NCBI GenBank assembly: GCA_963666275.2
Contig: CAXXOA010000003.1
Coordinates: 160,001 to 224,000, forward strand
Direction of reading: 5' to 3'
DNA length: 64,000 nucleotides
Source of the DNA: Oceanispirochaeta sp.
Lineage (GTDB): Bacteria; Spirochaetota; Spirochaetia; DSM-2461
Shown here: one piece after another, positions 1 through 64,000 of the stretch
How the letters are laid out: each line of letters opens with the position of its first letter
How positions within the stretch are numbered: position 1 is the stretch's first letter
The notes under the pieces: generated by a model
Told to the model about the DNA's origin: nothing
Databases searched by the model: none
The model's input: the letters and a program-made list of their open reading frames with translations, nothing else
Translations under genes and position numbers: made by a program

Positions 1-1
1 C

Positions 2-1423
2 TCTTTCCAATTGGAAGCAGGTACAGTCCATGCTTTGATGGGAGAAAACGGGGCTGGAAAATCAACTCTGGTGAAATGTTTTATGGGAATCCATATGCAT
101 GATCAGGGAACATTGGATGTTCTCGGGAAGGTATATAAATTTCAGCACCCGAAACAGGCAATTGATGCTGGAATTGCCATGATTGAACAGGAGTTGACTC
201 CTGTTGATGAAATGACAGTGGCAGAGAATATATTTCTGGGACGGGAGGATATTAAAAGCGGGATTTTCCTTGATTATGCTGCAATGAATCGTAAAGCCAC
301 TGAGATGATGAAACAGCTTGAACTCAATATTGATGTAACAAAAAAGATGCTTGAGCTGAGTCTTGCAGAAATACAGATGGTTGAGATCGCTAAAGCTCTC
401 TCCTATGATTCCCAGATCATCATTATGGACGAGCCAACAAGTGCTATCGGCGAGAAGGAAGTGGAAAACCTTTTCAGGATCGTCAATATGCTGAAGGAAC
501 AGGGAAAGGGTATTATTTATGTTTCCCACAGGATGGAAGAGATCTTTACAATAACTGATAAGATCACGATCTTAAGGGATGGAGAGTACATTGATACAGT
601 TGCTACCGCTGAGACCGACAGATCGGAAGTAATCGAAAAGATGGTTGGGCGACGCGTCGATGAAGAATATAAGACGAATAATATTCCCCGTGAAGATTTG
701 ATCCTTAAAGTTATAGGGTTTTCACAGAAGTCTGTACTTGAAGATGTCAGTCTGGATCTGAAAAAAGGCGAAATCCTTGGAATCTTCGGTCTCATGGGGG
801 CTGGAAGAAGTGAGTTTTGTGATCTTCTGTTCGGAGTGAACAGTAAAGATGAGGGAAAAGTTTTTATTGATGGTAAACCTGTAACGATCCGGAAGCCGAA
901 AGATGCTATGAAACATGGTATAGCCTATGTCACCGAAGATAGAAAGAACAGCGGTTTGTATATGAAAGGCAATGTAAAAGACAACATTGCTCTGGCATCT
1001 TTGAAGGAATTAAGCCGATTCGGATTTATCAGAGAGAAGACAGAAAAATTAAAAGCCAATGAAATGGTGGATCTGTTCAGAGTAAAAACAAGCGGACTGG
1101 ATCATCTGGTTGTTAATCTGAGTGGTGGAAATCAGCAGAAAGTCGTTCTGGGAAAGTGGGTTGCCAGAAAGCCCAGGATTCTGATTCTTGACGAGCCTAC
1201 GAGAGGAATCGATGTAGGTGCCAAGAGAGAAATATATGAGTTCATGACTGGTTATGTAAAAGAAGGAAACTCTATTATTCTGATTTCATCAGAGATCCCC
1301 GAGATTCTGAAAATGAGTAACCGGATAATTGTTTTTAAAGATGGAAAAATCCAAAAAGAGTTAACCAGAGACGAAGCAGATCAGAACAATGTGATGCATT
1401 ATGCTTCAGTGACACTTAAATAA
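2..1423 (+). CDS. Sugar ABC transporter ATP-binding protein (RbsA/MglA-like, two ABC domains); 5' end lies before the window
   Basis: GENGAGKST Walker A, IIMDEPT, LSGGNQQK signature, ILDEPTRGIDVG; frame open from the window start. Confidence 0.95.
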   Translation, partial: SFQLEAGTVHALMGENGAGKSTLVKCFMGIHMHDQGTLDVLGKVYKFQHPKQAIDAGIAMIEQELTPVDEMTVAENIFLGREDIKSGIFLDYAAMNRKATEMMKQLELNIDVTKKMLELSLAEIQMVEIAKALSYDSQIIIMDEPTSAIGEKEVENLFRIVNMLKEQGKGIIYVSHRMEEIFTITDKITILRDGEYIDTVATAETDRSEVIEKMVGRRVDEEYKTNNIPREDLILKVIGFSQKSVLEDVSLDLKKGEILGIFGLMGAGRSEFCDLLFGVNSKDEGKVFIDGKPVTIRKPKDAMKHGIAYVTEDRKNSGLYMKGNVKDNIALASLKELSRFGFIREKTEKLKANEMVDLFRVKTSGLDHLVVNLSGGNQQKVVLGKWVARKPRILILDEPTRGIDVGAKREIYEFMTGYVKEGNSIILISSEIPEILKMSNRIIVFKDGKIQKELTRDEADQNNVMHYASVTLK

Positions 1424-1434
1424 ACGGAGGAAGT

Positions 1435-2421
1435 ATGGAATCGGTAAATATAAAGAGAGGGATCAATAAAGATTTTATTACAAAAAAAGCAAGTGAGTAT
1501 GCCATTATTCTGGTTTTTCTGCTGTTTTGTATCATTCTGTCTTTTATCAGTCCCTATTTTCTTACAGGGCAGAATATTTTGAATGTATTCAGGCAGGTCT
1601 CCATTAACGGACTACTCTCTATCGGTATGACTTTTGTTATACTGACAGGAGGAATTGACCTGTCTGTTGGATCTGTTCTGGCATTCGGAGGAGTCCTGGG
1701 GGCCAGCCTGGCCAGTTCCTCCTTCGGCGGGAACGTCGCTCCCGCAGGCGTCAGTTATCTGGTTGCTCTTCTCGGTGGAGTTGTTCTGGGAGCTGCGACA
1801 GGCGGTATCATTGCCAAGTGGAAAGTGGCTCCCTTCGTGGTCTCACTGGGGATGATGAGTATAGCCAGAGGTCTGACATACATTTATACAAACGGTATGC
1901 CAGTTCCTAAAATAGACAAGAGTTTCTTATTTATCGGTAAAGGAGATATCTTAGGCCTTCCCATGCCGGTTATCGTTTTTATAGCAGTATTCGTTATTGC
2001 CTGGATCACCCTGTATAAAACACGTTTCGGACGTTACATATACGCTGTAGGAGGTTCTGAGAAAAGTGCTAAAATTTCAGGAATCAATACACGTCTCATC
2101 ATTTTTTCCGTCTATGTCATCAGCGGATTCCTTTCAGCTCTAGCAGGTGTGATTCTGACAGCCAGGACCACTGCAGGGCTTCCCCAGGCAGGAACATCTT
2201 ATGAACTGGATGCTATTGCAGCTGTTGTTATCGGCGGTACAAGCCTGTCAGGTGGTCAGGGAAGTCTTGTGGGAACCGTATTCGGTGTTCTTATCATTGG
2301 CGTCATCAATAATGGCTTGGATATTCTCGGAGTTTCTTCCTACTACCAGCAGGTCGTCAAAGGTGTAATTATTATTGCCGCAGTACTGCTGGATTCTTTT
2401 AGAAAAGTGAAAAACCATTGA
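1435..2421 (+). CDS. Sugar ABC transporter permease (RbsC family)
   Basis: GMTFVILTGGIDLSVGS, YELDAIAAVVIGGTSLSGG motifs; hydrophobic. Confidence 0.95.
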   Translation: MESVNIKRGINKDFITKKASEYAIILVFLLFCIILSFISPYFLTGQNILNVFRQVSINGLLSIGMTFVILTGGIDLSVGSVLAFGGVLGASLASSSFGGNVAPAGVSYLVALLGGVVLGAATGGIIAKWKVAPFVVSLGMMSIARGLTYIYTNGMPVPKIDKSFLFIGKGDILGLPMPVIVFIAVFVIAWITLYKTRFGRYIYAVGGSEKSAKISGINTRLIIFSVYVISGFLSALAGVILTARTTAGLPQAGTSYELDAIAAVVIGGTSLSGGQGSLVGTVFGVLIIGVINNGLDILGVSSYYQQVVKGVIIIAAVLLDSFRKVKNH

Positions 2422-2463
2422 GGTTTTCATTTTAATATTTTTTCTAACCTAAGAGGAGGTTCT

Positions 2464-3492
2464 ATGAAATCTTTAAGGAAGTTTATCGTAACCGCACTGA
2501 TTCTTATCAGTCTGACTGGAGCGGCATTTGCCAATGGTCAGAAAGATTCTGACAGCGGGGAGAAAACCTACAGAATCGGAGCAGCAGTCTATGGTCTTAA
2601 AGGAGAGTATATGAGGCTTTGGGCTACGGCTCTGGAACGTCATCCGGCTGTTGAAAGCGGATTGGTTGACATAACAGTTTTTGACGGTCAGTACGATGCT
2701 GGTGTTCAGCAGTCTCAGTTTGAGACTATGGCAGCACAGCAGTTTGATGCAATCCTTTTTGTTCCCATTGATATTGAAGCCGGAGCATCTGCTGTACAGG
2801 TGGCTTCTGAAGCAGGAATCCCTGTTATCGGATCCAATACCAGAGTAAACAGTGACATGCTGACATCTTATATCGGTTCTGACGACGTTAAATCCGGTTA
2901 TATGGAAGCCAAAGCTGTTATCGATGCCATGGGCGGAGCCGGTAATGTGGTCATTATCGAAGGACCTATCGGGCAGTCTGCACAGATTGAGAGACGGAAA
3001 GGAAATATGAAAGCCATTGAAGAGTATGGTGATAGTGTAAAAGTTCTGGAAATGAAAACTGCCAACTGGTCTAGAGCCGAAGCAATGAGCCTTATGGAAA
3101 ACTGGCTCAGTGCTCATCCCGGTGAAATCGACGGAATTATCGGTCAGAATGATGAGATGGCACTTGGTGCAATTCAGGCAATCAAAGATGCCGGTCTTAG
3201 TATTAAAGATTTCCCTACCGCAGGAATTGACGGTGTTACCGATGCCATGCTTGCTGTAAAGAATGACGAGATGGTCAGTATCCTTCAGAATGCTGTCGGT
3301 CAGGCTCAGGGAGCTCTTGATCTGGCTCTGAGAGCTGTTATCGGAGAATCCTATGAACCTGCCGCTGCTTGCTGGGACGATATGGAATGGGGAAGTTCTA
3401 TGCAGGATGTATACAATGTGCCCTGGGTTCCCATCACATTGGATAATGTAGACGGACTCCTCTCGGAAAGAGAAGCCCTGACTACAAGATAA
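2464..3492 (+). CDS. Sugar/polyol ABC transporter substrate-binding protein (RbsB-like)
   Basis: Signal peptide, YIGSDD, ANWSRAEA, NDEMALGA, GIDG motifs. Confidence 0.92.
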   Translation: MKSLRKFIVTALILISLTGAAFANGQKDSDSGEKTYRIGAAVYGLKGEYMRLWATALERHPAVESGLVDITVFDGQYDAGVQQSQFETMAAQQFDAILFVPIDIEAGASAVQVASEAGIPVIGSNTRVNSDMLTSYIGSDDVKSGYMEAKAVIDAMGGAGNVVIIEGPIGQSAQIERRKGNMKAIEEYGDSVKVLEMKTANWSRAEAMSLMENWLSAHPGEIDGIIGQNDEMALGAIQAIKDAGLSIKDFPTAGIDGVTDAMLAVKNDEMVSILQNAVGQAQGALDLALRAVIGESYEPAAACWDDMEWGSSMQDVYNVPWVPITLDNVDGLLSEREALTTR

Positions 3493-3502
3493 TTTAAACT
3501 TC

Positions 3503-3534
3503 GGTTCTATCAGCCCGGCACGGCTGATAGAACC
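3503..3534 (+). other. Strong intercistronic hairpin after the binding-protein gene (likely mRNA stabiliser)
   Basis: GGTTCTATCAGCC-cggcac-GGCTGATAGAACC perfect 13-bp stem, no U tract. Confidence 0.6.
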
Positions 3535-3555
3535 TGACAACATAAGGGTGTTGCT

Positions 3556-4332
3556 ATGATTCAATATAAAGAGTTTGACAAAAATTTCAACCTTAATGGT
3601 AAAAACGCCATAGTAACCGGCGGGGCAAATGGTATCGGAAAAGCCATAGCGGAACTTTTTGCTGAAAAAGGGGCAAACATATGTATTTTTGACCTTTCCG
3701 ATACCGGTGCGGAAGCCGCTGGCGAATTGGAAGAGAAATACAATATTAAAAGTGTTTTTGCCAGAACCGATATTACAAATTCAGAGAATATTCAGAGGTC
3801 TGTTGACTTTGCAGAAGAAAAACTAGGTTCTGTGGATATTCTGGTAAACTGTGCTGGAGTGGTATTCCTTGATGCTGCTGAAAATCTCAGTGAAAAAGAG
3901 TGGGATATCACTATCGCCGTAAACCAGAAATCCATTTTTCTTGTATCCCAGATTATCGGGCGAAAAATGATAAAGCAGGGGTACGGGAAAATCGTAAATA
4001 TGGCATCCCAGGCCGGAGTCATCGCTCTGGATAAACATCTGGCATATTGTGCATCCAAAGGTGCCGTTATTTCCATGACAAAGGTACTGGCATATGAATG
4101 GGCTCAGTATGGTATCAATGTCAATGCTATCTCTCCTACAGTTGTTCTGACTGAATTAGGGAAAAAGGCCTGGGCCGGCGAAGTCGGGGAGGCTATGAAA
4201 AAAACGATTCCCAATGGTCGTTTTGCCTATCCTGATGAAATTGCAGCTGTCGCTCTATTTCTGGCAAGTGATGCTGCAGCCATGATTAATGGTGAAAACA
4301 TCCTGATTGACGGCGGTTATACGATAAAATAG
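3556..4332 (+). CDS. SDR family dehydrogenase, D-threitol/polyol dehydrogenase-like
   Basis: TGGANGIG, YCASK catalytic motif, ISPTVVLTELGKKAW; operon context. Confidence 0.85.
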   Translation: MIQYKEFDKNFNLNGKNAIVTGGANGIGKAIAELFAEKGANICIFDLSDTGAEAAGELEEKYNIKSVFARTDITNSENIQRSVDFAEEKLGSVDILVNCAGVVFLDAAENLSEKEWDITIAVNQKSIFLVSQIIGRKMIKQGYGKIVNMASQAGVIALDKHLAYCASKGAVISMTKVLAYEWAQYGINVNAISPTVVLTELGKKAWAGEVGEAMKKTIPNGRFAYPDEIAAVALFLASDAAAMINGENILIDGGYTIK

Positions 4333-4414
4333 GCCTGATTGAAAAGAAAAAATCCTTTATTACAAAAATAAAGTTATACGAAATAATAAAAATACAGTGA
4401 AGTCCGGAGGTTAT

Positions 4415-4873
4415 ATGAAGATAGCAGTCGGCTGTGATGAAGCAGCTCTGGAAATGAAAGAAGTAATCAAAAAGCACCTGGAAGAACAGGGGCATACAAT
4501 TCAGGATTTCGGTGTGTATTCCACAGATCCTGTTCTCTATCCCGATATAGCCGTAGCGGTCGGATCCTCCGTGGCGAAAGGGGAGAATGAGAGGGGAATC
4601 CTCATGTGCGGAACCGGACTGGGAATGGCTATAGCGGCCAACAAAGTTCCGGGAATCCGGGCGGCAACCTGCCACGATTCCTTTTCTGCCCAGAGGGCTA
4701 TGAAAAGCAATAATGCCCAGATCATGACCATGGGTGCCCGGGTCATCGGCCTGGAGCTTGCCAAGAATCTGGTGGATATCTGGATGGATTCGGAATTCCA
4801 GGGAGGCGGCTCCGCCCCCAAAGTGGACAAGATCATGGAGTGGGAAAGAGAACTCCATAAATCGGCTAAGTAA
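4415..4873 (+). CDS. rpiB: RpiB/LacAB family sugar-phosphate isomerase (probably tetrulose-phosphate isomerase)
   Basis: CGTGLGMAIAANKVPGIRAA, SNNAQIMTMGARVIG; ATG 4415 after GGAGG. Confidence 0.88.
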   Translation: MKIAVGCDEAALEMKEVIKKHLEEQGHTIQDFGVYSTDPVLYPDIAVAVGSSVAKGENERGILMCGTGLGMAIAANKVPGIRAATCHDSFSAQRAMKSNNAQIMTMGARVIGLELAKNLVDIWMDSEFQGGGSAPKVDKIMEWERELHKSAK

Positions 4874-4893
4874 AAAAAGAAGGAGTACTGACA

Positions 4894-5895
4894 ATGCAGA
4901 GAATTATCAATGATCCCAATCTTGTTGTTGAAGATATGTTAAAAGGCTTTCTCAAAACCCATAAGGATATTGTCTCCCCTACGGAGCTTGCAAGGGTTAT
5001 CAAATATAAAGAGGCCCCCGTAGACGGTAAAGTAGGTATTGTAACGGGGGGAGGCTCCGGTCATAAGCCGGCCTTTGTCGGGTATGTGGGAAAGAACATG
5101 GTTGATGCAGTTGCGGTTGGAGAGGTTTTTGCCTCTCCCACTGCTAAAGCTTTCTTTCAGGCAATGAAAGAGGCTGATTCCGGTGAGGGTGTTGCCTGTC
5201 TCTACGGCAACTATGCCGGAGACAACATGAACGTCAAAATGGCTATGAGGATGGCCGAAAAAGCCGGAATCAAGGTGAAGACCGTTGTGGCCAATGACGA
5301 CGCCGCTTCAGCTCCCAAAACAGAACTGGAAAAGAGGCGCGGTGTGGCCGGTGAGATCCTTATGTGGAAAGCCGGCGGGGCCAAAGCGGCTCTGGGCGGA
5401 AGTCTGGATGAAGTCATTGCGGCGGCGCAGAAAGCCATCGATAATACCAGGAGTGTGGGAATCGGTCTTACATCCTGTACGATCCCTGCGGTGGGGCATC
5501 CCAATTTCTCTATTGAAGAGGGAACCATGGAAGTGGGGATCGGACATCATGGAGAACCGGGCATTAAAGTGGAAAAATTGAAATCCGCCGATGAGATGGC
5601 TCAGGAAATGGTGGATGTTATTGTTCCGGATCTTCCATTTGAAAAGGGACATGAGGTGGTTGTCCTTTTATCCGGTCTGGGGGCCACTCCGGTAATGGAA
5701 CTGTATATACTCTATAATAAAATAGAAGAGCTCCTGGCGGAAAAAGGGATTACTGTCTACAGGTCCTATGTGGGGAATCTTTTTACCTCCCTTGAAATGA
5801 TGGGTGCCACACTGACAGTGATGAAGCTGGATGATGAGCTGAAGCCCCTGATGGACATGGAAATAAACACAATGGGATTGAAACAGTTCTCATAA
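4894..5895 (+). CDS. dhaK: Dihydroxyacetone/erythrulose kinase subunit K
   Basis: GGGSGH, NYAGD, RRGVAG, GIGHHGEPG motifs. Confidence 0.92.
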   Translation: MQRIINDPNLVVEDMLKGFLKTHKDIVSPTELARVIKYKEAPVDGKVGIVTGGGSGHKPAFVGYVGKNMVDAVAVGEVFASPTAKAFFQAMKEADSGEGVACLYGNYAGDNMNVKMAMRMAEKAGIKVKTVVANDDAASAPKTELEKRRGVAGEILMWKAGGAKAALGGSLDEVIAAAQKAIDNTRSVGIGLTSCTIPAVGHPNFSIEEGTMEVGIGHHGEPGIKVEKLKSADEMAQEMVDVIVPDLPFEKGHEVVVLLSGLGATPVMELYILYNKIEELLAEKGITVYRSYVGNLFTSLEMMGATLTVMKLDDELKPLMDMEINTMGLKQFS

Positions 5896-5914
5896 AAAAT
5901 AGGAGTAATAAAAA

Positions 5915-6559
5915 ATGGGTGATACTTTTAAAAACAGCAGCGCTCAGGTTGTGGTTGAGAATCTGGTGGTCTGTATAAAGAAAAATGTAGAGTATCTGAG
6001 TGAAGTGGACGGTAAGATCGCCGATGGCGATCACGGGATCAATATGCAGAAGGGGTTTACCATTACCGGTCAGAGGATCGAAGGGAAATCCCTGAGCTAT
6101 ACAGACGCTCTGAATGTACTGGGTGATGTTCTTGTTTCTGAAATCGGCGGTTCCATGGGACCGATCTACGGAAGTTATTTCATTGAACTGGGAGACGGAT
6201 GCCAGGGGGTGGAGGATATTGATAAAGCCACCTTCCTGAAATCCTACGAGACAGCACTGGAAGTTGTCCTTTCCCTGGGAACAGCCCAGCTGGGAGATAA
6301 AACCATGCTGGATGCGATGATTCCCGGAATCAATGCCCTGAAAGCGGCAGTAGAGGCGGATAAGCCTTTTGCGGTCTGCCTGGATGAAATGACCGCAGCG
6401 GCGAAAACCGGCATGGAAGCCACAAAAGACATGATTGCCAAGGTCGGAAGATCCGCCCGTCTGGGAGAACGTTCAAGAGGTGTTCTTGATGCCGGGGCTG
6501 TTTCCTGTTTTCTGATAATTGAAGATATGGGAAACTCAATAAAAAAACTGCTGCAGTAA
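5915..6559 (+). CDS. dhaL: Dihydroxyacetone/erythrulose kinase subunit L
   Basis: DGDHG, GGSMGPIYG, GDKTMLDA, GRSARLGERSRG.D.GA motifs. Confidence 0.92.
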   Translation: MGDTFKNSSAQVVVENLVVCIKKNVEYLSEVDGKIADGDHGINMQKGFTITGQRIEGKSLSYTDALNVLGDVLVSEIGGSMGPIYGSYFIELGDGCQGVEDIDKATFLKSYETALEVVLSLGTAQLGDKTMLDAMIPGINALKAAVEADKPFAVCLDEMTAAAKTGMEATKDMIAKVGRSARLGERSRGVLDAGAVSCFLIIEDMGNSIKKLLQ

Positions 6560-6582
6560 AAAAGAATTCCTCCTAATTCTTT

Positions 6583-6617
6583 AACCGGAAATATCAGTCT
6601 GAAATTTCCGGTTTTTC
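6583..6617 (+). terminator. Rho-independent terminator of the polyol operon
   Basis: AACCGGAAAT...ATTTCCGGTT stem followed by T run. Confidence 0.75.
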
Positions 6618-6793
6618 AATTTATAAAACCATTAATCCGAGTTTTAAACAGTCACCAGCGAACCTTATTCATAAGTAAACGTCCCTGCAATTATATATTG
6701 GTGTAGTAAATTGCTAAATATCACTTTTTAGATAACTGGATTCTGTAAAATAACGTAAAAAAATGCCAAACTAGGTATTGTTTTTCAAGCTGT

Positions 6794-6821
6794 TTGACAA
6801 AAATCCTATTAATGTTATGAT
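6794..6821 (+). promoter_or_regulatory. sigma70-type promoter for ablAB
   Basis: TTGACA-16nt-TATGAT with extended -10 TG. Confidence 0.65.
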
Positions 6822-7061
6822 AAAGGAAGGTTTTTCAGAGTCGAGGTAAAAGTATCCCCTGTGGTTATCCTCTGAAATCGTTTCTTTTGAATTAATCTTC
6901 AAAATACAAATTTTACACCGTTACTGTTATTTTTTTACTGATAAAAAAGTCTGAAAATAGAAGGTCTCATCATTTTCATTTCGACCGGGGGAGTCTGTAG
7001 ATTTACTGACTCTGCAGCGGTGTATGTAAGGCATATTCATGCCTTAAAGGAATCACGTATT

Positions 7062-8372
7062 ATGGTTTACACGGAAAACCAGCAGAATATTGCGGAAGCA
7101 ATCGATGAATCTGCCAGTATCGAAAACTGGAAAAACTGGCACTGGCAGCTTCGGAACAGCATTCAGGATCTTGATGAGCTCACAGAGATCCTGGGGATCT
7201 CCATCGATCCAGTCCGAAAGGGGAAACTGGAGGAAACCCTTGAAAAATTCCCCATGAGCATTACCCCCTACTATCTCTCACTGATCCAGTGCGATGATTT
7301 TATGAATGACCCCATTTTCAAACAGGCTGTACCGGAACCTGAAGAGCTTGTGCTGACCGAGTGCGATATGAGGGATCCCCTGGCGGAGGACAAGGATTCT
7401 CCCGTTCCGCACCTGACCCATCGCTATCCCGACCGGGTGCTGCTCCATGCGAGCAACACCTGCTCCATGTACTGCCGACACTGCACCAGAAAGCGGAAGG
7501 TGGGGGACCAGGACAGGATCCCCGGATTTGAGGAACTCAAACCGGCTCTGGAGTATATCGATAATCATCCGGAAGTCCGGGATGTCCTGATTTCCGGAGG
7601 AGACCCCCTGATGCTGAGCGACAAAGCTCTGGACCGGCTGCTCGGCGCAGTCAGCGCCATTCCCCATGTGGAGATTATACGGATCGGAAGCCGTATGCCT
7701 GTGGTTCTGCCCTACAGGATCACCGAAGAGCTGATTGCGGTTTTAAGCAAATACAAACCCCTGTATCTGAATACTCACTTCAATCATCCCCGGGAGGTAA
7801 CCCGGTCGTCCCGGAATGCCCTGGCCCGTCTGGCCGATGCGGGCATTGTTCTGGGAAACCAGTCTGTCCTCCTGGCGGGAGTGAACGACTGCCCCCGCAT
7901 CCTGAAGTCCCTGTTTCAGAAGATGCTTCAGAACCGGGTGCGGCCCTACTACCTCTACCAGTGCGATCTTTCCGAAGGGCTATCCCACTTCCGGACTCCT
8001 GTGGGGAAAGGGATCGAAATAATGGAAAGCCTGATAGGACACACCTCCGGTCTGGCTGTACCCACCTATGTGATTGATGCGCCCGGCGGAGGAGGGAAGA
8101 TCCCTGTGATGCCCCAGTACCTGATCTCCTGGTCTACCAACAAAGTGGTTTTAAGAAACTACGAAGGGGTGATCACAACCTACAAAGAGCCCGACTCGTA
8201 TGAGCCCTATTACTGTGACAGAAAGTGTGAAAGCTGTGATTTACAGCTCAAGCTGGATGATGCGGTGGAGGCTGATCCTATCGGTATCCAGCAGCTTCTG
8301 GCGGATCATGACAGGACTATCTCGTTTACTCCCAGCGGGAATGACAGGATGGAACGAAGGGAGGATTTCTGA
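7062..8372 (+). CDS. ablA: Lysine 2,3-aminomutase (radical SAM)
   Basis: [37 protein letters not shown]; adjacent to beta-lysine acetyltransferase; ATG 7062 after AAAGGA. Confidence 0.93.
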
Positions 8373-9208
8373 TGGACACGCAGGACTATCTTGACGGTGC
8401 ACTGATACAGCACGGCAGCGCCAGCGACAGGATATATCTGATGGGGTATACACCCGACAGCAGGGAAAGGCTCTATCTGGAGATGATGTCTCTGGCCAAA
8501 AAAGAGAACTACGGAAAAATCTTTATCAAAGTTCCCCAGATGGACGAGGATTTTTTTGAAGTAAGGGGGTTCCGCCGTGAGGCCGTGATTCCCCGGTACT
8601 ACCCCGACGGCGACTGCATTCTCATGGGGAAGTATCTGAAAGAAGAAAGGAAGTGGATCCCCGAAAAGGAGAAAAACACGATCGAAAGGGTCCTGGAGTT
8701 CTCTGTGAAAAACGAAAATACCCTGGAAGAGGCCAACCCTGTTTCGGCCTTTTCCTTTGAGCTCCTCACGGAGGAACATATAGTGGATATGGCCGCGCTG
8801 TATGCCAGAGTGTTTGACAGCTACCCCTTTCCGATCCACGATCCCGAATATCTGAGAGAGACCATGGCCAGCCATATCTACTATTTCGGCTGTTTTATCG
8901 ATGATCGTCTTGTAGGAGTCTCCTCGGCGGAAACGGATGTAAAAAACGGTACCGCCGAAATGACGGACTTTGCTGTCCTCCCCGACTTCAGAGGGTACAA
9001 GCTGGCCTACAGGCTTCTGCAGGAGATGGAGGAGTTTATTACAAACAGAGGATTCCGGGTGGCCTATACCATAGCCCGGGCTGTGTCTTACGGTATGAAT
9101 AAAACCTTTGCCAATGCCGACTATACCTATGGCGGCACCCTGGTAAACAATACCCAGATCAGCGGTAAAATCGAAAGCATGAATGTATGGCATAAGGATC
9201 TTCTTTAA
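8372..9208 (+). CDS. ablB: beta-lysine N6-acetyltransferase (GNAT)
   Basis: YPFPIHDP, AEMTDFA, YTIARA.SYGMN, GTLVNNTQISG.IESMNVW; overlaps ablA stop. Confidence 0.92.
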   Translation: MDTQDYLDGALIQHGSASDRIYLMGYTPDSRERLYLEMMSLAKKENYGKIFIKVPQMDEDFFEVRGFRREAVIPRYYPDGDCILMGKYLKEERKWIPEKEKNTIERVLEFSVKNENTLEEANPVSAFSFELLTEEHIVDMAALYARVFDSYPFPIHDPEYLRETMASHIYYFGCFIDDRLVGVSSAETDVKNGTAEMTDFAVLPDFRGYKLAYRLLQEMEEFITNRGFRVAYTIARAVSYGMNKTFANADYTYGGTLVNNTQISGKIESMNVWHKDLL

Positions 9209-9351
9209 CCGGAAAACAGAGCTCCGCGGAAGGGGAGGGGACCCTTCCTGACCGAAGGAGCTTGCTGAGATGGGATCTTTAGTGGATGATGGGAGGAGGA
9301 GAGGATGTTTCCTCCTCCTGAGACATTGTAACCAATGAAAGGGTATTTAAC

Positions 9352-9711
9352 ATGCATTTCAACCATCTTGCCATCCGCGTTAAAGATATTGATGAATCCA
9401 TCGGTTTTTACGAAAAAATGACAGAGCTGAAAATCTCAGAACGCTTTTCCTACGAAAGCGCCGAGATCGCCTATCTGGAGGACCGGGAAGGGGCCACCAA
9501 AATAGAGCTCATCTATTTTCCCGATCAGCCCACCTTTGAAGGATCGGGCCTTGTGGTGTGTTTTCTCTGCGATGATCTTGAGCAGCACCATCAAACTGTG
9601 ACAGAGGCGGGGCTGAATCCCTCGGAGATCCGCAATCCCGATCCGTCGAATTTCTACTTTTTCGTTTATGACCCCAACGGGGTTTCCATTCAGTTCAAAC
9701 AGAAACTTTAA
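9352..9711 (+). CDS. VOC/glyoxalase family protein
   Basis: NHLAIRVKD..SIGFY, FVYDPNG motifs. Confidence 0.85.
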   Translation: MHFNHLAIRVKDIDESIGFYEKMTELKISERFSYESAEIAYLEDREGATKIELIYFPDQPTFEGSGLVVCFLCDDLEQHHQTVTEAGLNPSEIRNPDPSNFYFFVYDPNGVSIQFKQKL

Positions 9712-9762
9712 AATCCCCCGGGCCTGCCCTGCCGGCGGGTTCGCAATTCCAAGGAGACAGCC

Positions 9763-10878
9763 TTGCCCAAGCCGATTATGACATCTCTGGAGGGCTCTTT
9801 TGCCCGTTTTACCATTATAAACAGGGTCCCCGGTATCTTGGCGGACATGATTGCCGGCAATTCCTTCCCCCCGGAAGTGGAGAAGGAGCTGAAAGATCTG
9901 GAAAACTCACTTCCCGAAGGAGATCTGGTTCCTCTGAAGGAGGATTCTCCCTATGCGGAAGAGATCAACCGGACCCTGCGGGAGAACCCCGGTTACAACT
10001 GGCTGAACGGTCCCTTTCTTTTTCTTGAAAACTACCTGTATCACCGGATTTCCCAGATTTGCGGTTATGATATCCAGGGCAGGGACTATTTCCTTTATAG
10101 GAAGGAAGCCGAGGCGCGCCGGGGGCTGGTAAAGTTTAAAGAGAATCTGAAGACTCTCCCGGGACTGGACAGCTTTGCCCGGGTCTGCCTGCTCAACCTG
10201 ATGGGGAACAAGGCCGATCTGAGCCAGAACGGTTCCTATTACTCTTCCGATGCGTCCTTTGATCTGCTGATCGATTCCCGCTGTGAGGCGGAAAAAATCC
10301 TGGAGAAAGCTTTCCGGGTGGATATCGTTCTGGACAACGCGGGGGAGGAGCTCTTTTTCGATCTTCTCATGGCTCACTGGCTCCTGAGCCGCAGCACTGT
10401 GGAAAAGGTAAAGCTCCATTTTAAAAGTATGCCCTATTTTGTGTCGGATGCTCTGATCAGCGATTACAGGATGCTCCTGGATCTTCTGTCGGAACAGGAG
10501 GAGACCTCCCGGTTCAGCCGGGATCTGGAGCGTTTTGAAAAAGAGGGGAAGCTGGAACTGGGTGCCCATCCCTTTTTTGCCGGGGGCGGTCTCTATTCCC
10601 GTATGCCCGATGATCTTTCAAAGGAGTTCTCCCGGTCGGACCTGGTGATCTTCAAGGGAGACCTGAACTACCGGCGGCTGGTGGGAGACGATATGCTGGA
10701 TTATGAAACCCCCACGTCCTCCCTGGTAGACTACTTTCCCGCAGATATTCTAATCTGCCGGATTCTGAAGTGCGAACTTGTGGTGGGACTGACCCCGGAG
10801 GTGATTCCCCACAGGGATAAAACAGAGTGGATGTTCAACGGAAAGTACGGGCTTATTGAGCTTGTGCCCTCCCGCTAG
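9763..10878 (+). CDS. Damage-control phosphatase, ARMT1/DUF89 family
   Basis: GNKADLS, VLDNAGEEL, PYFVSD, FKGDLNYRRL motifs. Confidence 0.88.
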   Translation: MPKPIMTSLEGSFARFTIINRVPGILADMIAGNSFPPEVEKELKDLENSLPEGDLVPLKEDSPYAEEINRTLRENPGYNWLNGPFLFLENYLYHRISQICGYDIQGRDYFLYRKEAEARRGLVKFKENLKTLPGLDSFARVCLLNLMGNKADLSQNGSYYSSDASFDLLIDSRCEAEKILEKAFRVDIVLDNAGEELFFDLLMAHWLLSRSTVEKVKLHFKSMPYFVSDALISDYRMLLDLLSEQEETSRFSRDLERFEKEGKLELGAHPFFAGGGLYSRMPDDLSKEFSRSDLVIFKGDLNYRRLVGDDMLDYETPTSSLVDYFPADILICRILKCELVVGLTPEVIPHRDKTEWMFNGKYGLIELVPSR

Positions 10879-11080
10879 GCCAGCAGTCCTTCCCCCAGGA
10901 TCTCCTGTCTGGCATCCCTGACCATCCTGTAGGCTTTCGAGGCAACACGCATGTCAGCGGCCGAGGGGTTTCCCGGTGCCAGGGCTGCTGTGAGGATAGA
11001 GTTTGCCTTGCTGAGAGTACTGCGGGGATCTCCCGGGACAGGGCTCATATCAACCTTGATTCCTCCCCCCACCGCATAAT
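10875..11080 (-). pseudogene. C-terminal fragment of an SprA-related family protein
   Basis: YAVGGG-IKVDMSPVPGDP..TLSKA..I..AALAP.NPSAADMRVA resembles the SprA-related C-terminal motif; no start or N-terminal part. Confidence 0.55.
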
Positions 11081-11108
11081 TGGAATATAACTCTGTAAAG
11101 GGCGGGAT

Positions 11109-11741
11109 TCAATGTGAAATGGACTCCTGTGGGACTTTCTTTGCCTGTGTCTGGGTGGTTCTGGATTTTTTTTTGCCCGGCTGATCCCATTGCAGAGTGA
11201 TATGCCGGATCTCATGGCTTTCGATAATCCGGTCCTGATTGGAATCGATGAAGAGGGAGAGATAGACCTTCCGGGGGTGCTCCTGCCGGCCCTCAATGGT
11301 CTGGAATCCCAGAATATTCAGAGTCGCTCCGTTCTGCCTGTTGATCCTTCTATCCGGGCTCATGTAGTTGTGGGTGCCCTCCCGATTGAGGGAGAGGTAA
11401 TAGGCCCTGTCTTTGTTCTCGTACATGGCCAGTCCCGTGGCCGGGGCAAACATCACCGTGTCGGAGGTGCTGACGGGGTAGATGTAGCGGTGAAACATCT
11501 CATCCGTAGGATAGGCAAAAATGGCCACCGCCACTTCCGGGGAGACGCCCTCTATGTCTATCTGAAAGGGCCGGTCCTGCAGGGGATAGTTCCCCGCATC
11601 GGGCAGGATCTCCCGGTTGTCCTGGAGAATGGAAAGGGTAAAATCCGACCGGTCCTCCTGTGAGCTCAGGGGCAGGAGAGTTCCTGTCAGCAGGAATAGG
11701 AAAAAAAGAATCTGTGAACTGTTCAATTCTCCTCCCTCCAT
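11109..11741 (-). CDS. Hypothetical exported protein
   Basis: 210-aa ORF with signal-peptide-like N-terminus; true start may be a few codons downstream. Confidence 0.6.
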   Translation of the reverse strand: MEGGELNSSQILFFLFLLTGTLLPLSSQEDRSDFTLSILQDNREILPDAGNYPLQDRPFQIDIEGVSPEVAVAIFAYPTDEMFHRYIYPVSTSDTVMFAPATGLAMYENKDRAYYLSLNREGTHNYMSPDRRINRQNGATLNILGFQTIEGRQEHPRKVYLSLFIDSNQDRIIESHEIRHITLQWDQPGKKKSRTTQTQAKKVPQESISH

Positions 11742-11928
11742 TGCATCTTCAGGTCCGATGCCGGATCCATGCTTAAGATCTCAATCATTTCTCTGTACTC
11801 AAGGAGTTTGTGCCCGGCTATCTGCTTATCCACACCTTACAGTTATGTTCAGTTCTATGTCCAGTCAAAGAACTGAATCGGTTCTTTGATATGTTCAGGA
11901 ACCTTTCCGGTTCCTGTTGAAGCCTGTG

Positions 11929-12393
11929 CTATGGATTTACAGGGATATAATAGGTTGTAAACCGGCGGCCTTCCATTTCTGTGGCGGTCACCCGGGAGGC
12001 CATTTTTTCCAGAGCCCTGTAGGCGGGACGGGAATCAAGCAGGTGAAACAGGACCTCCCTGTGTCCCAGCTCCTGCGCCCAGCTCATAAGATCCTTGAAA
12101 ATGGCCAGGCCGGTTCCCCAGAACTTTGAAGAGATCACAATGGCCAGTTCAAATCCCAGTTCATCCGGCTGGATGCCGCACCATCCTGCCAGTTCTCCCC
12201 GGACTGTCACCGCCCTGACCCGGCAGCCCGGAGTCTCATCGATCCGAGTCTTCTCTTCCATCCACTGGCGGGCGGCGGGGACATCAAAAACAGGATATTC
12301 CATTAAATGGGTTCTCAGAGAGTCTTCATTCATCAGAGCCATCATTCTCTCAGGGGCGACATCCTGAAGACGGATGTATTCAATGCGTTTCAT
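11929..12393 (-). CDS. GNAT family N-acetyltransferase
   Basis: LAGWCGIQ, FELAIVISSKFWGTG; ATG 12393 after GAGG. Confidence 0.75.
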   Translation of the reverse strand: MKRIEYIRLQDVAPERMMALMNEDSLRTHLMEYPVFDVPAARQWMEEKTRIDETPGCRVRAVTVRGELAGWCGIQPDELGFELAIVISSKFWGTGLAIFKDLMSWAQELGHREVLFHLLDSRPAYRALEKMASRVTATEMEGRRFTTYYIPVNP

Positions 12394-12768
12394 CCAGTCC
12401 AACCTCAATTTTTGTATTTTCGGGTACTCCGGAATTCCATTGTAGGCGAGTCCGTCTTCTAAAGCCAGTCCTGTCTCAAAAAAGGGAATTTGACTTTTGC
12501 CTCCGTTCTTCTTAAGTTTATAAAAAGAGAACAATAGATATGTTTTTTATTCTTTTCAAAGTCCATACCTCAAATGATTTATTCAAAAGCCGAAAAATAG
12601 ATTTCGTTTTTTTTTAATCCGGCCGCTCAGGGGCTGGAAGGCGAGTCATCCCTTTTCATTCCCTCTTTTATCCTGTTCCGGTTCATCCCCTATGGGGATA
12701 GTTTTACTGTTATGCCGGAGCGGCAGCGGTCTGTTTTATTCAAATATATTTTTTAAGGAGAGTTTATT

Positions 12769-13191
12769 ATGTTACGAAAAGCTTCAGCTGTCTGGAAAGG
12801 TTCCATCAAAGAAGGAAAAGGTTCAGTTAAAACAGAAACCGGTCTTCTGGATGCGCCCTATTCATTTACATCCCGCTTTGAGAGCGGTAAAGGGACAAAT
12901 CCGGAAGAGCTTATCGGGGCCGCCCATGCGGGTTGTTTTTCCATGGCCCTAAGCCTGATGCTGGGTGAGGCTGGATTCGAACCTCAGGAGATCAGCACCA
13001 CCGCAGAAGTAAAAATTGAAAAAGACGGTGACGGATTTACCATCACCGGTATAAAGCTGCTCACGGAGGCCGTGGTTCCGGGAATCGACAGGGACACTTT
13101 TGTGAAACATGCGGAAGAGGCCAAGGCGGGCTGTCCCGTGTCACGGGCTTTACAGGGAACCGAAATATCCCTTGAGGCAAAATTACAATAA
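12769..13191 (+). CDS. osmC: OsmC family peroxiredoxin
   Basis: SRFE..GTNPEELIGAAHAGCFSMA and AKAGCPVS two-Cys motifs. Confidence 0.93.
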   Translation: MLRKASAVWKGSIKEGKGSVKTETGLLDAPYSFTSRFESGKGTNPEELIGAAHAGCFSMALSLMLGEAGFEPQEISTTAEVKIEKDGDGFTITGIKLLTEAVVPGIDRDTFVKHAEEAKAGCPVSRALQGTEISLEAKLQ

Positions 13192-13222
13192 TTGTTCTGA
13201 GACTGCTATAAAGGAGTAAAAA

Positions 13223-13732
13223 ATGGGAGAACGTGGAAAAAGTATTCTGAATCTCGACACAGACAAACTTCTGTCTATGCTCAATTCCGCATTGGCAGAA
13301 GAGTGGCTGGCCTACTATCAGTACTGGATAGGAGCGCGGGTTATGGAAGGGCCCATGCGGGGGGATATTGAGAAGGAGCTGCTGCTCCATGCGAATCAGG
13401 AGCTGAACCATGCTGTGATGGTCTCCGAAAGGATCATCCAGCTGGGAGGCACTCCTGTATTGAGCCCTGATGAATGGAGCGCTCTGAGCCATTGCACCTA
13501 TCAGAAGCCGGAGGATCCCTATATTGAAGAGGTGCTGAAACAGAATCTCAACGGGGAACAGTGTGCCATTGAAACCTATGACCGGCTGGCAAAGTTTACC
13601 AGCGGAGAAGATGTGGCTACCTATGATATGGCGGTATTCATTCTCAAGGAAGAGCTTGAGCACGAACAGGACATCGAAGACTGGCTGACAGATATCAGGT
13701 CAATCAAAGAGAATTTCAGGAAAATGAAATGA
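13223..13732 (+). CDS. Ferritin-like Dps-like (DPSL/bacterioferritin-type) protein
   Basis: ALAEEWLAYYQYW, ELNHA..RIIQLGG.P, GEQCAI, EELEHE di-iron motifs. Confidence 0.85.
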   Translation: MGERGKSILNLDTDKLLSMLNSALAEEWLAYYQYWIGARVMEGPMRGDIEKELLLHANQELNHAVMVSERIIQLGGTPVLSPDEWSALSHCTYQKPEDPYIEEVLKQNLNGEQCAIETYDRLAKFTSGEDVATYDMAVFILKEELEHEQDIEDWLTDIRSIKENFRKMK

Positions 13733-13864
13733 CAGGAGCCTGTCCTCCGGGCGGAGGTTCCTGAAGCCGTTTGGGGATTTCTGCCCGGTCACATCTTCTG
13801 CCTGTAAAGACAGGCGGGAGAAGGCCGATCCTTTTCCCTGCCCCGGAGAGAGGACAGTTGTACT

Positions 13865-14119
13865 ATGAAAGATAAAACCATACTCCGCAAACTGCTCTGG
13901 AAAGAGTTCAAATACCTTTTGCTCTTTATAGGTCTGGGACTGTTTCTTATTGTTTTTAATCCTGATGTGGGCTCATGGAAGTATCCCCTGGGTTTTACAC
14001 AGGAGGTAAGGGAAGTTCTCAGGGCTGTGGGGTACGGTATCCTTATTGCGGGCTATCCCGTCTTTTTACTGACACGGATTTTTGCCTCCCTTATATTAAA
14101 ACTGATCAGACGTTTATAA
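13865..14119 (+). CDS. Small hypothetical membrane protein
   Basis: 84 aa, two hydrophobic segments, AGGA upstream. Confidence 0.55.
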   Translation: MKDKTILRKLLWKEFKYLLLFIGLGLFLIVFNPDVGSWKYPLGFTQEVREVLRAVGYGILIAGYPVFLLTRIFASLILKLIRRL

Positions 14120-14120
14120 T

Positions 14121-14415
14121 CACTCTTTCAGAATCCCCCGGTTTCTTATGCTGTAGTTCACAAAGGATTTATCCAGCAGGAAAAGGATAGCAATCAGGAC
14201 ATGGCAGGTTCCCCCCAGGATCAGCCAGCCTATGATGCCGATCAGATGGGTTACCGGTATGGCAATGGTGAGCCCCAGGGGGATCATAAGCTGCGACAGG
14301 GCTGAACTCCCATATAGATGGCGAACTGGGTAATGCCGCTGCCGAAGAGGCTCAGGAACTGGCCGACCCAGAGGGGCAGGGTGTTGGTTTTCCAGTTTTC
14401 TTTTATATCTGTGAC
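14121..14415 (-). pseudogene. Internally deleted MFS transporter (MefA/DHA3-like) remnant
   Basis: Minus strand reads ENWKTNTLPLWVGQFLSLFGSGITQFAI (typical first helix) joined directly to LMIPLGLTIAIPVTHLIGIIGWLILGG (typical last helices). Confidence 0.55.
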
Positions 14416-14646
14416 GCCCGGGGGTAAACGCGATTTCAGATTTGCGACTCCTCAGTGTATTTCTCCGATTTTCCTCAGAGAGTCAGCGGATACTGTCCCT
14501 GTCTGTAGATTTTTATCCGGAATCCGGACAGGGCCAATCCAATCTCCATTGGAAACGAGGATTCTCTATTTGTGGCTTTTTTATTATAGGGAGAAGAGAC
14601 TCAGGATAGAGAGGAGGTAAGGAAACCGGATTCCTTTTCGACAGGT

Positions 14647-14985
14647 TCAGTTTGCCGCCAGAAGGGTTATGAGAACATTGAAATTGGCGGAGTCGTATTT
14701 TTTGAGATACTTTTTTGTCCGGATACCCGCATCATAGACATCTTTTACAACCAGGTTGACCGCAGAGAGGACTTCCCTGTTGTTGATGGACCGGACAATA
14801 TCAATCATCTTTTCGGGTTCCCTGTTTTCCGCCATGCGCCGTCTCATCCGGGTCAGATGGTCATTCCGCAGATTGTCCGGCAGGGTTTCCAGATCGGAAA
14901 GCCAGTTCATCAGCTCCTGAGAGTCTACGGCGGCATCGATAAAGTCTATAACATTCTGATAGGGGTTATTGTTGATCAGTTTCAT
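14647..14985 (-). CDS. Hypothetical protein
   Basis: ORF from ATG 14985 (MKLINNNPY) after AAGGG. Confidence 0.6.
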   Translation of the reverse strand: MKLINNNPYQNVIDFIDAAVDSQELMNWLSDLETLPDNLRNDHLTRMRRRMAENREPEKMIDIVRSINNREVLSAVNLVVKDVYDAGIRTKKYLKKYDSANFNVLITLLAAN

Positions 14986-15098
14986 TGGTATTCCCTTATT
15001 TTCAGTATACCGCAGGTTGAGGGGGATATCCGGGTTTTTCCCGGGAAGTTCGGAGAAACCGGATCCTTCCGGGGCAGATGAGTTCACATCTCTCATCC

Positions 15099-16421
15099 CT
15101 AAACCCGATTGGACGCCTTGATTTCCAGATACTGGTCGACCAGCCTGGCCGTGACCATTTCGGGAAGAATATCCAGAACTTTGATTCCCCTGTGTTTAAG
15201 TCTGGTTATGGACTGATTCCTTTTCAGGATCATGGACCTGGCCGCTGTTATAGAATAGATATCCAGTAGATTTTCCGACTCCCTTTCGGCTTCTTCCTGC
15301 AGTATCTTATCTCTTAATAAAATAAACAGGAAGGCATGTTTTTTGGACAGTAGAGATAAGTTTTTCCTGAACAGGGAGTAGTTTATATCATCTATGATAT
15401 CGGAAATAAAAATAACGATGGATCTCTTATTGATATTCCCGAACAGGTAGTTGAAGACAAGGGAATAGTTTGATTCCACGAACTCCGCCTGAACCGGAGA
15501 GATGAACCTGATGATATTCTGCATGGGATTTTTGTGGCCAGTTGCGGTGAAGTCCCCGATAATGCGGTCAGAAAAGGGGATGATCCGAATGCGGTCACCC
15601 ATGGAAATCGTGACATAAGAGAGAACGAGAAGAGCGTTTATGGCCAGATCAATGGAGGAAAAACGCCCTTCTTCAGATGTCATGAGCCGCCCGCAGTCCA
15701 GGACGAATACCACATCATTCATACTTTCCATCTGGTATACCCGGGAGATTGGTCTGTTCATCCTGGCCGATGCCTTCCAGTCGATGAATCTGGAATCATC
15801 GTCTTTGCTGTATTCGCGAAGAGACTCCAGCTCCGTTCCCCGCCCCTTATAGCGGTTTTTATGAATCCCCATTTCAAAGAGCCGGTTGTTACGGGCCATG
15901 CGAAAGTACTCTTTCAGTTCCCAGATATCGGGATAGACATCCAGTGTGACGGCAAGGGACTCCTTACAGTAAAGGTGAAACAGTTTCCGGGGACTGGAAA
16001 TCCTTATATTCATGGTATCCAGAGTGTATCTGCCTCTCCTTTTCGGATGAAGCACAAAGGGAATGGTTTGAGTCTCTCCCTTTTGTATTTCCACGTTCAC
16101 CATTCCCTCATCCTGAGTCCAGAAACGGGGAAGGTCTAAAAGCATCTCCGCCTGTATGGCAAGGCTGCCCGTATTGTTCATCTCAAAAAGGACATCAGAT
16201 TTCCGGTCTATATAAAATTGAAACCGGTCGTTCACTGAGAGCTTATAGTCCATTTTCCTGAGCATTAAATGCACTTCATAAAGGCAGAGCAACAGGAGTA
16301 TAAGGTCGAAAAGGAGAGCCAGTTTCAACAGCGCCGGAAACACAATTCCAAGCATCGTAACAGCCATAGGTATGAGGCAGATTTTAAGCAGAGTCACCGT
16401 AGGGACGAAAAACCGTCTCAT
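15099..16421 (-). CDS. DUF58 domain protein (MoxR-associated, vWA-like)
   Basis: GTELESLREY..DDDSRFIDWKASAR, VLDCGRLM. Confidence 0.88.
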   Translation of the reverse strand: MRRFFVPTVTLLKICLIPMAVTMLGIVFPALLKLALLFDLILLLLCLYEVHLMLRKMDYKLSVNDRFQFYIDRKSDVLFEMNNTGSLAIQAEMLLDLPRFWTQDEGMVNVEIQKGETQTIPFVLHPKRRGRYTLDTMNIRISSPRKLFHLYCKESLAVTLDVYPDIWELKEYFRMARNNRLFEMGIHKNRYKGRGTELESLREYSKDDDSRFIDWKASARMNRPISRVYQMESMNDVVFVLDCGRLMTSEEGRFSSIDLAINALLVLSYVTISMGDRIRIIPFSDRIIGDFTATGHKNPMQNIIRFISPVQAEFVESNYSLVFNYLFGNINKRSIVIFISDIIDDINYSLFRKNLSLLSKKHAFLFILLRDKILQEEAERESENLLDIYSITAARSMILKRNQSITRLKHRGIKVLDILPEMVTARLVDQYLEIKASNRV

Positions 16422-17398
16422 CTCGGGACTTCCACCTTGTCGATAATACTCCTTAAGAGCTCATCGGGGTTGATGTTCTCCATCACGGCTTCCACCTCGA
16501 GTATCATCCTGTGCCTCAGAACAGGATAGGCAATTTCCTTCACATCATCGGGTATGACATAATCGCGGCCCGACAGGACGGCCATTACTCTGGCGCCCTT
16601 GAACAGATCCACGGAACCTCTGGGGGACGACCCGACTTCAATTCCGGGATAGTCTCTTGTGGCCGTGACAAGATTTGTTATGTAGTCAATAATCCTGTCG
16701 TCTACCGTGACTGTTTCCATTAATGTTTTGATCCTTCGGAGCATCTCTTTATCAACTACCGTCTTGAGATCGGCCTTCTGCAGTTTCGCCGCATCAAATC
16801 CGGCTCTGTAGTTTTTTAAAAGGTCCCGTTCTTCGCTCAGGCTGGGGTAATCTATCAGGATTTTCATAAAAAACCTGTCGATCTGGGCCTCCGGCAGGGG
16901 ATAGGTTCCTTCCATTTCAATGGGATTCTGCGTGGCGATGCAGATAAAGTAATCCTCCAGGGAATAGTCCGTTCCGTCCAGTGTAACCTGTTTTTCCTGC
17001 ATGACCTGCAGCAGGGCAGACTGAGTTTTAGCCGGAGACCGGTTCACCTCGTCAGCCAGAAGGACATTGCAGAATACAGGCCCCTTGCGGATGGAAAAGT
17101 CCTTAAGCTCTGCGTTATAGACAGTCGTTCCGATAATATCGGAAGGCATCAGGTCGGGAGTGAACTGGATCCGTTTATACTCCCCGGCAATAATGCGGGA
17201 AAGGCTGCCGGCCAGCAGGGATTTTCCCAGTCCGGGAATCCCTTCTATCAGAACATGCCCTCCGGCAAAAAGAGCCAGGAGTATATTTTCAACCACCCTC
17301 TCCTGTCCGACAATGACCTTGGACAGTTCTTTTTTCAAACTCTCATGGATGGCAACCACTTCATTGATTTCAAGATCGCGTTCTGTTTCAGGGCTCAT
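16418..17398 (-). CDS. moxR: MoxR family AAA+ ATPase
   Basis: GHVLIEGIPGLGKS, RIQFTPDLMPSD, LADEVNR, ATQNPIE.EGTYPLPEAQ.DRF. Confidence 0.95.
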   Translation of the reverse strand: MSPETERDLEINEVVAIHESLKKELSKVIVGQERVVENILLALFAGGHVLIEGIPGLGKSLLAGSLSRIIAGEYKRIQFTPDLMPSDIIGTTVYNAELKDFSIRKGPVFCNVLLADEVNRSPAKTQSALLQVMQEKQVTLDGTDYSLEDYFICIATQNPIEMEGTYPLPEAQIDRFFMKILIDYPSLSEERDLLKNYRAGFDAAKLQKADLKTVVDKEMLRRIKTLMETVTVDDRIIDYITNLVTATRDYPGIEVGSSPRGSVDLFKGARVMAVLSGRDYVIPDDVKEIAYPVLRHRMILEVEAVMENINPDELLRSIIDKVEVPR

Positions 17399-18464
17399 AT
17401 TTTCTCCTCTTGTCCAGGAGCTTTTCAAGTTCCCGGCGTTTTTTAAATCTGCGGAAGATCTCGTCTTCTGTAATATCCTTATGTTCATATCCCAGATCTG
17501 AATAATCCTTTTCAGAAATGTCTGGGGGCTTCCTGTTCCAACAGGAAATAATTCTGAAATAACTGCAGTCTACGGTTTCCACGATTTCACTGGCATTCGC
17601 CTTCTGAAAAAAAAGTCCCACAGCCCTTGTATGCTCCGTGACCTTCCGCATCTTCTTCCCTTCCAGCAGTTCGGGCCTGGCAAAGCGTTTTCCAAGGATC
17701 ATGACGGAAAGTGCGAACAGGATGGCAATCTGGAAAAATATATAGGCGCCCTTTTCCTGAAGGAGTCCTTTGAGTAGAGATACATCGTACAGGGCTTCAG
17801 GGCTTCTCTCCCGCATGTTGAGGGGCTGGCCCTTCATATTGGAAAAAAGATCATCCAGCATCAGGGCATTCTGAAGATTATGCATGTTCCGGTTATTGAA
17901 AAGAGATCTGTCGGCTACATAAAGCACCCGGCCCGAGCCGACTGCGGATTCCGCCACCACAGCCCCTTCCGAGGTTCTGAAATGGACCTTGTACCGGTCC
18001 AGCTTTTCCATCACCGGATCATCAAACCAGGCTGTGACAGTCAAGGGCTCCCTGTAGGGCTGTTTATTGTATAGATCTCTGACTACAAGGGGCTCTCCAT
18101 ATTGTAGAGCCTCTTCGTCCATCAGCAGGGAGATGCTGTCACCGATGAGGACAAGGGTATTCCCTTCGGTCAGCCAGGAGATATATTTTTCTCTTTCAAA
18201 ACCCTGCTCGGGAGCCGTCACATAGATAACGGTTGATTTCCCGGCCTTTGGAATTTTATATCTTTTTTCAAACTGAACATTGTGGTCCAGTTCTTCCAGC
18301 AGTCTGTAAAAGACATAGTATCCGTTGTCGAATTTGTTTTTATACAGCATGCTTCCCGGCAGGACGCCCCGGTATCCGGAGGCCGCCACTGCCAGGAATA
18401 CCAGAATCAGAAACAGGGAGAGTACGGCAAGAAGTCTGATGGGATGAACTTTATTCTGCTGCAT
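17388..18464 (-). CDS. DUF4350-like membrane-anchored protein
   Basis: N- and C-terminal TM segments, GSGRVLYVAD..LFNN, GKRF..P; position in the MoxR operon. Confidence 0.7.
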   Translation of the reverse strand: MQQNKVHPIRLLAVLSLFLILVFLAVAASGYRGVLPGSMLYKNKFDNGYYVFYRLLEELDHNVQFEKRYKIPKAGKSTVIYVTAPEQGFEREKYISWLTEGNTLVLIGDSISLLMDEEALQYGEPLVVRDLYNKQPYREPLTVTAWFDDPVMEKLDRYKVHFRTSEGAVVAESAVGSGRVLYVADRSLFNNRNMHNLQNALMLDDLFSNMKGQPLNMRERSPEALYDVSLLKGLLQEKGAYIFFQIAILFALSVMILGKRFARPELLEGKKMRKVTEHTRAVGLFFQKANASEIVETVDCSYFRIISCWNRKPPDISEKDYSDLGYEHKDITEDEIFRRFKKRRELEKLLDKRRKYEP

Positions 18465-19083
18465 AAAAGGCCTCTGTAAACTGCTCTTCCAGATGAGTAT
18501 ACCTTAGGGAATCCGACTGATCTCCCCGAAACACGATCATCTCGGATGTCAGGGCGATCTCTTTGAAAGGGTTCAGCTTTGTACTGTTTTTCAATCGTCT
18601 GAAAATCTCTCTGTTGGTATAATCCCGCCCCTTTTCAAGGATCTTCGTATAGTAGAGATACTCATAGCTTCCCTTATGCAGTTCCAGTACTGCCCGGGAA
18701 TAATTTCCTTCTTCATAAAAAGCCCTGGCTCTCTGGAGGAAGTCGGTCTGTCCTTTCAGGAAGGCCTCTCTGTTTTCCGGCCCCGGTTTCTGCTGCGGGC
18801 GGAGAAAAATCAAGTCCTTCACAAGGAGTGTAATGAGCTTGTAGAGAATAAAGATGACCAGGGCGATAACACAGAGGAGGAAAATAATGCGATACAGCAG
18901 TCCCAGCCCGGCAAAAAACCTGAAAAAATTGATCAGGAAATCGGGTATCTCCCAGTTCAGAGGGGTGGGAGATTCCAGCTCCTCCAGTACAAGATCAAGC
19001 TTCTCCCTGACCAGATCGTTGTCTGCAGCCAGGAGGGTGAGGGGAACAACCATGTGAATGAGAGATAAAAGGTATTTTCTCAT
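18451..19083 (-). CDS. DUF4129-like membrane protein
   Basis: A..G.YSRAV, TNRE motif; operon context. Confidence 0.6.
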   Translation of the reverse strand: MRKYLLSLIHMVVPLTLLAADNDLVREKLDLVLEELESPTPLNWEIPDFLINFFRFFAGLGLLYRIIFLLCVIALVIFILYKLITLLVKDLIFLRPQQKPGPENREAFLKGQTDFLQRARAFYEEGNYSRAVLELHKGSYEYLYYTKILEKGRDYTNREIFRRLKNSTKLNPFKEIALTSEMIVFRGDQSDSLRYTHLEEQFTEAFYAAE

Positions 19084-20057
19084 TCCGATCTCTTCTGCCT
19101 GAGTGGCAGGATGACGAAATACAGCAGTACCAGAACGATGCTGACTATGGCCACTGCGACTTTCCAGGAATAGGGAATTTCCGCCGGAGATATATACCCC
19201 TCTATCATTGCCGCACAAAAGAGAAGGATGGCCGCTGTTCCCACAAGGAGCAGAATCTCATCGCGTTTGGCTTTCACTCCGTCCCAGGAGTAGAGTTTCC
19301 ATGATTTGAGCAGCGACATCCCCAGCATCAGACCTGCGGCTCCTGATATGGCTATGGCATTAAGCTCCAGAAAGGCATGGGCGGTCACAAACTCAAGCAG
19401 ATGATTTCCCATTCCCTGATTCACAAGATGAGCGAATATGGTTCCCAGAAAAACACCATTGTAGATAAGAAAGTAGACCGACCCCAGTCCCAGGAAGATC
19501 CCTGTTGAAAAACAGAGAAACGCAATGGAGGTATTGTGCTGGATATAATAGGCAGACATATGAGTCTGTTCTGCAGCGGTCCTTCCGGTTGCCGCCGATT
19601 CCCTGTACATCGTTTCAAGCTGCTCCACCACATTTTGCGAGAGGAATCTATAGACCATATCAGGCTGATAGAGTACAGAAATAAAAGAGGCTGCCGCGCT
19701 TCCCCAGAAGAGGAGCAACGCAATCAGGACAAAGGGGGCATTATCTATCAGCCCATGAGGCAGGAATCTCCTGAAGAATCTGGAAATATCAAGACGGGAG
19801 AGGGGTTTTACAAAATATAGATACGAGTGGGCCTGTCCTGTTATCCCATTCAGGTATTCAATCACATCGGGAGACAGATTGAGCATCCTTGCTTCCGCCA
19901 GGTCCTGGCAGCAGCTCCGATAGAGATCGGGAAAACAGGATATTTCATCGGTTGACAGTTTCCTTACCCCTTTTTTGGAGATTTTCTTAAGGATCTCTCT
20001 CAAGGAAGCCCAGCTCTCGCGTCTGGAATCGACAAAACGCTCGCTTTTAGTCTTCAT
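19080..20057 (-). CDS. SpoIIM (DUF95) family membrane protein
   Basis: YIQHNT.IAFL.F..G, NGVFLG, HAFLEL.AI.ISGAAG, AAMIEG. Confidence 0.88.
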   Translation of the reverse strand: MKTKSERFVDSRRESWASLREILKKISKKGVRKLSTDEISCFPDLYRSCCQDLAEARMLNLSPDVIEYLNGITGQAHSYLYFVKPLSRLDISRFFRRFLPHGLIDNAPFVLIALLLFWGSAAASFISVLYQPDMVYRFLSQNVVEQLETMYRESAATGRTAAEQTHMSAYYIQHNTSIAFLCFSTGIFLGLGSVYFLIYNGVFLGTIFAHLVNQGMGNHLLEFVTAHAFLELNAIAISGAAGLMLGMSLLKSWKLYSWDGVKAKRDEILLLVGTAAILLFCAAMIEGYISPAEIPYSWKVAVAIVSIVLVLLYFVILPLRQKRSE

Positions 20058-20817
20058 AGGTGTGAGCCTTGTATATCTCTTCTATAAGAGTTATGTCGCT
20101 GATATCGTCCAGGTCCTTGAGCTTGTACCGTCTTTTCAGTTTCTGGGCCACCGTAGCCGTGGTCCTTTCCAGGGCGTCTTTGCTCATGGAATCCTTATCA
20201 TTCAGTAAACGTCTGAGAATATAGAGATCCTTTTCTGTGAGTCTGTCCTTTTCCAGAGGTTTGCCGAACAGACGGTGCTCGGTCATGGAAATGGCGGTTT
20301 CAAAATCCGGTTCCTTCAGATTGAATCCGTTATCCACCACTACCAGGGTGCCCACCACAAGGTCTCCCAGCCTCCTGTTCTCCTTCTGCAGGATGGCGAC
20401 GATGCCGCCGAGAATGTTGAACAGGGGAAAAGGAATGGAATCGGCAGACCTCAGGAGATTCCTTATCACCAGAGTCTGGAAATCCAGGCGATCTCCGTTT
20501 CTGGATATGACCCGGATCTGGCAGATCTTCTTTCCCGGGGTCTGGCCGTTCATGAGGGTTTCGAAGAACAGAAAATAGCCCCACTGGAAGAGAAACATCA
20601 GGATATAGAAGACCGCCGCATAATAGAGGTAGCCATCCTCACCGTTACTGATGATTGAAAAGGAATTCAGCCCCCCGATAATAAGAAGGAAAAGCAGAAT
20701 ACCTCCCTGGATAAGACAGTCTATGATATAGGCGGCGGCTCTGGTACCCAGTTCCGCGATGACATATGTGAATCTGATTTTCTCGGGAGTTTCGAGCATC
20801 AGAACCTTTGACTTCAA
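20047..20817 (-). CDS. RDD family protein
   Basis: TPE.I, R.AAYIID, GQTPGK, RNLLR..D, RRLGDLV.GT.VV. Confidence 0.9.
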   Translation of the reverse strand: MKSKVLMLETPEKIRFTYVIAELGTRAAAYIIDCLIQGGILLFLLIIGGLNSFSIISNGEDGYLYYAAVFYILMFLFQWGYFLFFETLMNGQTPGKKICQIRVISRNGDRLDFQTLVIRNLLRSADSIPFPLFNILGGIVAILQKENRRLGDLVVGTLVVVDNGFNLKEPDFETAISMTEHRLFGKPLEKDRLTEKDLYILRRLLNDKDSMSKDALERTTATVAQKLKRRYKLKDLDDISDITLIEEIYKAHTYED

Positions 20818-20853
20818 ATACTTCTCCTAAAAATATTTATGGCGCCTGCTGAG

Positions 20854-21660
20854 TCAGGCCATAAACTCCTGAGCCAGCTGTTCGGTAGCGAACCCTTCTT
20901 TATCCTTCAGGATATTATAATAGATCACATTCATAAAGACCGTGATCAGAGGATATATAAGGGCGTACATAAGAAAATAAAACACCAGGACGATTTTAGT
21001 TATCATCGATATATCGCTGTTTTCAAGATTTTCGATCATACCGGCAATGAATCCGCTGATAGCATGCTGTCCCAGAAACAGGACAAGAGCCATGAGGGCA
21101 TAGACGATTATGATCAGAACAAAGAAAATACCGAATAGTTTCCACTTGTATCCCTTTGTCAGGGTCCAGCTCCTTTTTAGAGACGCTCTGGCGCCTTTGC
21201 CTTCTATGACAAAAACGGTGTAGCTCAGGCTCCAGCCTATCATCAGAATATAGGAGGGGATCACCAGGGCTAGAGCTGCCCCGAGGGTTCCCAGCATAAA
21301 GAGGAGACTCATACCGAGGAAGGGAAAGGTCCTTTTCAGGCTTAAGCTGAAAAGTTCCGAAGGGCTCTCTGTTTTATTCAGATAGAAGTTTGAAGAGATT
21401 CGTATCTGATAAAAGTTGTATGTCAGGAAGAGGATTCCGAAGACAAAGTATCCTGCAAACATGAGGATACCCGAGGGAGACATCTCCGATCCGAGCATCA
21501 TCATGGTAAGGTACTTTGAGTAGAACAGGAATACCAGAACAGCGACTCCTCCGAAAAAAGCAAGTGCCGGATAGAGCAGGGGGAGGAAATTCTGGGTATA
21601 AAGATTGAATGTTTCTCCAAAGAGTGTTCCGATTTTAAAATGCTTTTTAACTTCTGCCAT
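20854..21660 (-). CDS. Integral membrane protein (DUF975/GDPD membrane-domain-like)
   Basis: Multiple TM helices, ASLKRSW.LTKG; paralogue of the adjacent gene (shared KEGFATEQLA). Confidence 0.7.
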   Translation of the reverse strand: MAEVKKHFKIGTLFGETFNLYTQNFLPLLYPALAFFGGVAVLVFLFYSKYLTMMMLGSEMSPSGILMFAGYFVFGILFLTYNFYQIRISSNFYLNKTESPSELFSLSLKRTFPFLGMSLLFMLGTLGAALALVIPSYILMIGWSLSYTVFVIEGKGARASLKRSWTLTKGYKWKLFGIFFVLIIIVYALMALVLFLGQHAISGFIAGMIENLENSDISMITKIVLVFYFLMYALIYPLITVFMNVIYYNILKDKEGFATEQLAQEFMA

Positions 21661-22438
21661 GTTCTTCCTCCAGGAATCCGTCAGCCAGCTGTTCGGTGGC
21701 GAATCCTTCTTTTTCCTTTAATAGATTTATATAGATAACAACGGAAAGCACTGTATACAGGGGCATGAAACAGCTGCTTACCAGCGAATACAGTATATTG
21801 ATCAGAGGCCTGTTCGCTATGGTTCCAGCGATACCGGCAATCTGATCCAGTCCTCCTCCGAAAGTGATGCCGAGGAGTCTGTAGTACACCAGGAGAAGCA
21901 CAAACATCATGATCATCAGAAGGACAAAACAGATAAAAATGGCAAACCGTTTTTTCTTTGTGAGAACCCGGCTTCTCTTCATGGACGCTCTGATGCCCAG
22001 ACCTTCCCGGACCATAACTACAGCGGCAATGCTTCTGGCGGAAAAATAGATGGCTCCGGGAATTATAAGCAGTATGGACCAGAGCATTGAGAATAGAATA
22101 ATCATAAAACTCATAAATCCATAGGGGAATAATCGGGGAAGGAGAGAGGCAATGGCTTCTTTTGCTGCAAACTTTTTATCTTCATACCGGTTCAGTATCG
22201 ATATGGTCAGATAAAAGGAGACGCCGTAGGAGAGGACCAGACTGATAAGAGTGGTCATGAAGGAGACGTACCAGGGAGGCCCTGCGGTACCGAATAAAGA
22301 ATTAAAGAGGGTCTGCAGCTGCCCGAAGGGAAAAAGAATAATCACATAGGGCAGACAGACCAGAAGAAAGTTACTGAAGTAGAAGTTAAAGGTCTCGCCC
22401 AGCACATTGCCGATGGTGAGATATTTTTTTTGCTCCAT
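21647..22438 (-). CDS. Integral membrane protein, tandem paralogue of 20854-21660
   Basis: IG.V.GETFN.Y..NFL N-terminus and KEKEGFATEQLA C-terminus shared. Confidence 0.7.
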   Translation of the reverse strand: MEQKKYLTIGNVLGETFNFYFSNFLLVCLPYVIILFPFGQLQTLFNSLFGTAGPPWYVSFMTTLISLVLSYGVSFYLTISILNRYEDKKFAAKEAIASLLPRLFPYGFMSFMIILFSMLWSILLIIPGAIYFSARSIAAVVMVREGLGIRASMKRSRVLTKKKRFAIFICFVLLMIMMFVLLLVYYRLLGITFGGGLDQIAGIAGTIANRPLINILYSLVSSCFMPLYTVLSVVIYINLLKEKEGFATEQLADGFLEEEHGRS

Positions 22439-22644
22439 TTTCTATACCGTTCCTGCTATTATATTTTTAAAAAAATACACTTATTCTGTATAAGATAGCA
22501 CAGATGAACTATAAGCAACAGTTCATGGATAATTTTTTTTTAGCTTTGGAGAAAAATCTTTTTTATATATTGGACTGTGGGCGGATGTATTGCTGAGGAT
22601 AGAGAATTTCTACTGTGTCAGGTGAATACTGTCATGAAACATTT

Positions 22645-22668
22645 GTTTAAAGCCTCCGGCTACCCGAT
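22645..22668 (+). mobile_element. 3'-terminal remnant (domain VI end) of a group II intron at the first cassette's attC core
   Basis: AAAGCCTCCGGCTACCCGAT identical to the ends of both full introns, followed by TTCTACAG (attC core minus G). Confidence 0.8.
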
Positions 22669-22683
22669 TTCTACAGATTTTTT

Positions 22684-23283
22684 TTAATCAACATTTAGTA
22701 TTATATATCTTTCCAATTTTTTAATGATTGAAAGTCGTCTGTAATATTTGTAATTAATTATAACAGATAGTGGATTTAAAATAATCGGAATCAATATGGT
22801 AATAAAAACAATTCTGAACATGAAGAAAAAATCATTTGCAATTTTATCATTAAAATGAATAAATAATGTTGGGATAATGATTAAAGCTAGTATAGAAGAA
22901 AATATTCGTTTAAATTTATAATCTATATAATTGTTTTCTAATTCAAATAATGCTTTTGCTTTTTTTATATCATTATATTCAATTTTGTGTTTATTAATTT
23001 CTTGCTCAAAGCATTTATAATAGTCCTTAGAATCTGTTTCCCCATAGTCTTCAATCATTTGCTTTTTTATAGCCGTATCAATTAAAAATGTCATTAATAT
23101 TGATATCGAAAAAAATATTACATAGACCAATCGGTCAATAAATATAAATGAGAAAATAAGTGACAATACCATGATTAATAATGGCAGTATTACTTGAATC
23201 AACATATTTTTAGTCTTCATTCGCTTAATAATATCAATTGTAATTAATTTTCTATATAGTTGTTCAATTTCTTTGTCTATCAT
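22684..23283 (-). CDS. Cassette 1 hypothetical membrane protein
   Basis: 199 aa, four hydrophobic segments, GGGAG RBS, AT-rich. Confidence 0.7.
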   Translation of the reverse strand: MIDKEIEQLYRKLITIDIIKRMKTKNMLIQVILPLLIMVLSLIFSFIFIDRLVYVIFFSISILMTFLIDTAIKKQMIEDYGETDSKDYYKCFEQEINKHKIEYNDIKKAKALFELENNYIDYKFKRIFSSILALIIIPTLFIHFNDKIANDFFFMFRIVFITILIPIILNPLSVIINYKYYRRLSIIKKLERYIILNVD

Positions 23284-23352
23284 TTTTTTCTCCCTTTTAT
23301 AGAAAATTCATTTCTTCATCTTTGTTTTGTATTCTAATCGCATTATTTAATC

Positions 23353-23910
23353 TTAGATGAAAAAAATCTGTTGTAAAATAAATCCAGTTGCGATTAGCAA
23401 TATCGCTGGAATAATAATTAAAAATTCTGGAATTAAGGCATAAATAATTATTTTCTTTTTACAATCATATAATACTGAAATCGAATAATACCTTAATAGG
23501 ACTAGATATATCACAGGAATTATATAAAGTACTTTTATGTCGGTAAGATTTATTATATTCCCTATAATTGTATTAACAGAACAAAATGATGCTATCTTCA
23601 GTGCAACATGGAAGTCTCTTTCACAATTAAATCTAGGAGCAAAATAATCAATTACTTTAGCGGCAATATAAATAGTAATAATTCCCATTATATTAAATAT
23701 GGTTGCTTGTAATATACTATTGCTAAGTGAATAACCTTTATAAGGTCCGTAAATATAGATTTTGATAATGCTCAATATGATATTAATTAAGCAAACATAT
23801 ATCAAAAAATCTTTTATAATACTGAAATATGATCCTTCATATTTTTTTAATTTTTGAAACTCGATATATGGGTGAATAATAATTCCCCAAAATGTTTGTA
23901 TGAAAAACAA
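23353..23910 (-). CDS. Cassette 1 Yip1-like membrane protein
   Basis: GIIIHP..EF, AAKVID.FAP.F, ALK pattern; TTG start after GGAGG. Confidence 0.65.
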   Translation of the reverse strand: MFFIQTFWGIIIHPYIEFQKLKKYEGSYFSIIKDFLIYVCLINIILSIIKIYIYGPYKGYSLSNSILQATIFNIMGIITIYIAAKVIDYFAPRFNCERDFHVALKIASFCSVNTIIGNIINLTDIKVLYIIPVIYLVLLRYYSISVLYDCKKKIIIYALIPEFLIIIPAILLIATGFILQQIFFI

Positions 23911-23923
23911 TTATCCCTCCATT

Positions 23924-24038
23924 CTGTAGAACATTCTTTTCATTTGCAGACCGTTAAGCTGGCGTGAAACCTGCCTGCGTAGCAGAAAAGCGGGTTTCAT
24001 GACAGTAGGGCTGACAATTGCAAAAGCATGTTCTACAG
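23924..24038 (-). repeat. attC site (intact, 115 bp)
   Basis: Top strand AAC-atgct-tttGcaattgTcag ... ctgcaaatgaaa-agaat-GTT; two unpaired bases on the R''/L'' arm; 9-bp complementary cores. Confidence 0.88.
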
Positions 24039-24117
24039 CATTATCATCTCCATTCTTCTTAGTTAAAACTAATTATCCTTGATAATATTTGTTACATGGG
24101 TTATATTTTAATTAGTG

Positions 24118-24172
24118 ATACTCATCTACCCATGGTAGAAGGAGCTGAGGGATCGATTAATATTCGGGTCCC
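24118..24172 (-). ncRNA. Candidate DUF3800-associated structured RNA
   Basis: Two tandem hairpins directly after the stop codon: GGGACCCGA..TCGATCCC and CTCCTTCTACC-ATG-GGTAGATGAG; no U-tract on the minus strand. Confidence 0.5.
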
Positions 24173-24177
24173 TTTTT

Positions 24178-24645
24178 TTATGCATTATCATATTTCTTCT
24201 GATAATAACTTTCATTACGGCCTTCATTTACATAAAATGCTGTAGTAAGAAAATATTTCTTCGGTATTTCTTTCAATATAATGAGATAGTGTCCTTTCTT
24301 ATACCAGAAATACGATTTATTTATCACCTTACCCCTTCTATCCATATCTAGTTCATTCCAAGTTAGAATCTCTGGATGAGCAGCATTCTCGATGATCGGT
24401 CTGAGCCAAGGTAGCCTTTTTGCTCTTTTAAAATCAATCAATCTTTCTTCTTTACCTCTCGTGACTACATGCCAGAAACCTTCTTCATAATCAGAGTCAA
24501 TTTTTCTGTTATCTACAATAATAGGTAAAGATTTGAAATATAAACGATTTTTGATTAAATCATTGAAAAATACATCATATAAAGAACTAATCATTTCTTC
24601 AAAGGTTGAATCGAGAACAAGTTTTTCAGGCAAAAAATCAAGCAT
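24178..24645 (-). CDS. Cassette 2 protein resembling phage P1 RlfB / BECR-fold ribonuclease
   Basis: EGFWHVVT, D..RAKRLPW.RPII, YLIIL, FLTTAFY pattern; coupled to a DUF3800 gene. Confidence 0.55.
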   Translation of the reverse strand: MLDFLPEKLVLDSTFEEMISSLYDVFFNDLIKNRLYFKSLPIIVDNRKIDSDYEEGFWHVVTRGKEERLIDFKRAKRLPWLRPIIENAAHPEILTWNELDMDRRGKVINKSYFWYKKGHYLIILKEIPKKYFLTTAFYVNEGRNESYYQKKYDNA

Positions 24646-24647
24646 GT

Positions 24648-25349
24648 TTATATTACCTTTGGAGAAAAATGAAAAAGGTTAAATTTCTGCTCCCAAGGAG
24701 GAGTTGTATATAAGATATTGTAACCAGATTTAGATTTCAAATACTCTGAAACATGTAATTTTGCGGGGCTTGATGACATCCCTTTGTTAATATATGTGAT
24801 CGCTCCCAATAAGAAATCACATAATTGCAATAAATTTGACTCATGAGATCTTATCTGTTGAATTCTGCAAACTTTTTCTTGATTAAAATCATAAAATTTA
24901 TTACTCAAGACATCATGTAACTTATGAACTTTTTGAAATCCTTTTGTATCCTTGATATCTACATATATTTCAAAGCAATCATCAGATTTAACTTCGATAA
25001 TATTTCTTAATAGTTCATAATACATTTTATAATAGAACGTATCATGATTACCATCATTATACTGTTCATGATCTAGATTTTCTTTATTATGTACGATCAA
25101 AGATCTAAAATGTAAATTCTGTTCAGAAAAAAATAAATCAATAAGTCTATAGTAGAAATCGATGTTTTTTATCGATACTTTTGTCCATTTCAATTCACCA
25201 TTACAGTTATGTTGATGTTTTAATGCTTTAATTTTTAAGGATAAATCTCTTACGTTTTCTCTTGGATATTGAATTGCACCAAGAGTCATTATTGGAATAT
25301 GGTCATTTAGAAGATGACAACTCTCATCACAATAAATATTTATATCCAA
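24648..25349 (-). CDS. Cassette 2 DUF3800 domain protein (RNase H-like; P1 RlfA-like)
   Basis: IYCDESCHL, ELKWTKVS, YYKMYY, IRSHES.LLQLCD; TTG start after GGAGGT. Confidence 0.85.
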   Translation of the reverse strand: MDINIYCDESCHLLNDHIPIMTLGAIQYPRENVRDLSLKIKALKHQHNCNGELKWTKVSIKNIDFYYRLIDLFFSEQNLHFRSLIVHNKENLDHEQYNDGNHDTFYYKMYYELLRNIIEVKSDDCFEIYVDIKDTKGFQKVHKLHDVLSNKFYDFNQEKVCRIQQIRSHESNLLQLCDFLLGAITYINKGMSSSPAKLHVSEYLKSKSGYNILYTTPPWEQKFNLFHFSPKVI

Positions 25350-25399
25350 GTAGCACCTCCTCTCTAAATTGCAATTTTACCATTTTCTTCTTTTTTTGT

Positions 25400-25564
25400 C
25401 TGTAGAACGCCCATATATGCTGCTTAGCAGCCTGGCCGAAGGGCAGGTTAGGCGCTTTTATTCCAACTTTATTCTAAAAACCAATTCGTTATTTGAAAAT
25501 AACTAATACTATGTCGAAATTATCTCTGCATGAAATATGAATGCATCATTTGTTTGCTCTATAG
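25400..25564 (-). repeat. Degenerate attC site (R'' core GTT>GCT on + strand)
   Basis: CTGTAGAAC...GCTCTATAG; internal CCTGGCCGAAGG.CAGGT shared with attC at 43935. Confidence 0.65.
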
Positions 25565-25568
25565 TGTT

Positions 25569-25982
25569 TTATATTCCAAGATTCTTGTATTTTTCTAGGT
25601 TTAGGGAGTAGTTCCCGTTTTTTACTTCATTTAGGATTTCAAGATATATAGGTTTAAGTTTACTTGTTTTTGATTTTACAATGTCTCTTTTCACAGAGAA
25701 AATCAAATCATCTTCAAAAGTTGGATCTTTTACTTCACCATTTAGCAATATGCTTGTATACCTTCTTTGAAGATAAGATACTGATTCAGCTTGATTTTCA
25801 TTTTCCCAGCAATGAGTTTCTTTCTGATTATTTGAGATTTCAATTGTTCCAAACTCATAGTTATTTATAATTATTTGAATAACTTCAAATGTATTCTCAA
25901 AATACTTAATTACGATTGAGGATTGAACAAAATCTTTTCTTAATAATTTCTCAAATAGTATTTTTTTAACTTGTTTTCCCAT
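25569..25982 (-). CDS. Cassette 3 hypothetical protein
   Basis: ORF between two attC sites; longer ORF start runs into attC, so ATG 25982 preferred. Confidence 0.55.
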   Translation of the reverse strand: MGKQVKKILFEKLLRKDFVQSSIVIKYFENTFEVIQIIINNYEFGTIEISNNQKETHCWENENQAESVSYLQRRYTSILLNGEVKDPTFEDDLIFSVKRDIVKSKTSKLKPIYLEILNEVKNGNYSLNLEKYKNLGI

Positions 25983-26126
25983 AATCCAATAAACCAAATT
26001 ATTTAATGACTGTTTAGAACCAATAATATATTTATTTTTTTTATTTGTCTGTAGAACGCCCAAATCTGCTGCAGACTAAACCACCCCGGGTTTCCCGGAG
26101 ACACAATTATATGAGAGGATTGTGTT

Positions 26127-26447
26127 ATGGGAAAAAGAATCAGGTATGCTCAAGAAGTTAAAGAGCGGGCAGTTCGGATGGTCTTTGATCATGAAAAAGA
26201 CTATGAATCACGGTGGGCAGCAATAATTTCAATAGCCTCAAAAACCGGGTGTACTCCGGAGTCTCTGAGAAAATGGGTAAAACAAACCGAGATAGACCGT
26301 GGTATCAAGGACGGTATTTCCAGTGAAGACCAGGCAAGAATAAAGGAACTTGAAAGAGAAGTTCGTGAGCTTCGAGAAGCCAATGAGATATTGCGTAAGG
26401 CATCAGCATATTTCGCCCAGGCGGAGCTCGACCGCCGAAAGAAATAA
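26127..26447 (+). CDS. IS3 transposase OrfA
   Basis: HTH, ERAVRMV, ELREANEILRKASAYFAQAELDR. Confidence 0.93.
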   Translation: MGKRIRYAQEVKERAVRMVFDHEKDYESRWAAIISIASKTGCTPESLRKWVKQTEIDRGIKDGISSEDQARIKELEREVRELREANEILRKASAYFAQAELDRRKK

Positions 26448-27352
26448 TGGTCAATTTCATTGATAAGAATAGGGAAGATCATGGAGTCGAGCCTCTCTGT
26501 AAAAATATTCAGATAGCTCCATCAACCTACTACGAAATGAAATCGAGGCAATCAGATCCAGACAAAGAGCCTCCAAGAGTAAAAAGGGATAATCACCTGA
26601 AAGATGAAATCAAACGGGTCTGGTTTGAGAATAGATGTGTATATGGAGCTAAAAAAGTCTGGCAGGCCATGAATAAAGAAGGAATCCCCGTCGCCAGATG
26701 CACTGTAGAGCGTTTAATGCGTGCTATGGGGCTTCGTGGTGTTATTCGTGGTAAGAAAGTCAGGACAACAATTCCGGTGAAAGACAACAGGCCGGATGAT
26801 CTTGTAAATCGGGATTTCACCGCTTCCAGGCCAAACGAGTTGTGGGTGGCTGACTTCACCTACGTTTCCACCTGGAGGGGATTTGTCTATGTAGCTTTCA
26901 TAATCGATGTATTTTCAAGAATGATTGTCGGCTGGCGGGCATCAACGTCAATGAAAACTGATTTCACTCTAGATGCTCTCAATCAGGCATTGTGGGCAAG
27001 GCAGGTAACAGAAAAACTGATTCATCACAGTGATCGTGGGTCTCAATATCTGGCCATTTCCTATACCGAACGATTGATTGAAGCTGGAATTGATCCATCA
27101 GTTGGGAGTAAAGGGGATTCCTACGACAATGCTCTGGCAGAGACAATAAACGGTCTGTATAAGGCTGAAGTCATTCACAAAGATGGCCCCTGGCGTTCGA
27201 TTGAACAGGTAGAACTGGCAACCTTGGACTGGGTGGATTGGTATAATAACAAACGGATCATGGAACCTCTGGGATATATTTCTCCACAAGAGTTTGAAAT
27301 GATGTATTATGAACAGGAAATTAGTCTGGCAGTAACAGCCGGACTCAAGTAA
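26447..27352 (+). CDS. IS3 transposase OrfB (DDE)
   Basis: WVADFTYV, HHSDRGSQY, SYDNALAE. Confidence 0.95.
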   Translation: MVNFIDKNREDHGVEPLCKNIQIAPSTYYEMKSRQSDPDKEPPRVKRDNHLKDEIKRVWFENRCVYGAKKVWQAMNKEGIPVARCTVERLMRAMGLRGVIRGKKVRTTIPVKDNRPDDLVNRDFTASRPNELWVADFTYVSTWRGFVYVAFIIDVFSRMIVGWRASTSMKTDFTLDALNQALWARQVTEKLIHHSDRGSQYLAISYTERLIEAGIDPSVGSKGDSYDNALAETINGLYKAEVIHKDGPWRSIEQVELATLDWVDWYNNKRIMEPLGYISPQEFEMMYYEQEISLAVTAGLK

Positions 27353-27705
27353 ATCTGTCTCCGGGATTCTCGGGGTGGTTCAGACCGTTAAGCTGGCGTG
27401 GTTTGTGCGAATGCAGAAACCATGATCAGTAGGACTGACAGTAGCATTTGCTTGGTACGCCTGACATGGCAATAAACTTATGAGGTGAAAGTCCTCTACA
27501 GCTACCCACGTATAGCAAACATGCTATACCAACTGTTAGCCGACGGCAAGGGCAATTCCGTGAGGAATTGTCTGGAGGAAGCCTGAGTGCAAAACCGGGA
27601 GCCCATGTACAAGAATGTGATAGAAGGCCCAGTTCTGGAGGTGAGTCAGCCAATGATGACGATGCCCCGTGGGTGAGGGATAGGGTAAATCACAGGGTTG
27701 TCCGG

Positions 27706-27747
27706 CCCTGGTCGTAAACTTCGTTTACTGCTCGGGTATGCATCCGA
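27706..27747 (+). repeat. 42-nt mini-element insertion (38 bp + CCGG-type duplication) in intron 1 ribozyme region
   Basis: Absent from intron 2 at the same position; flanked by CCGG/CCGA; homologous to 28440-28481. Confidence 0.75.
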
Positions 27748-27771
27748 GGAAAGTTTATTGTCTTATTCGGG

Positions 27772-27872
27772 AACCGAAAGCCGTTTCGGCTGGAGGTTGT
27801 TATTCAAGCGGCATGGCCGCAACCTTATCGAACACAGATCGAAGCAGCTTGCTGCGTAGAACTTTATTCGGG
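27772..27872 (+). repeat. 101-nt structured indel in intron 1 bounded by 9-bp direct repeats
   Basis: TTATTCGGG at 27763 and 27864; absent from intron 2; contains three hairpins. Confidence 0.75.
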
Positions 27873-28203
27873 GAGATCTGTCTGCAAGGCGGTAACGGCG
27901 GTTTGACCGTGAGAATCCGGAGGATACCGGGGTAACAAATCCAGGCCTATCAGGGGATGACACTCTGATAAGGAGCCGTTTATACGGAACACAAAGAAGT
28001 CGTCACAGCGATTCAAACCGGATGATACAGCGTCAGCAGGAGTAATTCTACTGATAAGCAGACAGAAGTCAGCAGAAGGCATAGTAGCCAACGCCCGGAG
28101 TAATGTCCGGTTCATGGTGAAGGTCTGAACATTTCACAAGGAGGAGCCTGATGGTTCTCAAAGGAACAATTTCAGTTTATGCCGGAATCACTTTTGGCGG
28201 ACC

Positions 28204-29526
28204 ATGGAGAAACCAGCCTTGAACGAATCTATGATGGATTTGATTCTGTCGCAAGATAACATGCGTGATGCCTGGAAACGGGTCAAACGCAACGGTGGAA
28301 GTCCGGGGATTGATGATATATCAATCTCTCAATTTCCTGATTACCTTAAAAATCGGTGGCCAAGAATCAAACGAGCTTTGCTCAATGGGTACTATGTACC
28401 TTCTCCGGTGCTGAGGGTGGAAATCCCGAAGAAATCCGGAGGCTGGTCGCAAACAAGTTTGCTGCTCGCCCATGCAACCGGGGGAAAACGGATGCTGGGA
28501 ATCCCGACAGTTCTAGACAGGGTTATCCAGCAGGCTATTTCACAGGTTCTGAATCCCATATTTGATCCGGATTTCTCGGAGCATAGCTATGGATTCAGAC
28601 CGGGAAGATCGGCTCACGGAGCAGTGAAACAGGTAAATCAACATGTCAAATCCGGGTATAGATACGCCGTGGATCTGGACTTGGAAAAGTTCTTTGATAC
28701 AGTTAATCATGATATCCTGATGCATTTTGTGGCTGTAAAAGTCTGGGACAAATCTGTCCTCAGACTCATCGGCCGTTACCTGAGAGCCGGTATTCAGTTG
28801 GACAATGGAAAAGTGATTCCTACAGACATCGGCACACCCCAAGGCGGGCCCTTATCACCTCTGCTTTCCAATATCCTCCTTGATCGGTTGGATATGGAAC
28901 TGGAGAGAAGAAATGTGAGGTTCGCACGGTATGCAGATGACACTATCCTTTTAACGAAGAGATTGTGTGATGCTAGGAAGATCCTACAGGAAGTTTCAAT
29001 ATTTCTGGTAAGGAAATTGAAATTGGTAGTGAATCAGGAGAAAACGAAAGTTGCAAAGATAAGGGAGTGCAGTTTCCTGGGATTCACATTCAAGGGTAAG
29101 AAGATTCGCTGGACAGAGTCGTCCTTTGAGGATTTTCGGTATCATCTGAAATATCTGACAAGGCGTTCCTGGGGTGTTTCCATGGAATACAGAATCGGGA
29201 AACTCAATGAGTATATCCGGGGCTGGATGAACTACTATGGGATCTCCCAATATTACAGCCCTATACAGAATCTTGATGACTGGCTCCGTAGGAGGATTCG
29301 CATGTGCTACTGGAAACAGTGGCGATATCCCAGAACGAAAGTCAGGAAACTGATGGAACTGGGAATTCCGAAAGATTTTGCCATTATCACCGGTGCCAGT
29401 AGTAAATCCTATTGGCATCTCTCCAAGTCTTACGCTACCAATGCAGCTATGTCCAATAAATGGCTGGAAGAGCAGGGATTGGTCAATATCAAATATCTGT
29501 GGTGTAAAGCCCAGGGATATATCTGA
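28204..29526 (+). CDS. ltrA: Group II intron reverse transcriptase/maturase (no endonuclease domain)
   Basis: R.LGIPTVLDR, SYGFRPGRS, DLEKFFD, GTPQGGPLSPLL, RYADD, FLGF, GWMNYY. Confidence 0.95.
   Translation: MEKPALNESMMDLILSQDNMRDAWKRVKRNGGSPGIDDISISQFPDYLKNRWPRIKRALLNGYYVPSPVLRVEIPKKSGGWSQTSLLLAHATGGKRMLGIPTVLDRVIQQAISQVLNPIFDPDFSEHSYGFRPGRSAHGAVKQVNQHVKSGYRYAVDLDLEKFFDTVNHDILMHFVAVKVWDKSVLRLIGRYLRAGIQLDNGKVIPTDIGTPQGGPLSPLLSNILLDRLDMELERRNVRFARYADDTILLTKRLCDARKILQEVSIFLVRKLKLVVNQEKTKVAKIRECSFLGFTFKGKKIRWTESSFEDFRYHLKYLTRRSWGVSMEYRIGKLNEYIRGWMNYYGISQYYSPIQNLDDWLRRRIRMCYWKQWRYPRTKVRKLMELGIPKDFAIITGASSKSYWHLSKSYATNAAMSNKWLEEQGLVNIKYLWCKAQGYI
28440..28481 (+). repeat. 42-nt in-frame mini-element in RT gene (also at 31622-31663)
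   Basis: CCGG-AGGCTGGTCGCAAACAAGTTTGCTGCTCGCCCATGCAA-CCGG; removal restores canonical PKKSGGKR. Confidence 0.75.
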
Positions 29527-29660
29527 TCAAATCAGGATTTCGTTTGCTCCATGGAGTGAACCGCCCCGTGCGGACCCGCATGCGGGGTGGTGTGGGGGCT
29601 GGAGGTTAAAAGCCTCCGGCTACCCGATTTATCTAGCCCTCATATTTTCTGTTCAGTAAT

Positions 29661-29981
29661 TTAAGATGTGAGTCTATAATCCAGAATATGTGGTTCTCTT
29701 TCTAACAACTCTAATAATATTTTTGTTGAACCTGTGGGTGTTCGTTTTCCCTGTTCCCATTGCCTAACCGATGATGCACTTACATTGAGTAATTTCGCAA
29801 ATACTGCCTGACTAAGATGTATTGATTCTCGTATTTTCTTTATATCTTCTGCTGAAACATTTACTTCAGGTATGTTAATTCCCAGTGATTTTAATTCCTT
29901 GTCAGTGAAGGATGTGGGAAGACCTGCATCGATTAGATCTTGTACAGTTTCGGCAATAGAATCTTTTATTGAATCTCTCAT
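29661..29981 (-). CDS. XRE/HTH antitoxin (HigA-like)
   Basis: IKKIRE...SQAVFAKLLNVS..SVRQWEQGKRTP.G. Confidence 0.88.
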   Translation of the reverse strand: MRDSIKDSIAETVQDLIDAGLPTSFTDKELKSLGINIPEVNVSAEDIKKIRESIHLSQAVFAKLLNVSASSVRQWEQGKRTPTGSTKILLELLEREPHILDYRLTS

Positions 29982-29982
29982 A

Positions 29983-30351
29983 CTATTCCCCTATTATCTG
30001 CAAAGCATTATTTTTTATGGCAGTATCTAGTTGCTTATTGTTCAAATTTAATAAATCTTTGCCAATTTTCTTGAAATACTCCAATTCTTTACTGGAGATA
30101 TTATCCATTTCATTCTTCGAAAAACCATATATAAATACAGCTCTGTCATTTTCTTTAAAGACCAGAATTGTCCTGAAACCTCCACTTTTACCGGAACCTT
30201 TCCTGGCGATTCTGACTTTGAATATATTGGATCCGAGTTTGACCGATGATAAATCTGATTCAAGATTACCGATAGCATCCTGAAGATTCTTATCAGCAAT
30301 ATCATTCTTTTTCGCCCATTTGGTGAACCATTTAGTTTTCAGTTTCTTCAC
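29983..30351 (-). CDS. RelE/ParE family toxin (HigB-like, toxin-first)
   Basis: KTKWF.KWA, KVRIAR.G.GKSGGFR, FIYGFSKNE..NI. Confidence 0.88.
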   Translation of the reverse strand: MKKLKTKWFTKWAKKNDIADKNLQDAIGNLESDLSSVKLGSNIFKVRIARKGSGKSGGFRTILVFKENDRAVFIYGFSKNEMDNISSKELEYFKKIGKDLLNLNNKQLDTAIKNNALQIIGE

Positions 30352-30359
30352 AATTCAAA

Positions 30360-30378
30360 TATAACACATTGTGGTATA
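30360..30378 (-). promoter_or_regulatory. Palindromic operator upstream of the TA toxin gene
   Basis: TATAACACA-T-TGTGGTATA near-palindrome just upstream of the start codon. Confidence 0.55.
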
Positions 30379-30676
30379 GCAGTCATGATCTATTTTAGTT
30401 TACTTATATGATTATTTATGTGATCCAATTCAGAAAGTAGTTTTTCATTGCTTTGGTATTATTCTGATTGTACAAACTCGGAGTGTTTTATTACTATCTC
30501 TTGCACCTGCGGTTTTCTATTTAAATGGATTGATCCAGGATAATGATGTTCATAGCATTCATTCCAATTCTCATGGTTATATCTATATATTTCTTCCATC
30601 TTCCGAAGGAAGATTTAAATGATTATAAATTTGAAGAGAGAATCAGTTTAGAAAAATCAATTATCTGATAGCCAAT

Positions 30677-30779
30677 GCTAGATAACGCCCGCATCAGCTG
30701 CAATTTTGTCCCGTAGGGTTGGCGACCTTATTGAGTATTCAAAAAGGGTGACAAAAAAATTGTCAGTTGCATGCGCTTG
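30677..30779 (-). repeat. attC site interrupted at its R'' core by intron 2
   Basis: GCTAGATAAC-gcccg-catcagctgcaatt...aattgtcagttgcatg-cgctt-G|TTATGTAT. Confidence 0.85.
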
Positions 30780-31385
30780 GTACGCCCGACATGGCAATAA
30801 ACTTATGAGGTGAAAGTCCTCTACAGCTACCCACGTATAGTAAACATGCTATACCAACTGTTAGCCGACGGCAAGGGCAATTCCGTGAGGAATTGTCTGG
30901 AGGAAGCCTGAGTGCAAAACCGGGAGCCCATGCACAAGAATGTGATAGAAGGCCCAGTTCCGGAGGCGAGTCAGCCAATGATGACGATGCCCCGTGGGTG
31001 AGGGATAGGGTAAATCACAGGGTTGTCCGGGGAATGTTTCTTGTCTTATTCGGGGAGATCTGTCTGCAAGGCGGTAACGTCGGTTTGACCGTGAGAATCC
31101 GGAGGATACCGGAGCAACAAGTCCAGGCCTATCAGGGGGTGACACTCTGATAAGGAGCCGTTTATACGGAACACAAAGAAGTCGTCACAGCGCTTCAAAC
31201 CGGATGATACAGCGTCAGCAGGAGTAATTCTACTGATAAGCGGACAGAAGTCAGCAGAAGGCATAGTAGCTAACGCCCGGAGTAATGTCCGGTTCATGGT
31301 GAAGGCCTGAACATTTCACAAGGAGGAGCCTTATGGTTCTCAAAGGAACAATTTCAGTTTATGCCGGAATCACTTTTGGCGGACC

Positions 31386-32732
31386 ATGGAGAAACCAGCC
31401 TTGAACGAATCTATGATGGATTTGATTTTATCCTCTGAGAATATGCACAAAGCCTGGAAACAGGTCAAACGCAATGGAGGTAGCCCTGGAATCGACGGTA
31501 TCACTGTCGAGAAGTTTCCAGGATATCTGAAAACCAGATGGCCTAGAATCAAACGAGCTTTGCTCAACGGGTACTATGTACCTTCTCCGGTGCTGAGGGT
31601 AGAAATCCCGAAGAAATCCGGAGGCTGGTCGCAAACAAGTTTGCTGCTCGCCCATGCAACCGGGGGAAAACGGATGCTGGGAATCCCGACAGTTCTAGAC
31701 AGGGTTATCCAGCAGGCTATTTCACAGGTTCTGAATCCCATATTTGATCCGGATTTCTCGGAGCATAGCTATGGATTCAGACCGGGAAGATCGGCTCACG
31801 GAGCAGTGAAACAGGTAAATCAACATGTCAAATCCGGGTATAGATACGCCGTGGATCTGGACTTGGAAAAGTTCTTTGATACAGTTAATCATGATATCCT
31901 GATGCATTTTGTGGCTGTAAAAGTCCGGGACAAATCTGTCCTCAGACTCATCGGCCGTTACCTGAGAGCCGGTATTCAGTTGGACAATGGAAAAGTGATT
32001 CCTACAGACATCGGCACACCCCAAGGCGGGCCCTTATCACCTCTGCTTTCCAATATCCTCCTTGATCGGTTGGATATGGAACTGGAGAGAAGAAATGTGA
32101 GGTTCGCACGGTATGCAGATGACACTATCCTTTTAACGAAGAGATTGTGTGATGCTAGGAAGATCCTACAGGAAGTTTCAATATTTCTGGTAAGGAAATT
32201 GAAATTGCTAGTGAATCAGGAGAAAACGAAAGTTGCAAAGATAAGGGAGTGCAGTTTCCTGGGATTCACATTCAAGGGTAAGAAGATTCGCTGGACAGAG
32301 TCGTCCTTTGAGGATTTTCGGTATCATCTGAAATATCTGACAAGGCGTTCCTGGGGTGTTTCCATGGAATACAGAATCGGGAAACTCAATGAGTATATCC
32401 GGGGCTGGATGAACTACTATGGGATCTCCCAATATTACAGCCCTATACAGAATCTTGATGACTGGCTCCGTAGGAGGATTCGCATGTGCTACTGGAAACA
32501 GTGGCGATATCCCAGAACGAAAGTCAGGAAACTGATGGAACTGGGAATTCCGAAAGATTTTGCCATTATCACCGGTGCCAGTAGTAAATCCTATTGGCAT
32601 CTCTCCAAGTCTTACGCTACCAATGCAGCTATGTCCAATAAATGGCTGGAAGAGCAGGGATTGGTCAATATCAAATATCTATGGTGTAAAGCCCAGGGAT
32701 ATATCGTAACCGTCAAAACTACAGGCCCTTGA
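31386..32732 (+). CDS. ltrA: Group II intron RT/maturase; last 8 aa derived from IS66 read-through
   Basis: Same motifs as intron 1 RT; IS inserted immediately before the native TGA. Confidence 0.93.
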   Translation: MEKPALNESMMDLILSSENMHKAWKQVKRNGGSPGIDGITVEKFPGYLKTRWPRIKRALLNGYYVPSPVLRVEIPKKSGGWSQTSLLLAHATGGKRMLGIPTVLDRVIQQAISQVLNPIFDPDFSEHSYGFRPGRSAHGAVKQVNQHVKSGYRYAVDLDLEKFFDTVNHDILMHFVAVKVRDKSVLRLIGRYLRAGIQLDNGKVIPTDIGTPQGGPLSPLLSNILLDRLDMELERRNVRFARYADDTILLTKRLCDARKILQEVSIFLVRKLKLLVNQEKTKVAKIRECSFLGFTFKGKKIRWTESSFEDFRYHLKYLTRRSWGVSMEYRIGKLNEYIRGWMNYYGISQYYSPIQNLDDWLRRRIRMCYWKQWRYPRTKVRKLMELGIPKDFAIITGASSKSYWHLSKSYATNAAMSNKWLEEQGLVNIKYLWCKAQGYIVTVKTTGP

Positions 32733-34260
32733 AAGCCCTTTTCTGAATAGCTTCCCGGTCACAGTTCCAGGGAAGCAGTTTTTCTTTGTCAAAATCATCT
32801 TCCATGACTGCGACCTGATCGAATATCCACCATAGATATCCATAGGGATTCAGATCATTCACTTTCGCCGTCTCAATCAAAGAGTAAAAGAGACTACTGG
32901 ATTTAGCACCCCTCGGAGATCCGGAGAACAGCCAGTTTTTCCGACCAACCACAAAAGGTTTAATCGCCCGTTCAGCGGCATTGTTATCCGGCGTCAGGTA
33001 GGGAGACTCAATAAAACGGACGATTTTCTCCCACTGGCCCAAGATATAGGCTATCGCTTTTCCCGTCGCCGTAGACGGCCTAACCTTTTCAGCCTTGTCA
33101 TCCAGCCAGGATTTGAGGTCATCCAGAAGCGGCTGAACCAGCTCTTTTCTCCTGTTCAAGAACTTCATATCATCCAAATGCTCATCCCGGAGATTACTTT
33201 CAATCCGGTAAATATCTCTGATTTTCTTTACAGCAATTTGAGCGCTTCCGGCTTTCTTTGAAGCCTTCGCGGCATCTACAAATTTCCGACGGGCATGTGC
33301 CAGACAACCGACATGAATGATATCTTCGTTGCCGTCCAGTGCCGTTTCATAAGCCTGATAGCCGTCAGTCTGGAGATATCCCGAATATCCCTCCAAAAAC
33401 GCCTTGGCATGCTGAGAACTTCTTGTTTCATGGTAGTCGTAGATCACAAGGGGTGAGTCCGGAGGCCCTCCCCGGGCAAGCCACATGTAGGATTTTGAGG
33501 TGTCCGGACGGTTTTCTTCTCCCAGAACCTGCACTGTGGTTTCATCCATCTGGATAACAGGGCCTTCTTTGATCTTCTTCCTAAACATATCCATAAGGAA
33601 TTGGAGCCTTTCTGCTGATTTATTTGTCCAATTGGACATGTCTTGGCGGCTGATATGAGCGCCGATACGCTCAAAGCGCTTCTCCTGCCTGTAAAACGGC
33701 AGATGATCACAGAACTTATTCACCAAGATAAAGGCTAAAAGCCCCGAAGTAACGATACTACCGGGAAGGATGGAAGGAGCCGCCGGGGCTACTCTGAAAA
33801 CCGGTTTGTCTTCATCACCGGAACCCTCACAGTTCCGGCAGGCATACTTGTAACGGATATGACGCTCCACGTATATCTGCTCGGGGATATGCTGAAGCCT
33901 TTCACTGACAATCTCATCAATCTTATCCAGTTGATGCCCGCAGCCGCAGATCTTTTCCTCTTCGGGAATGTCATGGATGATGTCCTCCCGGGGGATGTTG
34001 CTGTCCAAAGGCTTTCGTCCTGCCTTTGTTCGGCTATGTGCGGGAACTGTTATCTGATCATCTGCTGCGAATTCTTCCTCAGAAGGAGCCTCTTCTTCAA
34101 ACAGTTCCTTCTGGTTAGGATCGATTTTCTCGCTGGAACGTCCAAACTTGCGATGAAGAGCCAGGCGGAGTTCTTCTGTTAATTGCTCAATCTGACCAGA
34201 CATACTCTGGATGAGTTCAAGTGCTTTCTCTGGTGATTTTTGTATCTCCGCCAAGTCCAT
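32719..34260 (-). CDS. tnpC: IS66 transposase
   Basis: FGRSSEK, zinc finger, HLPFYRQ, MDET, GCLAHARRKF, DNNAAERAIK. Confidence 0.95.
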   Translation of the reverse strand: MDLAEIQKSPEKALELIQSMSGQIEQLTEELRLALHRKFGRSSEKIDPNQKELFEEEAPSEEEFAADDQITVPAHSRTKAGRKPLDSNIPREDIIHDIPEEEKICGCGHQLDKIDEIVSERLQHIPEQIYVERHIRYKYACRNCEGSGDEDKPVFRVAPAAPSILPGSIVTSGLLAFILVNKFCDHLPFYRQEKRFERIGAHISRQDMSNWTNKSAERLQFLMDMFRKKIKEGPVIQMDETTVQVLGEENRPDTSKSYMWLARGGPPDSPLVIYDYHETRSSQHAKAFLEGYSGYLQTDGYQAYETALDGNEDIIHVGCLAHARRKFVDAAKASKKAGSAQIAVKKIRDIYRIESNLRDEHLDDMKFLNRRKELVQPLLDDLKSWLDDKAEKVRPSTATGKAIAYILGQWEKIVRFIESPYLTPDNNAAERAIKPFVVGRKNWLFSGSPRGAKSSSLFYSLIETAKVNDLNPYGYLWWIFDQVAVMEDDFDKEKLLPWNCDREAIQKRAFKGL

Positions 34261-34301
34261 GAGAAAATTCTAACATGTTTGAATTCCATTGGGAAGATGG
34301 T

Positions 34302-34649
34302 TTAGACAATCTCTTCATAACTGAGAGTTTGATGAGTATGCCAGAAGTCAATACCTTCCAGGAGCATTTTCAACTGTTCCTGGGATATCTGCCTGGCTTG
34401 CTCTTCTGAATCCGGCCAGGGGTATTTTCCTTTTTCCAGGCGCTTCTGCCAGAGACAGAATCCGTTGCGATCCCAGTAAATGCACTTTATCAGCTTGCGG
34501 TCCCGGCTGCAAAAGAGGAAAAGGCAACCGGAACCAGGGTTAAGTTCCATTTCCTCCTGGGTGATAATGGATAAACCATTGACCTGTTTCCGCATATCGG
34601 TGATACCAGGTCTGACGTAGATTTGAATGCTGGTAAAATCCGGAATCAT
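34302..34649 (-). CDS. tnpB: IS66 accessory protein
   Basis: TDMRK..NGL, FLFC, YWD.NGF.LWQKRLE. Confidence 0.95.
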   Translation of the reverse strand: MIPDFTSIQIYVRPGITDMRKQVNGLSIITQEEMELNPGSGCLFLFCSRDRKLIKCIYWDRNGFCLWQKRLEKGKYPWPDSEEQARQISQEQLKMLLEGIDFWHTHQTLSYEEIV

Positions 34650-34984
34650 TTTAGGATCTCTTTTAAATCGGCGACAAGACGAATCAGCGAATGAGAATCG
34701 TAATCTGATGGAATATTGATCTTATGCCCGGAGGGGTATTCGATTGAAAATGGGCTTCCTGTAGACGCCTTCAAAACTACTGGAATCCTCACAAGCCCTT
34801 TTTCCTTCTCTACTGCTGATTCCTTGCGGATTTTCATTCTCCAATAGTCGAAGGTTGAAACGGGGATGCTATTCTTCAGGCAGAACTCTGTTCGGTTTAA
34901 ACTGCTCTTCTCCCATTCATTGATTTTTCGTTTCCAAATGTCTTTTTTTTCCATGCAGTAAATCTCCTTGTAGAAATTGTGCAT
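34646..34984 (-). CDS. tnpA: IS66 accessory HTH protein
   Basis: W..S.L...EFC....I..STF.YW. Confidence 0.85.
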   Translation of the reverse strand: MHNFYKEIYCMEKKDIWKRKINEWEKSSLNRTEFCLKNSIPVSTFDYWRMKIRKESAVEKEKGLVRIPVVLKASTGSPFSIEYPSGHKINIPSDYDSHSLIRLVADLKEILK

Positions 34985-35218
34985 GGAATTCAGATTACAT
35001 CGTAGGGCATAAGAAATTGACGGTTACGATATATCTGATCAAATCAGGATTTCGTTTGCTCCATGGAGTGAACCGCCCCGTGCGGACCCGCATGCGGGGT
35101 GGTGTGGGGGCTGGAGGTTAAAAGCCTCCGGCTACCCGATTTATGTATTTCTTTTTGGGAATCTCATTATTTGCATGTCTCACCCCTCATTTTTGGGTAA
35201 GATTTTGGAGTTATTTCA

Positions 35219-35830
35219 TCAGACTCCTTTGCTACTTAAGATAAATTCACAAATTTCATTATCATTCAGCATCTTATCTCGGTCGATTAATTTTATAGTT
35301 TCTGTTTTTGTAAAATAACTCTGTTTGATACTTTTCTGATTTTCGAAAACTTTAAGATACCCATTGTTAATGTCATCCCAATTCAATGTTTTTTCATAAA
35401 AAGAATTATCTTTACTAGCAAAAGGCCTACTTCTTGTCATTATGCAAATTGTCACATCATACTTGTCTTGCAGTTTTGAATAAAGCCTATGATGTATATC
35501 ATATATAAGCGATAACTCGAATTCATCTAAACCTGAAAGTTCCCCATAAATTAATGCGGAGATATAGCTACGATCCATTACTATATTAGTATCTGAATAA
35601 AGCATTGTTTCGTATAGATCAACGGTATGAGATATTGTGTGAAGAAGTTGCCGTTCAAATGGTGATATTGAAGTTTTTCCCTTTACAATACCACGTAGAA
35701 AACCTAGAGTATTACTTGCGCTTGGTTGCTGAAGAATAGAGGCATTTATCATTGTTGATAGTTGTTTAGAAATTGTAGATTTACCAAGATTATCGGCAGA
35801 TTCTAAAATCACTAGTTTATGTTTATCCAC
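35219..35830 (-). CDS. Thymidylate/deoxynucleoside-monophosphate kinase-like protein
   Basis: LVILESADNLGKST P-loop, ERQLL, VMDRSY.S.L.YG; GTG start 35830 overlapping the upstream stop. Confidence 0.8.
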   Translation of the reverse strand: MDKHKLVILESADNLGKSTISKQLSTMINASILQQPSASNTLGFLRGIVKGKTSISPFERQLLHTISHTVDLYETMLYSDTNIVMDRSYISALIYGELSGLDEFELSLIYDIHHRLYSKLQDKYDVTICIMTRSRPFASKDNSFYEKTLNWDDINNGYLKVFENQKSIKQSYFTKTETIKLIDRDKMLNDNEICEFILSSKGV

Positions 35831-37847
35831 CGTTCTTGCCCTCCACTCCTTTAATACCTTGTAGAATGAGTAAAATAATCTCATCAATAAACTTACTATT
35901 GAAAAGTATTCGGTTTTCCTCTTCTGAAAGTCCATTGTTTTCTGAAAGACCTGCGATTCCAATATTACTTATTTCTTGTACAATTGATTCATAGCTAATA
36001 TCTTTCTCTTCTGAATCTAACTCAAATAAGTCACTAATTTCTTTGTAGCCAGCGTTATGATGTAATTGCCACTCTTTTGTTAATTCTTCAGGAATAGTAC
36101 CACTTACTAATAATTCACATACCTTGGATGTAACACCTCCAAAACCTCCAAGCAAATACAATGGTTTTTTTTCTCTTAAAGAAATAATTATTTCCTCGAA
36201 AACACCAGGATACTTACCCTTGTAACCAGAAAAGCGACCTCCTGCAGAAATTCGATAATTGCACTGCCCAATCATTTCTTTACGCATCTTAGTTAAACAT
36301 AGACTCCATGCAAAGCAGTTTATCGCACCGACAGGACGTAGAAATATTTCTTTATCATGGTTTTTCTGGACTTTTTCTGATGGCTCAACCTTAATAATTT
36401 TTACCACCTTATTATTTTTTGCATTCCAATCCAAAGTAGGTTCATCAATATTTGTGTAAATAGGCCATGCTAAATAATTTTGAATTTTTGGCGTGGATGC
36501 CTGTAATCGATCTTGCACAACTTTTGCCTCTTCGCAAAGAAATTCTGAAAATCCTCCTGGACGAAGATCACCACCATAAACAACAGTAGCATCTCGAAAA
36601 AGTAAATGGCGTGCAATAGTTTGAGATAGAGAAATCAAATGTTTATTAGTTTGCCCAATATTTAGCAATTCCTCAGGTTCAGGATCTGATATAGATATTC
36701 CTATCGAAATTCCAGCAAAGGCTTTTAACTCCAATGTAAGGGGAGTACAAGCAATAATTCCTAATGGTTCAATACATTTATGCTCTATTCCATATACTGG
36801 AGGATCGGGATAAATGATTTTTGAGAACTTAGAATATATTGAGTCTCCGGAATTTGAAAGTAAATTGGTTATGTCAGACAATTCTGGAGGTCGGACCAAT
36901 AACATCGTTGATCCGTCATCATGTATACTTAATAAATCTTTGTAATAATTGATTTTTAGTGTTTCGAGTAGTGCGGTCTCAAGAATAGTATGTATATCAA
37001 GCTCAGAGATAGGTAAGCTAGAGTCTAAATGAACAGATGGTACATTGACAGAATGTGGAAATGCTCGATCTTCGTTTACTTTTAAATAGTTCACAACGAT
37101 TATTGGGAGACTATTCTCTTTGGCTATTAATATCTCTTTTTGACACCAATATCTCATAGAATAATTATCAGATTGAATTGAAATCAATGTGGAATCTTTT
37201 ACGGAATTTTCAATTTCATCTTCAAAATCATGAGAAATATGGATATCATATGCATCGTAAAAACGATGCATTAACGTATTATCAATAAATGATTTTAGTG
37301 ATTTAGCCGTTTCAACGGCCCAATCATCGTATTTCGTATGACTTAAAAATAACTTTATAGCACTATCATTACCTGGAATGTTTCCACCGTTAGAAAAAGC
37401 AAATCGATAGATTTCGTGAGTTGCTGAAATGAAAAACTGTTGGGTAATATATTGTTTGTCAAAGTCATAAAGCCTTATAAAATTTAACTTTTCATATTTC
37501 TTATTCAACCCAAATCCGAATTCTGAGTTAATAGCAATTGGAATAACTTGTTGGTCATCAACGGAAAGAAATGTGTCATAATAAGCTCTCCAATCAACAT
37601 TCCCAGTCACATACTTGTTGGAGAAACAAAAAATTATAGTTTTTTTTGCTTTTGAATCAATTCTTTTGGGTATAGCATTGTCATTCGAAGTTCGAAAGAA
37701 TACAGGAAGATTCATACTTCTAGAAAATGGTCTTGAAATATCTTTTTGAAATCTGTCAAAACAATACTCTACTAAAGGCTTTACAATAGCTTCATCAGCT
37801 GAATGCCAAACAAAATAGATTGCAAGTGGCTGCCTAAAAATTTGCAT
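35823..37847 (-). CDS. TIR-SLOG fusion protein (N-terminal TIR-like region, central TIR, C-terminal SLOG)
   Basis: KLFLSHTK.D...RYWCQKEI (TIR with catalytic Glu); VYGGDLRPGGF, LTKMRKEM, AGGR..GY.GKYPGVFEE, PLYLLGGFGG (SLOG). Confidence 0.82.
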   Translation of the reverse strand: MQIFRQPLAIYFVWHSADEAIVKPLVEYCFDRFQKDISRPFSRSMNLPVFFRTSNDNAIPKRIDSKAKKTIIFCFSNKYVTGNVDWRAYYDTFLSVDDQQVIPIAINSEFGFGLNKKYEKLNFIRLYDFDKQYITQQFFISATHEIYRFAFSNGGNIPGNDSAIKLFLSHTKYDDWAVETAKSLKSFIDNTLMHRFYDAYDIHISHDFEDEIENSVKDSTLISIQSDNYSMRYWCQKEILIAKENSLPIIVVNYLKVNEDRAFPHSVNVPSVHLDSSLPISELDIHTILETALLETLKINYYKDLLSIHDDGSTMLLVRPPELSDITNLLSNSGDSIYSKFSKIIYPDPPVYGIEHKCIEPLGIIACTPLTLELKAFAGISIGISISDPEPEELLNIGQTNKHLISLSQTIARHLLFRDATVVYGGDLRPGGFSEFLCEEAKVVQDRLQASTPKIQNYLAWPIYTNIDEPTLDWNAKNNKVVKIIKVEPSEKVQKNHDKEIFLRPVGAINCFAWSLCLTKMRKEMIGQCNYRISAGGRFSGYKGKYPGVFEEIIISLREKKPLYLLGGFGGVTSKVCELLVSGTIPEELTKEWQLHHNAGYKEISDLFELDSEEKDISYESIVQEISNIGIAGLSENNGLSEEENRILFNSKFIDEIILLILQGIKGVEGKNGG

Positions 37848-38435
37848 TTAATAACTCCACTTTGTTTGAGACTCTGATCGATTATTAGCAAATGACGGAT
37901 AACTGTTATCTGGAATATCAATTTTTCGTCTATTAAAAGCATCATCTATCCAATTTTGCACTATATATGGATTAATATCCCAATTATATATTTTTGCGTA
38001 GCCGCACTTTATATTATCATATAAGCGAGGTGGAATAGTGAAGGGGTTATATTGACCACCATTCTCACAACTTTTGTTTTCCCATGAATACTCACAATTA
38101 TAGGATGGTAAGAGTATTCCTATTAACCCTGTACGACTATTATACTGGGTTTTCCTGATACTAGAGGAAATTTCCCAGTCTACATGTTTTCTTTTCCACG
38201 TATCTTTACCAATCAAGACAATAGCAACTGTAGCGTCTTTTATAAATTTATCGCGTATTTGCTGACGTATAGTGTCGGTTTGCAATAAAGGGTTAATATC
38301 TCCTTCTTCAACTGATTTTGATATAAATCCATCAAATGAATTCGTGAATTTTTGAATAAATTGCTTTTTATAAGATTCATCATTTTTATGATGATAACTT
38401 ATGAATACTTTGTGTTTTTTTATCATTACATCCAC
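37848..38435 (-). CDS. ThsB-like TIR domain protein
   Basis: HKVFISYHH.ND, D.IRQ.IRD, VLIG..TW.RKHVDWEI.SS, PPRL.DN. Confidence 0.88.
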   Translation of the reverse strand: MDVMIKKHKVFISYHHKNDESYKKQFIQKFTNSFDGFISKSVEEGDINPLLQTDTIRQQIRDKFIKDATVAIVLIGKDTWKRKHVDWEISSSIRKTQYNSRTGLIGILLPSYNCEYSWENKSCENGGQYNPFTIPPRLYDNIKCGYAKIYNWDINPYIVQNWIDDAFNRRKIDIPDNSYPSFANNRSESQTKWSY

Positions 38436-39062
38436 CTATGATTGACCATCATATCTAATAAATTTCTCTTCTTGAAACATGGAAGGGAATCCAATTAGCC
38501 CATTATTATAGTTCTGTTGAATATATTCTAAAATTTGCAATGCGATCTTTTCATCCACATATCTGTGTCCTGGACCTCTTTTGCAAAGTTTTGTTGAAAT
38601 TTTTAATGGTATTTCAAACGCATCTTTCCCAAAGTAATAGAAATGACTTGAGATTAGTACCATGTCAGTAGTTGAAGTGTCTCGTTTCAAATTATGCTGA
38701 TTTATTTCGCCATTTTCGAGACTATGATGAGAATTATCTTGATGCCAATCACCATCATTTTTTTGGTGATATATATTGTCTCCATACATTTTCTTCAGAC
38801 TGCCATTCATCACCGGTTTTTTGTATTGAAAATCTGGATTTTTGTAGTATTCATTAAATGTCATTTTGGCCGTTACTTGCATAGTATAAATCAACCTAGG
38901 CGATTGTTGGTGTATGATGGATGATGTGCCAAATATCCAGTCGCCTATTTTTGCACTCTTTCTAATACTCGGCTTACAAGTTGCTAAAGTGCAATGTTTT
39001 CCAAATGGATTGGGTGCAAAACCAAAATCTCGAGGTATAACATATGAATAATACATAGCCAT
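38436..39062 (-). CDS. Nucleotide modification associated domain 2 (Nmad2)-like protein
   Basis: YSYV..RD.GFAPNPF...CTLATCKP.IR..A..GDWI.G, GDNIY, VLIS..FYYFG. Confidence 0.75.
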   Translation of the reverse strand: MAMYYSYVIPRDFGFAPNPFGKHCTLATCKPSIRKSAKIGDWIFGTSSIIHQQSPRLIYTMQVTAKMTFNEYYKNPDFQYKKPVMNGSLKKMYGDNIYHQKNDGDWHQDNSHHSLENGEINQHNLKRDTSTTDMVLISSHFYYFGKDAFEIPLKISTKLCKRGPGHRYVDEKIALQILEYIQQNYNNGLIGFPSMFQEEKFIRYDGQS

Positions 39063-39532
39063 TAACAATTGCTCCTGCCAATCCCATATCTACTTTGCCA
39101 AGGGCCATTCCCTTCAGAATTATCAAAGTCATTGCAAATTCCGTTTATTGCATCAATAATTTTTCCTGAATTCCACCCTACTAAAGCATCTCCAAATTTC
39201 TGGAAAGATTCTGGGACATCGGAATCCTTTGCTCCTTGCATAAAAACTCCTACAATAGGCTTTCCTTGTTTTGCTGCCTGCTCAATTTCCCAATTAACCC
39301 ATTCTCTAGTATGCGTTTGCGGACCGATCAAGACAACTGTTGTTCCCGCCCAACTTATTCCATCTCTCAATAATCCTTTAATGTATTCAGGGTTTTTTGC
39401 ATCATTAGGCTTTGTGCTATCAATTGAACTATTCCTCAGAGTATAACCTTTATCGCCGAGCATCTTCTTTAAAGCTTGAACGCTTTCATCATCCTTTCCA
39501 TAATGGCTGATAAACACATTTTTATTCTTCAT
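39062..39532 (-). CDS. ThsB-like (MTH538-type) TIR domain protein
   Basis: NVFISH..KD, ISWAGTTVVLIG..TH.REWVNWEIE.A...GK.IVGV. Confidence 0.88.
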   Translation of the reverse strand: MKNKNVFISHYGKDDESVQALKKMLGDKGYTLRNSSIDSTKPNDAKNPEYIKGLLRDGISWAGTTVVLIGPQTHTREWVNWEIEQAAKQGKPIVGVFMQGAKDSDVPESFQKFGDALVGWNSGKIIDAINGICNDFDNSEGNGPWQSRYGIGRSNC

Positions 39533-40152
39533 CAATATCCTCCTTTCAAGAATAAAGAATTTAATGATGGATTGTGAAACTTTATACCATTTTGCTTATG
39601 CGTTTTTGAATACAATGCAAGAGCCCAATCATGAAGGAAATCATTTTCAGATTCAAAAAATTCTTCAGATTCTCGCATCCTAATAGATTTTTCCCATTCT
39701 TCAAGTTTTTTTAATTGTTGATCAAAAGATGTTAGCGACTCAAATTTACTTTTGTACACATATGATTCATTTGAGCATGAAACCACTTTGCTTAAAGATA
39801 CTATCTTTTCTCTAAATTCTTCATAATAATGAAGATTATTTGTGATATGGTAATAAGAGCCAATTTCATAACCCAAAATTCCAGCAAAATATTCTAGCAT
39901 GAACATGTTATTAAACATATTAATACCAGTTGCACCCCAAAGAAAATCATTAGATCTCATATGAACATAAAGATTTAGCTTTCCTTGAACATCTCGAATA
40001 AACTGGATAGATCTAGTGCATGGGAAATCTTTTGTCTCCTTGATTATACCATTATTAAAACAATCTTTGACTGGATCACCTATATCAATTATTGCCTGTC
40101 TTGTGAACGCATCACGTTTAAAAGACTCAATTACATAACTAAACTGTAAGCG

Positions 40153-41724
40153 TCAAATAAACACAGGCCCTTTATCAGCCGTAATGTTATCTTTTAAATT
40201 CCATGGTAATAATTCTTCCCATTCTTGTTCATTATTGATGAACGGAGCTTTAGAGAAAACATAATGCAGATAATCAAAGGGATTCAAATTATTTTGTTTT
40301 GCAGTCTCAATCAGAGAATACATCCCGCAGGAACTGTCTGCCCCTTTGGGATTCCCGGAAAATAGCCAGTTTTTCCTCCCCAGAACAAAAGGACGAATAG
40401 CATTTTCACTGCCATTATTATCCGGAGTCAGATAAGGACTTTCCAGATATCGGATCAAATAATCCCATTGATTCAATGCATAATGAACAGCCTTACCTAA
40501 AGCACTTTCAGGTAAAACATTTTCAGCCCTTTTATCCAACCATTGTTTAAATTTTTCAAGAATGGGTTCGGCCTTGCTTTTCCGTTGTTCCTGGAACTCT
40601 TCAGGAGATAATTTCTTACTCCTTAGATCATTTTCCAAGGCATAGAGCTTCTTGATATGCTTGATTCCTTCCAGAGCACTTTTAGATTTTTTACTGGCTT
40701 TATCAGCCTCAAAGAACTTCCTTCTGGCATGTGCAAAGCAGCCTACCAGATGTATATCGGGATTGCCTTCTACCGCGGTTTTGTATCCTTGATATCCATC
40801 GGTTTGCAGATACCCTTTAAAACTAGTGAGAAAATTCTTTGCATATTCCGATGCCCGTGTTGGATGGTACTCATAATAAACAGCTTGTTGTCCCGGAGGA
40901 CCGCCTCTGGACAGCCACATATAGGATTTCTGTTTGTTATCCCGACCTGGTTCATTCAGAACCTGTACGGTTGTTTCATCCATTTGGATCACCGGACCGG
41001 ATTTTATGTGGGTTTTCAGCAGTTCAAAGAGAGGGAGAAGAGCTTCATAAGCCTTTTTCTGCCAATTACTCATATTCTGACGGCTGATTCGGGCTCCCAT
41101 ACGCTCAAACCGCTTTTCCTGTCGGTAAAAAGGAAGATGGTCCACGTACTTGTTTACCATCAGAAATGCCAACAGACCGGGAGTGACAATCCCTTTGGGG
41201 ATGATGGAAGGCTCCGGAGGGGCAATCTTTACAGCAGGAACATCTTCATCGGCGGTTCCTTCGCAATTACCACAGGCATATTTTAACCGGACAATCCGTT
41301 CTACCCAGATACGGGGAGGGATCACATGCAGTTTCTCAGAGATTTCTTCTCCGATTTTTTTCAGTTCTGTTCCGCAGGCACAGTTTTTTTCATCTTCAGG
41401 AATATCAATAATCCGTTCTTTGCGGGGAAGGTTCTCATCCAGAGGCTTTCTGCCTGTTTTCTTACGCTTGTAAGAATCTATTTGCTGTTCTTCCGAACAG
41501 TCTTCCTCAGGAGTCTGTGGTTCATCAGAATCAAATAATTCAATCTGATCAGGGATATTTTCTGCTCTTCGACCGAATTGACGATGCAATGCCAAGGCCA
41601 ACTTCTCTTCAAGAAGCTGATATTTCTTTTCCCAGTTCTGATTCTGGGCTTCTGATTCAGCAAGTTGCTTTTTCAGAGATAAAAATTCTTTTTGTGCTTC
41701 CAACGGAAGAGAGGAAATATCCAT
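40153..41724 (-). CDS. tnpC: IS66 transposase
   Basis: HLPFYRQ, MDET, GCFAHARRKF, DNNGSENAIR. Confidence 0.95.
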   Translation of the reverse strand: MDISSLPLEAQKEFLSLKKQLAESEAQNQNWEKKYQLLEEKLALALHRQFGRRAENIPDQIELFDSDEPQTPEEDCSEEQQIDSYKRKKTGRKPLDENLPRKERIIDIPEDEKNCACGTELKKIGEEISEKLHVIPPRIWVERIVRLKYACGNCEGTADEDVPAVKIAPPEPSIIPKGIVTPGLLAFLMVNKYVDHLPFYRQEKRFERMGARISRQNMSNWQKKAYEALLPLFELLKTHIKSGPVIQMDETTVQVLNEPGRDNKQKSYMWLSRGGPPGQQAVYYEYHPTRASEYAKNFLTSFKGYLQTDGYQGYKTAVEGNPDIHLVGCFAHARRKFFEADKASKKSKSALEGIKHIKKLYALENDLRSKKLSPEEFQEQRKSKAEPILEKFKQWLDKRAENVLPESALGKAVHYALNQWDYLIRYLESPYLTPDNNGSENAIRPFVLGRKNWLFSGNPKGADSSCGMYSLIETAKQNNLNPFDYLHYVFSKAPFINNEQEWEELLPWNLKDNITADKGPVFI

Positions 41725-41765
41725 AAGAGAATTTTAACAAAGACTGGAATTTGAGTAAATTCCTT

Positions 41766-42113
41766 TCAGGCAATTTCTGAATATTTCAATGTTTCGTGGG
41801 CTTTCCAGAAGTCTATACCCTTCAGAAGCATAGAGAGTTCTTCAAAGCTGATGGCTTTAGCAGCTTCTTCCGTATCTGGCCAGGGGAAGCGGTGCTTCTC
41901 CAGACGCTTCTGCCAGAGGCAGAAGCCTGTCTGATCCCAGTAAAGGGCTTTCAGAATCCGTCTCTGTTTATTACAGAACATAAAAAGAGAGCCGCAAAAA
42001 GGATCAAGAGACATTTCATCCTGAACTTCTACCGCCAAACCATTAATAGCTTTCCGCATATCGGTAACACCGGGTCGGATAAATATCTTGATTTGAGAGA
42101 AATCCTTAATCAT
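41766..42113 (-). CDS. tnpB: IS66 accessory protein
   Basis: TDMRKAINGL, LYWDQTGFCLWQKRLE. Confidence 0.95.
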   Translation of the reverse strand: MIKDFSQIKIFIRPGVTDMRKAINGLAVEVQDEMSLDPFCGSLFMFCNKQRRILKALYWDQTGFCLWQKRLEKHRFPWPDTEEAAKAISFEELSMLLKGIDFWKAHETLKYSEIA

Positions 42114-42408
42114 TGCACTGTACCAGGGTCTGAAGCAGTTTTTTCAATGTGATTGTATCAAAGTTCCGATCCAGTTTTATCCGGTAGGCATTCCATTGTA
42201 ACTCAATGGATGAGCCTTTGACTGTTTCCTTGGGCAATTTAACAGGAACTTCAACCAAGGATGGAGTTTTACGGTCATACCGCTTTTGCCATCCGTGGAA
42301 AGTCGTTGTTTTCAGTTTTTTATCCCGGCAGAACTGACTTACAGATTTTCCGGACTGTTTCCACTCTGCCAAAAGAGCGTAGCGCTGATCCATTGTGTAT
42401 TGTTTCAT
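42106..42408 (-). CDS. tnpA: IS66 accessory HTH protein
   Basis: WKQSGKSVSQFCR....TTFHGW. Confidence 0.88.
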   Translation of the reverse strand: MKQYTMDQRYALLAEWKQSGKSVSQFCRDKKLKTTTFHGWQKRYDRKTPSLVEVPVKLPKETVKGSSIELQWNAYRIKLDRNFDTITLKKLLQTLVQCND

Positions 42409-42880
42409 AGTAATTCTCCTGATGGAGATTGTACCGGGATGACTTGGAGATTTTTAGATGCGGTTTATTTGACGCTTACACTAAACTGATCGATTATATC
42501 CTGAGCACTATTATTTTGAGTATAACCAATCTGATAATCTGTATTTTCACCATTAAATTTTCGAAAACGTGGACCATATCCTGCTCTCATCCAGATACCA
42601 TCATCTGAAAACTGTTTTAAATTATTGCAATAGTAAGAGCTCATTTCAATGTCATTTCTACCAGCAGCTAGCCATAGAGACTCTGCAAATGGTAGATATT
42701 TATTCCATTCTCTTTCGGGTACAGTAATGATTCTTGCACAAGGATTTGATATTTGTACAATGATAGGTTCAGGTAATTCGTAACAAACTTTCCCACGAGT
42801 CGCTCGCTTTACACCTTCTTTCAGAAGAACTGCTGACATTTTTACAAGAAACTCATTTAAACTATCGTATTTAAATTTTG

Positions 42881-43861
42881 TTACATCCATTCGTTCACCT
42901 GGGGATAGTTAAGATTCCATTTTGGTGGAAAAAATAAATCTATCTTTGTTTGATTTATTTTAAATTTCTGTTTAATTCTTTTATTACCTACAGATAATTC
43001 TGGTAATTTTACTCGAAGGAATTTATCTGTTTCACAAAAACAATTTTGAAGATCAATGAGAGTAGGTTCTCTTCCAAATAAATTATTAAAATAATAGCCA
43101 TACTTTTCTCTATATTTTTCAATATTATCAGCTGTGTAACGAATTGCATCCTCGTAACTATAACCATCAAGATCAGAAAAGCACTTCTTTATACCACGGA
43201 TTGCACCAATTCCAGCTTTTACAAATGAATTCTCATCAAAATCAAATACATCAGAATAATTGAGGTCAATTGCGTATTGGTATGCTAAAAATGGACCTAT
43301 AAATGAACACTTAATAAGTATTTCGTACAGCTCTTTTAATGTTTTACACTTTAGCATCTTGTTAATTACTGGTGTATCAATAATTTCTGTTTTAAGCATT
43401 TGAAGCCATTTCTCATGCTTATAAAAATACCCTTTAGTATAGTTTCGGTGTGTACCTGTCATCAAATATGCTGCACTGAATATTGGACGATTCTTAATCC
43501 TTTCACTCAGGATATTCGATATTTCAGTAATATTGAAATTCTGAGTTGTGATAAATCCTAAATTATGCTCAATAAATTCCCAAGTATCGATTCTGTTGAA
43601 AATTTTAAAAAGAAGAATACGTAGAATTGTATCTTGAGCAGAAAAGTTACCCTTAGGAGAATAAATTACTTGGCGAACAAGATATTGACTAACCCGATCG
43701 CAAACACGATATACATTTGTAAATTTATACTCTGATAAAATGGGATCTGTAGTCAGATTGTTAAATTGATTGCAGGTTTCATTGTATCTATGCCAGAATA
43801 TATTCATTCGTTCTTGCATGAAATAAAAATAGTATTGAAATGCTTCATCACGAATCTTCAT
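42881..43861 (-). CDS. 5-hmdU DNA kinase-like / aGPT-Pplase1-family DNA base hypermodification protein
   Basis: ERMNIFW.R, T.DPIL..YKFTNVYR..DRVSQY, LFKIFN, IGPFLAYQY.IDLNYS, G.GA.RG, D.QNCFCE.DK; ATG 43861 after AGGA. Confidence 0.78.
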   Translation of the reverse strand: MKIRDEAFQYYFYFMQERMNIFWHRYNETCNQFNNLTTDPILSEYKFTNVYRVCDRVSQYLVRQVIYSPKGNFSAQDTILRILLFKIFNRIDTWEFIEHNLGFITTQNFNITEISNILSERIKNRPIFSAAYLMTGTHRNYTKGYFYKHEKWLQMLKTEIIDTPVINKMLKCKTLKELYEILIKCSFIGPFLAYQYAIDLNYSDVFDFDENSFVKAGIGAIRGIKKCFSDLDGYSYEDAIRYTADNIEKYREKYGYYFNNLFGREPTLIDLQNCFCETDKFLRVKLPELSVGNKRIKQKFKINQTKIDLFFPPKWNLNYPQVNEWM

Positions 43862-43934
43862 TGTCTTTCCTAAAATACTTTTGTATTTGTAACCTGATGT
43901 TTTAACTTTTCTCAATCTTTACGATATCAAATAT

Positions 43935-44112
43935 ATACATAACTATCTGATCACCTGCGGCCCGGCCTGGCCGAAGGACAGGTATTGGCGTTCTTCTTGC
44001 CAACATGGTAAAACATCTTTACCATATTGAGAAGCGATTATTTACTATTGAGTGGGAATATCAGCAAGAAGTATGACAATAGGGGTGACTGGTGCATCAG
44101 CATGTTATGTGA
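43935..44112 (-). repeat. attC site (intact, long)
   Basis: Top strand AAC-atgct-gatGcaccagTc ... gcaggtgatc-agata-GTT. Confidence 0.8.
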
Positions 44113-44196
44113 GCTTCCTTGGAGCAATTTTGCCCTAGATTCATATTTAATATTAATATTTACATTGTTTTCTATTGATCAACAGAGGACTGATTT

Positions 44197-44487
44197 ATGA
44201 AGAATAAGATAAAGATCTTCTTTTTAAAAATATTTCTTTACATGATCGGCATTTATGATTTCATGATGCTTCTATATGCGCTAGCAGTTATATTTCTAGG
44301 TGGGAATGGTATTACAGGGCTAAACAACATGCTCATAAAAACAGGGGGCAGTTATCGAGGTGTTGACCATTCTGTTGGTGCTGTAGTCATTGTTACTTTA
44401 ATAGTTCAAATTATGCTTATCAAAATAATTATTAGTAAAATAAAGGAATTAGAAGTTGATGTTAAAAAGGATATTTCTGATAACTAG
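44197..44487 (+). CDS. Cassette 6 small membrane protein (inverted relative to array)
   Basis: 96 aa, two TM segments, GAGGA RBS. Confidence 0.6.
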   Translation: MKNKIKIFFLKIFLYMIGIYDFMMLLYALAVIFLGGNGITGLNNMLIKTGGSYRGVDHSVGAVVIVTLIVQIMLIKIIISKIKELEVDVKKDISDN

Positions 44488-44557
44488 GTTTCTGTCTATT
44501 CATGAATTCCATGATAAGCTTATGTTAACTTAATTTTGTCGGCTAAGGAGTTATTCA

Positions 44558-44836
44558 ATGGTAACTGAATATGACATATCTAACATTCTACCTAGACTCA
44601 TAGGATCACTTAAAGAGATTTATGATCAAGAAATTCAGAATGGAAACACTGTAGTTGAGATTGCTGGAGGATGGCCTATGAAAAGGGTAAATATCTGGTT
44701 TGCAAAACCAATATCCTCTAAATATAAAAAACAGTTTCCTGATCTTATATATAAGTATCTAGGAGATCCAAAAGGAGATCTGGAATACTATATGGATAAA
44801 TTGAACGAAGCATTCATCGCTGCCAAGTTCTCATAA
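44558..44836 (+). CDS. Cassette 6 hypothetical protein
   Basis: 92 aa, AAGGAG RBS. Confidence 0.65.
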   Translation: MVTEYDISNILPRLIGSLKEIYDQEIQNGNTVVEIAGGWPMKRVNIWFAKPISSKYKKQFPDLIYKYLGDPKGDLEYYMDKLNEAFIAAKFS

Positions 44837-44879
44837 TGTACGTTCTGTCAATTATTGGTTTATATTAAAGGAAAAAATA

Positions 44880-45098
44880 ATGACACTTTCGGAAAAATTA
44901 CAAATTGTATTCTTTTCACTATTGCTATTAAATTTTTTTGTTGTTTTTATTAAGCATTGGAAAAAATCAATAAATAATATTTATGACATCAGAAATCAGC
45001 AAATTAGGCCTATAAAAAGCAATATTAAAATGCCGTCATTGAAAATTACTGTAATCCTTTTAATCATAAATTTTATATTACTAGTTATCAGATTTTAA
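44880..45098 (+). CDS. Cassette 6 small membrane protein
   Basis: 72 aa, two hydrophobic segments, AAGGA RBS. Confidence 0.5.
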   Translation: MTLSEKLQIVFFSLLLLNFFVVFIKHWKKSINNIYDIRNQQIRPIKSNIKMPSLKITVILLIINFILLVIRF

Positions 45099-45214
45099 TT
45101 TAGGGGAAATACTTAACATTGTCCCCATAATCGGTTACCGACAATCACCTATTCTGTCACTTTAGAATTTTTAAATTAACAAATTTATACTGAAAACTAC
45201 AAAAATTTTGAGTC

Positions 45215-45272
45215 CACATAACATTACTTATTATCCTGTTCAGTATAATTATCCCGTCTATGCAGTGATAAC
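45215..45272 (-). promoter_or_regulatory. attI-like primary recombination site region (continues 47603-47690 beyond IS66)
   Basis: Top strand ...GGATAATAAGTAAT-GTTATGTG core with no attC hairpin; repeated near-palindrome TTATCCTGnnCAGTATAAT at 45231 and 47659. Confidence 0.55.
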
Positions 45273-45285
45273 GTAACCGTCAAAA

Positions 45286-46827
45286 CTACAGGCCCTTGAA
45301 AGCCCTTTTCTGAATAGCTTCCCGGTCACAGTTCCAGGGAAGCAGTTTTTCTTTGTCAAAATCATCTTCCATGACTGCGACCTGATCGAATATCCACCAT
45401 AGATATCCATAGGGATTCAGATCATTCACTTTCGCCGTCTCAATCAAAGAGTAAAAGAGACTACTGGATTTAGCACCCCTCGGAGATCCGGAGAACAGCC
45501 AGTTTTTCCGACCAACCACAAAAGGTTTAATCGCCCGTTCAGCGGCATTGTTATCCGGCGTCAGGTAGGGAGACTCAATAAAACGGACGATTTTCTCCCA
45601 CTGGCCCAAGATATAGGCTATCGCTTTTCCCGTCGCCGTAGACGGCCTAACCTTTTCAGCCTTGTCATCCAGCCAGGATTTGAGGTCATCCAGAAGCGGC
45701 TGAACCAGCTCTTTTCTCCTGTTCAAGAACTTCATATCATCCAAATGCTCATCCCGGAGATTACTTTCAATCCGGTAAATATCTCTGATTTTCTTTACAG
45801 CAATTTGAGCGCTTCCGGCTTTCTTTGAAGCCTTCGCGGCATCTACAAATTTCCGACGGGCATGTGCCAGACAACCGACATGAATGATATCTTCGTTGCC
45901 GTCCAGTGCCGTTTCATAAGCCTGATAGCCGTCAGTCTGGAGATATCCCGAATATCCCTCCAAAAACGCCTTGGCATGCTGAGAACTTCTTGTTTCATGG
46001 TAGTCGTAGATCACAAGGGGTGAGTCCGGAGGCCCTCCCCGGGCAAGCCACATGTAGGATTTTGAGGTGTCCGGACGGTTTTCTTCTCCCAGAACCTGCA
46101 CTGTGGTTTCATCCATCTGGATAACAGGGCCTTCTTTGATCTTCTTCCTAAACATATCCATAAGGAATTGGAGCCTTTCTGCTGATTTATTTGTCCAATT
46201 GGACATGTCTTGGCGGCTGATATGAGCGCCGATACGCTCAAAGCGCTTCTCCTGCCTGTAAAACGGCAGATGATCACAGAACTTATTCACCAAGATAAAG
46301 GCTAAAAGCCCCGAAGTAACGATACTACCGGGAAGGATGGAAGGAGCCGCCGGGGCTACTCTGAAAACCGGTTTGTCTTCATCACCGGAACCCTCACAGT
46401 TCCGGCAGGCATACTTGTAACGGATATGACGCTCCACGTATATCTGCTCGGGGATATGCTGAAGCCTTTCACTGACAATCTCATCAATCTTATCCAGTTG
46501 ATGCCCGCAGCCGCAGATCTTTTCCTCTTCGGGAATGTCATGGATGATGTCCTCCCGGGGGATGTTGCTGTCCAAAGGCTTTCGTCCTGCCTTTGTTCGG
46601 CTATGTGCGGGAACTGTTATCTGATCATCTGCTGCGAATTCTTCCTCAGAAGGAGCCTCTTCTTCAAACAGTTCCTTCTGGTTAGGATCGATTTTCTCGC
46701 TGGAACGTCCAAACTTGCGATGAAGAGCCAGGCGGAGTTCTTCTGTTAATTGCTCAATCTGACCAGACATACTCTGGATGAGTTCAAGTGCTTTCTCTGG
46801 TGATTTTTGTATCTCCGCCAAGTCCAT
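45286..46827 (-). CDS. tnpC: IS66 transposase
   Basis: Identical protein to 32719-34260. Confidence 0.95.
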   Translation of the reverse strand: MDLAEIQKSPEKALELIQSMSGQIEQLTEELRLALHRKFGRSSEKIDPNQKELFEEEAPSEEEFAADDQITVPAHSRTKAGRKPLDSNIPREDIIHDIPEEEKICGCGHQLDKIDEIVSERLQHIPEQIYVERHIRYKYACRNCEGSGDEDKPVFRVAPAAPSILPGSIVTSGLLAFILVNKFCDHLPFYRQEKRFERIGAHISRQDMSNWTNKSAERLQFLMDMFRKKIKEGPVIQMDETTVQVLGEENRPDTSKSYMWLARGGPPDSPLVIYDYHETRSSQHAKAFLEGYSGYLQTDGYQAYETALDGNEDIIHVGCLAHARRKFVDAAKASKKAGSAQIAVKKIRDIYRIESNLRDEHLDDMKFLNRRKELVQPLLDDLKSWLDDKAEKVRPSTATGKAIAYILGQWEKIVRFIESPYLTPDNNAAERAIKPFVVGRKNWLFSGSPRGAKSSSLFYSLIETAKVNDLNPYGYLWWIFDQVAVMEDDFDKEKLLPWNCDREAIQKRAFKGL

Positions 46828-46868
46828 GAGAAAATTCTAACATGTTTGAATTCCATTGGGAAGATGGT

Positions 46869-47216
46869 TTAGACAATCTCTTCATAACTGAGAGTTTGAT
46901 GAGTATGCCAGAAGTCAATACCTTCCAGGAGCATTTTCAACTGTTCCTGGGATATCTGCCTGGCTTGCTCTTCTGAATCCGGCCAGGGGTATTTTCCTTT
47001 TTCCAGGCGCTTCTGCCAGAGACAGAATCCGTTGCGATCCCAGTAAATGCACTTTATCAGCTTGCGGTCCCGGCTGCAAAAGAGGAAAAGGCAACCGGAA
47101 CCAGGGTTAAGTTCCATTTCCTCCTGGGTGATAATGGATAAACCATTGACCTGTTTCCGCATATCGGTGATACCAGGTCTGACGTAGATTTGAATGCTGG
47201 TAAAATCCGGAATCAT
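46869..47216 (-). CDS. tnpB: IS66 accessory protein
   Basis: Identical to 34302-34649. Confidence 0.95.
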   Translation of the reverse strand: MIPDFTSIQIYVRPGITDMRKQVNGLSIITQEEMELNPGSGCLFLFCSRDRKLIKCIYWDRNGFCLWQKRLEKGKYPWPDSEEQARQISQEQLKMLLEGIDFWHTHQTLSYEEIV

Positions 47217-47551
47217 TTTAGGATCTCTTTTAAATCGGCGACAAGACGAATCAGCGAATGAGAATCGTAATCTGATGGAATATTGATCTTATGCCCGGAG
47301 GGGTATTCGATTGAAAATGGGCTTCCTGTAGACGCCTTCAAAACTACTGGAATCCTCACAAGCCCTTTTTCCTTCTCTACTGCTGATTCCTTGCGGATTT
47401 TCATTCTCCAATAGTCGAAGGTTGAAACGGGGATGCTATTCTTCAGGCAGAACTCTGTTCGGTTTAAACTGCTCTTCTCCCATTCATTGATTTTTCGTTT
47501 CCAAATGTCTTTTTTTTCCATGCAGTAAATCTCCTTGTAGAAATTGTGCAT
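47213..47551 (-). CDS. tnpA: IS66 accessory HTH protein
   Basis: Identical to 34646-34984. Confidence 0.85.
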   Translation of the reverse strand: MHNFYKEIYCMEKKDIWKRKINEWEKSSLNRTEFCLKNSIPVSTFDYWRMKIRKESAVEKEKGLVRIPVVLKASTGSPFSIEYPSGHKINIPSDYDSHSLIRLVADLKEILK

Positions 47552-47961
47552 GGAATTCAGATTACATCGTAGGGCATAAGAAATTGACGGTTACGTGATA
47601 ACTCTAAAAACCACAGTTATCTAGACATTCCCGCAGTATAACCAGGCAAATAAACAAGTTATCCTGAACAGTATAATAAACCCATTACCCCTCAATCACC
47701 TTAACTTTTTATAATTTCCCAATCCCGGCAACCCGAATCAGGAGCAAACCCATCTCCCCAAATAGGGATAGGAGGGGAGCCGCAGGCTGTGTTCGAAAGA
47801 ACACCGGAGCCCCGGATAGCCCGGGCCCCGCAGGGGCATTTGCCTTAAAAAATGTAAGGGATAAATCGGATGATTTCTGCAGGAAGGGGAGAAGGAAAAG
47901 GGGAGGGACAGGTCCGGCCGGATAACTCTGGGGGAGGGAACTCCGGACGGGGGGCGGAAAG

Positions 47962-48007
47962 CTAGTACAGATTGTTTATATAGAGAGTGGTACTCCCGGC
48001 AGAGGAG
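47962..48007 (-). pseudogene. 3'-end remnant of an FG-GAP lipoprotein gene
   Basis: Encodes SSAGSTTLYINNLY*, one mismatch from 57831-57876. Confidence 0.75.
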
Positions 48008-48331
48008 ATCAGAACTCAAGATCTTTACATGTGTGGGTTCAGTAGAAGATTGGCTGTCTTTATTTGGAATATTATTCGGCTTTAAATTGAGATACAATAT
48101 TTTCCAGGTAAAAAGAAATATTACTTATCAATCTGTTTAGATAACCAAAAAGAACAACAAGAGGTCCTGAAAATATATGAGTATTGCAAAAAATCAATTA
48201 AAGTGGGGTGAAAAAGAAAAAGCTTGACAAAAAAGGATAACAAAACTTAAGATGACGTATTATTGTCAATACAAATCATTTTTATACCAGAAAAATTTCT
48301 ACTGTAATGGAGAATCCGGAGGGAGAGTCAT

Positions 48332-49345
48332 ATGAAAAAGTTAAAAGTGGGATCTGTAGGCCTGGGACGCCTGGGTTTACAGCATGCTGAAAATATTGCC
48401 ATGAGACTAAAAAATGCGGAGTTGTATGCTCTTTGTGATTTAAATGAATCGCTTCTGAATGAAACAGCTGACAGGTTAAATGTTCCTCATCGATTCACGA
48501 ATTTTGAAGATATGATCAGACTTGCAGAAATGGATGCTGTTATTATTGTTTCGCCCTCCGGGATGCATACAGGCCAGATCTCATCTGCATTAAAAGCGGG
48601 AAAACATGTTTTTTCCGAAAAACCTCTAGGGGTGACTATAGAAGAGTGCAGGGAGGCTGAAAAGTCAGTAGAGAATCACAAAGAGAAAATCTTCATGCTG
48701 GGATTTATGCGGCGATTTGATGAATCCTATATGTATGCCCATAAAAAAGTGTTTGATGGGGAGATCGGCAGACCGGTTCTTTTCAGGTCCTACAGTCAGG
48801 ATCCTGAGAAGTATATTGACGGTGCCATAAAATTTGCGGCCCACAGCGGAGGGCAATTCCTGGACATGGCCGTTCATGATATAGATCTTGCACGGTGGTT
48901 TCTTAAGTCAGAACCTGAAAGTGTTACAGCTCTGGGAGGGTGTTATGCCCATCAGGAGTTTGGTAAATACAGGGATGGAGACAATGTTTCATGCCTGATG
49001 AAATTTGAGAATCAGGCGATGGTCTTCCTGTTTGCCGGAAGAACTGCTCCCCATGGATACAATGTGGAGACGGAGATTATCGGTACTGAGGGGATACTGA
49101 GAATTGCTTCGGTACCTCAGAGGAACCATGTTGAAATTCTGGATCAGCACGGCGTCCGCAGAGAATGCAGCGACAATTTTATTGAACGCTTCGGTTCCTC
49201 CTATGTTAACGAGCTGCAGGAATTTGTGGATTGCATCATTGAGGACAGAAAACCTGAAGTCACCGTTTATGACGGGACCAGGGTTACGGAAATCGCCTAT
49301 AAGTGCAAGGAAGCTTTTGAAACGGGCAGACAGCTGTTTTTTTAA
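48332..49345 (+). CDS. Gfo/Idh/MocA oxidoreductase, inositol 2-dehydrogenase-like
   Basis: GLGRLG, HVFSEKP, GFMRRFD, DMAVHDIDLARW. Confidence 0.88.
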   Translation: MKKLKVGSVGLGRLGLQHAENIAMRLKNAELYALCDLNESLLNETADRLNVPHRFTNFEDMIRLAEMDAVIIVSPSGMHTGQISSALKAGKHVFSEKPLGVTIEECREAEKSVENHKEKIFMLGFMRRFDESYMYAHKKVFDGEIGRPVLFRSYSQDPEKYIDGAIKFAAHSGGQFLDMAVHDIDLARWFLKSEPESVTALGGCYAHQEFGKYRDGDNVSCLMKFENQAMVFLFAGRTAPHGYNVETEIIGTEGILRIASVPQRNHVEILDQHGVRRECSDNFIERFGSSYVNELQEFVDCIIEDRKPEVTVYDGTRVTEIAYKCKEAFETGRQLFF

Positions 49346-49499
49346 TAACGTCCGTTTAGATCTTTACCATTCCTGAGAAGCTCTACAAGGTGTTGCTGGA
49401 AAAAGGCATGGAAAATTGGGTGACAACGTTATATGAAATCAACCCGGTTTTTAGGTGACCAATAAAAATAATTAAGGAGGTGTATAATTTAAAAATCAA

Positions 49500-49559
49500 T
49501 TGACATGAAAAAAAAATCAGCCATAAAATGTTTTTAGATAACTAAAATAGATAACAAAA
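49500..49559 (+). promoter_or_regulatory. sigma70-type promoter with overlapping candidate repressor site
   Basis: TTGACA-18nt-TAAAAT followed by TTTTAGATAACTAAAA near-palindrome. Confidence 0.5.
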
Positions 49560-49652
49560 TAGAGTGGAAACTGCATTTATCGGCCTAATCAACCGATATT
49601 GCTCATCCAGAGAGGTCTTTGTTAACTGAGAAATTTCCAAAAGGAGTGAGAA

Positions 49653-50669
49653 ATGAAAAAGGGACTATGTATTCTTACCATTATGATAGTAAGTTTTATG
49701 ACAGTACCGGTTTTTGCCAATGGTACATCTGAAACGGGAGGGGAAGGATTTCCGGAAAGAACGATTGAAAATATATTTCCCTGGGGACCAGGGTCTTCCA
49801 TGTCGGTGAGCCAGATAATTGCTTCCGCCATGGGTGAGGAATTGGGGGTCTCCATAACCGTTATTTCTACACCGGGAGCTGCCGGTACAAAAGCATTCCA
49901 GACTGCAATGAATAAACCTGCTGATGGTTATACAATCATCGATGGCTATGTAGCCCCCCTTGTCCTTCAGCCGATCCTGGGTAATGCAGACTGGAGTTAC
50001 GAGGATTTCAAACCTCTCCATTCAGCTGCTTCGAATGCTTTCTCCATTGCCTGCAATATTAATGAAACCCGGTGGAATACCTTTGAAGAGATGATGGAAT
50101 ACGGGAAAGCCCACCCCGGAGAACTAAGATACTCAACCGGTTCAAGAAACAATCTGCCCCATATGGTCATCGCCAAGGTTCTGCAGTCTTATGGCGTAGT
50201 CGCTCAGCAGATCCCCTATTCTGTTGCCGGTGACTCTGACAAGGACCTCAAAGCAGGAGTGCTTGATTTCGCCTATCTCAATGTGGGGAATTACCTTACT
50301 GACAAAAAGAGCCTAAAGGTTCTTCTTGTACTGTCTGAATTGCCCGGTGCCAAAGCAACCTTCGACGGAGCACCCAGTTTTGCAGATCTCGATATAGACC
50401 TGGGACTCTCCAATCTCGGGCCCATGGGCTGGACCTGGTGGCTTGTAAGAAAAGATACACCTGATGAAGTAACCGAAATACTGAGACGCGCAATGGACAA
50501 GGTCATGATCCGGGAAGATGTGAGAACTAAAATTGAGAATCTTGGTTTTGTACCACTCGACTGGGGGGATGAAAAGTATGAATTGATTATCGGTTCCGTT
50601 CATGATCAGCTGATGACCATGGGAGATGCCCTGAAATGGGAACAGGAACAGTTAAATAAGCTGAAATAA
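49653..50669 (+). CDS. tctC: Tripartite tricarboxylate transporter substrate-binding protein
   Basis: FPER.I..IFPW.PG, PGAAG, KPADGYT, HPGEL, DTPDEV. Confidence 0.85.
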   Translation: MKKGLCILTIMIVSFMTVPVFANGTSETGGEGFPERTIENIFPWGPGSSMSVSQIIASAMGEELGVSITVISTPGAAGTKAFQTAMNKPADGYTIIDGYVAPLVLQPILGNADWSYEDFKPLHSAASNAFSIACNINETRWNTFEEMMEYGKAHPGELRYSTGSRNNLPHMVIAKVLQSYGVVAQQIPYSVAGDSDKDLKAGVLDFAYLNVGNYLTDKKSLKVLLVLSELPGAKATFDGAPSFADLDIDLGLSNLGPMGWTWWLVRKDTPDEVTEILRRAMDKVMIREDVRTKIENLGFVPLDWGDEKYELIIGSVHDQLMTMGDALKWEQEQLNKLK

Positions 50670-50685
50670 AGGAAAGGAAGATTTT

Positions 50686-51198
50686 ATGACAAATCGTAAG
50701 CGGGCGGAATGGCTGGTGATGGTTTTTTTCGCAGCCCTGATACTATTAGTGTTTCAGCAGATAATGACTGATATGACTGAACGAGGTATTGCCAGCGGCG
50801 GACCCTATAACAATGCTGCCTCATATCCGAGGGCTGTGGCGGTAATAATAGGAATACTCTTGATTGTTCAGCTTCTCTTGCGATTTTTTTCAAAAGACAA
50901 GCGGACAGGGAATATGCGCAACAATGAAGCAATTTCAGGGATTTCCCTGTCAGGCTTGAAAAGGCCTGTACTGCTCCTGGTTATTTTCGCCGCTTACTTA
51001 TGGGCTCTTGGATTTCTGGGATATTATATTTCCACGCCTTTCATGATGATGGGGATCATATTCCTGACCGGTTTAAGAAAACCTGTTCAGATCGTTCTGT
51101 CGAGTTTTATTACCACTTTTATTCTGGCGTTTGTATTTGAGTCTTTTCTGAAGATCGTGCTTCCGGGTGGAATCTTCAGATTGAATATGCCCTGGTAG
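50686..51198 (+). CDS. tctB: TTT small membrane subunit
   Basis: YPR motif, LGY..ST, F..FL..VLP.G. Confidence 0.85.
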   Translation: MTNRKRAEWLVMVFFAALILLVFQQIMTDMTERGIASGGPYNNAASYPRAVAVIIGILLIVQLLLRFFSKDKRTGNMRNNEAISGISLSGLKRPVLLLVIFAAYLWALGFLGYYISTPFMMMGIIFLTGLRKPVQIVLSSFITTFILAFVFESFLKIVLPGGIFRLNMPW

Positions 51199-51209
51199 GA
51201 AGGATATTT

Positions 51210-52736
51210 ATGCTGCTTGGTTCATTAGGTGCGGGTTTGTCTCTGTTTTTTTCACCACTTGCGATTTCCCTTACTTTTCTGGGGGTTGTATTTGGTTTGA
51301 TCGTGGGAGCTCTTCCGGGGCTCGGACCCCTGATGGGAATAATACTGATGCTTCCTGTTGCGGTGACTCAACCTCCGGTAGCCGCAATGGGATTCTTAAT
51401 TGCCATATTTGTGGGAGGCTCCTGCGGGGGATCCATTTCAGCGATACTGCTGAGAATTCCGGGAACTCCTCTTGCGGCGGCCACCCTTCTTGACGGATAT
51501 CCCATGGCTGAAAAAGGAAGAGCTGCTGATGCCGTGGGAATCGCCATTTCAGCATCTTCCATAGGAGGTCTGCTCGGGGGAGTGATCCTGATTCTGTTTG
51601 CACCGATGCTTGCCAGGTTTGCCAGCCGTTTTGCTCCTCCCGAATATGCTGCACTGGCTGTAACAGGTTTGATCGCCATATCCGTAATATCAAAAGGATC
51701 CCTCATAAAGGGGCTTTTGTCAGGATGTCTGGGACTTCTTCTTGCAACAATAGGTACGGATGAGTTTTCAACAGGGTACCGTTTCACATTCGGGTCCTAC
51801 AACATGCTCAATGGATTTCATATTGTCGCCGTTGTGGTTGGTCTCTTCGCAATCTCGGAGATGGTTTTTCAGATCATGGGAAACGATCTTAATAAGAAAC
51901 CGGATATCAGTGTCTTTAAAGCCAGTTTCAGATCTGTACTGATTGTACTGAAGCATTGGGGAAATCTTATCCGCTCATCCGTCATTGGAGCTTTTTTCGG
52001 TTCCCTGCCGGGGGCGGGCGGAGTCATCAGTTCCTTTACAGCCTACGCCCTGTCCAAGGCTCTGGCCAAACCGGATGAACACTATGGAGAAGGCGAAGAA
52101 GGAGGCGTCGTCACAACAGAGAGTGCTAACAATGCCACAGTGGGAGGAACTCTCATACCGACCCTGGCTCTGGGAATCCCCGGCGATGCCACTTCGGCTG
52201 TACTGCTGGGGGCTCTGCTGATTCTCGGTTTTTTCCCGGGGCCCACACTGTTTGAGTATCACCAGGAAATTGTAGGGGGAATATTCCTTGTCTACCTGTC
52301 ATCAAATCTTTTTCTGCTTATTGTTGGAATCTTTGCGACGCCTCTTTTTATCTATGTGCTCAGAATCAGGAAATCCTATTTGATTCCTACAGTTTTACTT
52401 TTATGCGCTATAGGGACATTTGCCCTCCAGGCCTCTGTTTTTGATCTCTGGGTGATGCTGGCATTCGGCCTTTTGGGAATACTGTTTCGTATTGCCAGGT
52501 TTCCCCTTGCTCCCATAGTCATTGGAACGATTCTCGGCCCCCTGCTTGAAAACAATTTCAGGCGCTCTCTTCTTCTATCCGAAGATGGGATAAAGATCTT
52601 TCTTCAGAGACCTGTATCGGTTATCCTCATAATTATTAATTTGCTTATGTTTGCCGGTTCCCTGTGGTTTACTCTGCGGCATAAAAATGAGAGCGATAAA
52701 AAAATAAAAGAAGCACCGGCAGGAATTGAAGGGTAG
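51210..52736 (+). CDS. tctA: TTT large membrane subunit
   Basis: GALPGLGP, GGSISAILLRIPGTP, LDGYPMA.KG, ESANNA. Confidence 0.93.
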   Translation: MLLGSLGAGLSLFFSPLAISLTFLGVVFGLIVGALPGLGPLMGIILMLPVAVTQPPVAAMGFLIAIFVGGSCGGSISAILLRIPGTPLAAATLLDGYPMAEKGRAADAVGIAISASSIGGLLGGVILILFAPMLARFASRFAPPEYAALAVTGLIAISVISKGSLIKGLLSGCLGLLLATIGTDEFSTGYRFTFGSYNMLNGFHIVAVVVGLFAISEMVFQIMGNDLNKKPDISVFKASFRSVLIVLKHWGNLIRSSVIGAFFGSLPGAGGVISSFTAYALSKALAKPDEHYGEGEEGGVVTTESANNATVGGTLIPTLALGIPGDATSAVLLGALLILGFFPGPTLFEYHQEIVGGIFLVYLSSNLFLLIVGIFATPLFIYVLRIRKSYLIPTVLLLCAIGTFALQASVFDLWVMLAFGLLGILFRIARFPLAPIVIGTILGPLLENNFRRSLLLSEDGIKIFLQRPVSVILIIINLLMFAGSLWFTLRHKNESDKKIKEAPAGIEG

Positions 52737-52739
52737 TCT

Positions 52740-53951
52740 ATGTTCAGGAAATTCAGTGAAATCAATGAGTTCAGGGTTACGGAAAAATCTGTATACCTTC
52801 TAATCCATCAGAAAGGACCGATTGCAAAGAGCGCCATAGTAAAGGAGCTCGGTGGATCTCTCACAAATATTAACCGGTTTATTGCGGAACTGGAAAAAAC
52901 TGAATTGATTACAGGGAGCAAAGGAAGCGGAAGAAAGGCGGGTGAATATACCATCAATCCAGATGCGGCATATTCCATCGGAGCCTATCTGAACGGTGAT
53001 GTCATCGGTATAGGCCTCTGTAATATAGGAGGGCAGGTTCTTGAATCGGTGGAAGAACTCTATTGTGATTTTAAAACTCCCGAGAAAGTTATAGGTTTTT
53101 TTGCTGAGACCTGGAAACAGCTTATCAGTCACATTGATAAAGAAAAGTTACTCGGTACGGGAGTTGCCGCGGTCGGACCACTGGATAATGACTGCAGAAC
53201 GATTCTTGTCCCCGAACAGCTTTCCGGTTGGAGAAATGTGCCTATAGCCGATATGTTTGAGAGTAGAATACAATCGCCGGTCAATATCGATTATTTTGCA
53301 GAAACGATTCTGATGGGTGAATTACTCTTTCAGAAACATGATCTGAACAAGGACATAGGCCTGCTATGGCTGGATGCAGGCATCGGTCAATCCCTTTACA
53401 ACAGGGGGAAGTCGAATCAGTATCATCGGGATCAGAGTTTTTTACTGGCCCATCAGGTTATCAATTTTCTGGGAATGCCCTGTGTTTGCGGCCGACGCGG
53501 ATGTCTTCACACCTATGGAACAATTTCCTCATTAAGAAGAAATCTGGAGCCCTTTATAGAATCCCATAATGATATGAATGATGAGGATGAACAGAAATTC
53601 AGAGAAGATCCCTGGCAGTACTCATCGGATTTCGAAAGGATACTAAAAGCGATTGAATCCAGTCAGAATAAACCCCAGATAGATTACATCCTTGAGGAGA
53701 TGAAAGAGGCCTATCTCGCAGCCCTTGGAAATTACATCTACCTGTTAAGGCCGGAAGAGCTGATTTTCTGCGGTAAAATGGCATTCAGATTCAGGGATAT
53801 GTTTGAGGATATTCTCAGGAAAATAGGACACAACTCGGGATACTACCCGAAAACGGAACTCTCAACTTCCTGGATGCCTCTTGGAAGTGAGAAGATGATT
53901 CAGGGCGGAGCTGCCCTCGTATTCAATAAATATATGAATTTTACCGTATAA
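52740..53951 (+). CDS. ROK family transcriptional regulator
   Basis: N-terminal wHTH, GVAAVGPLD, C.CGRRGCL zinc motif. Confidence 0.88.
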   Translation: MFRKFSEINEFRVTEKSVYLLIHQKGPIAKSAIVKELGGSLTNINRFIAELEKTELITGSKGSGRKAGEYTINPDAAYSIGAYLNGDVIGIGLCNIGGQVLESVEELYCDFKTPEKVIGFFAETWKQLISHIDKEKLLGTGVAAVGPLDNDCRTILVPEQLSGWRNVPIADMFESRIQSPVNIDYFAETILMGELLFQKHDLNKDIGLLWLDAGIGQSLYNRGKSNQYHRDQSFLLAHQVINFLGMPCVCGRRGCLHTYGTISSLRRNLEPFIESHNDMNDEDEQKFREDPWQYSSDFERILKAIESSQNKPQIDYILEEMKEAYLAALGNYIYLLRPEELIFCGKMAFRFRDMFEDILRKIGHNSGYYPKTELSTSWMPLGSEKMIQGGAALVFNKYMNFTV

Positions 53952-53969
53952 ACCCGGAGACAGTTAAAG

Positions 53970-55466
53970 ATGAAGACAATAGTAATTCTCAATGACAGCG
54001 TTAACAGACGCTATCTGAAAACATATAACAGTAATGCTCAGACAATTACACCGAATATTGAGCGGCTTCAGAGTCGGTCCTGCATATTCGATAATCACTG
54101 GACAGGATCGGCACCTTGTATGCCTGCGCGAAGAGACATGTTTACGGGCCGGCTGAATTTTCTGGAAAGGAACTGGGGGCCGGTGGAACCCTTTGACTGT
54201 ATGCTGCCGGAGCTGCTGAGAAAACATAAGGTACGCTCCCATATGGTTACGGATCACTTTCACTATCTGGAGCTTGGGGGCGGTGGATACTGCCAGTCCT
54301 TTGATACCTGGGAATGCTTCAGGGGGCAGGAGCATGACAGTCTTGAGTGGACGGATCCGGGATTTTCAACTCCCCCGTACAAAGGCCGTTTCAATGAATA
54401 CTACTATGAGAACAGCAAGGGTTTTAAAGAGGATTCCGATTTTACCACCCCCCGGACTTTTCAATCCGCCGCCAGATGGCTTGAAAGGCATGGTGACGAA
54501 GATGATTACATGCTCTGGATTGAGGGATTCGATCCCCACGAACCCTTTGATACTCCAAAGGAATTTCTTGATCTTTACGATGATACCTACGAGGGGGATC
54601 AATTTATCTGGCCCGAGTATGCCCCCTTTACAGGAACGGAAGAGGAACTGAAACATATCAGGAACAGGTATGCCGCCACCATCTCCATGACGGATAAATG
54701 GATAGGTAAAATACTGGATATCTGTGATCGCCAGTCCCGATGGGATGATACTCTGATTATTTTTACCACTGACCATGGTTATATGCTGGGAGAACACGGG
54801 TTAATGGCCAAGAACTATATGCCAGCTTACAATGAGGTCTTTCATATCCCCCTGTTCGTTCATGTTCCGGGCCAGAATTCTGAAAAACGGATTTCAGCAC
54901 TTACCCAGAATATTGATTTATTTCCAACCATTGCTTCCTACCATGGTATCCAGGAAGACGAACTGCCTGATACCACTCAGGGTAAAAACCTGTTACCCCT
55001 CATAAGCGGGAGTAAAGATTCATTGCGGGATTATGTATTGTACGGACTTTTCGGGCAGAGTCTAAATATTACAGATGGCAGGTACAGCTATTTCAAATGC
55101 CCTGCCAGGGAGGATAATCAGCCTCTCAATATATACACTTCCATGCCTGTTACTTTAAATCAGTATATGGGAGGAGAAAATATCAGAAAGGCAGACAAGA
55201 TAGATATGGGACGTTTTTTATCCTGGACAGATTACCCGGTTTATTCCATTCCAGCCAATGATTTTCTCTGGAAAAATGAGTCCCAGCGGTTTGATAAAAG
55301 AACGATTTATCACAGTGCCAATCATCTGTTTGATCTTGAAAACGATTATGAGCAGAACAGGGAGTTAGATAATCCGGAAATTGAAGCCCGTATGGAGGAG
55401 CTTATGAAAAGGGCTCTTATGGAGTACGGCAGTCCCGGGGATCAATTTGAAAGGCTTGGATTCTGA
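53970..55466 (+). CDS. Formylglycine-type sulfatase
   Basis: CMPARR..FTGR, FDPHEPF, TTDHG..LGEH. Confidence 0.92.
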   Translation: MKTIVILNDSVNRRYLKTYNSNAQTITPNIERLQSRSCIFDNHWTGSAPCMPARRDMFTGRLNFLERNWGPVEPFDCMLPELLRKHKVRSHMVTDHFHYLELGGGGYCQSFDTWECFRGQEHDSLEWTDPGFSTPPYKGRFNEYYYENSKGFKEDSDFTTPRTFQSAARWLERHGDEDDYMLWIEGFDPHEPFDTPKEFLDLYDDTYEGDQFIWPEYAPFTGTEEELKHIRNRYAATISMTDKWIGKILDICDRQSRWDDTLIIFTTDHGYMLGEHGLMAKNYMPAYNEVFHIPLFVHVPGQNSEKRISALTQNIDLFPTIASYHGIQEDELPDTTQGKNLLPLISGSKDSLRDYVLYGLFGQSLNITDGRYSYFKCPAREDNQPLNIYTSMPVTLNQYMGGENIRKADKIDMGRFLSWTDYPVYSIPANDFLWKNESQRFDKRTIYHSANHLFDLENDYEQNRELDNPEIEARMEELMKRALMEYGSPGDQFERLGF

Positions 55467-55810
55467 TTTAAACATATAAATGCAGCATCCTGAAACCTAT
55501 TTCTTATATAAGAGACTTCTGCTCGGAAAGCAGAAGCCATTTTAGGAAAAACAGGTTCATTCGATTGTGATGGGGAGCCTTTTATAGGCGGGAGAACGTC
55601 CCTGTTTAGACTGCTCAGATAGAGGAGAACTCTTAGAATGCTCCCCCCTGTCTTAGCGGTCTACAGGAGGTTCAGATCGCCATTCCCGTCGGCAAAACTT
55701 GTGAAGGCAGCTCCTATATCTTTCAGGGAAAATTGATTTCTCGCAATAACACATGTTAAATATGACTAAAAAAGTTATATTTAAAGGATACTCATCTCAA
55801 GGAGCGTCCT

Positions 55811-57685
55811 GTGAACAAATTTTCCGCGATATTTCTCCTTCTTTTAATGCCTGTTCTATCGTTATGGGCTTCAGAGGATTTTCAGGTTCAGAAATATTCA
55901 ATCACCCTGGATTCTGAGCCCATGGCTTTGGACGGGTATCTCGGTTACTACCTTTACAGTGCGCCTCTGGGGCGGGATGAAGTGGTTATGGGCTGGGATC
56001 ATTACACCGATGCCCATATCAGAATCTACAACGAGGATTTTTCAGATTACCGGAAGGAATTTGTTATTGAGGATCATGTTCTTCAGGACATTGAAACCAC
56101 CGAAGACGGCAGCATTCTGGTTTTAGCTGTTTATCACCCGGATGCTTCGCTGTCTCTTGCCAATGCGTTTAAAAGTCCCCTTCCTATGGATCTGATCAAA
56201 TATGACCGGAACGGCAGAAAAATATTTCAGACGAGAATCACAGGAGGAGAGGGCATTAGCGAAGGAAAAACCTGGTATGCCTGGATGCCCTCTATAGCCT
56301 CTGCCGATGTGAAACAGGGGAAAAACGGCAATTACGGCGTCTTTCTTGAGGTCAGTCATAATTTCGGAGCAACCGGTACCCACCAGACAGACCTCTTTGT
56401 TATGGTGGATAAAAACGGAAATATCATCGAGAACTCCAGACAGTTTCAGACTGTCTCCCACAGCAATGAGCTGCATCTTCTGGCAGGGGAAAAAGACAAT
56501 GAGTTTGTCTCCATCACCGTAGGAGATATGTATCCCTTCGGCTTTACTTTCATCAATCGACTGAGCGGTGAATATGAAGTGATCTGGCCGGTGACGGATA
56601 AAGATGATCTGCAAAGGATGAAAGACAGCAATCAATACACCACAGGCGCCGGCGGGATAGAACGTTTTATGAACTGGGGAAATGAGTACGTGGCTGTTAC
56701 AACAACGGCGCTCCCCCGGGATCTGCCCATAGACTATATGGCGGGAGACCCCTATGGAATCCTCCTGCTCAATATGAACAGGGAAGGTGAGGTTCTTACG
56801 AAATCCTGGTTGAAACAGAGCAGTGCAGATATCGATAAAGCCTTTGCCGCCCCCCGGGGGGAGTCTATTCTGACAGGCTGGGTTCAGTACGATGATGAAT
56901 TAGAGGGGCTAGGGGTCCCTGCGCTTATGGAAGTTGACCGGAAAGGGAATATTCTGGCAGGCCCCCAAAGGGTGGAGGATGCGGAAATTTACTACCACAG
57001 TTACTTTTTTAATCTCCCTTCCGGGGATGTGGCCTGGACTGTAATGAAAAACGCTTCGACAGTGGATATATACAGGGTGAAAGGACGCAGATCAGCTTCT
57101 CCCGTGGCCGCAGCGGCAGACTGGGATGACGGGACAATCCTATTCTGGAAGGACAATCAGTTCTCCCTCTACGACTTCCCGGCCTCAAAAACAGTTTCCG
57201 GCCTGCCCCTCCCGCTGAACTCAGGAACCTGGCCCGGTCACCCGGGGGTATTTCCCGATGCGGTTCTTAATTATAAAAATGGAGATGCCTATCTGTTTTC
57301 CGGGGCCCAATATTACCGTATGGACATAAAAAACGGGAGTGTATACAGCGGAGGCCCCGGCGATATTTCCCGGGACTGGCCGGGGGTTAGCTTTCCCGCC
57401 ATAGACGGGGCCTTCAGAACTGGGGATAAAATCTACCTGTTTTACGGAAACCAGTATATCCGGTTCAACGGGAGGACCAACCAGGCGGACCGGGGCTATC
57501 CCAAAACCATCAATCCCTATACCTGGCCCGGTTTGGGGTTCTCCAGTATAGATGCGGTTTTTGAAAGGAACGGGAAAGCCTACTTTTTTTCTGGGGATGA
57601 ATATGTCCGTTTTGATATAGCCCTGGACAGAGCGGATGACGGATATCCCCAAAAGATACAGGATGGTTTTCCCGGCATATTCTAG
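55811..57685 (+). CDS. Secreted protein with C-terminal hemopexin repeats
   Basis: Signal peptide; repeats DA...GK.Y.F.G..Y.R.D...D.GYP..I...WPG. Confidence 0.82.
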   Translation: MNKFSAIFLLLLMPVLSLWASEDFQVQKYSITLDSEPMALDGYLGYYLYSAPLGRDEVVMGWDHYTDAHIRIYNEDFSDYRKEFVIEDHVLQDIETTEDGSILVLAVYHPDASLSLANAFKSPLPMDLIKYDRNGRKIFQTRITGGEGISEGKTWYAWMPSIASADVKQGKNGNYGVFLEVSHNFGATGTHQTDLFVMVDKNGNIIENSRQFQTVSHSNELHLLAGEKDNEFVSITVGDMYPFGFTFINRLSGEYEVIWPVTDKDDLQRMKDSNQYTTGAGGIERFMNWGNEYVAVTTTALPRDLPIDYMAGDPYGILLLNMNREGEVLTKSWLKQSSADIDKAFAAPRGESILTGWVQYDDELEGLGVPALMEVDRKGNILAGPQRVEDAEIYYHSYFFNLPSGDVAWTVMKNASTVDIYRVKGRRSASPVAAAADWDDGTILFWKDNQFSLYDFPASKTVSGLPLPLNSGTWPGHPGVFPDAVLNYKNGDAYLFSGAQYYRMDIKNGSVYSGGPGDISRDWPGVSFPAIDGAFRTGDKIYLFYGNQYIRFNGRTNQADRGYPKTINPYTWPGLGFSSIDAVFERNGKAYFFSGDEYVRFDIALDRADDGYPQKIQDGFPGIF

Positions 57686-57830
57686 GGGGGCGTTTCCCTG
57701 TTTTTTCTGTATCCGCCGGGCCCTGCAGGGGGGTCTGCCTGAATAGCAAAGGTGTATAGAGCCGGTACAGGGGGGGACAGGCCCTGCAGGAGAAGCCTAT
57801 GGGAAGGCTCTCCGGCAGGGGAAAGGAAAG

Positions 57831-59312
57831 CTAGTACAGATTGTTCATATAGAGAGTGGTACTCCCGGCAGAGGAGTCCGTTTTTCCTGTTACCAGAAGA
57901 TCCAGGTCTCCGTCGCCGTCCACATCGGCTACACTGATAGAGCCTCTACATAGTTCTGTCAGTCCTGCCTGGGCGTCAGCGAAGTTTCCCTGTCCGTCGT
58001 TAATGTAGAGGGTTGTTTTATTACCGCTGCTGGAATAGCCTGATAGAACCAGATCCATGTCTCCATCACCATCGATGTCGGCAAAGGCGCTGGCGCTGTA
58101 CATAAGAGCTTTCAGTCCCACCGTGGATTTTGCAAAGATCCCGCTGCCGCCGTTGATGTAAAGACTTGTGAATTCATCGTTTGAAGAATCACCGGAGATC
58201 AGAAGGTCAAGATCTCCGTCTCCGTCGATATCGGCAAAGTTGCTGGTAGAAAGAACCACGCCTTCCAAACCGGCCGAAGCATCGGAGAAGTTACCGGAAC
58301 CGTCATTATAGTAAAGTGTTGTATACCTATAGGCCATTTCGTTTCCGGAAGTAACAAGGTCCAGATCACCATCGCCGTCCACATCGCCCAGGCTGATGGA
58401 TCCGTTCCCAGCTCCTACCAGTGCGGCCCCGCTGTCGGTGAATGCTCCGCTGCCGATGTTTAAATAGAGCCTGGTGATCCAATTCAAATTACTTCCTTCA
58501 TATCCGCTGATAACCAGATCCTGATCACCGTCTCCATCCACATCGCCAAAACTGCTGGAGCTGACATTCAAATCTATTATCCCTGCGGAGCTGTCTGTGA
58601 AATAGCCGTGCCCGTCGTTACTGTAGAGAACTGTTCTAAATGAACTGGTGCTAATAGCTCCGGCTATAAGAAGGTCCTGGTCGCCGTCGCCGTCCACATC
58701 GGCAAAGCGGCTGGTGCTGTAATGCACTCCCGTCAGTTCCTGGTCGTTGTAGAAGTTACCCTTTCCGTCGTTGCAGTAGAGGATGGCTGTATATCCGTTC
58801 CGGGTGTCCCCCGTGATGATCAGATCACTGTCGCCGTCGCCGTCTACATCGGCAAAGTCACTGGAGCTCTCATACACGCCCTGCAGGGGCCTGTCGTGGG
58901 GGGTGAACAGGCTCGTATAGTCGATGTCCCACATGGCATAGAGGGTCACCGCCGCCGCGCCCATGGTAAACGTGTCTCCGGCGGCGTAGGCTGTACCGCT
59001 GCCGTCGGCTTTTGTATTCCATCCCCTGAAGCTGTGGGCAGTGCGGGTCAGGGAGCCTGTGTTGTCCTGTACGGTGACTGTCTCTCCTGCACTGTAGTTT
59101 CGGCTCTCCCGGGGGACAGTGCCTTCGGTGGCACTGTTTCCATTGTAGCTTACAGTGAAGGTCGTACTGTCGGAATTCGTTGAACTCGTCGTCTCCTCTA
59201 GAATCTCATCGTCAATATCGGTGGTGCCGTTGGGGCAGCCTGTCAGAATCAGTCCGACCAGAAGTATGAGGACGCATGCGGCTGTCCGGAGTCTTCCTGT
59301 TGCTTTTGTCAT
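57831..59312 (-). CDS. Lipoprotein with InlB B-type (Listeria-Bacteroides) repeat and FG-GAP/VCBS repeats
   Basis: Lipobox LTGC; F.GWNT.ADGSGT.Y; seven DVDGDGD.DL repeats. Confidence 0.88.
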   Translation of the reverse strand: MTKATGRLRTAACVLILLVGLILTGCPNGTTDIDDEILEETTSSTNSDSTTFTVSYNGNSATEGTVPRESRNYSAGETVTVQDNTGSLTRTAHSFRGWNTKADGSGTAYAAGDTFTMGAAAVTLYAMWDIDYTSLFTPHDRPLQGVYESSSDFADVDGDGDSDLIITGDTRNGYTAILYCNDGKGNFYNDQELTGVHYSTSRFADVDGDGDQDLLIAGAISTSSFRTVLYSNDGHGYFTDSSAGIIDLNVSSSSFGDVDGDGDQDLVISGYEGSNLNWITRLYLNIGSGAFTDSGAALVGAGNGSISLGDVDGDGDLDLVTSGNEMAYRYTTLYYNDGSGNFSDASAGLEGVVLSTSNFADIDGDGDLDLLISGDSSNDEFTSLYINGGSGIFAKSTVGLKALMYSASAFADIDGDGDMDLVLSGYSSSGNKTTLYINDGQGNFADAQAGLTELCRGSISVADVDGDGDLDLLVTGKTDSSAGSTTLYMNNLY

Positions 59313-59370
59313 AAAAACCTCTTTCTTTGTCCGGGATTTTTATGACAATGTGCCGTATTTTCCTTTTCCG

Positions 59371-59400
59371 GTCGTCCAGAAACGTGTTTTAGGACTTTTT
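59371..59400 (-). promoter_or_regulatory. Conserved upstream element shared by both FG-GAP genes (second copy at 61038)
   Basis: GTCGTCCAGAAACGTGTTTTAGGACTTTTT identical about 60 bp upstream of both starts. Confidence 0.6.
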
Positions 59401-59510
59401 TTTGTGTAAAAGAGCCTTGAGACAGGCAATTGAGAGGTTCTGAGAGCCCGTATCAGACGGGACAGGCCGGGAAATCAGGCAGAACCTGATCCCCGGCAGG
59501 GCGATACCGG

Positions 59511-60980
59511 TTAATACAATCCGTTCAGATAGAGTGTGGTTGTGGGGTTTAAGTTTATATCCCTTCCCGTCAGCAGCAGGTCCCTGTCGCCGTCGCCGTC
59601 CACATCGGTAATACTGATGGAGCCCTGGCAGACAGCCGTCAATCCGGACGGGACATGGGTGAAATTTCCCCTTCCATCGTTGATGTAGAGAAGGGACACA
59701 TAAGTGTCTGTTCCATCCATTCCGGTCAGAACCAGATCGGGGTCCCCGTCACCGTCCAGATCGGCAAAGCTGCTGGAGCTTAAACTCAGAGCTGTCAGTC
59801 CCGCTGAAGTTTCGGAAAAATTGCCCGTTCCGTCGTTGAGATAAAGAGTTGATGACCCGTTTCCTGATATAAGAAGATCCAGATCTCCATCTTCGTCGAT
59901 ATCGCAAAAGTTGTTGGTACCATCGAATATTGCCTTCAAGTCGGCGGAAGCAGCGGAAAAATTCCCGGACCCGTCGTTTTTGTAGAGGGTAGAATGTAGA
60001 GGGGGGAATCCCATACCGGACGTGACTAGGTCCGGATCACCGTCACCGTCTACATCTCCGAAACAGCAGGCTCCCTGACCGGCTCCTGTCATGGATATAT
60101 CTGTTTTTTCATTGAAAAGGCCGCTTCCATCATTCAGATACAGTTTGGATACGGCACTAAAAATACTCTCACCATCATTTCCGTTGATCACCAGATCCAG
60201 GTCTCCGTCGCCGTCCACATCGGCGAAACTGCTTGAGCTTACAGCCATATCCATGATCTCTGCGGAGCTTTCGGTGAATTGACCGCTCCCGTTGTTGCTG
60301 TAGAGAACCGTACTCGCCGAGCTGCCTGTATACCCGGCAATCAGAAGGTCCTGATCGCCGTCACCGTCCACATCGGCAAAGCTGCTGGTGCCTCTGAGTA
60401 CTCCCGTCAGTTCCTGTTCCCTGTAAAAAATCCCCTTTCCGTCATTATGGTAGAGCATGGCTGTGTATCCGTTCCCTGTGTTTCCTGTGAAAATCAGATC
60501 CTGATCGCCATCGCCGTCTACATCGGCAAAGGCACTGGAGCTGTAATGGACTCCCGGCAGGGTTCTGGAGGAAGGGGTGAACAGGCTGGCAAAATCGATG
60601 TCCCACCGGGCATAGAGGGTCACATCCTCCGTCCCCATGGTAAAGGTCTCGCCGGCGGCGTAGCTGGTGCCGCTGCCGTTGGCTCGGGTGTTCCACCCGG
60701 TAAAGCTGCTGCAGTTGAGGCTCAGGGACCCTGTGTTGTCACTGACAGTCACGGTTTCCCCTTTTTTATAGCTCCCGCTGTCCAGAGGGACCGTTCCGCC
60801 GGAAGCCTGGTTTCCTTTGTAGGTCACTGTATAGGTTGCACTGTCCTCTGTGGACTGGGTCTCCTCATAAATCTCATCGTCAATATCGGTGGTGCCGTTG
60901 GGGCATCCTGTGATAATAAGGATCAGCGTAATGGCCAGGGCCAGCACCCCGGTTTTGAATCTGCCTGTGATGACTGTCAT
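59511..60980 (-). CDS. FG-GAP repeat lipoprotein, tandem paralogue of 57831-59312
   Basis: ITGCPNGTTDIDDEI shared N-terminus; same repeat architecture. Confidence 0.88.
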   Translation of the reverse strand: MTVITGRFKTGVLALAITLILIITGCPNGTTDIDDEIYEETQSTEDSATYTVTYKGNQASGGTVPLDSGSYKKGETVTVSDNTGSLSLNCSSFTGWNTRANGSGTSYAAGETFTMGTEDVTLYARWDIDFASLFTPSSRTLPGVHYSSSAFADVDGDGDQDLIFTGNTGNGYTAMLYHNDGKGIFYREQELTGVLRGTSSFADVDGDGDQDLLIAGYTGSSASTVLYSNNGSGQFTESSAEIMDMAVSSSSFADVDGDGDLDLVINGNDGESIFSAVSKLYLNDGSGLFNEKTDISMTGAGQGACCFGDVDGDGDPDLVTSGMGFPPLHSTLYKNDGSGNFSAASADLKAIFDGTNNFCDIDEDGDLDLLISGNGSSTLYLNDGTGNFSETSAGLTALSLSSSSFADLDGDGDPDLVLTGMDGTDTYVSLLYINDGRGNFTHVPSGLTAVCQGSISITDVDGDGDRDLLLTGRDINLNPTTTLYLNGLY

Positions 60981-61174
60981 AAAAACTCTTCCTCCGGCTT
61001 GTATTTTCGTCTCAATGTGCCTGTTTTTTTCAAAGCCGTCGTCCAGAAACGTGTTTTAGGACTTTTTTCACAGGAAAAAGAAGACCCCTTTCGGCGGCCT
61101 GTTGTTTTGAAATCGATTATTACAGGGAATATTTTGAAATCCTAAAACAAAAAGGAGCATTCCTGTTCAGACAT

Positions 61175-62020
61175 TCAGGGATAGAACTTCAGAGCCCCCG
61201 CAAACACCGGCCCCCCCGGTACGGTCCGGTTTTCCTGCCGGACTGATTCGCTTTCCAGGGCCTCCTCCCGGAGGAGGTTCATCCCCGCCGAGCCTGTGAA
61301 GGAGAGGTTTTCAGTAAAAAACCACTCCAAAGAGCCTGTCAGAGCGAGTTCTCCCAGGGCGTAGGTCTCTCCTTCGGAGATTTCCATGGTATCTTCATGG
61401 AATCCCAGGGAGAGGGTAAAACTGAGTTCTTCCAGGGGGCTGTAAACCGCTTCTATCCGGAAGGGCAGGAGGAGCTGCAGCCGGATCTTCTCCTGAGGTT
61501 CCCAGCGGAGGCCGCCCAGAGGGACGGGGTAGTCTCCCCGGAGGGGCTGATAGGATGCCCCGGCCAGCCAGGTCAGACACGGAGGGCCGGGAAGGGTATA
61601 CAGGAGGAAACCCCGGCTGAACCGGATCTCCCGGGAGCTTCCCTTCTGCAGATGGGATGAACCGGATGCGCTGATCCCCAGGGTACTTCCTCCGGGCAGG
61701 AAGAAGGCTGCCCGGAGGCCCCCGGAAACTAGGAGCGTCTCTTCCGGGGAGTTTTCAAACAGGGGGCTCTCCCAGCGGGCGGATGTGACAGACAGCGGGA
61801 GGCTCAGCAGGAACCGGTCCGGCCGGAACAGCAGGGGGATCTGAAGGGTGAGGTCTGCTTTTGTGTTCCCCTCCTTTTCCCGCTCCTTCCAGGGGCCGTT
61901 GCTATAGCTGAGGCTGAAGCTGGCAAGGGGCCGTTCTCCCTGTTTTCCTTCCTCTCCCCGGACAGACGTTCCTGCTGCCAGCAGAAGAAAAAGGAGGAGG
62001 CTGAATTTGATGGATGTCAT
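61175..62020 (-). CDS. Probable outer-membrane beta-barrel protein (DUF6268-like)
   Basis: Signal peptide, alternating beta-strands, PVPLGGLRW, LLLP, aromatic C-terminus. Confidence 0.55.
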   Translation of the reverse strand: MTSIKFSLLLFLLLAAGTSVRGEEGKQGERPLASFSLSYSNGPWKEREKEGNTKADLTLQIPLLFRPDRFLLSLPLSVTSARWESPLFENSPEETLLVSGGLRAAFFLPGGSTLGISASGSSHLQKGSSREIRFSRGFLLYTLPGPPCLTWLAGASYQPLRGDYPVPLGGLRWEPQEKIRLQLLLPFRIEAVYSPLEELSFTLSLGFHEDTMEISEGETYALGELALTGSLEWFFTENLSFTGSAGMNLLREEALESESVRQENRTVPGGPVFAGALKFYP

Positions 62021-62023
62021 TGT

Positions 62024-62422
62024 CTATTCAGGCAGGGTTTCTTCGGGGAAGCCGAAAAAAGGATAGAGATTGTCCACGATCCCCTCCATCCTGGCGGACT
62101 GTTCCTCCGTCAGGATGGAACGGATCTCCGCAAAGGTTTCCAGAAGCTGGGGCTCGATGGACCGGCGGAAACTCTCCCTCTCCTCTTCGATGGAAAGGAA
62201 GAAGTCCTCCACCGCCCCTGTCAGGGTCGCCTCCTGATCGGGCGACATATCCAGTTCCCGGACAAACTTCTGAATCAGAATGGCCCGGCGGGTCTCATTG
62301 TCCTCTGAAAAACTCTGTATTTTATATTTGAAAAAAAGTCCTGTCAGGAGCATTCCTGTTGTGATTCCAATAAAAAAGGTTAATACCAGAAGCATAACTA
62401 TCTGGGGTTTTCTGTTCATCAT
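62024..62422 (-). CDS. Membrane-anchored helical protein (Spy/CpxP-like)
   Basis: ELDMSPDQ and ILTEEQ LTxxQ-like motifs; ECF operon context. Confidence 0.6.
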   Translation of the reverse strand: MMNRKPQIVMLLVLTFFIGITTGMLLTGLFFKYKIQSFSEDNETRRAILIQKFVRELDMSPDQEATLTGAVEDFFLSIEEERESFRRSIEPQLLETFAEIRSILTEEQSARMEGIVDNLYPFFGFPEETLPE

Positions 62423-62432
62423 CCTATCCTTT

Positions 62433-62741
62433 CTAAAAAAATAATATTCCCGCCAGGTCGTTCAGGGAGAGAGGGTTCAGCGACTCCTGCAGGGCCATGA
62501 GCAGGAGAGAGTCTGTCAGGTCCCGGAAGATAAGGAGGTTCATCCCCCCCGTGGCTGCCAGGCAGGCTGCGGCGGCGGAAACCACCCAGGAGGCAAAGAG
62601 AGGACGCTCCGCAGTAAAAAGGGCATTGTCGCCGTAGATCCTTTTCATAACCGCATCCGCCAGGGCGGTACCGTTCACTTCTTCCGCACGGGCTGTGAAA
62701 TGGTTCTTCAGATAGACCAGAACATCATCAACGCTTTTCAC
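62433..62741 (-). CDS. Probable anti-sigma factor
   Basis: Overlaps ECF stop; LADAVMKRI motif then TM helix. Confidence 0.6.
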   Translation of the reverse strand: MKSVDDVLVYLKNHFTARAEEVNGTALADAVMKRIYGDNALFTAERPLFASWVVSAAAACLAATGGMNLLIFRDLTDSLLLMALQESLNPLSLNDLAGILFF

Positions 62742-63334
62742 TGGTTCTCCTCCTCTTCAAAATACACGGACAGACGGGATTTCAGCTTCTGCCGGGACCG
62801 GTGCAGAAGGACCTTGATTTTGCTTTCGCTCCATCCCGTGGCCCTGCGGATATCGCTAACGCTCAGCTCTTCAAAATAGAAGAGGGAAACCGCGATCTTC
62901 TGGTCGGGTTTCAGCACATTCAGGGACTTCCGGATCTCCCTCCGGGCATCCTCAGAGAGAATATCCTCCAGAGGTTCCGGCCGGGTATCGGCTCTGTCGT
63001 AGAGGAGACCGGCTTCCCGGTTCTCCTCCTCTCCGGACAGAAGAAGTTCCTTCCTTCTGTAGTGCTTCCGCCAGTAGTTTCGGACACTGTTGACAGCGAT
63101 CCCCGTCAGCCAGAGCGGGAACGGCCTGGTCTGATCAAAGCGGACAAGGGAGGTATAGGCTTTCATAAAGATATCCTGTACAAGATCGTCCCTGTCTGCC
63201 CCGGGGATTCCCTGGGAGATCACAAACCGGGCTATCCCGTGGCCGTGTCTTGTCATGAGTCCTCTGTACCTTTCCCTATCGCCTTCCAGTACGGCGGCGA
63301 TATCCTCAATATCCTGATCCATGGATGTTCCCAT
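62738..63334 (-). CDS. ECF RNA polymerase sigma factor
   Basis: DDLVQDIFMKAY, F..WL.GIA.N, L.YFEELS..DI, IKV.LHRSR.KL. Confidence 0.93.
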   Translation of the reverse strand: MGTSMDQDIEDIAAVLEGDRERYRGLMTRHGHGIARFVISQGIPGADRDDLVQDIFMKAYTSLVRFDQTRPFPLWLTGIAVNSVRNYWRKHYRRKELLLSGEEENREAGLLYDRADTRPEPLEDILSEDARREIRKSLNVLKPDQKIAVSLFYFEELSVSDIRRATGWSESKIKVLLHRSRQKLKSRLSVYFEEEENQ

Positions 63335-63363
63335 TGTCTCCTTTCAGGGTGTTTCTACTCTGG

Positions 63364-63445
63364 TATTCGCTCCCCCGGAGGGAAAGGTTACAGTTCTTTT
63401 TCAAGAAGAAATTTTCTGTAACCACCGGCGGTTCCGCAGCGAATA
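63364..63445. promoter_or_regulatory. Back-to-back ECF-type promoters TGTAAC-N17-CGAATA
   Basis: Minus strand 63392-63364 and plus strand 63417-63445 carry the identical motif and spacing. Confidence 0.7.
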
Positions 63446-63452
63446 GAGGGGT

Positions 63453-64000
63453 ATGATCAGGAAAAACAGCATATTCTACTTTCTTCTCGCCCTCTGCCTG
63501 CTGGAACTGGTTCCCGCCCTTGCGGGGCAGTCTCTGCTGGTGCTGACAGACGGCCCTCTCTCCTATTATCGGGGAGTTCTGGCGGAAATAGAGGGGGAGT
63601 TGGCCTCATCGGTCTACGAAGAGGTCCTTGCCGGGGCGGAATACAGAGAGTATATGAGCCGCCTCTCCCCGGAGGGGCAAATGCCGGGGGATGAAGGGGA
63701 GAGTCCGGGCTACTCCCTGGTTCTGGCACTGGGACAGGCTTCTTCCCGGCTGGCTCTGGCCTCCTTTCCCCAGACCCCGGTTCTGGGAGTCTCCTATCTT
63801 TACGATCCTGCCGAAAGGGCTCTCTGGGAGGCTCTGCTCGCTTCGGGAAGAGCCCCCCGCCGGGTGGTACTGACCGATCTGGAACTGGAGCGGCGGAGCA
63901 GTAAGTTCGCCGAGGATTTCAACCAGCCGCCGCCGGTTCCCGTGACCGATCCGGTCTCCCTGAGCTGGCTCTTTTCTTCCGCCCGGGAGTGGATTACCCC
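63453..64000 (+). CDS. Exported protein, truncated by window end
   Basis: ATG after GAGGGG, signal peptide MIRKNSIFYFLLALCLLELVPALAG, frame open to the end. Confidence 0.6.
   Translation, partial: MIRKNSIFYFLLALCLLELVPALAGQSLLVLTDGPLSYYRGVLAEIEGELASSVYEEVLAGAEYREYMSRLSPEGQMPGDEGESPGYSLVLALGQASSRLALASFPQTPVLGVSYLYDPAERALWEALLASGRAPRRVVLTDLELERRSSKFAEDFNQPPPVPVTDPVSLSWLFSSAREWIT

Follow-up and report, generated by a model that had tools for sequence, protein, structure and literature searches.

The cyanobacterial repeats SDR1-8, which Elhai et al. (2008; cited in PMC5861425) are said to have described, are reportedly very small structured repeats with compensatory changes, whose copies nest within their own kind as well as within further mobile elements; the enzyme that moves them is said to be unknown. 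They are said to be 21-27 nt long and confined to Nostocaceae, and an RNA intermediate has reportedly been proposed for them. How tiny structured repeats such as these, the Rickettsia palindromic elements (RPE) and the CGTC REPs enter genes is an open question; for the CGTC REPs, the account in PMC3733652 gives no known transposase. The HUH enzymes of IS608 and TnpA-REP are described as binding the folded strand and picking the cut via guide pairing at the foot of the hairpin. In the same accounts (PMC6006769, PMC8266576, PMC3333891), IS608 is an established case of both guide-directed cleavage and ssDNA circles, and for TnpA-REP these have been shown or modelled.

Here, small insertions were analysed in a window of 64,000 nucleotides, the whole stretch of DNA under study, from a genome of Oceanispirochaeta sp. 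(the source genome). They belong to an apparently undescribed family of elements of about 42 nt that is almost certainly mobile.

Insertions in two group IIC introns

The window contains two group IIC introns amid minus-strand cassette-like genes, as well as one IS3 copy and IS66 copies (Table 1). In position and orientation these introns appear to fit the IIC-attC introns, which in the description of PMC3001079 are likewise of the IIC type and lie in cassette arrays opposite to the cassette genes; this likeness is one of type, position and orientation, and in contrast to the IIC-attC introns the about 11 mosaic copies present here bear several small insertions. Eleven intron 5' ends were found in the source genome, whose largest intron array adjoins an integron integrase. 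The closest named relatives of the reverse transcriptases (RTs) of the window introns come from Spirochaetaceae and Oceanispirochaeta MAGs (81% identity). Three IS66 elements are present in the window (32719-34984, 40153-41724 and 45286-46827), one of which splits intron 2 and lengthens its ORF to 448 aa. A toxin-antitoxin-like cassette pair (122 aa and HTH 106 aa; 29661-30351) lies between both introns. Furthermore, a minus-strand cluster at 35219-39960 is a candidate defence island, with TIR-like small ORFs and a 674-aa protein whose match to Thoeris ThcB4 is weak and falls below cut-off (E=5e-6).

Table 1. Features of the two introns and of the insertions that they carry, in window positions
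Feature	Position	Strand	Remarks
Group IIC intron 1 (attC-type)	27456..29628	+	Rfam RF02001 and RF01998; 3' end read from sequence; hosts sites B and C
Empty site A of intron 1	27640..27641	+	Filled in 2 other intron copies of the source genome
Element copy, site B (intron 1 domain I)	27706..27747	+	CC-CTGGTC-15-nt hairpin-TGCTCG-GG-TATGCA-5-nt tail; 42-nt gap versus empty introns
Other 101-nt multi-hairpin insertion	27763..27863	+	Intron 1; 9-nt repeat at ends; accompanies site B in 3 intron copies
Intron 1 RT/maturase	28204..29526	+	440 aa filled, 426 aa without insertion; YADD intact; TIGR04416 387.7 bits (cut-off 300)
Element copy, site C (RT of intron 1, in frame)	28441..28482	+	GG-CTGGTC-14-nt hairpin-TGCTCG-CC-CATGCA-6-nt tail; 14 codons GWSQTSLLLAHATG
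attC-like imperfect palindrome	30680..30780	-	Intron 2 inserted in bottom strand; shape read from sequence
Group IIC intron 2	30781..32705	+	Cut near 3' end by IS66 element; intron 3' end resumes at ~35028-35147
Empty site B of intron 2	31031..31032	+	TCCGG^GG
Element copy, site C (RT of intron 2)	31623..31664	+	Identical to intron 1 site C copy

Among the 11 aligned intron copies, clean 42-nt gaps were detected at three sites, with site A filled in 2, site B in 4 (one of them a hybrid) and site C in 5 copies. The alignment thus bears out two homologous 42-nt insertions with compensatory changes, as had been noted in the first-pass annotation of the window, and also that the site B insertion is present in intron 1 and missing from intron 2, whose site B is empty. 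The empty site C allele reads CCGGA^GGAAAA in 6 sister introns, which fixes the insertion at the position given in Table 1 and excludes a target duplication of CCGG. The insertion adding GWSQTSLLLAHATG to the RT of both introns had been recognized correctly, but lies one base further to the right than first placed and is codon-aligned. CCGG as a duplicated target and a unit of 38 bp plus 4 nt had to be abandoned: the unit is the 42-nt element, the empty alleles are without duplication, at site B the left flank is CCGG but the right flank CCGA, and only 2 of 114 independent sites have CCGG in both left flank and tail. As judged from these alleles, the insertions at sites B and C are real and recent. 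The site B copy is the best covariance-model match in the window (E=5e-13), and its active strand is proposed to be the minus strand.

Empty and filled pairs were also obtained at sites E and F in a relative. In contigs of other public runs, sites A and E have additional alleles, and site B holds a tandem. Mixed-variant tandems as well as deletion hybrids were seen, the latter between two copies: from B to E about 330 nt of the ribozyme are lost, and from A to C domain I is fused to the RT loop (C1:1038324, loci L009 and L487). A degenerate copy lies inside intron domain V (C1:1032412-1032449), and a deletion hybrid at domain V was found in another genome (L104 in G019). Other insertions occur in the same introns. 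Two intron copies have a 22-24-nt palindromic insertion in domain I, adjoining site A (C1:1038170-1038200 and C3:269870-269900), and the 101-nt multi-hairpin insertion of intron 1 recurs in contigs of other runs, its first hairpin resembling a separate repeat family of ~41 nt.

The RT loop motif was found 65 times in 64 of 78 homologous loci, always with 5-6 residues as compared to 19 here, and the other 14 yielded no motif. One locus without it (L009) is explained by recombination of two element copies that deleted everything between sites A and C. The insertion at site C maps to the loop of the GsI-IIC RT between PKPGG and GTRQLGIP (gap versus 6AR1). An ancestral origin of the segment, which would have spoken against an insertion, was rejected: the 14 residues are absent from all 65 of the relatives' loops found, from the 6 empty sister introns and from the GsI-IIC RT. 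In an AlphaFold model of the filled RT (mean pLDDT 86.5) strands 69-75 and 95-100 are kept and residues 78-93 form a low-confidence loop, as expected since the other 40 alignment rows are without the insertion. We take this loop to be the fingers hairpin, equivalent to the insertion-tolerant beta3-beta4 loop of HIV RT. On this model, the fingers beta-hairpin carries the 14 residues at its tip, and the RT probably tolerates them or is complemented in trans. All five filled RT ORFs are open, and YADD is present. The claim that the filled RT allele spread by its own retrohoming is unsupported, the intron copies being recombinational mosaics.

Frame-preserving copies survive in ORFs. A further in-frame copy occupies a second RT site (L008), for which an empty allele was aligned, and the open frames of TopB and RsmF carry antisense copies of 42 and 45 nt. 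Thus, the behaviour resembling that of Rickettsia palindromic elements, as suggested earlier, was recovered with in-frame copies in genes.

A helix across the element junction

On the plus strand, the element has the anatomy NN-CTRGTC-(hairpin of 13-18 nt)-TGCTCG-N'N'-YATGCN-tail (NCCN..R). It is 39-45 nt long and mostly 42 nt, a shorter hairpin going along with a longer tail, so that 42 nt are kept in the two commonest classes. The proposed preservation of reading frames holds, but a fixed length of 42 nt does not: distinct tandem units measure 39-44 nt, with 42 nt in 15 of 31.

Covariation supports the stems: of 580 cells, 95.7% pair, wobble pairs number 9, and there are 163 two-sided changes (0 of 500 shuffles); in 58 rows of 42 nt, 9 of the 10 pairs have two-sided changes. 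NN is complementary to N'N' in 168 of 191 non-redundant contexts, and in 62 of 80 when not CC. Of 271 rows, 114 were kept as independent sites once tandems, near-duplicates and the rows of hairpin classes 12, 13 and 16 had been taken out; here NN is the reverse complement of N'N' in 106 of 114 cases, and in 36 of 41 when N'N' is not CC. The Y of YATGC pairs with the last tail base of the element at 97 of the 114 sites (Fisher 1e-22, with tail length assigned by hairpin class from the same data), compared to 58 of 114 for pairing with the left flanking base (p=0.06). In 142 single copies this first base covaries with the fifth tail base (p=6e-18; left flank p=0.35); in the class with a 14-nt hairpin its partner is the sixth. 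The 58 rows contain 29 C-G and 17 T-A junction pairs, 1 wobble and 11 misses, as compared to 18 C-G, 11 T-A, 10 wobbles and 19 misses for the flank alternative, and a single copy (C1:115553) has an A:T double change.

Thus, the four pairs R-N-N-C / G-N'-N'-Y form an uninterrupted helix only if the 3' end is joined to the 5' end, as happens in a circle or a tandem. This holds at 27 of 37 tandem junctions detected with a relaxed pattern, some of the misses being spurious matches. The Y:R pair could stack in the linear form too, so that its covariation is no proof of a free circle. No such circle was seen among the assembled contigs of public runs, a kind of data that could not reveal one.

The element inserts as a discrete unit and without real target duplication, mostly at R^GG and at many unrelated sites. 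The reconstructed target R^GG has frequencies of 85%, 72% and 52% at the 114 independent sites. The target dinucleotide matches the guide at 46 of these sites versus 33 expected (p=3e-4), and in 8 of 41 with non-CC guides. Where target and NN differ, as at site B and in nested copies, the dinucleotide on the left is that of the element and the one on the right that of the target. Tail and left flank agree at 198 of 589 positions, with 178 expected by chance (p=0.011).

The hairpin loops were analysed for the folding strand. In 73 of 113 distinct hairpins with triloops the plus strand has TNC (TTC 40, TGC 11, TCC 11 and TAC 11, counts that share ancestry), which corresponds to GNA on the minus strand, and only 1 of 113 has GNA on the plus strand; the triloop background is 29 and 26 of 490 (6% and 5%). 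A C-G pair closes 102 of the 113 triloops, and the commonest even loop is CAAG on the plus strand, CTTG on the minus strand (15 of 55). C(GNA)G is a DNA-specific stable loop, and GNA and CTTG are stable loops of the DNA type. For this reason, it is probably the minus strand that folds, as ssDNA. ViennaRNA energies separated neither the strands nor DNA from RNA, and the folding z-scores of the whole element are weak (-2.1 to +0.4). A lagging-strand bias of copies outside introns and rRNA operons was not detected in the source genome (13 versus 9, a weak test). The minus-strand consensus CC^Y is common to both element ends and the target.

Copies, range and hosts

Profile searches of the source genome with a profile built from 23 of its copies yielded 34 copies at E<=2.4e-6, and the best match on the reversed genome had E=15. 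A covariance model of 58 rows of 42 nt, one of them a source-genome copy, likewise gave 34 copies at E<1e-3 with 150 of 984 candidates scored. A strict pattern was matched in 28 of the 38 family genomes, its backward control in none. Of 401 genomes sampled from the phylum, 15 were positive, with up to 59 copies. The prediction of a tiny non-autonomous structured mobile repeat with further copies in this genome and its relatives thus stands, given also the empty and filled pairs. The element was also found in other spirochaete families and in Firmicutes-like contigs. Metagenome matches numbered at least 136, of which 105 have complementary closing dinucleotides, and their neighbours Coat_F, Com_YlbF, FBPase_2 and PrgI seem to point to Firmicutes hosts. 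Viral matches numbered at least 121; 14 have a stem of at least 4 pairs, and most others are chance. No match covering more than 80% of the query was found in the plasmid collection.

In the source genome the element is found in introns, in REP-like hairpins, antisense in four 23S-5S spacers, as a tandem ahead of tRNA-CAT and in a tRNA remnant. The latter, at C2:648533, is an att-type remnant, and its identification as an intact tRNA was rejected. Eight REP-like hairpins have exactly 42 extra nt when compared to many empty ones. Many of the source-genome copies are hitch-hikers from one event. Further hosts are another group II intron, IS110, a TnpB element, tRNA leaders and the element itself (nested). 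IS91-like genes are hosts as well, with copies in 6 of 37 HUH loci scanned; 4 of these come from the 30 loci of the family search. The element does parasitize a retroelement, as had been suggested, but not specifically: most source-genome copies lie outside introns, and 2 of 30 family group II RT loci carry it.

Several observations concern the hosts themselves. Single IS110 or IS91-like copies contain 2-4 separate element insertions (L421 in G343, L329, L410 and L411). A hairpin repeat family, CCCTCTCC-N5-GGAGAGGG, is abundant throughout the source genome (e.g. C2:1193034-1194281) and hosts the element. A second structured repeat of ~41 nt (GTCGTACCG..hairpin..GAGGAACGATC) nests in the element and forms its own tandem of three (L261:455-580, L302, L316, L413 and L414). 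Two unrelated types of 23S-5S spacer coexist, one at C1:2457681 and in a C2 spacer and the other in four other operons; the element lies in the type with four copies, of which two have a further 51-nt palindromic insertion.

Possible transposition route and related systems

From the sequence comparisons, the interpretation that we hold to be slightly better than evenly supported is that of a non-autonomous REP/IS200-like element moving as a closed ssDNA rod of ~42 nt; a circular ssDNA step as such is somewhat more probable than not. The minus strand would fold as ssDNA through its GNA and CTTG loops and bring both ends together. An enzyme supplied in trans would then cut both ends (minus-strand CC^Y) and close a rod-shaped circle of ~42 nt, which would be reopened at the junction and joined 3' of a target dinucleotide tending to pair with the same internal 'guide' bases. 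The guide logic would be that of the IS608/REP HUH enzymes, with one hairpin and a variable guide of 2-3 bases. Renewed insertion at the regenerated site would give tandem arrays of different variants, copies would be carried along within introns, IS elements, REP-like repeats and rRNA operons, and where two copies recombine, the DNA between them would be lost.

By analogy, the mover may be an HUH-type enzyme, which we suggest only tentatively. The search for a matching transposase, which had been proposed along with the original claim, came out negative. Of the 38 family genomes, 8 have Y1_Tnp (PF01797, which divergent class 3 members may escape), as does 1 of 5 element-rich genomes, and the gene does not track the copies. 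The 7 Y1 matches of the source genome (L001-L007) are flanked by other inverted repeats, GGGACGGAGG, and are of a TIR-associated type; the 2 Y1 loci of G171 are without an element copy. IS91 Y2_Tnp, detected in 15 of 38 family genomes and not in the source genome, does not track copy number either. A Pfam scan of 89 of 137 neighbouring frames gave no recurring enzyme near copies, and no copy framed a transposase gene in the loci examined. Two candidates were rejected. One was a TnpB gene with flanking copies, which lie in two hosts, a larger repeat upstream and a right-end region. The other was an autonomous version carrying cargo within its loop: in 5 rich genomes right ends are about as numerous as full elements, and 50 loci contained no such version.

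It is unlikely, in our view, that the element spreads as an RNA copy through template switching by a group II or other RT, its end-joining pairs being selected as a self-contained domain that spares the folds of host RNAs, be these an intron, a tRNA or mRNA leader or an omega or bridge RNA. Such a route would agree with all intron-sited copies being in the sense of the intron RNA, with 23 of 168 copies lying in sense before a ribosome-binding site with Shine-Dalgarno sequence and start codon just downstream (control direction 0), and with the many hosts that are structured RNAs. However, copies occur in either orientation to host genes, antisense ones being present in ORFs and the 23S-5S spacer, the GNA loops are antisense and wobble pairs are rare. 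Moreover, the sense bias at GGAG is explained by the R^GG target, and group II RT, with matches above cut-off confined to 9 of the 38 family genomes, does not track copy number; G008, G017 and G030 have 7-11 copies and no match (two of these genomes are incomplete).

A resident enzyme of the host or of an integron (tyrosine recombinase, type IA topoisomerase or relaxase), and not a dedicated HUH transposase, might also move the same folded ssDNA circle; we consider this improbable. The missing dedicated partner, the integron integrase of the source genome, the partial homology next to the cut, as a strand-exchange homology test would leave, and hosts that include conjugative, rolling-circle and cassette DNA passing through ssDNA would fit this, whereas the element is too short for an attC fold and has no GTT/AAC core, and its patchy range (15 of 401 phylum genomes) argues against a universal enzyme sufficing.

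A cis-regulatory or processing RNA motif passively spread via gene conversion is very improbable: the position before tRNA-CAT is conserved in the source genome, G002, G016 and G343, and the 23 copies before Shine-Dalgarno sites could be read in the same way, but polymorphic insertion in ORFs, introns and the element itself, both orientations, unrelated neighbours and the missing Rfam match speak against it. Nested and in-frame copies largely refute this explanation, and secondary regulatory effects are possible. A 38-bp MITE-like unit with a DDE transposase and a 4-bp CCGG duplication is hardly credible. At 4 of the 5 intron sites whose empty allele is known, CCGG lies no more than 1 base away, and tail and left flank are slightly alike, but the empty alleles lack the duplication, CCGG on both sides is confined to the 2 sites mentioned above and terminal inverted repeats are lacking.

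The favoured reading as a closed ssDNA rod can be extended speculatively, and with less confidence, to cross-phylum self-guiding elements of ~42 nt. These would be covalently closed ssDNA rods with a programmable 2-3-base guide for junction and target, living as hyperparasites of mobile elements with an ssDNA or RNA phase and using an enzyme outside the known Y1/Y2 families. If true, such rods would be near minimal transposons and a tractable model for gene entry of the RPE/SDR kind. As the family offers exact empty and filled pairs, a strand, a cut point that is defined and a predicted circle junction of 42 nt, one PCR and synthetic oligonucleotides can test the mechanism. Its copies lengthen the RT fingers hairpin and further proteins by loops of 14-15 residues, and parts of mobile introns are deleted between two copies.

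No Rfam match was obtained at gathering level in the window, at E<=10 for 27400-28600 or at E<=1 for 20 metagenome loci. Our literature search yielded no description of the family, which supplements such as the REP tables of PMC6006769 and PMC3733652 could hold, and four 14-nt core motifs occurred in no full text searched.

Among described systems, REP/TnpA-REP/RAYT, as portrayed in PMC3733652, PMC6006769, PMC8266576, PMC3333891 and PMC4690160, shares with the element a strand-specific DNA hairpin of 20-65 nt with a 6-bp stem and a 2-3-nt loop followed by GAN, an unpaired zone in the stem, in-frame gene copies, copies inside larger palindromes and a C^T-like cut consensus on the folded strand. 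The minus-strand core CGAG-CA-S6-L2/3-S6-GAC parallels the pseudomonad REP plan GTRG-GA-S6-L2-S6-GAN given in PMC4690160. In contrast to REPs, there is no GTAG/GTGG or CGTC tag, the invariant columns being CGAG (minus) or TGGTC (plus); the ends are fixed with exact empty and filled pairs, the guide dinucleotide varies and covaries, and no flanking Y1 gene was found. Instead of inverted dimers (BIME/REPIN) we found 31 distinct head-to-tail units and one near inverted pair (L288).

With IS200/IS605 (IS608, ISDra2), as described in PMC6006769 and PMC8266576, the element shares the lack of target duplication. A short target that looks like its own end and tends to pair with bases at the foot of the hairpin may be a second common trait (guide match at 46 of 114 sites), and the ssDNA circle, as predicted here, would be a third. 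The element differs in having one hairpin in 42 nt and not two ends around tnpA, no linked TnpA, a 2-3-nt pairing that spans the cut in place of a tetranucleotide, and no lagging-strand bias in the weak test above. The Rickettsia palindromic elements described in PMC3733652 and PMC3184786 are also palindromic repeats in frame in protein genes, adding a loop. Their sequence and hosts are unrelated, RPE-4/6 have a CGTC tag, and a junction-spanning helix is not part of the descriptions given there.

Overall, the element has the size and shape of a REP, being a multicopy hairpin of 20-65 nt with a short stem and a 2-5-nt loop, and lacks the tag 0-2 nt 5' of the stem, the flanked tnpA-REP gene and the inverted dimers of that class, as well as the terminal inverted repeats and target-site duplication of MITEs. 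In behaviour it belongs with the SDR/RPE class: it is dispersed, recently mobile, in frame and nested, with compensatory structure and no coding capacity. It differs from SDR1-8 as described above in its ~42 nt, its occurrence in spirochaetes and Firmicutes-like contigs and its DNA-type loops. The insertions are real, and the element would work like REP/IS200-type hairpins and behaves like SDR/RPE repeats, but it is neither a REP nor a MITE. In-frame structured repeats are already known, and the new part is the junction-spanning helix.

Follow-up and report, generated by a model that had tools for sequence, protein, structure and literature searches.

Can a whole operon travel as one integron cassette? 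The question arises in a window of 64,000 nucleotides from Oceanispirochaeta sp., the whole stretch of DNA analysed here, where an initial annotation took a seven-gene operon for a single giant cassette. We conclude, with a probability of about 0.87, that positions 30686-43942 are a single true integron cassette, in which an existing defence-island operon was given one attC and entered the array by integrase recombination. The features are listed in Table 1.

Table 1. Features of the cassette, its inserted elements and the array end, in window positions.
Feature	Position	Strand	Remarks
Cassette's own attC	30678..30779	+ (= bottom strand)	runs up to the G of R''; 58.4 bits, E 5e-14
attC-targeting group II intron (intron 2)	30780..35140	+	4,361 bp, with IS66 A inside; target G|TT of R''; RT ORF starts at 31386
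IS66 A	32706..35027	-	lies within the intron, where the RT ORF ends; 8-bp duplication GATATATC
Rest of R'' (TTATGTAT on +) and 78-nt 3′ trailer	35141..35218	-	L095 alignment, core comparison
Gene 7, dNMP/thymidylate-kinase-like	35219..35833	-	about 204 aa from GTG; PF02223 E 3e-5, TIGR00041 E 3e-7, both below curated cut-offs
Gene 6, TIR and SLOG cluster-2 protein	35823..37847	-	674 aa; PF13676, PF18163
Gene 5, ThsB-like TIR protein	37848..38435	-	PF08937 E 2.5e-19
Gene 4, Nmad2	38436..39062	-	PF18753 E 1e-70
Gene 3, ThsB-like TIR protein	39062..39535	-	PF08937 E 3e-23; PADLOC ThsB E 4.5e-54
Gene 2, thymidylate-synthase-fold pyrimidine hydroxymethylase-like	39532..42890	-	interrupted by IS66 B; 338 codons once the IS is left out
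IS66 B	40146-42479	-	2,334 bp; to 42487 with one 8-bp duplication ACTAAACT
Gene 1, HMUDK_hel	42881..43861	-	326 aa; PF18723 E 4e-83; start placed by L095 alignment
81-nt 5′ leader	43862..43942	-	begins at core G|TTATGTAT; L095 alignment
Upstream attC	43935..44112	+	166 nt AAC to GTT; 63.2 bits, E 2e-15; folding proxy 0.88
attI-like array end	45205..45272	+	73% mean identity by column in an alignment with two other array ends and the site beside the genome's sole intI

The cassette measures 6,554 bp once intron 2 and IS66 B with one duplication are subtracted (13,257 - 4,361 - 2,342), the same length as first reported. The preceding attC provides the crossover at 43942/43943, and the 5′ end of the cassette starts at its G|TT core. 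At the other end, the crossover AA|C at 30685/30686 is also the start of a toxin-antitoxin cassette. With the intron spliced out in silico, the core at 30779/35141 reads G|TTATGTAT and the opposite core at 43935-43943 is ATACATAAC.

These two cores are complementary at 9/9 positions, as the initial annotation had claimed. In four arrays of this genome, the own two cores of a cassette pair 9/9 in 17 of the 24 cassettes and at least 8/9 in 22, against a 9/9 rate of 12/552 (about 2%) for non-cognate pairings. Neither operon core pairs 9/9 with any core of the 23 other cassettes.

Both bounding attC fold canonically. After removal of the intron, the cassette's own site has the R box, the unpaired spacer, the L-box stem and the bulged bases on the bottom strand (folding proxy 0.76). 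The upstream site was scored by a model from which it and its paralogues had been excluded. Copies of it at C2:1169803 and C3:277856 are 92% identical and lead into different cassettes, and the similarity stops at the core.

No internal attC was found between the ends. The geometry scan gave at best -0.09 kcal/mol/nt in the interior, and the four intact sites ranked on top at about -0.20 or lower. Arm profiles reached 1.8 on the bottom strand and 7.3 on the other one; in a leave-one-out control, 17 of 19 true sites scored 30-61, and the other two, which are decayed or mis-registered, got 9 and 11. A stem test with a recall of 16/19 returned 0 interior sites. The covariance model found both ends (58 and 63 bits when held out) and nothing interior above noise, where the best match was 11.0 bits at 39146-39214 within a TIR reading frame.

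Such scans alone are insufficient against a badly decayed site, as a decayed real attC at 25400-25556 scores just 12.3 bits. Moreover, fused cassettes have been described (PMC4670013), and several ordinary cassettes could have fused here after loss of their internal attC. This is very improbable. The six gene junctions, with gaps of -10, -4, -1, 0, 0 and -11 nt, all abut or overlap, and the initial annotation was right to see no intergenic room for a site. Order and spacing are preserved in a non-integron orthologous operon (L095), which is collinear with 84.8% identity over 5,724 columns and a longest gap of 3 nt. The abutting genes and this collinearity therefore argue that no internal site was lost, a badly decayed one included. 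In addition, fusion pairs the start of the first cassette with the end of the last, for which 9/9 complementarity is expected in about 2%.

L095 lies in a defence island, with an AAA-ATPase/HNH pair and a further TIR gene next to it; the cassette genes are no shorter than their counterparts there. A Vibrio nigripulchritudo locus (L059) has the same gene order, with the kinase present and the second TIR absent. The TIR-SLOG module occurs together with DS-4-like genes in 35 of 160 homologue loci, many of them redundant. The initial annotation held that homologous operons with boundaries unrelated to the cores would count against a single cassette, and in fact none of the 35 has attC on both sides. 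We take this to mean that a cassette captured an operon which already existed, and not that the single cassette is refuted.

The same 35 loci were put to a taxon-free stem test, which gave one weak candidate, on a single side only, in four of them; in eight, the flank on a side was shorter than 500 bp. The attC model R1, which is genus-tuned and little informative for distant taxa, made one match in the 160 loci (L040), at a place that follows a distinct TIR gene of 382 aa and does not bound the operon. L170-L172 were rejected as integron copies: an IntI-like gene lies about 8 kb off, but the scans detected no attC array and the TIR genes are surrounded by restriction-modification-like ORFs.

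A search for the same cassette ends in other arrays, also proposed initially, found no further array in the data searched that carries the cassette with both of its ends. The entries P0002-P0004 are 87, 85 and 67% identical and come from contigs of 8.4, 7.5 and 6.4 kb. The exact 22-nt 5′ end had 0 matches in the genome-contig collection and a TIR-SLOG single-protein search of it none either; viral contigs gave no match and 300 phylum genomes none outside the source genome. Among 37 family genomes, Nmad2 occurred in none and TIR-SLOG in one (G332), with no attC at that locus. An HMUDK search returned one locus (L198). Four of ten listed sequencing runs were examined; X7 and X8 seem to be a single data set. 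Run X4 holds a 98.5% copy of the operon whose 3′ end extends 13 nt into the intron end, short of the 31-letter bridging rule, and whose 5′ end is not among the matches listed; the neighbouring cassettes have little or no cover there, in low-depth contigs whose holes prove nothing. No RNA run with the operon was among the matches listed.

The operon may have come by another route, a transposon or illegitimate recombination, into a small cassette whose cores it inherited, so that the 6.5-kb unit was never moved by IntI. The missing second copy, an array full of IS elements and homologues that sit in defence islands, close to phage-type integrases and IS ends, would all suit this history. It is nevertheless quite unlikely: just 81 nt precede the first gene and 78 nt follow the last, and no IS ends or gene remnant were seen there, while both IS66 copies are internal to the cassette region and multi-copy in the genome. 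The 81-nt leader contains no sigma-70 consensus promoter that we could find.

Other long cassettes of the genus also argue against that route. Five multi-gene single cassettes of 3.0-4.7 kb, with 9/9 ends, carry Lamassu (4.48 and 3.64 kb), MTase-HATPase-ORF (4.67 kb), three ORFs with DRT8 (3.43 kb) and Hachiman (3.04 kb). All five have the attC sub-family of the operon cassette and a similarly tight build. A 3.3-kb interval of L185 was removed from this list because it contains an IS-like element. The clean cassette core in the genus has a median of 1.2 kb and exceeds 2 kb in 14 of 63, so the norm of one gene in 0.5-1 kb, cited initially, understates the genus.

The single cassette is the second counted from the attI-like end, which is followed by an IS66 (45273-47594) with no intI beside it. 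The only intI above the cut-off in the genome is on another contig (C1:1063760), intact at 390 bits and with no stops; the array is not a complete integron, in which intI is next to attI and the array. The cassette shares with those of an attC array that lacks a neighbouring integrase (CALIN; PMC4889954) the attC-bounded unit, the G|TT crossover, the complementary cores, the top-strand genes and an intI elsewhere in the genome. It differs in its 6.55 kb and seven genes, against the roughly 2 kb which that source gives for the biggest cassettes known, and in the attI-like end that its array retains. Even without the insertions it exceeds the 4-kb default clustering distance, and surveys with this distance would therefore split such arrays.

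We propose that a defence-island operon of HMUDK_hel, TS-fold hydroxymethylase, TIR, Nmad2, TIR, TIR-SLOG and dNMP kinase acquired an attC 78 nt past its last stop. It would then have passed through a circle and, with IntI supplied in trans, have been integrated as one unit by recombination at G|TT, in the second position of the array. Well-folding attC sites on the probable lagging-strand template may have made the long excision workable, as suggested by the positive GC skew around the window and by the work on orientation (PMC5371416). In that work, an insert of +3 kb, the longest tested, brought excision between one VCR pair down to 5.25e-5, from 1.17e-3.

The intron would have entered the attC, and the IS66 the second gene, only later. 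All sequence marks of a single cassette are present, but the initial term 'integrase-mobilisable' fits only the intron-free ancestor, given the intron in the attC and intI on another contig. The intron matches Rfam D1-D4, and its RT matches TIGR04416 at 390 bits against a cut-off of 300; its ends repeat at many intron copies in the genome, and other copies have the same target junction. It sits in the attC bottom strand, opposite to the cassette genes, as the group IIC-attC introns do (PMC3001079), a likeness of insertion site, whichever its class (IIC or IIB); in contrast to those, the present copy bears IS66.

With the intron present, the R box is unpaired in the fold and R'' is parted from the hairpin. 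The cassette is probably now immobile in this genome because the intron splits its own attC. Likewise, the operon is probably now partly inactive because IS66 B splits gene 2. IS66 B is missing from a contig of sequencing run X6 that bridges its site.

Without IS66 B, gene 2 has an open frame identical at 289 of 338 positions to the intact L095 protein, whose best solved relative is CMP 5-hydroxymethylase (E 5e-19), with thymidylate synthases at E 2e-5 or weaker. HMUDK_hel is a helical domain of the aGPT-Pplase/amino acid:DNA transferase kind. In gene 6, the TIR glutamate E238 is invariant across 39 aligned homologues; no solved structure was found for its SLOG2 part.

A five-domain DS-4 unit (working id NTTI; DefensePredictor) protects E. 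coli (PMC13092281). It has in common with the cassette a TS-fold protein, a nucleotide kinase, HMUDK_hel (PF18723), a ThsB-like TIR and Nmad2 (PF18753), and the HMUDK_hel, Nmad2, TIR and TS-fold genes stand here in one operon, as in DS-4. This likeness is at the level of shared domain models. The gene order differs, a second TIR and the 674-aa TIR-SLOG2 are extra and the TS-fold gene is broken here. The kinase here is thymidylate-kinase-like and may not be orthologous to the DS-4 gene, which its authors matched to 1DEK. At the domain level, the cargo thus matches a validated defence system and has a predicted defence function, in keeping with the defence operon first suggested.

The cargo also shares with Thoeris types I-III (PMC13276650) the ThsB-like TIRs beside a SLOG-containing protein, and it contains the ThsB TIR of types I and II (PF08937 twice, PADLOC ThsB). 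It differs in that the SLOG is of cluster 2 and fused to TIR and in four extra nucleotide-modification genes. No ThsA effector (SIR2-SLOG or TM-Macro) matched in Pfam, PADLOC or NCBIfam. None of the type III Thc proteins rose above the NCBIfam cut-off, ThcB4 reaching 25.7 of 220 bits over the TIR stretch only.

Our literature search returned no paper on this operon. As a whole, the seven-gene system goes unnamed by the models of PADLOC and NCBIfam, so the cargo of a real cassette might be a nucleotide- or DNA-modification cluster with no anti-phage role. The protection by DS-4, the two ThsB-like TIRs and the defence-type neighbours of L095 make this unlikely. As to how the predicted defence would work, we give about even odds to the following scheme. 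During phage infection, the DS-4-like arm would make or read a hydroxymethyl-pyrimidine mark carried by nucleotides or DNA, and the small TIRs would produce an ADP-ribose-type signal. The SLOG would bind it and activate the TIR fused to it, which would act as an abortive effector by depleting NAD, comparable to Thoeris with another effector domain. Gene 6 would then be a putative sensor-effector.

Anti-phage integron cassettes are known, as stated initially, with ThsB-like TIR genes among them (10.1101/2024.07.02.601686; 10.1101/2024.07.02.601719). Integron-borne defence systems are described as streamlined and said to 'never exceed 2 components' (10.1101/2024.07.02.601686), and their small size is explained by the fact that long cassettes recombine poorly, for which the measurements extend only to about 3 kb (PMC5371416). 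Here, there are seven genes, not shortened relative to the non-integron orthologue. Their packaging as one 6.55-kb cassette exceeds the cassette sizes and component counts given in these sources.

At about three times the supposed maximum size, the cassette is a natural substrate for probing the real length limit. Its cargo joins DS-4 to a recurrent TIR-SLOG module that is unnamed in any model library searched. A start 81 nt before and an end 78 nt after an operon also known outside integrons offer a test of cassette origin, and the attC sub-family common to the longest cassettes likewise bears on how cassettes arise.

Tentatively, the genus might draw on a cassette source, recognisable by one attC sub-family, in which multi-gene defence operons of 3-6.5 kb and up to seven genes are packaged whole, with boundaries like those of transcripts; we consider this possible at somewhat less than an even chance. 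If true, the rule of small cassettes with at most two genes for integron defence would partly reflect sampling and the 4-kb detection distance. The comparison of the cassette with its 85%-identical non-integron orthologue would then show how cassettes are cut from a donor operon.

The initial annotation proposed the seven-gene defence operon as one integron cassette of ~6.55 kb, and in silico removal of intron 2 and IS66 B, the insertion splitting gene 2, leaves 6,554 bp. Both flanking attC sites give canonical hairpin folds. In a held-out covariance model, made from 13 sites of other arrays and excluding the window sites and two paralogues of the upstream site, the operon's own site scores 58.4 bits and the upstream site 63.2 bits. 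The claimed absence of an internal attC stands in this model, where the best interior match reaches only 11.0 bits (E 1.2).

A decayed real site in the window scores 12.3 bits in the same model, so scans alone do not dispose of a ruined internal site. The claimed lack of intergenic room agrees with gaps of -10, -4, -1, 0, 0 and -11 nt at the six gene junctions. L095, a locus with a related operon outside any integron, aligns with the first six genes at 84.8% over 5,724 columns, its longest gap being at most 3 nt, and has no model match for attC. Thus, the abutting junctions and the gap-poor alignment with L095 exclude a ruined internal attC.

Positions of the features (window coordinates unless a contig, C, of this genome or a fetched locus, L, is named)
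Feature	Position	Remark
Array of gene cassettes	22.6-45.3 kb	minus strand, putting the attC bottom strand on plus
Distal array ends	22640-22668; C1:1032512; C1:1034514; C2:1165104	intron 3' end alone, fused to R'' core
Two-gene cassette	24178-25349	PADLOC candidate PDC-M04A/B match (E 1e-86, 8e-38); ends 9/9
Decayed attC	25400-25556	
IS3-family element	26078-27382	ALIL frameshift signal; in stem of attC also bearing intron 1
Intron	27455-29628	insertion of about 160 bp at 27705-27864
Operon's own attC	30678-30779	
Giant cassette	30686-43942	
Intron 2	30780-35140	
IS66 B	40146-42479	8-bp duplication
Upstream attC	43935-44112	
Copies of upstream attC	C2:1169803; C3:277856	open onto cassettes of 2.9 and 2.1 kb
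Cassettes of 166-nt attC type	44105-45221; C2:1169974; C3:278030	ORFs oppose array
attI-like ends	45205-45272; C1:1063325; C2:1179965; C3:279765	in window, then an IS66, no intI
Integron integrase	C1:1063760	TIGR02249 390 bits; stop-free
Fifth attC cluster	C1:1290000-1305000	opposite strand
Lone attC	L040:11393-11485	31.6 bits
Cassettes of 3.0-4.7 kb: two Lamassu, then MTase-HATPase-ORF, DRT8 with two ORFs, Hachiman	L180:14126-18571; L183:7748-11167; L186:5734-10265; L188:846-4245; L181:8742-11748	
UG5 gene in first cassette	L194:831-5259 (G308)	about 3 kb
DDE element copies	L181:11932-13470; L183:5962-7500; L192:3088-4626; L196:5018-6556; L197:7987-9525	

The cassette ends were compared with a control set of 24 cassettes hand-mapped in four arrays of the genome. 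Cognate ends are complementary at 9/9 in 17/24 cassettes and at 8/9 or better in 22/24, and the 552 non-cognate pairings reach these levels in 12 and 68 cases, respectively. Against the 23 other cassettes, each operon end has no match at 9/9. The operon core is 6,460 bp, the next largest of the mapped set being 2,900 bp. Two 92%-identical copies of the upstream attC keep their likeness up to the core and each open onto a different cassette. We put a probability of about 0.87 on the operon being a real single cassette.

Its flanking attC sites fold well: a proxy that spans 0-0.88 across 19 sites rates the upstream site at 0.88 and the own site, with the intron removed, at 0.76. The positive GC skew around the window suggests that lagging-strand synthesis uses the attC bottom strand as its template. 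In PMC5371416, well-folding sites in that orientation gave excision over the whole range of lengths tried, which reached about 3 kb, whereas for one VCR pair excision dropped from 1.17e-3 to 5.25e-5. With the intron present, the R box of the own attC is unpaired in the fold, so present-day excision is probably blocked and the cassette frozen here. Intron insertions of the bottom-strand kind in attC are described in PMC3001079.

The attI-like site at the window array's end can be aligned with the one next to the sole intI of the genome and with two other array ends, and a fifth attC cluster lies elsewhere. The dispersed arrays look as if served by one integrase. The fused distal ends suggest that the array tail was lost through deletions linked to the intron. 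The two window introns differ by internal insertions, including one of about 42 bp within the RT gene, and their presence in several copies suggests that small mobile repeats may reside inside the intron. The three cassettes of the 166-nt attC type share sequence beyond the core and identical 8/9 ends.

We analysed 160 TIR-SLOG loci, the best 80 of 308 and the best 80 of more than 527. In 35 of them TIR-SLOG is joined by HMUDK, Nmad2 and the first TIR; 14 of these are similar metagenome loci (L121-L135) and five also match the kinase. Homologous operons had been expected to share the cassette's ends, which did not hold: attC-like stems bound 0/35 on both sides (stem test recall 16/19; flank <500 bp on a side in 8), and the neighbours of L095 are an AAA-ATPase/HNH pair, another TIR gene and integrases of phage type. 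The L095 sequence resembles the cassette from 10 nt upstream of the first ATG onward. Its kinase gene ends after a few codons at sequence resembling this window's IS66 end, so its 3' boundary is not comparable with the cassette's. These non-cassette homologues fit the capture of an existing operon into a cassette.

A 1,325-bp contig of sequencing run X4, 98.5% identical over 35128-36438, holds the kinase end and only the last 13 nt of the intron, below the bridging rule; it gives no more than a hint of the same 3' end in another sample. The lone attC in L040, of this genus's type, lies past a TIR gene, within a TIR-rich island of a member of the Chlorobiaceae.

The gene order is HMUDK_hel (PF18723), the split thymidylate-synthase-fold (TS-fold) gene, ThsB-like TIR, Nmad2 (PF18753), ThsB-like TIR, TIR-SLOG cluster 2 and thymidylate-kinase-like. 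Without the IS, the TS-fold gene is in frame and matches the intact L095 protein at 289/338 residues, and one contig of run X6 spans the site without the IS. The best solved relative of the L095 protein is CMP 5-hydroxymethylase (E 5e-19), thymidylate synthases being at 2e-5 or weaker. PF18723 is presumably of the aGPT-Pplase/amino acid:DNA transferase group. In PMC8989533, phage aGPT-Pplase proteins are shown to be amino acid:DNA transferases that use hydroxymethyluracil DNA.

The cargo resembles DS-4, a system that PMC13092281 validated against phage in E. coli and that comprises TS, dNMP kinase, HMUDK_hel, TIR and Nmad2; the cassette adds one TIR and one TIR-SLOG protein. We infer that the cargo works like Thoeris. 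It falls outside Thoeris itself, since it lacks ThsA and its ThcB4 score is 25.7 where the cut-off is 220 (review PMC13276650).

PMC4889954 arrives at its 4-kb distance by doubling the size of the largest cassettes known, about 2 kb, and the giant cassette is about three times that 2-kb ceiling. According to 10.1101/2024.07.02.601686, defence systems in integrons always have two components at most, against seven genes here, and 10.1101/2024.07.02.601719 describes cassettes with one and two genes. No natural cassette of such size or gene number was found in the literature searched, with subscription papers outside its scope, and a larger published case may exist.

An attC model tuned to the genus finds sites in 10/10 of its other genomes (150 candidates scored per genome). 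We surveyed 18 regions in seven genomes, picked for match clusters and wide gaps, leaving out four fragmented genomes. There, 63/90 site-to-site intervals lack recognised mobile ORFs and have ends complementary at 8/9 or better, with a median of 1,204 bp; 14 exceed 2 kb, six 3 kb and two 4 kb. An IS-like element lies in one of the six, which was dropped as a long cassette. In these regions, a 512-aa DDE transposase element (PF13751, DUF772) is repeatedly placed directly at attC cores and leaves AGTCTCAAC as the end; by this placement it is a putative attC-targeting IS. The first cassette past intI in G308 carries a 1,016-aa RT-nitrilase (UG5) defence gene.

The remaining five intervals above 3 kb have 9/9 ends and no internal match. 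They are an MTase-HATPase-ORF cassette (4.67 kb), two Lamassu LmuABC cassettes (4.48 and 3.64 kb), DRT8 with two other ORFs (3.43 kb) and a Hachiman cassette (3.04 kb), all with attC of the sub-family of the operon's own site. Greater length goes with operon-like attC (naive Mann-Whitney p 1.6e-5, 3.0e-5 and 3.4e-4 at three arbitrary thresholds; Spearman 0.32), an association that this test overstates, since the survey used related genomes and selected regions. The giant cassette is the extreme of a genus-wide trend.

Follow-up and report, generated by a model that had tools for sequence, protein, structure and literature searches.

Gene content and organization of the locus

The window analysed here, a stretch of 64,000 nucleotides from Oceanispirochaeta sp., contains seven genes that are all encoded on the minus strand and run from position 43861 to position 35219. 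Both the genes and their order had been described in an earlier note on this DNA and were recovered here by open reading frames, Pfam matches and other profile searches. The same note described the gene junctions as abutting or overlapping, which is true once an IS66 element is removed and fails for the sequence as it stands, where the TS-family gene is split. The features of the operon are:

42881..43861, minus strand: gene 1, PF18723 (aGPT-Pplase1 / 'HMUDK_hel'), M6 gp55 family (Pfam, fold and homology)
39532..42890, minus strand: gene 2, TS-family, whole span with IS66
42488..42890, minus strand: 5' part of gene 2, TS-family, dUMP hydroxymethylase clade (homology via the L081 orthologue)
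40146..42479, minus strand: IS66 within gene 2, 8-bp target duplication (empty site in sequencing runs X4 and X6)
39532..40145, minus strand: 3' part of gene 2, with the catalytic Pro-Cys and the RSND..WG..G.N motif
39062..39535, minus strand: TIR1, a ThsB-like TIR from the clade linked to Nmad2 and orthologous to the TIR of DS-4 type
38436..39062, minus strand: Nmad2 (PF18753), predicted to read modified bases, with a PUA-like fold of the YTH/EVE/ASCH kind
37848..38435, minus strand: TIR2, ThsB-like, of a clade distinct from that of TIR1
35823..37847, minus strand: TIR-SLOG, TIR_2 plus SLOG cluster2 (PF18163)
35219..35830, minus strand: thymidylate-kinase-like P-loop kinase (PF02223, 2e-05, under the cut-off)

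The domain search of the seven proteins gave strong matches to PF18723 (E 3e-83), PF18753 (9.9e-71) and PF18163 (3.3e-68), as well as matches of TIR1 to PF08937 (2.7e-23), of TIR2 to the ThsB-type family (2.5e-19) and of TIR-SLOG to PF13676 (2.6e-08). With PADLOC, whose 2023 release has no models for gene 1, gene 2 or Nmad2, the two ThsB-like TIRs matched ThsB at 4.5e-54 and 3.9e-11. The catalytic glutamates of the TIR domains are kept, as the note had stated: E83 of TIR1 is invariant in 42/42 sequences, TIR2 has the HVDWE motif, and E238 of TIR-SLOG is invariant in 40/40. Profile searches of the seven proteins matched no SIR2, macro or transmembrane effector, again in agreement with the note. 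A promoter scan gave a result at chance level.

The operon occupies a single integron cassette

The seven genes fill one integron cassette of 6,554 bp between two attC sites, so that its boundaries make them one mobile unit in this genome. The features that define the cassette are:

43937..44110, minus strand: attC of the upstream cassette, whose R' end forms the beginning of the seven-gene cassette, at 43942
35141..35146, minus strand: R'' box belonging to the attC of the cassette itself, 72 nt beyond the kinase stop
30780..35140, plus strand: group II intron in the bottom strand of the cassette's attC, interrupted by a second IS66
30680..30779, minus strand: remaining part of this attC, with R' at its end, followed by a RelE/HigA-type cassette

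An initial attC scoring, which gave 7 candidates against 2-12 in shuffled sequences, was dropped and a fold-based test was used instead, in which both bounding sites have the complementary R''/R' boxes and bottom-strand hairpin of attC. The upstream site (174 bp) folds in the plus (bottom) strand at -35.5 kcal/mol (z -6.0) with paired ends and bulged bases, and two further copies at 94% are present in the genome. The rejoined site of the cassette itself (106 bp) folds at -22.9 kcal/mol (z -6.2), and its R'' is complementary to the cassette start. An integron integrase is encoded on contig C1, not adjoining this array (TIGR02249, 390 bits against a cut-off of 265). The earlier note had overlooked the attC sites that bound the seven-gene block. 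The status of a cassette is shown for this genome only, and crude scans around the related operons L081, L050, L001 and L052 found no attC.

A survey of 783 integron systems detected by DefenseFinder in RefSeq reported none with more than two components (bioRxiv 10.1101/2024.07.02.601686). Like those integron-borne defence cassettes, the present one lies in an array beside toxin-antitoxin cassettes; unlike them, it holds seven genes in 6.55 kb. The present cassette shows that a system of seven genes can be integron-borne, a size well above the one or two genes described so far for defences in integrons.

Relationship to the DS-4 system

The note had proposed a novel anti-phage system. An anti-phage role is likely; the claim of novelty is not supported, as DS-4 (working id NTTI), a system found in E. 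coli with DefensePredictor and validated experimentally (Science 2026, PMC13092281), has genes of five of the seven types. DS-4 comprises a TS, a dNMP kinase, a PF18723 protein, a ThsB-like TIR and Nmad2; its protection is weak (about one log), lambda is the only listed target, and the protective clone carried no SLOG gene in the cloned unit (PMC13092281). The system is therefore not categorically new. What is new is the seven-gene single cassette, the reader fold of Nmad2 with its TIR partner, and the presence of SLOG effectors of three kinds nearby.

For comparison we used L168, an E. coli locus with the gene order of DS-4 and near-identical gene lengths. Both loci share a TS-family enzyme (28.5% identity, E 6e-26), although it is interrupted by IS66 in this genome, a PF18723 protein (30.8%), and a ThsB-like TIR (43.5%) directly followed by Nmad2 (53%), with the two TIRs in one clade. 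The kinases differ: that of the cassette is TMK-like and under the cut-offs, whereas the E. coli kinase belongs to PF21448, and there is no BLAST match between them. In addition, the cassette has two more operon genes (TIR2 and TIR-SLOG) and a different gene order, and it is integron-borne, whereas the DS-4-like loci of E. coli reside on a conjugative element.

The nucleotide- and base-modifying enzymes

Reconstruction of the empty site of the TS-family gene yielded an open frame of 338 codons, with Pro-Cys at 176 and RSND at 198. The IS-free empty site was also found in two other sequencing runs, X4 (joint 40137 to 42480) and X6, and IS-free alleles from other samples are near-identical to this cassette; the genome carries 11 copies of IS66. 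The best phage matches of the enzyme are SPO1-like gp29 proteins, and it is 30% identical to M6 gp58. An intact orthologue (locus L081), 85% identical to gene 2, is 38% identical to SPO1 gp29 with identical motif spacing and Asn, and this homology supports the placement of the enzyme in the dUMP-hydroxymethylase clade that the note had suggested.

Identification of gene 1 as a 5-hmdU DNA kinase, on the other hand, had the Pfam label as its sole basis, and the name of PF18723 misleads. Gene 1 belongs to the M6 gp55 family (23% identity, E 2e-15) and not to the proven hmdU DNA kinases. It has an HhH-glycosylase / amino acid:DNA transferase-like fold in which Cys276-Glu277 is invariant, resembling PaMx11 gp46 (Z 10.4, rmsd 4.3, 228 aligned residues; language-model features 0.92); a pattern search of M6 gp51 did not find its Cys-Glu spacing. 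PF18748, the proven hmdU DNA kinase family, had no match in the seven proteins, while M6 gp54 scores 65 bits, and a genome-wide PF18748 search, run without a positive control, was blank. PF18724, the amino acid:DNA transferase, was likewise unmatched among the seven proteins, and the kinase profile gave E 0.06 against M6 gp54. Since PF18748 and PF18724 are unmatched and M6 gp55, the relative of gene 1, was dispensable when the hypermodification pathway was reconstituted, the description of the enzymes as a hypermodification core was overstated. The locus resembles phage thymidine hypermodification (M6, ViI, phiW-14, SP10; PMC8989533) in its hydroxymethylase-clade TS and gp55 homologue; it differs in that none of its proteins matches PF18748 or PF18724 and that it has no PLP enzyme, and its enzymes are bacterial and coupled to TIRs.

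Across genomes, PF18723 is the most constant partner of Nmad2, being present in 23/24 well-flanked Nmad2 loci, and 9 of the 160 fetched loci encode a fusion of PF18723 with a kinase of the clade found here. Some Nmad2 loci swap the enzyme partners for uracil-centred enzymes, including MazG-C with UDG, dCTP deaminase and radical SAM proteins.

Nmad2 is paired with a specific TIR clade

The predicted model of Nmad2 (pLDDT 90) had 21 structural matches with Z of at least 5, all of them YTH, EVE, ASCH or related PUA-like domains, although the best Z of 8.3 (rmsd 3.5-3.6, 113-127 residues aligned) is close to the level that may reflect no more than a shared arrangement. A Foldseek search with Nmad2 returned nothing at E 0.001 or better. 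The earlier suggestion that Nmad2 reads a modified nucleotide thus gains a predicted YTH/EVE-like fold of modified-base readers, one also common to the modification-dependent restriction enzymes VcaM4I and McrB; the reading itself is a prediction.

TIR1 lies directly 5' of Nmad2 in 112/115 cases, the remaining three being at contig edges, and a TIR is therefore an obligate partner of Nmad2. In the tree, a branch with 100/100 support sets these Nmad2-linked TIRs apart, with TIR2 in another clade, and they have a terminal Cys in 112/112 cases, compared with 26/80 among TIR2-class proteins. Together with Cys/His residues of Nmad2, this terminal Cys is a candidate for a shared metal site. If a modified-base reader does control a TIR clade, TIR signalling would have a kind of input that is new.

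Two other ways of using the modification enzymes have to be considered. Signalling by base-modified nucleotides is known from Kongming, and here hm-dUMP, or its di- or triphosphate, might itself be the alarm, with Nmad2 or SLOG binding the free nucleotide. The TS and the dNMP-type kinase work on free nucleotides, MazG-C and dCTP deaminase, which take their place at some loci, likewise act on the nucleotide pool, and no hmdU DNA kinase is present at the locus. However, the most constant partner, PF18723, has a DNA-glycosylase/DNA-transferase-like fold, and the structural neighbours of Nmad2 bind bases within DNA or RNA polymers. We regard this explanation as improbable.

Slightly less probable still is that the enzymes mark host DNA with a little modified thymine or act as decoys that phage inhibitors attack, with Nmad2-TIR1 firing when the mark is lost, when it is released by breakdown of host DNA, or when hmdU phages introduce it. 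The origin of the enzymes in phage hypermodification lineages would suit such a guard, as would the fold shared with VcaM4I and McrB. Against it, this genome is viable although it keeps TIR1-Nmad2 and has a broken TS, so that a cell can do without the TS product, provided that the cassette is expressed. A further point against it is that lambda is the only listed target of DS-4; as lambda DNA is unmodified, the note's idea that the system detects hmdU phages fits poorly.

TIR-SLOG and its co-occurrence with the modification genes

TIR-SLOG consists of an unnamed N-terminal domain (about 1-155), TIR_2 (167-253) and SLOG cluster2 (378-648), and it occurs elsewhere as two separate genes. The N-terminal domain had no profile match to the TIR sets or to ThcB4; its Atlas features incline towards clusters that contain TIRs, at 0.91 though with low counts of shared features.

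Two or more TIRs with a SLOG domain recall Thoeris. In type I Thoeris (ThsB plus the SIR2-SLOG protein ThsA), as here, ThsB-like TIRs accompany a SLOG domain, whereas the cassette has SLOG cluster2 instead of STALD; no SIR2, STALD or ThsA model matched any of the seven proteins. Type III Thoeris comprises several TIR proteins (ThcB) and a SLOG protein (ThcA) without SIR2 (bioRxiv 10.64898/2025.12.03.692087), a description that the cassette fits. It differs in having SLOG cluster3, whereas here SLOG is of cluster2 and fused to a long TIR. The SLOG half was not matched by the ThcA model NF058525 (cut-off 110; the L143 protein, as control, scored 227 bits), and the ThcB4 model NF058526 gave 25.7 bits over the TIR domain only (cut-off 220, control L122 protein 358.8). 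True type III genes adjoin the DS-4-type genes at other loci.

Homologues of TIR-SLOG were found by an alignment-based genome scan, a single-sequence scan having given none. The modification genes and the TIR block do co-occur elsewhere: PF18723, TS, TIR1, Nmad2 and a fused TIR-SLOG were found together in 14 of the 160 fetched loci, two of which are apparently one sequence. Among 49 well-flanked TIR-SLOG loci, 22 had Nmad2 with modification enzymes, 26 had neither, one had Nmad2 only and none had enzymes only; after clustering, 7 had both and 12 neither. Conversely, a SLOG module lies within 6 kb of Nmad2 in 15/24 well-flanked loci (five of the TIR-SLOG family, six type III ThcB4 plus ThcA, four SIR2-SLOG ThsA) and the other nine have no SLOG gene. 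Two loci of the same phylum have no TIR-SLOG, one of them ending at a contig edge. The single functional unit proposed in the note is thus a mobile unit here and not an obligate one, given the 26/49 TIR-SLOG loci without the modification module and the 9/24 Nmad2 loci without SLOG.

In E. coli, the DS-4-like pair and an operon of split TIR plus SLOG cluster2 were found in the same 16 of 5,426 genomes. These cases represent a single conjugative element in two variants, whose SLOG operon lies on the other strand. As the SLOG module adjoins in 16/16 of the DS-4-like genomes, DS-4 may have been assayed apart from its effector, and its weak protection (about one log, one phage) may reflect the omitted natural SLOG partner. 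The text of the E. coli TIR-I to IX paper contained no SLOG or thymidylate terms, and its supplements no matching accession.

These data also bear on whether the cassette simply joins two independent systems, a self-contained DS-4, with TIR1 as its effector or with phage replication poisoned by hmdU, and a second system made up of TIR2 and TIR-SLOG. Each module is found without the other, DS-4 works alone, the modules are on opposite strands in E. coli, L024 and L043, and PF18723 and TIR-SLOG distances correlate weakly (rho 0.32, n=20). However, SLOG partners of three unrelated types recur within 6 kb of those 15/24 Nmad2 loci, Nmad2 and TIR-SLOG distances correlate better (rho 0.67, n=40, with kin not independent), the kinase lies 3' of TIR-SLOG both here and in L050, and many loci have TIR1-Nmad2-TIR-SLOG without a second short TIR. 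We consider two independent systems unlikely, though less so than the free-nucleotide and guard explanations.

The subjects aGPT-Pplase1/Nmad2, TIR-SLOG associations and type III Thoeris are reportedly covered by Iyer 2013, Burroughs 2015 and van den Berg 2024, in which this neighbourhood may already be depicted.

A possible two-module defence circuit

Gene content, folds, conserved residues, co-occurrence and cassette boundaries were observed here. Based on them, our tentative preference, held at somewhat below even confidence, is a two-module mobile anti-phage cassette of Thoeris-like logic, with a modified-uracil marker, an Nmad2-TIR sensor and a SLOG-gated output; the individual chemical steps, the way in which the signal runs and what the effector does are all inferred. 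In module A, which is of the DS-4 type, 5-hydroxymethyl-dUMP would be made by the TS-like enzyme and phosphorylated by the kinase towards the triphosphate; in infected cells, hmU would thereby enter the fastest-replicating DNA, that of the phage. Gene 1 might then act on the hmU base via its conserved Cys-Glu, and Nmad2 would bind the modified base and turn on its fixed partner TIR1. In module B, a TIR-made ADPR-type signal would bind the SLOG domain of TIR-SLOG and trigger a toxic output, most simply NAD+ loss via the central TIR, with TIR2 as a putative second, independent sensor feeding the same SLOG.

Several observations weigh against this circuit. Module A is missing from 26/49 TIR-SLOG loci and SLOG from 9/24 Nmad2 loci, DS-4 protects without a SLOG gene in the cloned unit, and the SLOG operon of E. 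coli is oppositely oriented. Constitutive hmdUMP synthesis would mark host DNA too and no regulator was found, the locus has no hmdU DNA kinase, and M6 gp55 is dispensable. The more specific version, a Thoeris-like circuit triggered by a cell-made hmU base, with a reader and its TIR clade, interchangeable SLOG effectors, DS-4 as the sensor half and all parts in one cassette, is possible but doubtful. Such a cassette would be a compact natural version in which a single unit of 6.55 kb, predicted to be co-transcribed, brings together sensor, enzymes and effector, and it points to a function for PF18723, a family without demonstrated activity. As IS66 inactivates the TS in this genome, module A is probably silent here, while TIR2 and TIR-SLOG may remain functional despite the broken TS.

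A DS-4-like locus with an additional TIR/SLOG module

Gene calls bore out the seven minus-strand genes that the earlier note had placed in the window, which encode, in transcription order, a PF18723 protein (gene 1), a TS-family enzyme, TIR1, Nmad2, TIR2, a TIR-SLOG fusion and a kinase. Their GC content is 30-39% per gene versus 48% for the genome. This stretch is patchy accessory DNA: within the phylum, 3 of 401 genomes had Nmad2, and within the order SLOG cluster2 was present in 2 of 38 genomes (own genome counted) and PF18723 likewise in 2.

In this genome the cassette is disabled in its TS, into which a 2,334-bp IS66 has inserted, flanked by an 8-bp target duplication; restoring the empty site gives an open frame of 338 codons. 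In two other sequencing runs, X6 and X4 (the latter from another study), contigs run across the empty site, with few letters different from the window per piece, and one X4 contig joins the kinase and TIR-SLOG. Thus, the intact seven-gene form, pieced from separate X4 and X6 contigs, very probably occurs naturally. Six of the seven genes recur with conserved order and 76-88% identity on a metagenome contig (L081), where TS is intact and the kinase is lacking, and Vibrio nigripulchritudo also has six, including the kinase and lacking TIR2.

The earlier note had proposed a novel system. Five of the gene types, the kinase tentatively so, are those of DS-4, an E. coli defence system validated by DefensePredictor (TS, dNMP kinase, PF18723, TIR and Nmad2), for which the one table row found gives lambda as target (-log EOP 0.93, smaller plaques) (PMC13092281). 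What is new compared with DS-4 is an unnamed TIR/SLOG-cluster2 module, the whole being packed as one integron cassette. A DS-4-like pair was found in 16 of 5,426 complete E. coli genomes, representing two variants of one element, and in the same 16 genomes two short TIRs, a 397-aa TIR and a 272-aa SLOG cluster2 protein are encoded as an operon. The latter two, taken together, match the window TIR-SLOG along its whole length (24% and 31%), and in all three of the 16 cases that were viewed the operon lies 1.6-2.4 kb from Nmad2 on a conjugative element.

The locus failed both type III and type I Thoeris models in profile searches. The text of a Thoeris survey, as far as accessible, mentions neither Nmad nor thymidylate, while its supplementary lists may include this TIR-SLOG class (bioRxiv 10.64898/2025.12.03.692087). 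No text joining Nmad2, TS and SLOG was found among the papers covered by a literature search. Because of the DS-4 homology, the ThsB-type TIRs and the cassette context, an anti-phage role of the locus is very likely.

One integron cassette

The seven genes together form one integron cassette, bounded by two attC sites:

43937-44110, upstream attC, 174 bp (-35.5 kcal/mol, z -6.0)
Cassette's own attC, split by an intron, 106 bp when joined (-22.9 kcal/mol, z -6.2)

The operon starts 81 bases past the former and ends 72 bases ahead of the R'' box of the latter, and no internal attC is possible because the genes abut, leaving no room. R'' is complementary to the cassette's own start, as in the neighbouring RelE/HigA-type cassette; alone, this is weak proof, because no other word is as frequent in the arrays as this start word. 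Without intron and IS, the cassette measures 6,554 bp. The 783 known defence systems in cassettes reported by a RefSeq survey have at most two components each (bioRxiv 10.1101/2024.07.02.601686), compared with seven genes here. Crude scans found no attC around related operons in other loci.

An integron integrase is encoded on contig C1 of the genome (TIGR02249; score 390 bits against a cut-off of 265). Next to it lies an array in which low-GC genes on the minus strand alternate with group II intron ORFs on the plus strand, and the same intron is present twice in the window. Genome-wide, intron 5' ends were preceded by G in 10 of 11 cases and 3' ends lay directly before TT in 15 of 17. As with group IIC-attC introns, which insert into attC bottom strands opposite to the cassette genes (PMC3001079), these borders are the signature of such insertion.

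The window array spans about 22,600-45,000, reads on the minus strand and has no adjacent integrase. Besides short genes of low GC content, two group II introns inserted in attC sites, three IS66 copies and IS3, it holds:

24178-25349, DUF3800 pair
29661-30351, RelE/HigA-type toxin-antitoxin cassette

In the IntI-containing integron of this genome (C1:1,032,000-1,064,700), a group II intron apparently occupies seven successive attC sites, an invasion that appears unusually dense. The 174-bp attC has two 94% copies, at C3:277864 and C2:1169806, both near additional intron copies.

Modification enzymes, Nmad2 and a possible mechanism

The suggestion that the locus contains the core of phage thymidine hypermodification goes too far. 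The closest relative of TS was SPO1 gp29, annotated as dUMP hydroxymethylase (38% identity across 250 columns, with the motif and its Asn shared), and its best solved-structure relative was a CMP hydroxymethylase. Gene 1, previously described as 5-hmdU DNA kinase-like, has to be reassigned: it belongs to the M6 gp55 family, whereas the proven hypermodification kinases, among them M6 gp54 (PF18748), belong to the P-loop proteins; the M6 transferase is gp51 (PF18724) and gp55 was dispensable (PMC8989533). Its predicted structure (pLDDT 92) resembles queuine-salvage glycosylases, PaMx11 transferase gp46 (Z 10.4) and HhH glycosylases. All 34 aligned sequences keep Cys276-Glu277, a motif present in 63 of 69 family members and reminiscent of the Cys and Glu that are essential in the transferases. 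The kinase is thymidylate-kinase-like, unlike gp54, and in nine loci a member of its clade is fused to PF18723. Thus, the locus could plausibly make hm-dU nucleotides but does not amount to a full hypermodification pathway.

The Nmad2 model (pLDDT 90) resembles YTH, EVE and ASCH domains (best Z 8.3), with fold matches including the modified-DNA-binding McrB, THYN1 and VcaM4I. In 112 of 115 cases the gene immediately upstream of Nmad2 is TIR1. In a tree of randomly chosen TIRs (22 of 105 Nmad2-adjacent, 22 of 72 other short TIRs) and five named ones, the Nmad2-adjacent TIRs, including TIR1 and that of the E. coli DS-4-like locus, formed one side of a 100/100 branch. The terminal Cys of TIR1 (112 of 112 proteins) and Cys24, Cys29, His112 and His113 of Nmad2 (37 of 37 close homologues) might, as a guess, share a putative metal site.

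In our best model, tentative and with somewhat less than even chances, the enzymes would generate a modified-uracil mark, Nmad2-TIR1 would sense it, the SLOG-gated TIR would be the executor and TIR2 a parallel sensor. A free nucleotide acting as alarm is improbable, and a self-mark or guard slightly more so.

Co-occurrence of the modules in other loci

The mark-and-sensor model also has to be weighed against two independent systems. Both samples were skewed to near kin of the window's proteins: among the 80 best of 362 TIR-SLOG loci from genomes, 34 had Nmad2, 15 PF18723 and 11 TS, and among the 80 best of at least 533 Nmad2 loci from metagenomes, 77 had TIR1, 58 PF18723 and 44 TS. Loci with more than 4 kb on each side numbered 49 and 24, respectively. 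In these 49, Nmad2 and modification enzymes accompany TIR-SLOG as a set or not at all (22 both, 26 neither; 1 and 0 in the mixed classes), and a SLOG module occurred at 15 of the 24. With a single member per cluster, some clusters being of mixed content, the counts were 7 versus 12 of 19 (both versus neither) and 11 of 19. Two independent systems are unlikely, though the foremost alternative to the mark-and-sensor model.

Enzyme sets vary among loci (MazG-C + UDG, dCTP deaminase, radical SAM, Nmad1), as do SLOG partners (TIR-SLOG, fused or split; true type III ThcB4 + ThcA; SIR2-SLOG ThsA). A recurrent TIR1-Nmad2-(TIR2)-TIR-SLOG-MazG_C-UDG variant, lacking TS and PF18723, was present in 10 of the 49 well-flanked loci (L013, L015, L057-L059, L062, L064, L065 and others). 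A second, divergent TIR-SLOG family (613 aa) lies between Nmad2 and kinase/PF18723/TS in L147, L148, L156 and L157, and a 1,726-aa protein similar to TIR-SLOG is directly upstream of TIR1-Nmad2 (L159:3343-8523).

Two further families were observed. An unnamed one of 160-250 aa, with no Pfam or PADLOC match (L086:7252-7869, L151:9714-10421, L168:15678-16406), is a neighbour of the TIR/SLOG operon or of TIR1-Nmad2 in 19 loci, and it recurs in the E. coli elements. Among the DS-4-type genes of eight loci sits a protein of 500 aa (L138:6998-8506, L105:10650-12158) that has HD-like motifs but matched no Pfam family.
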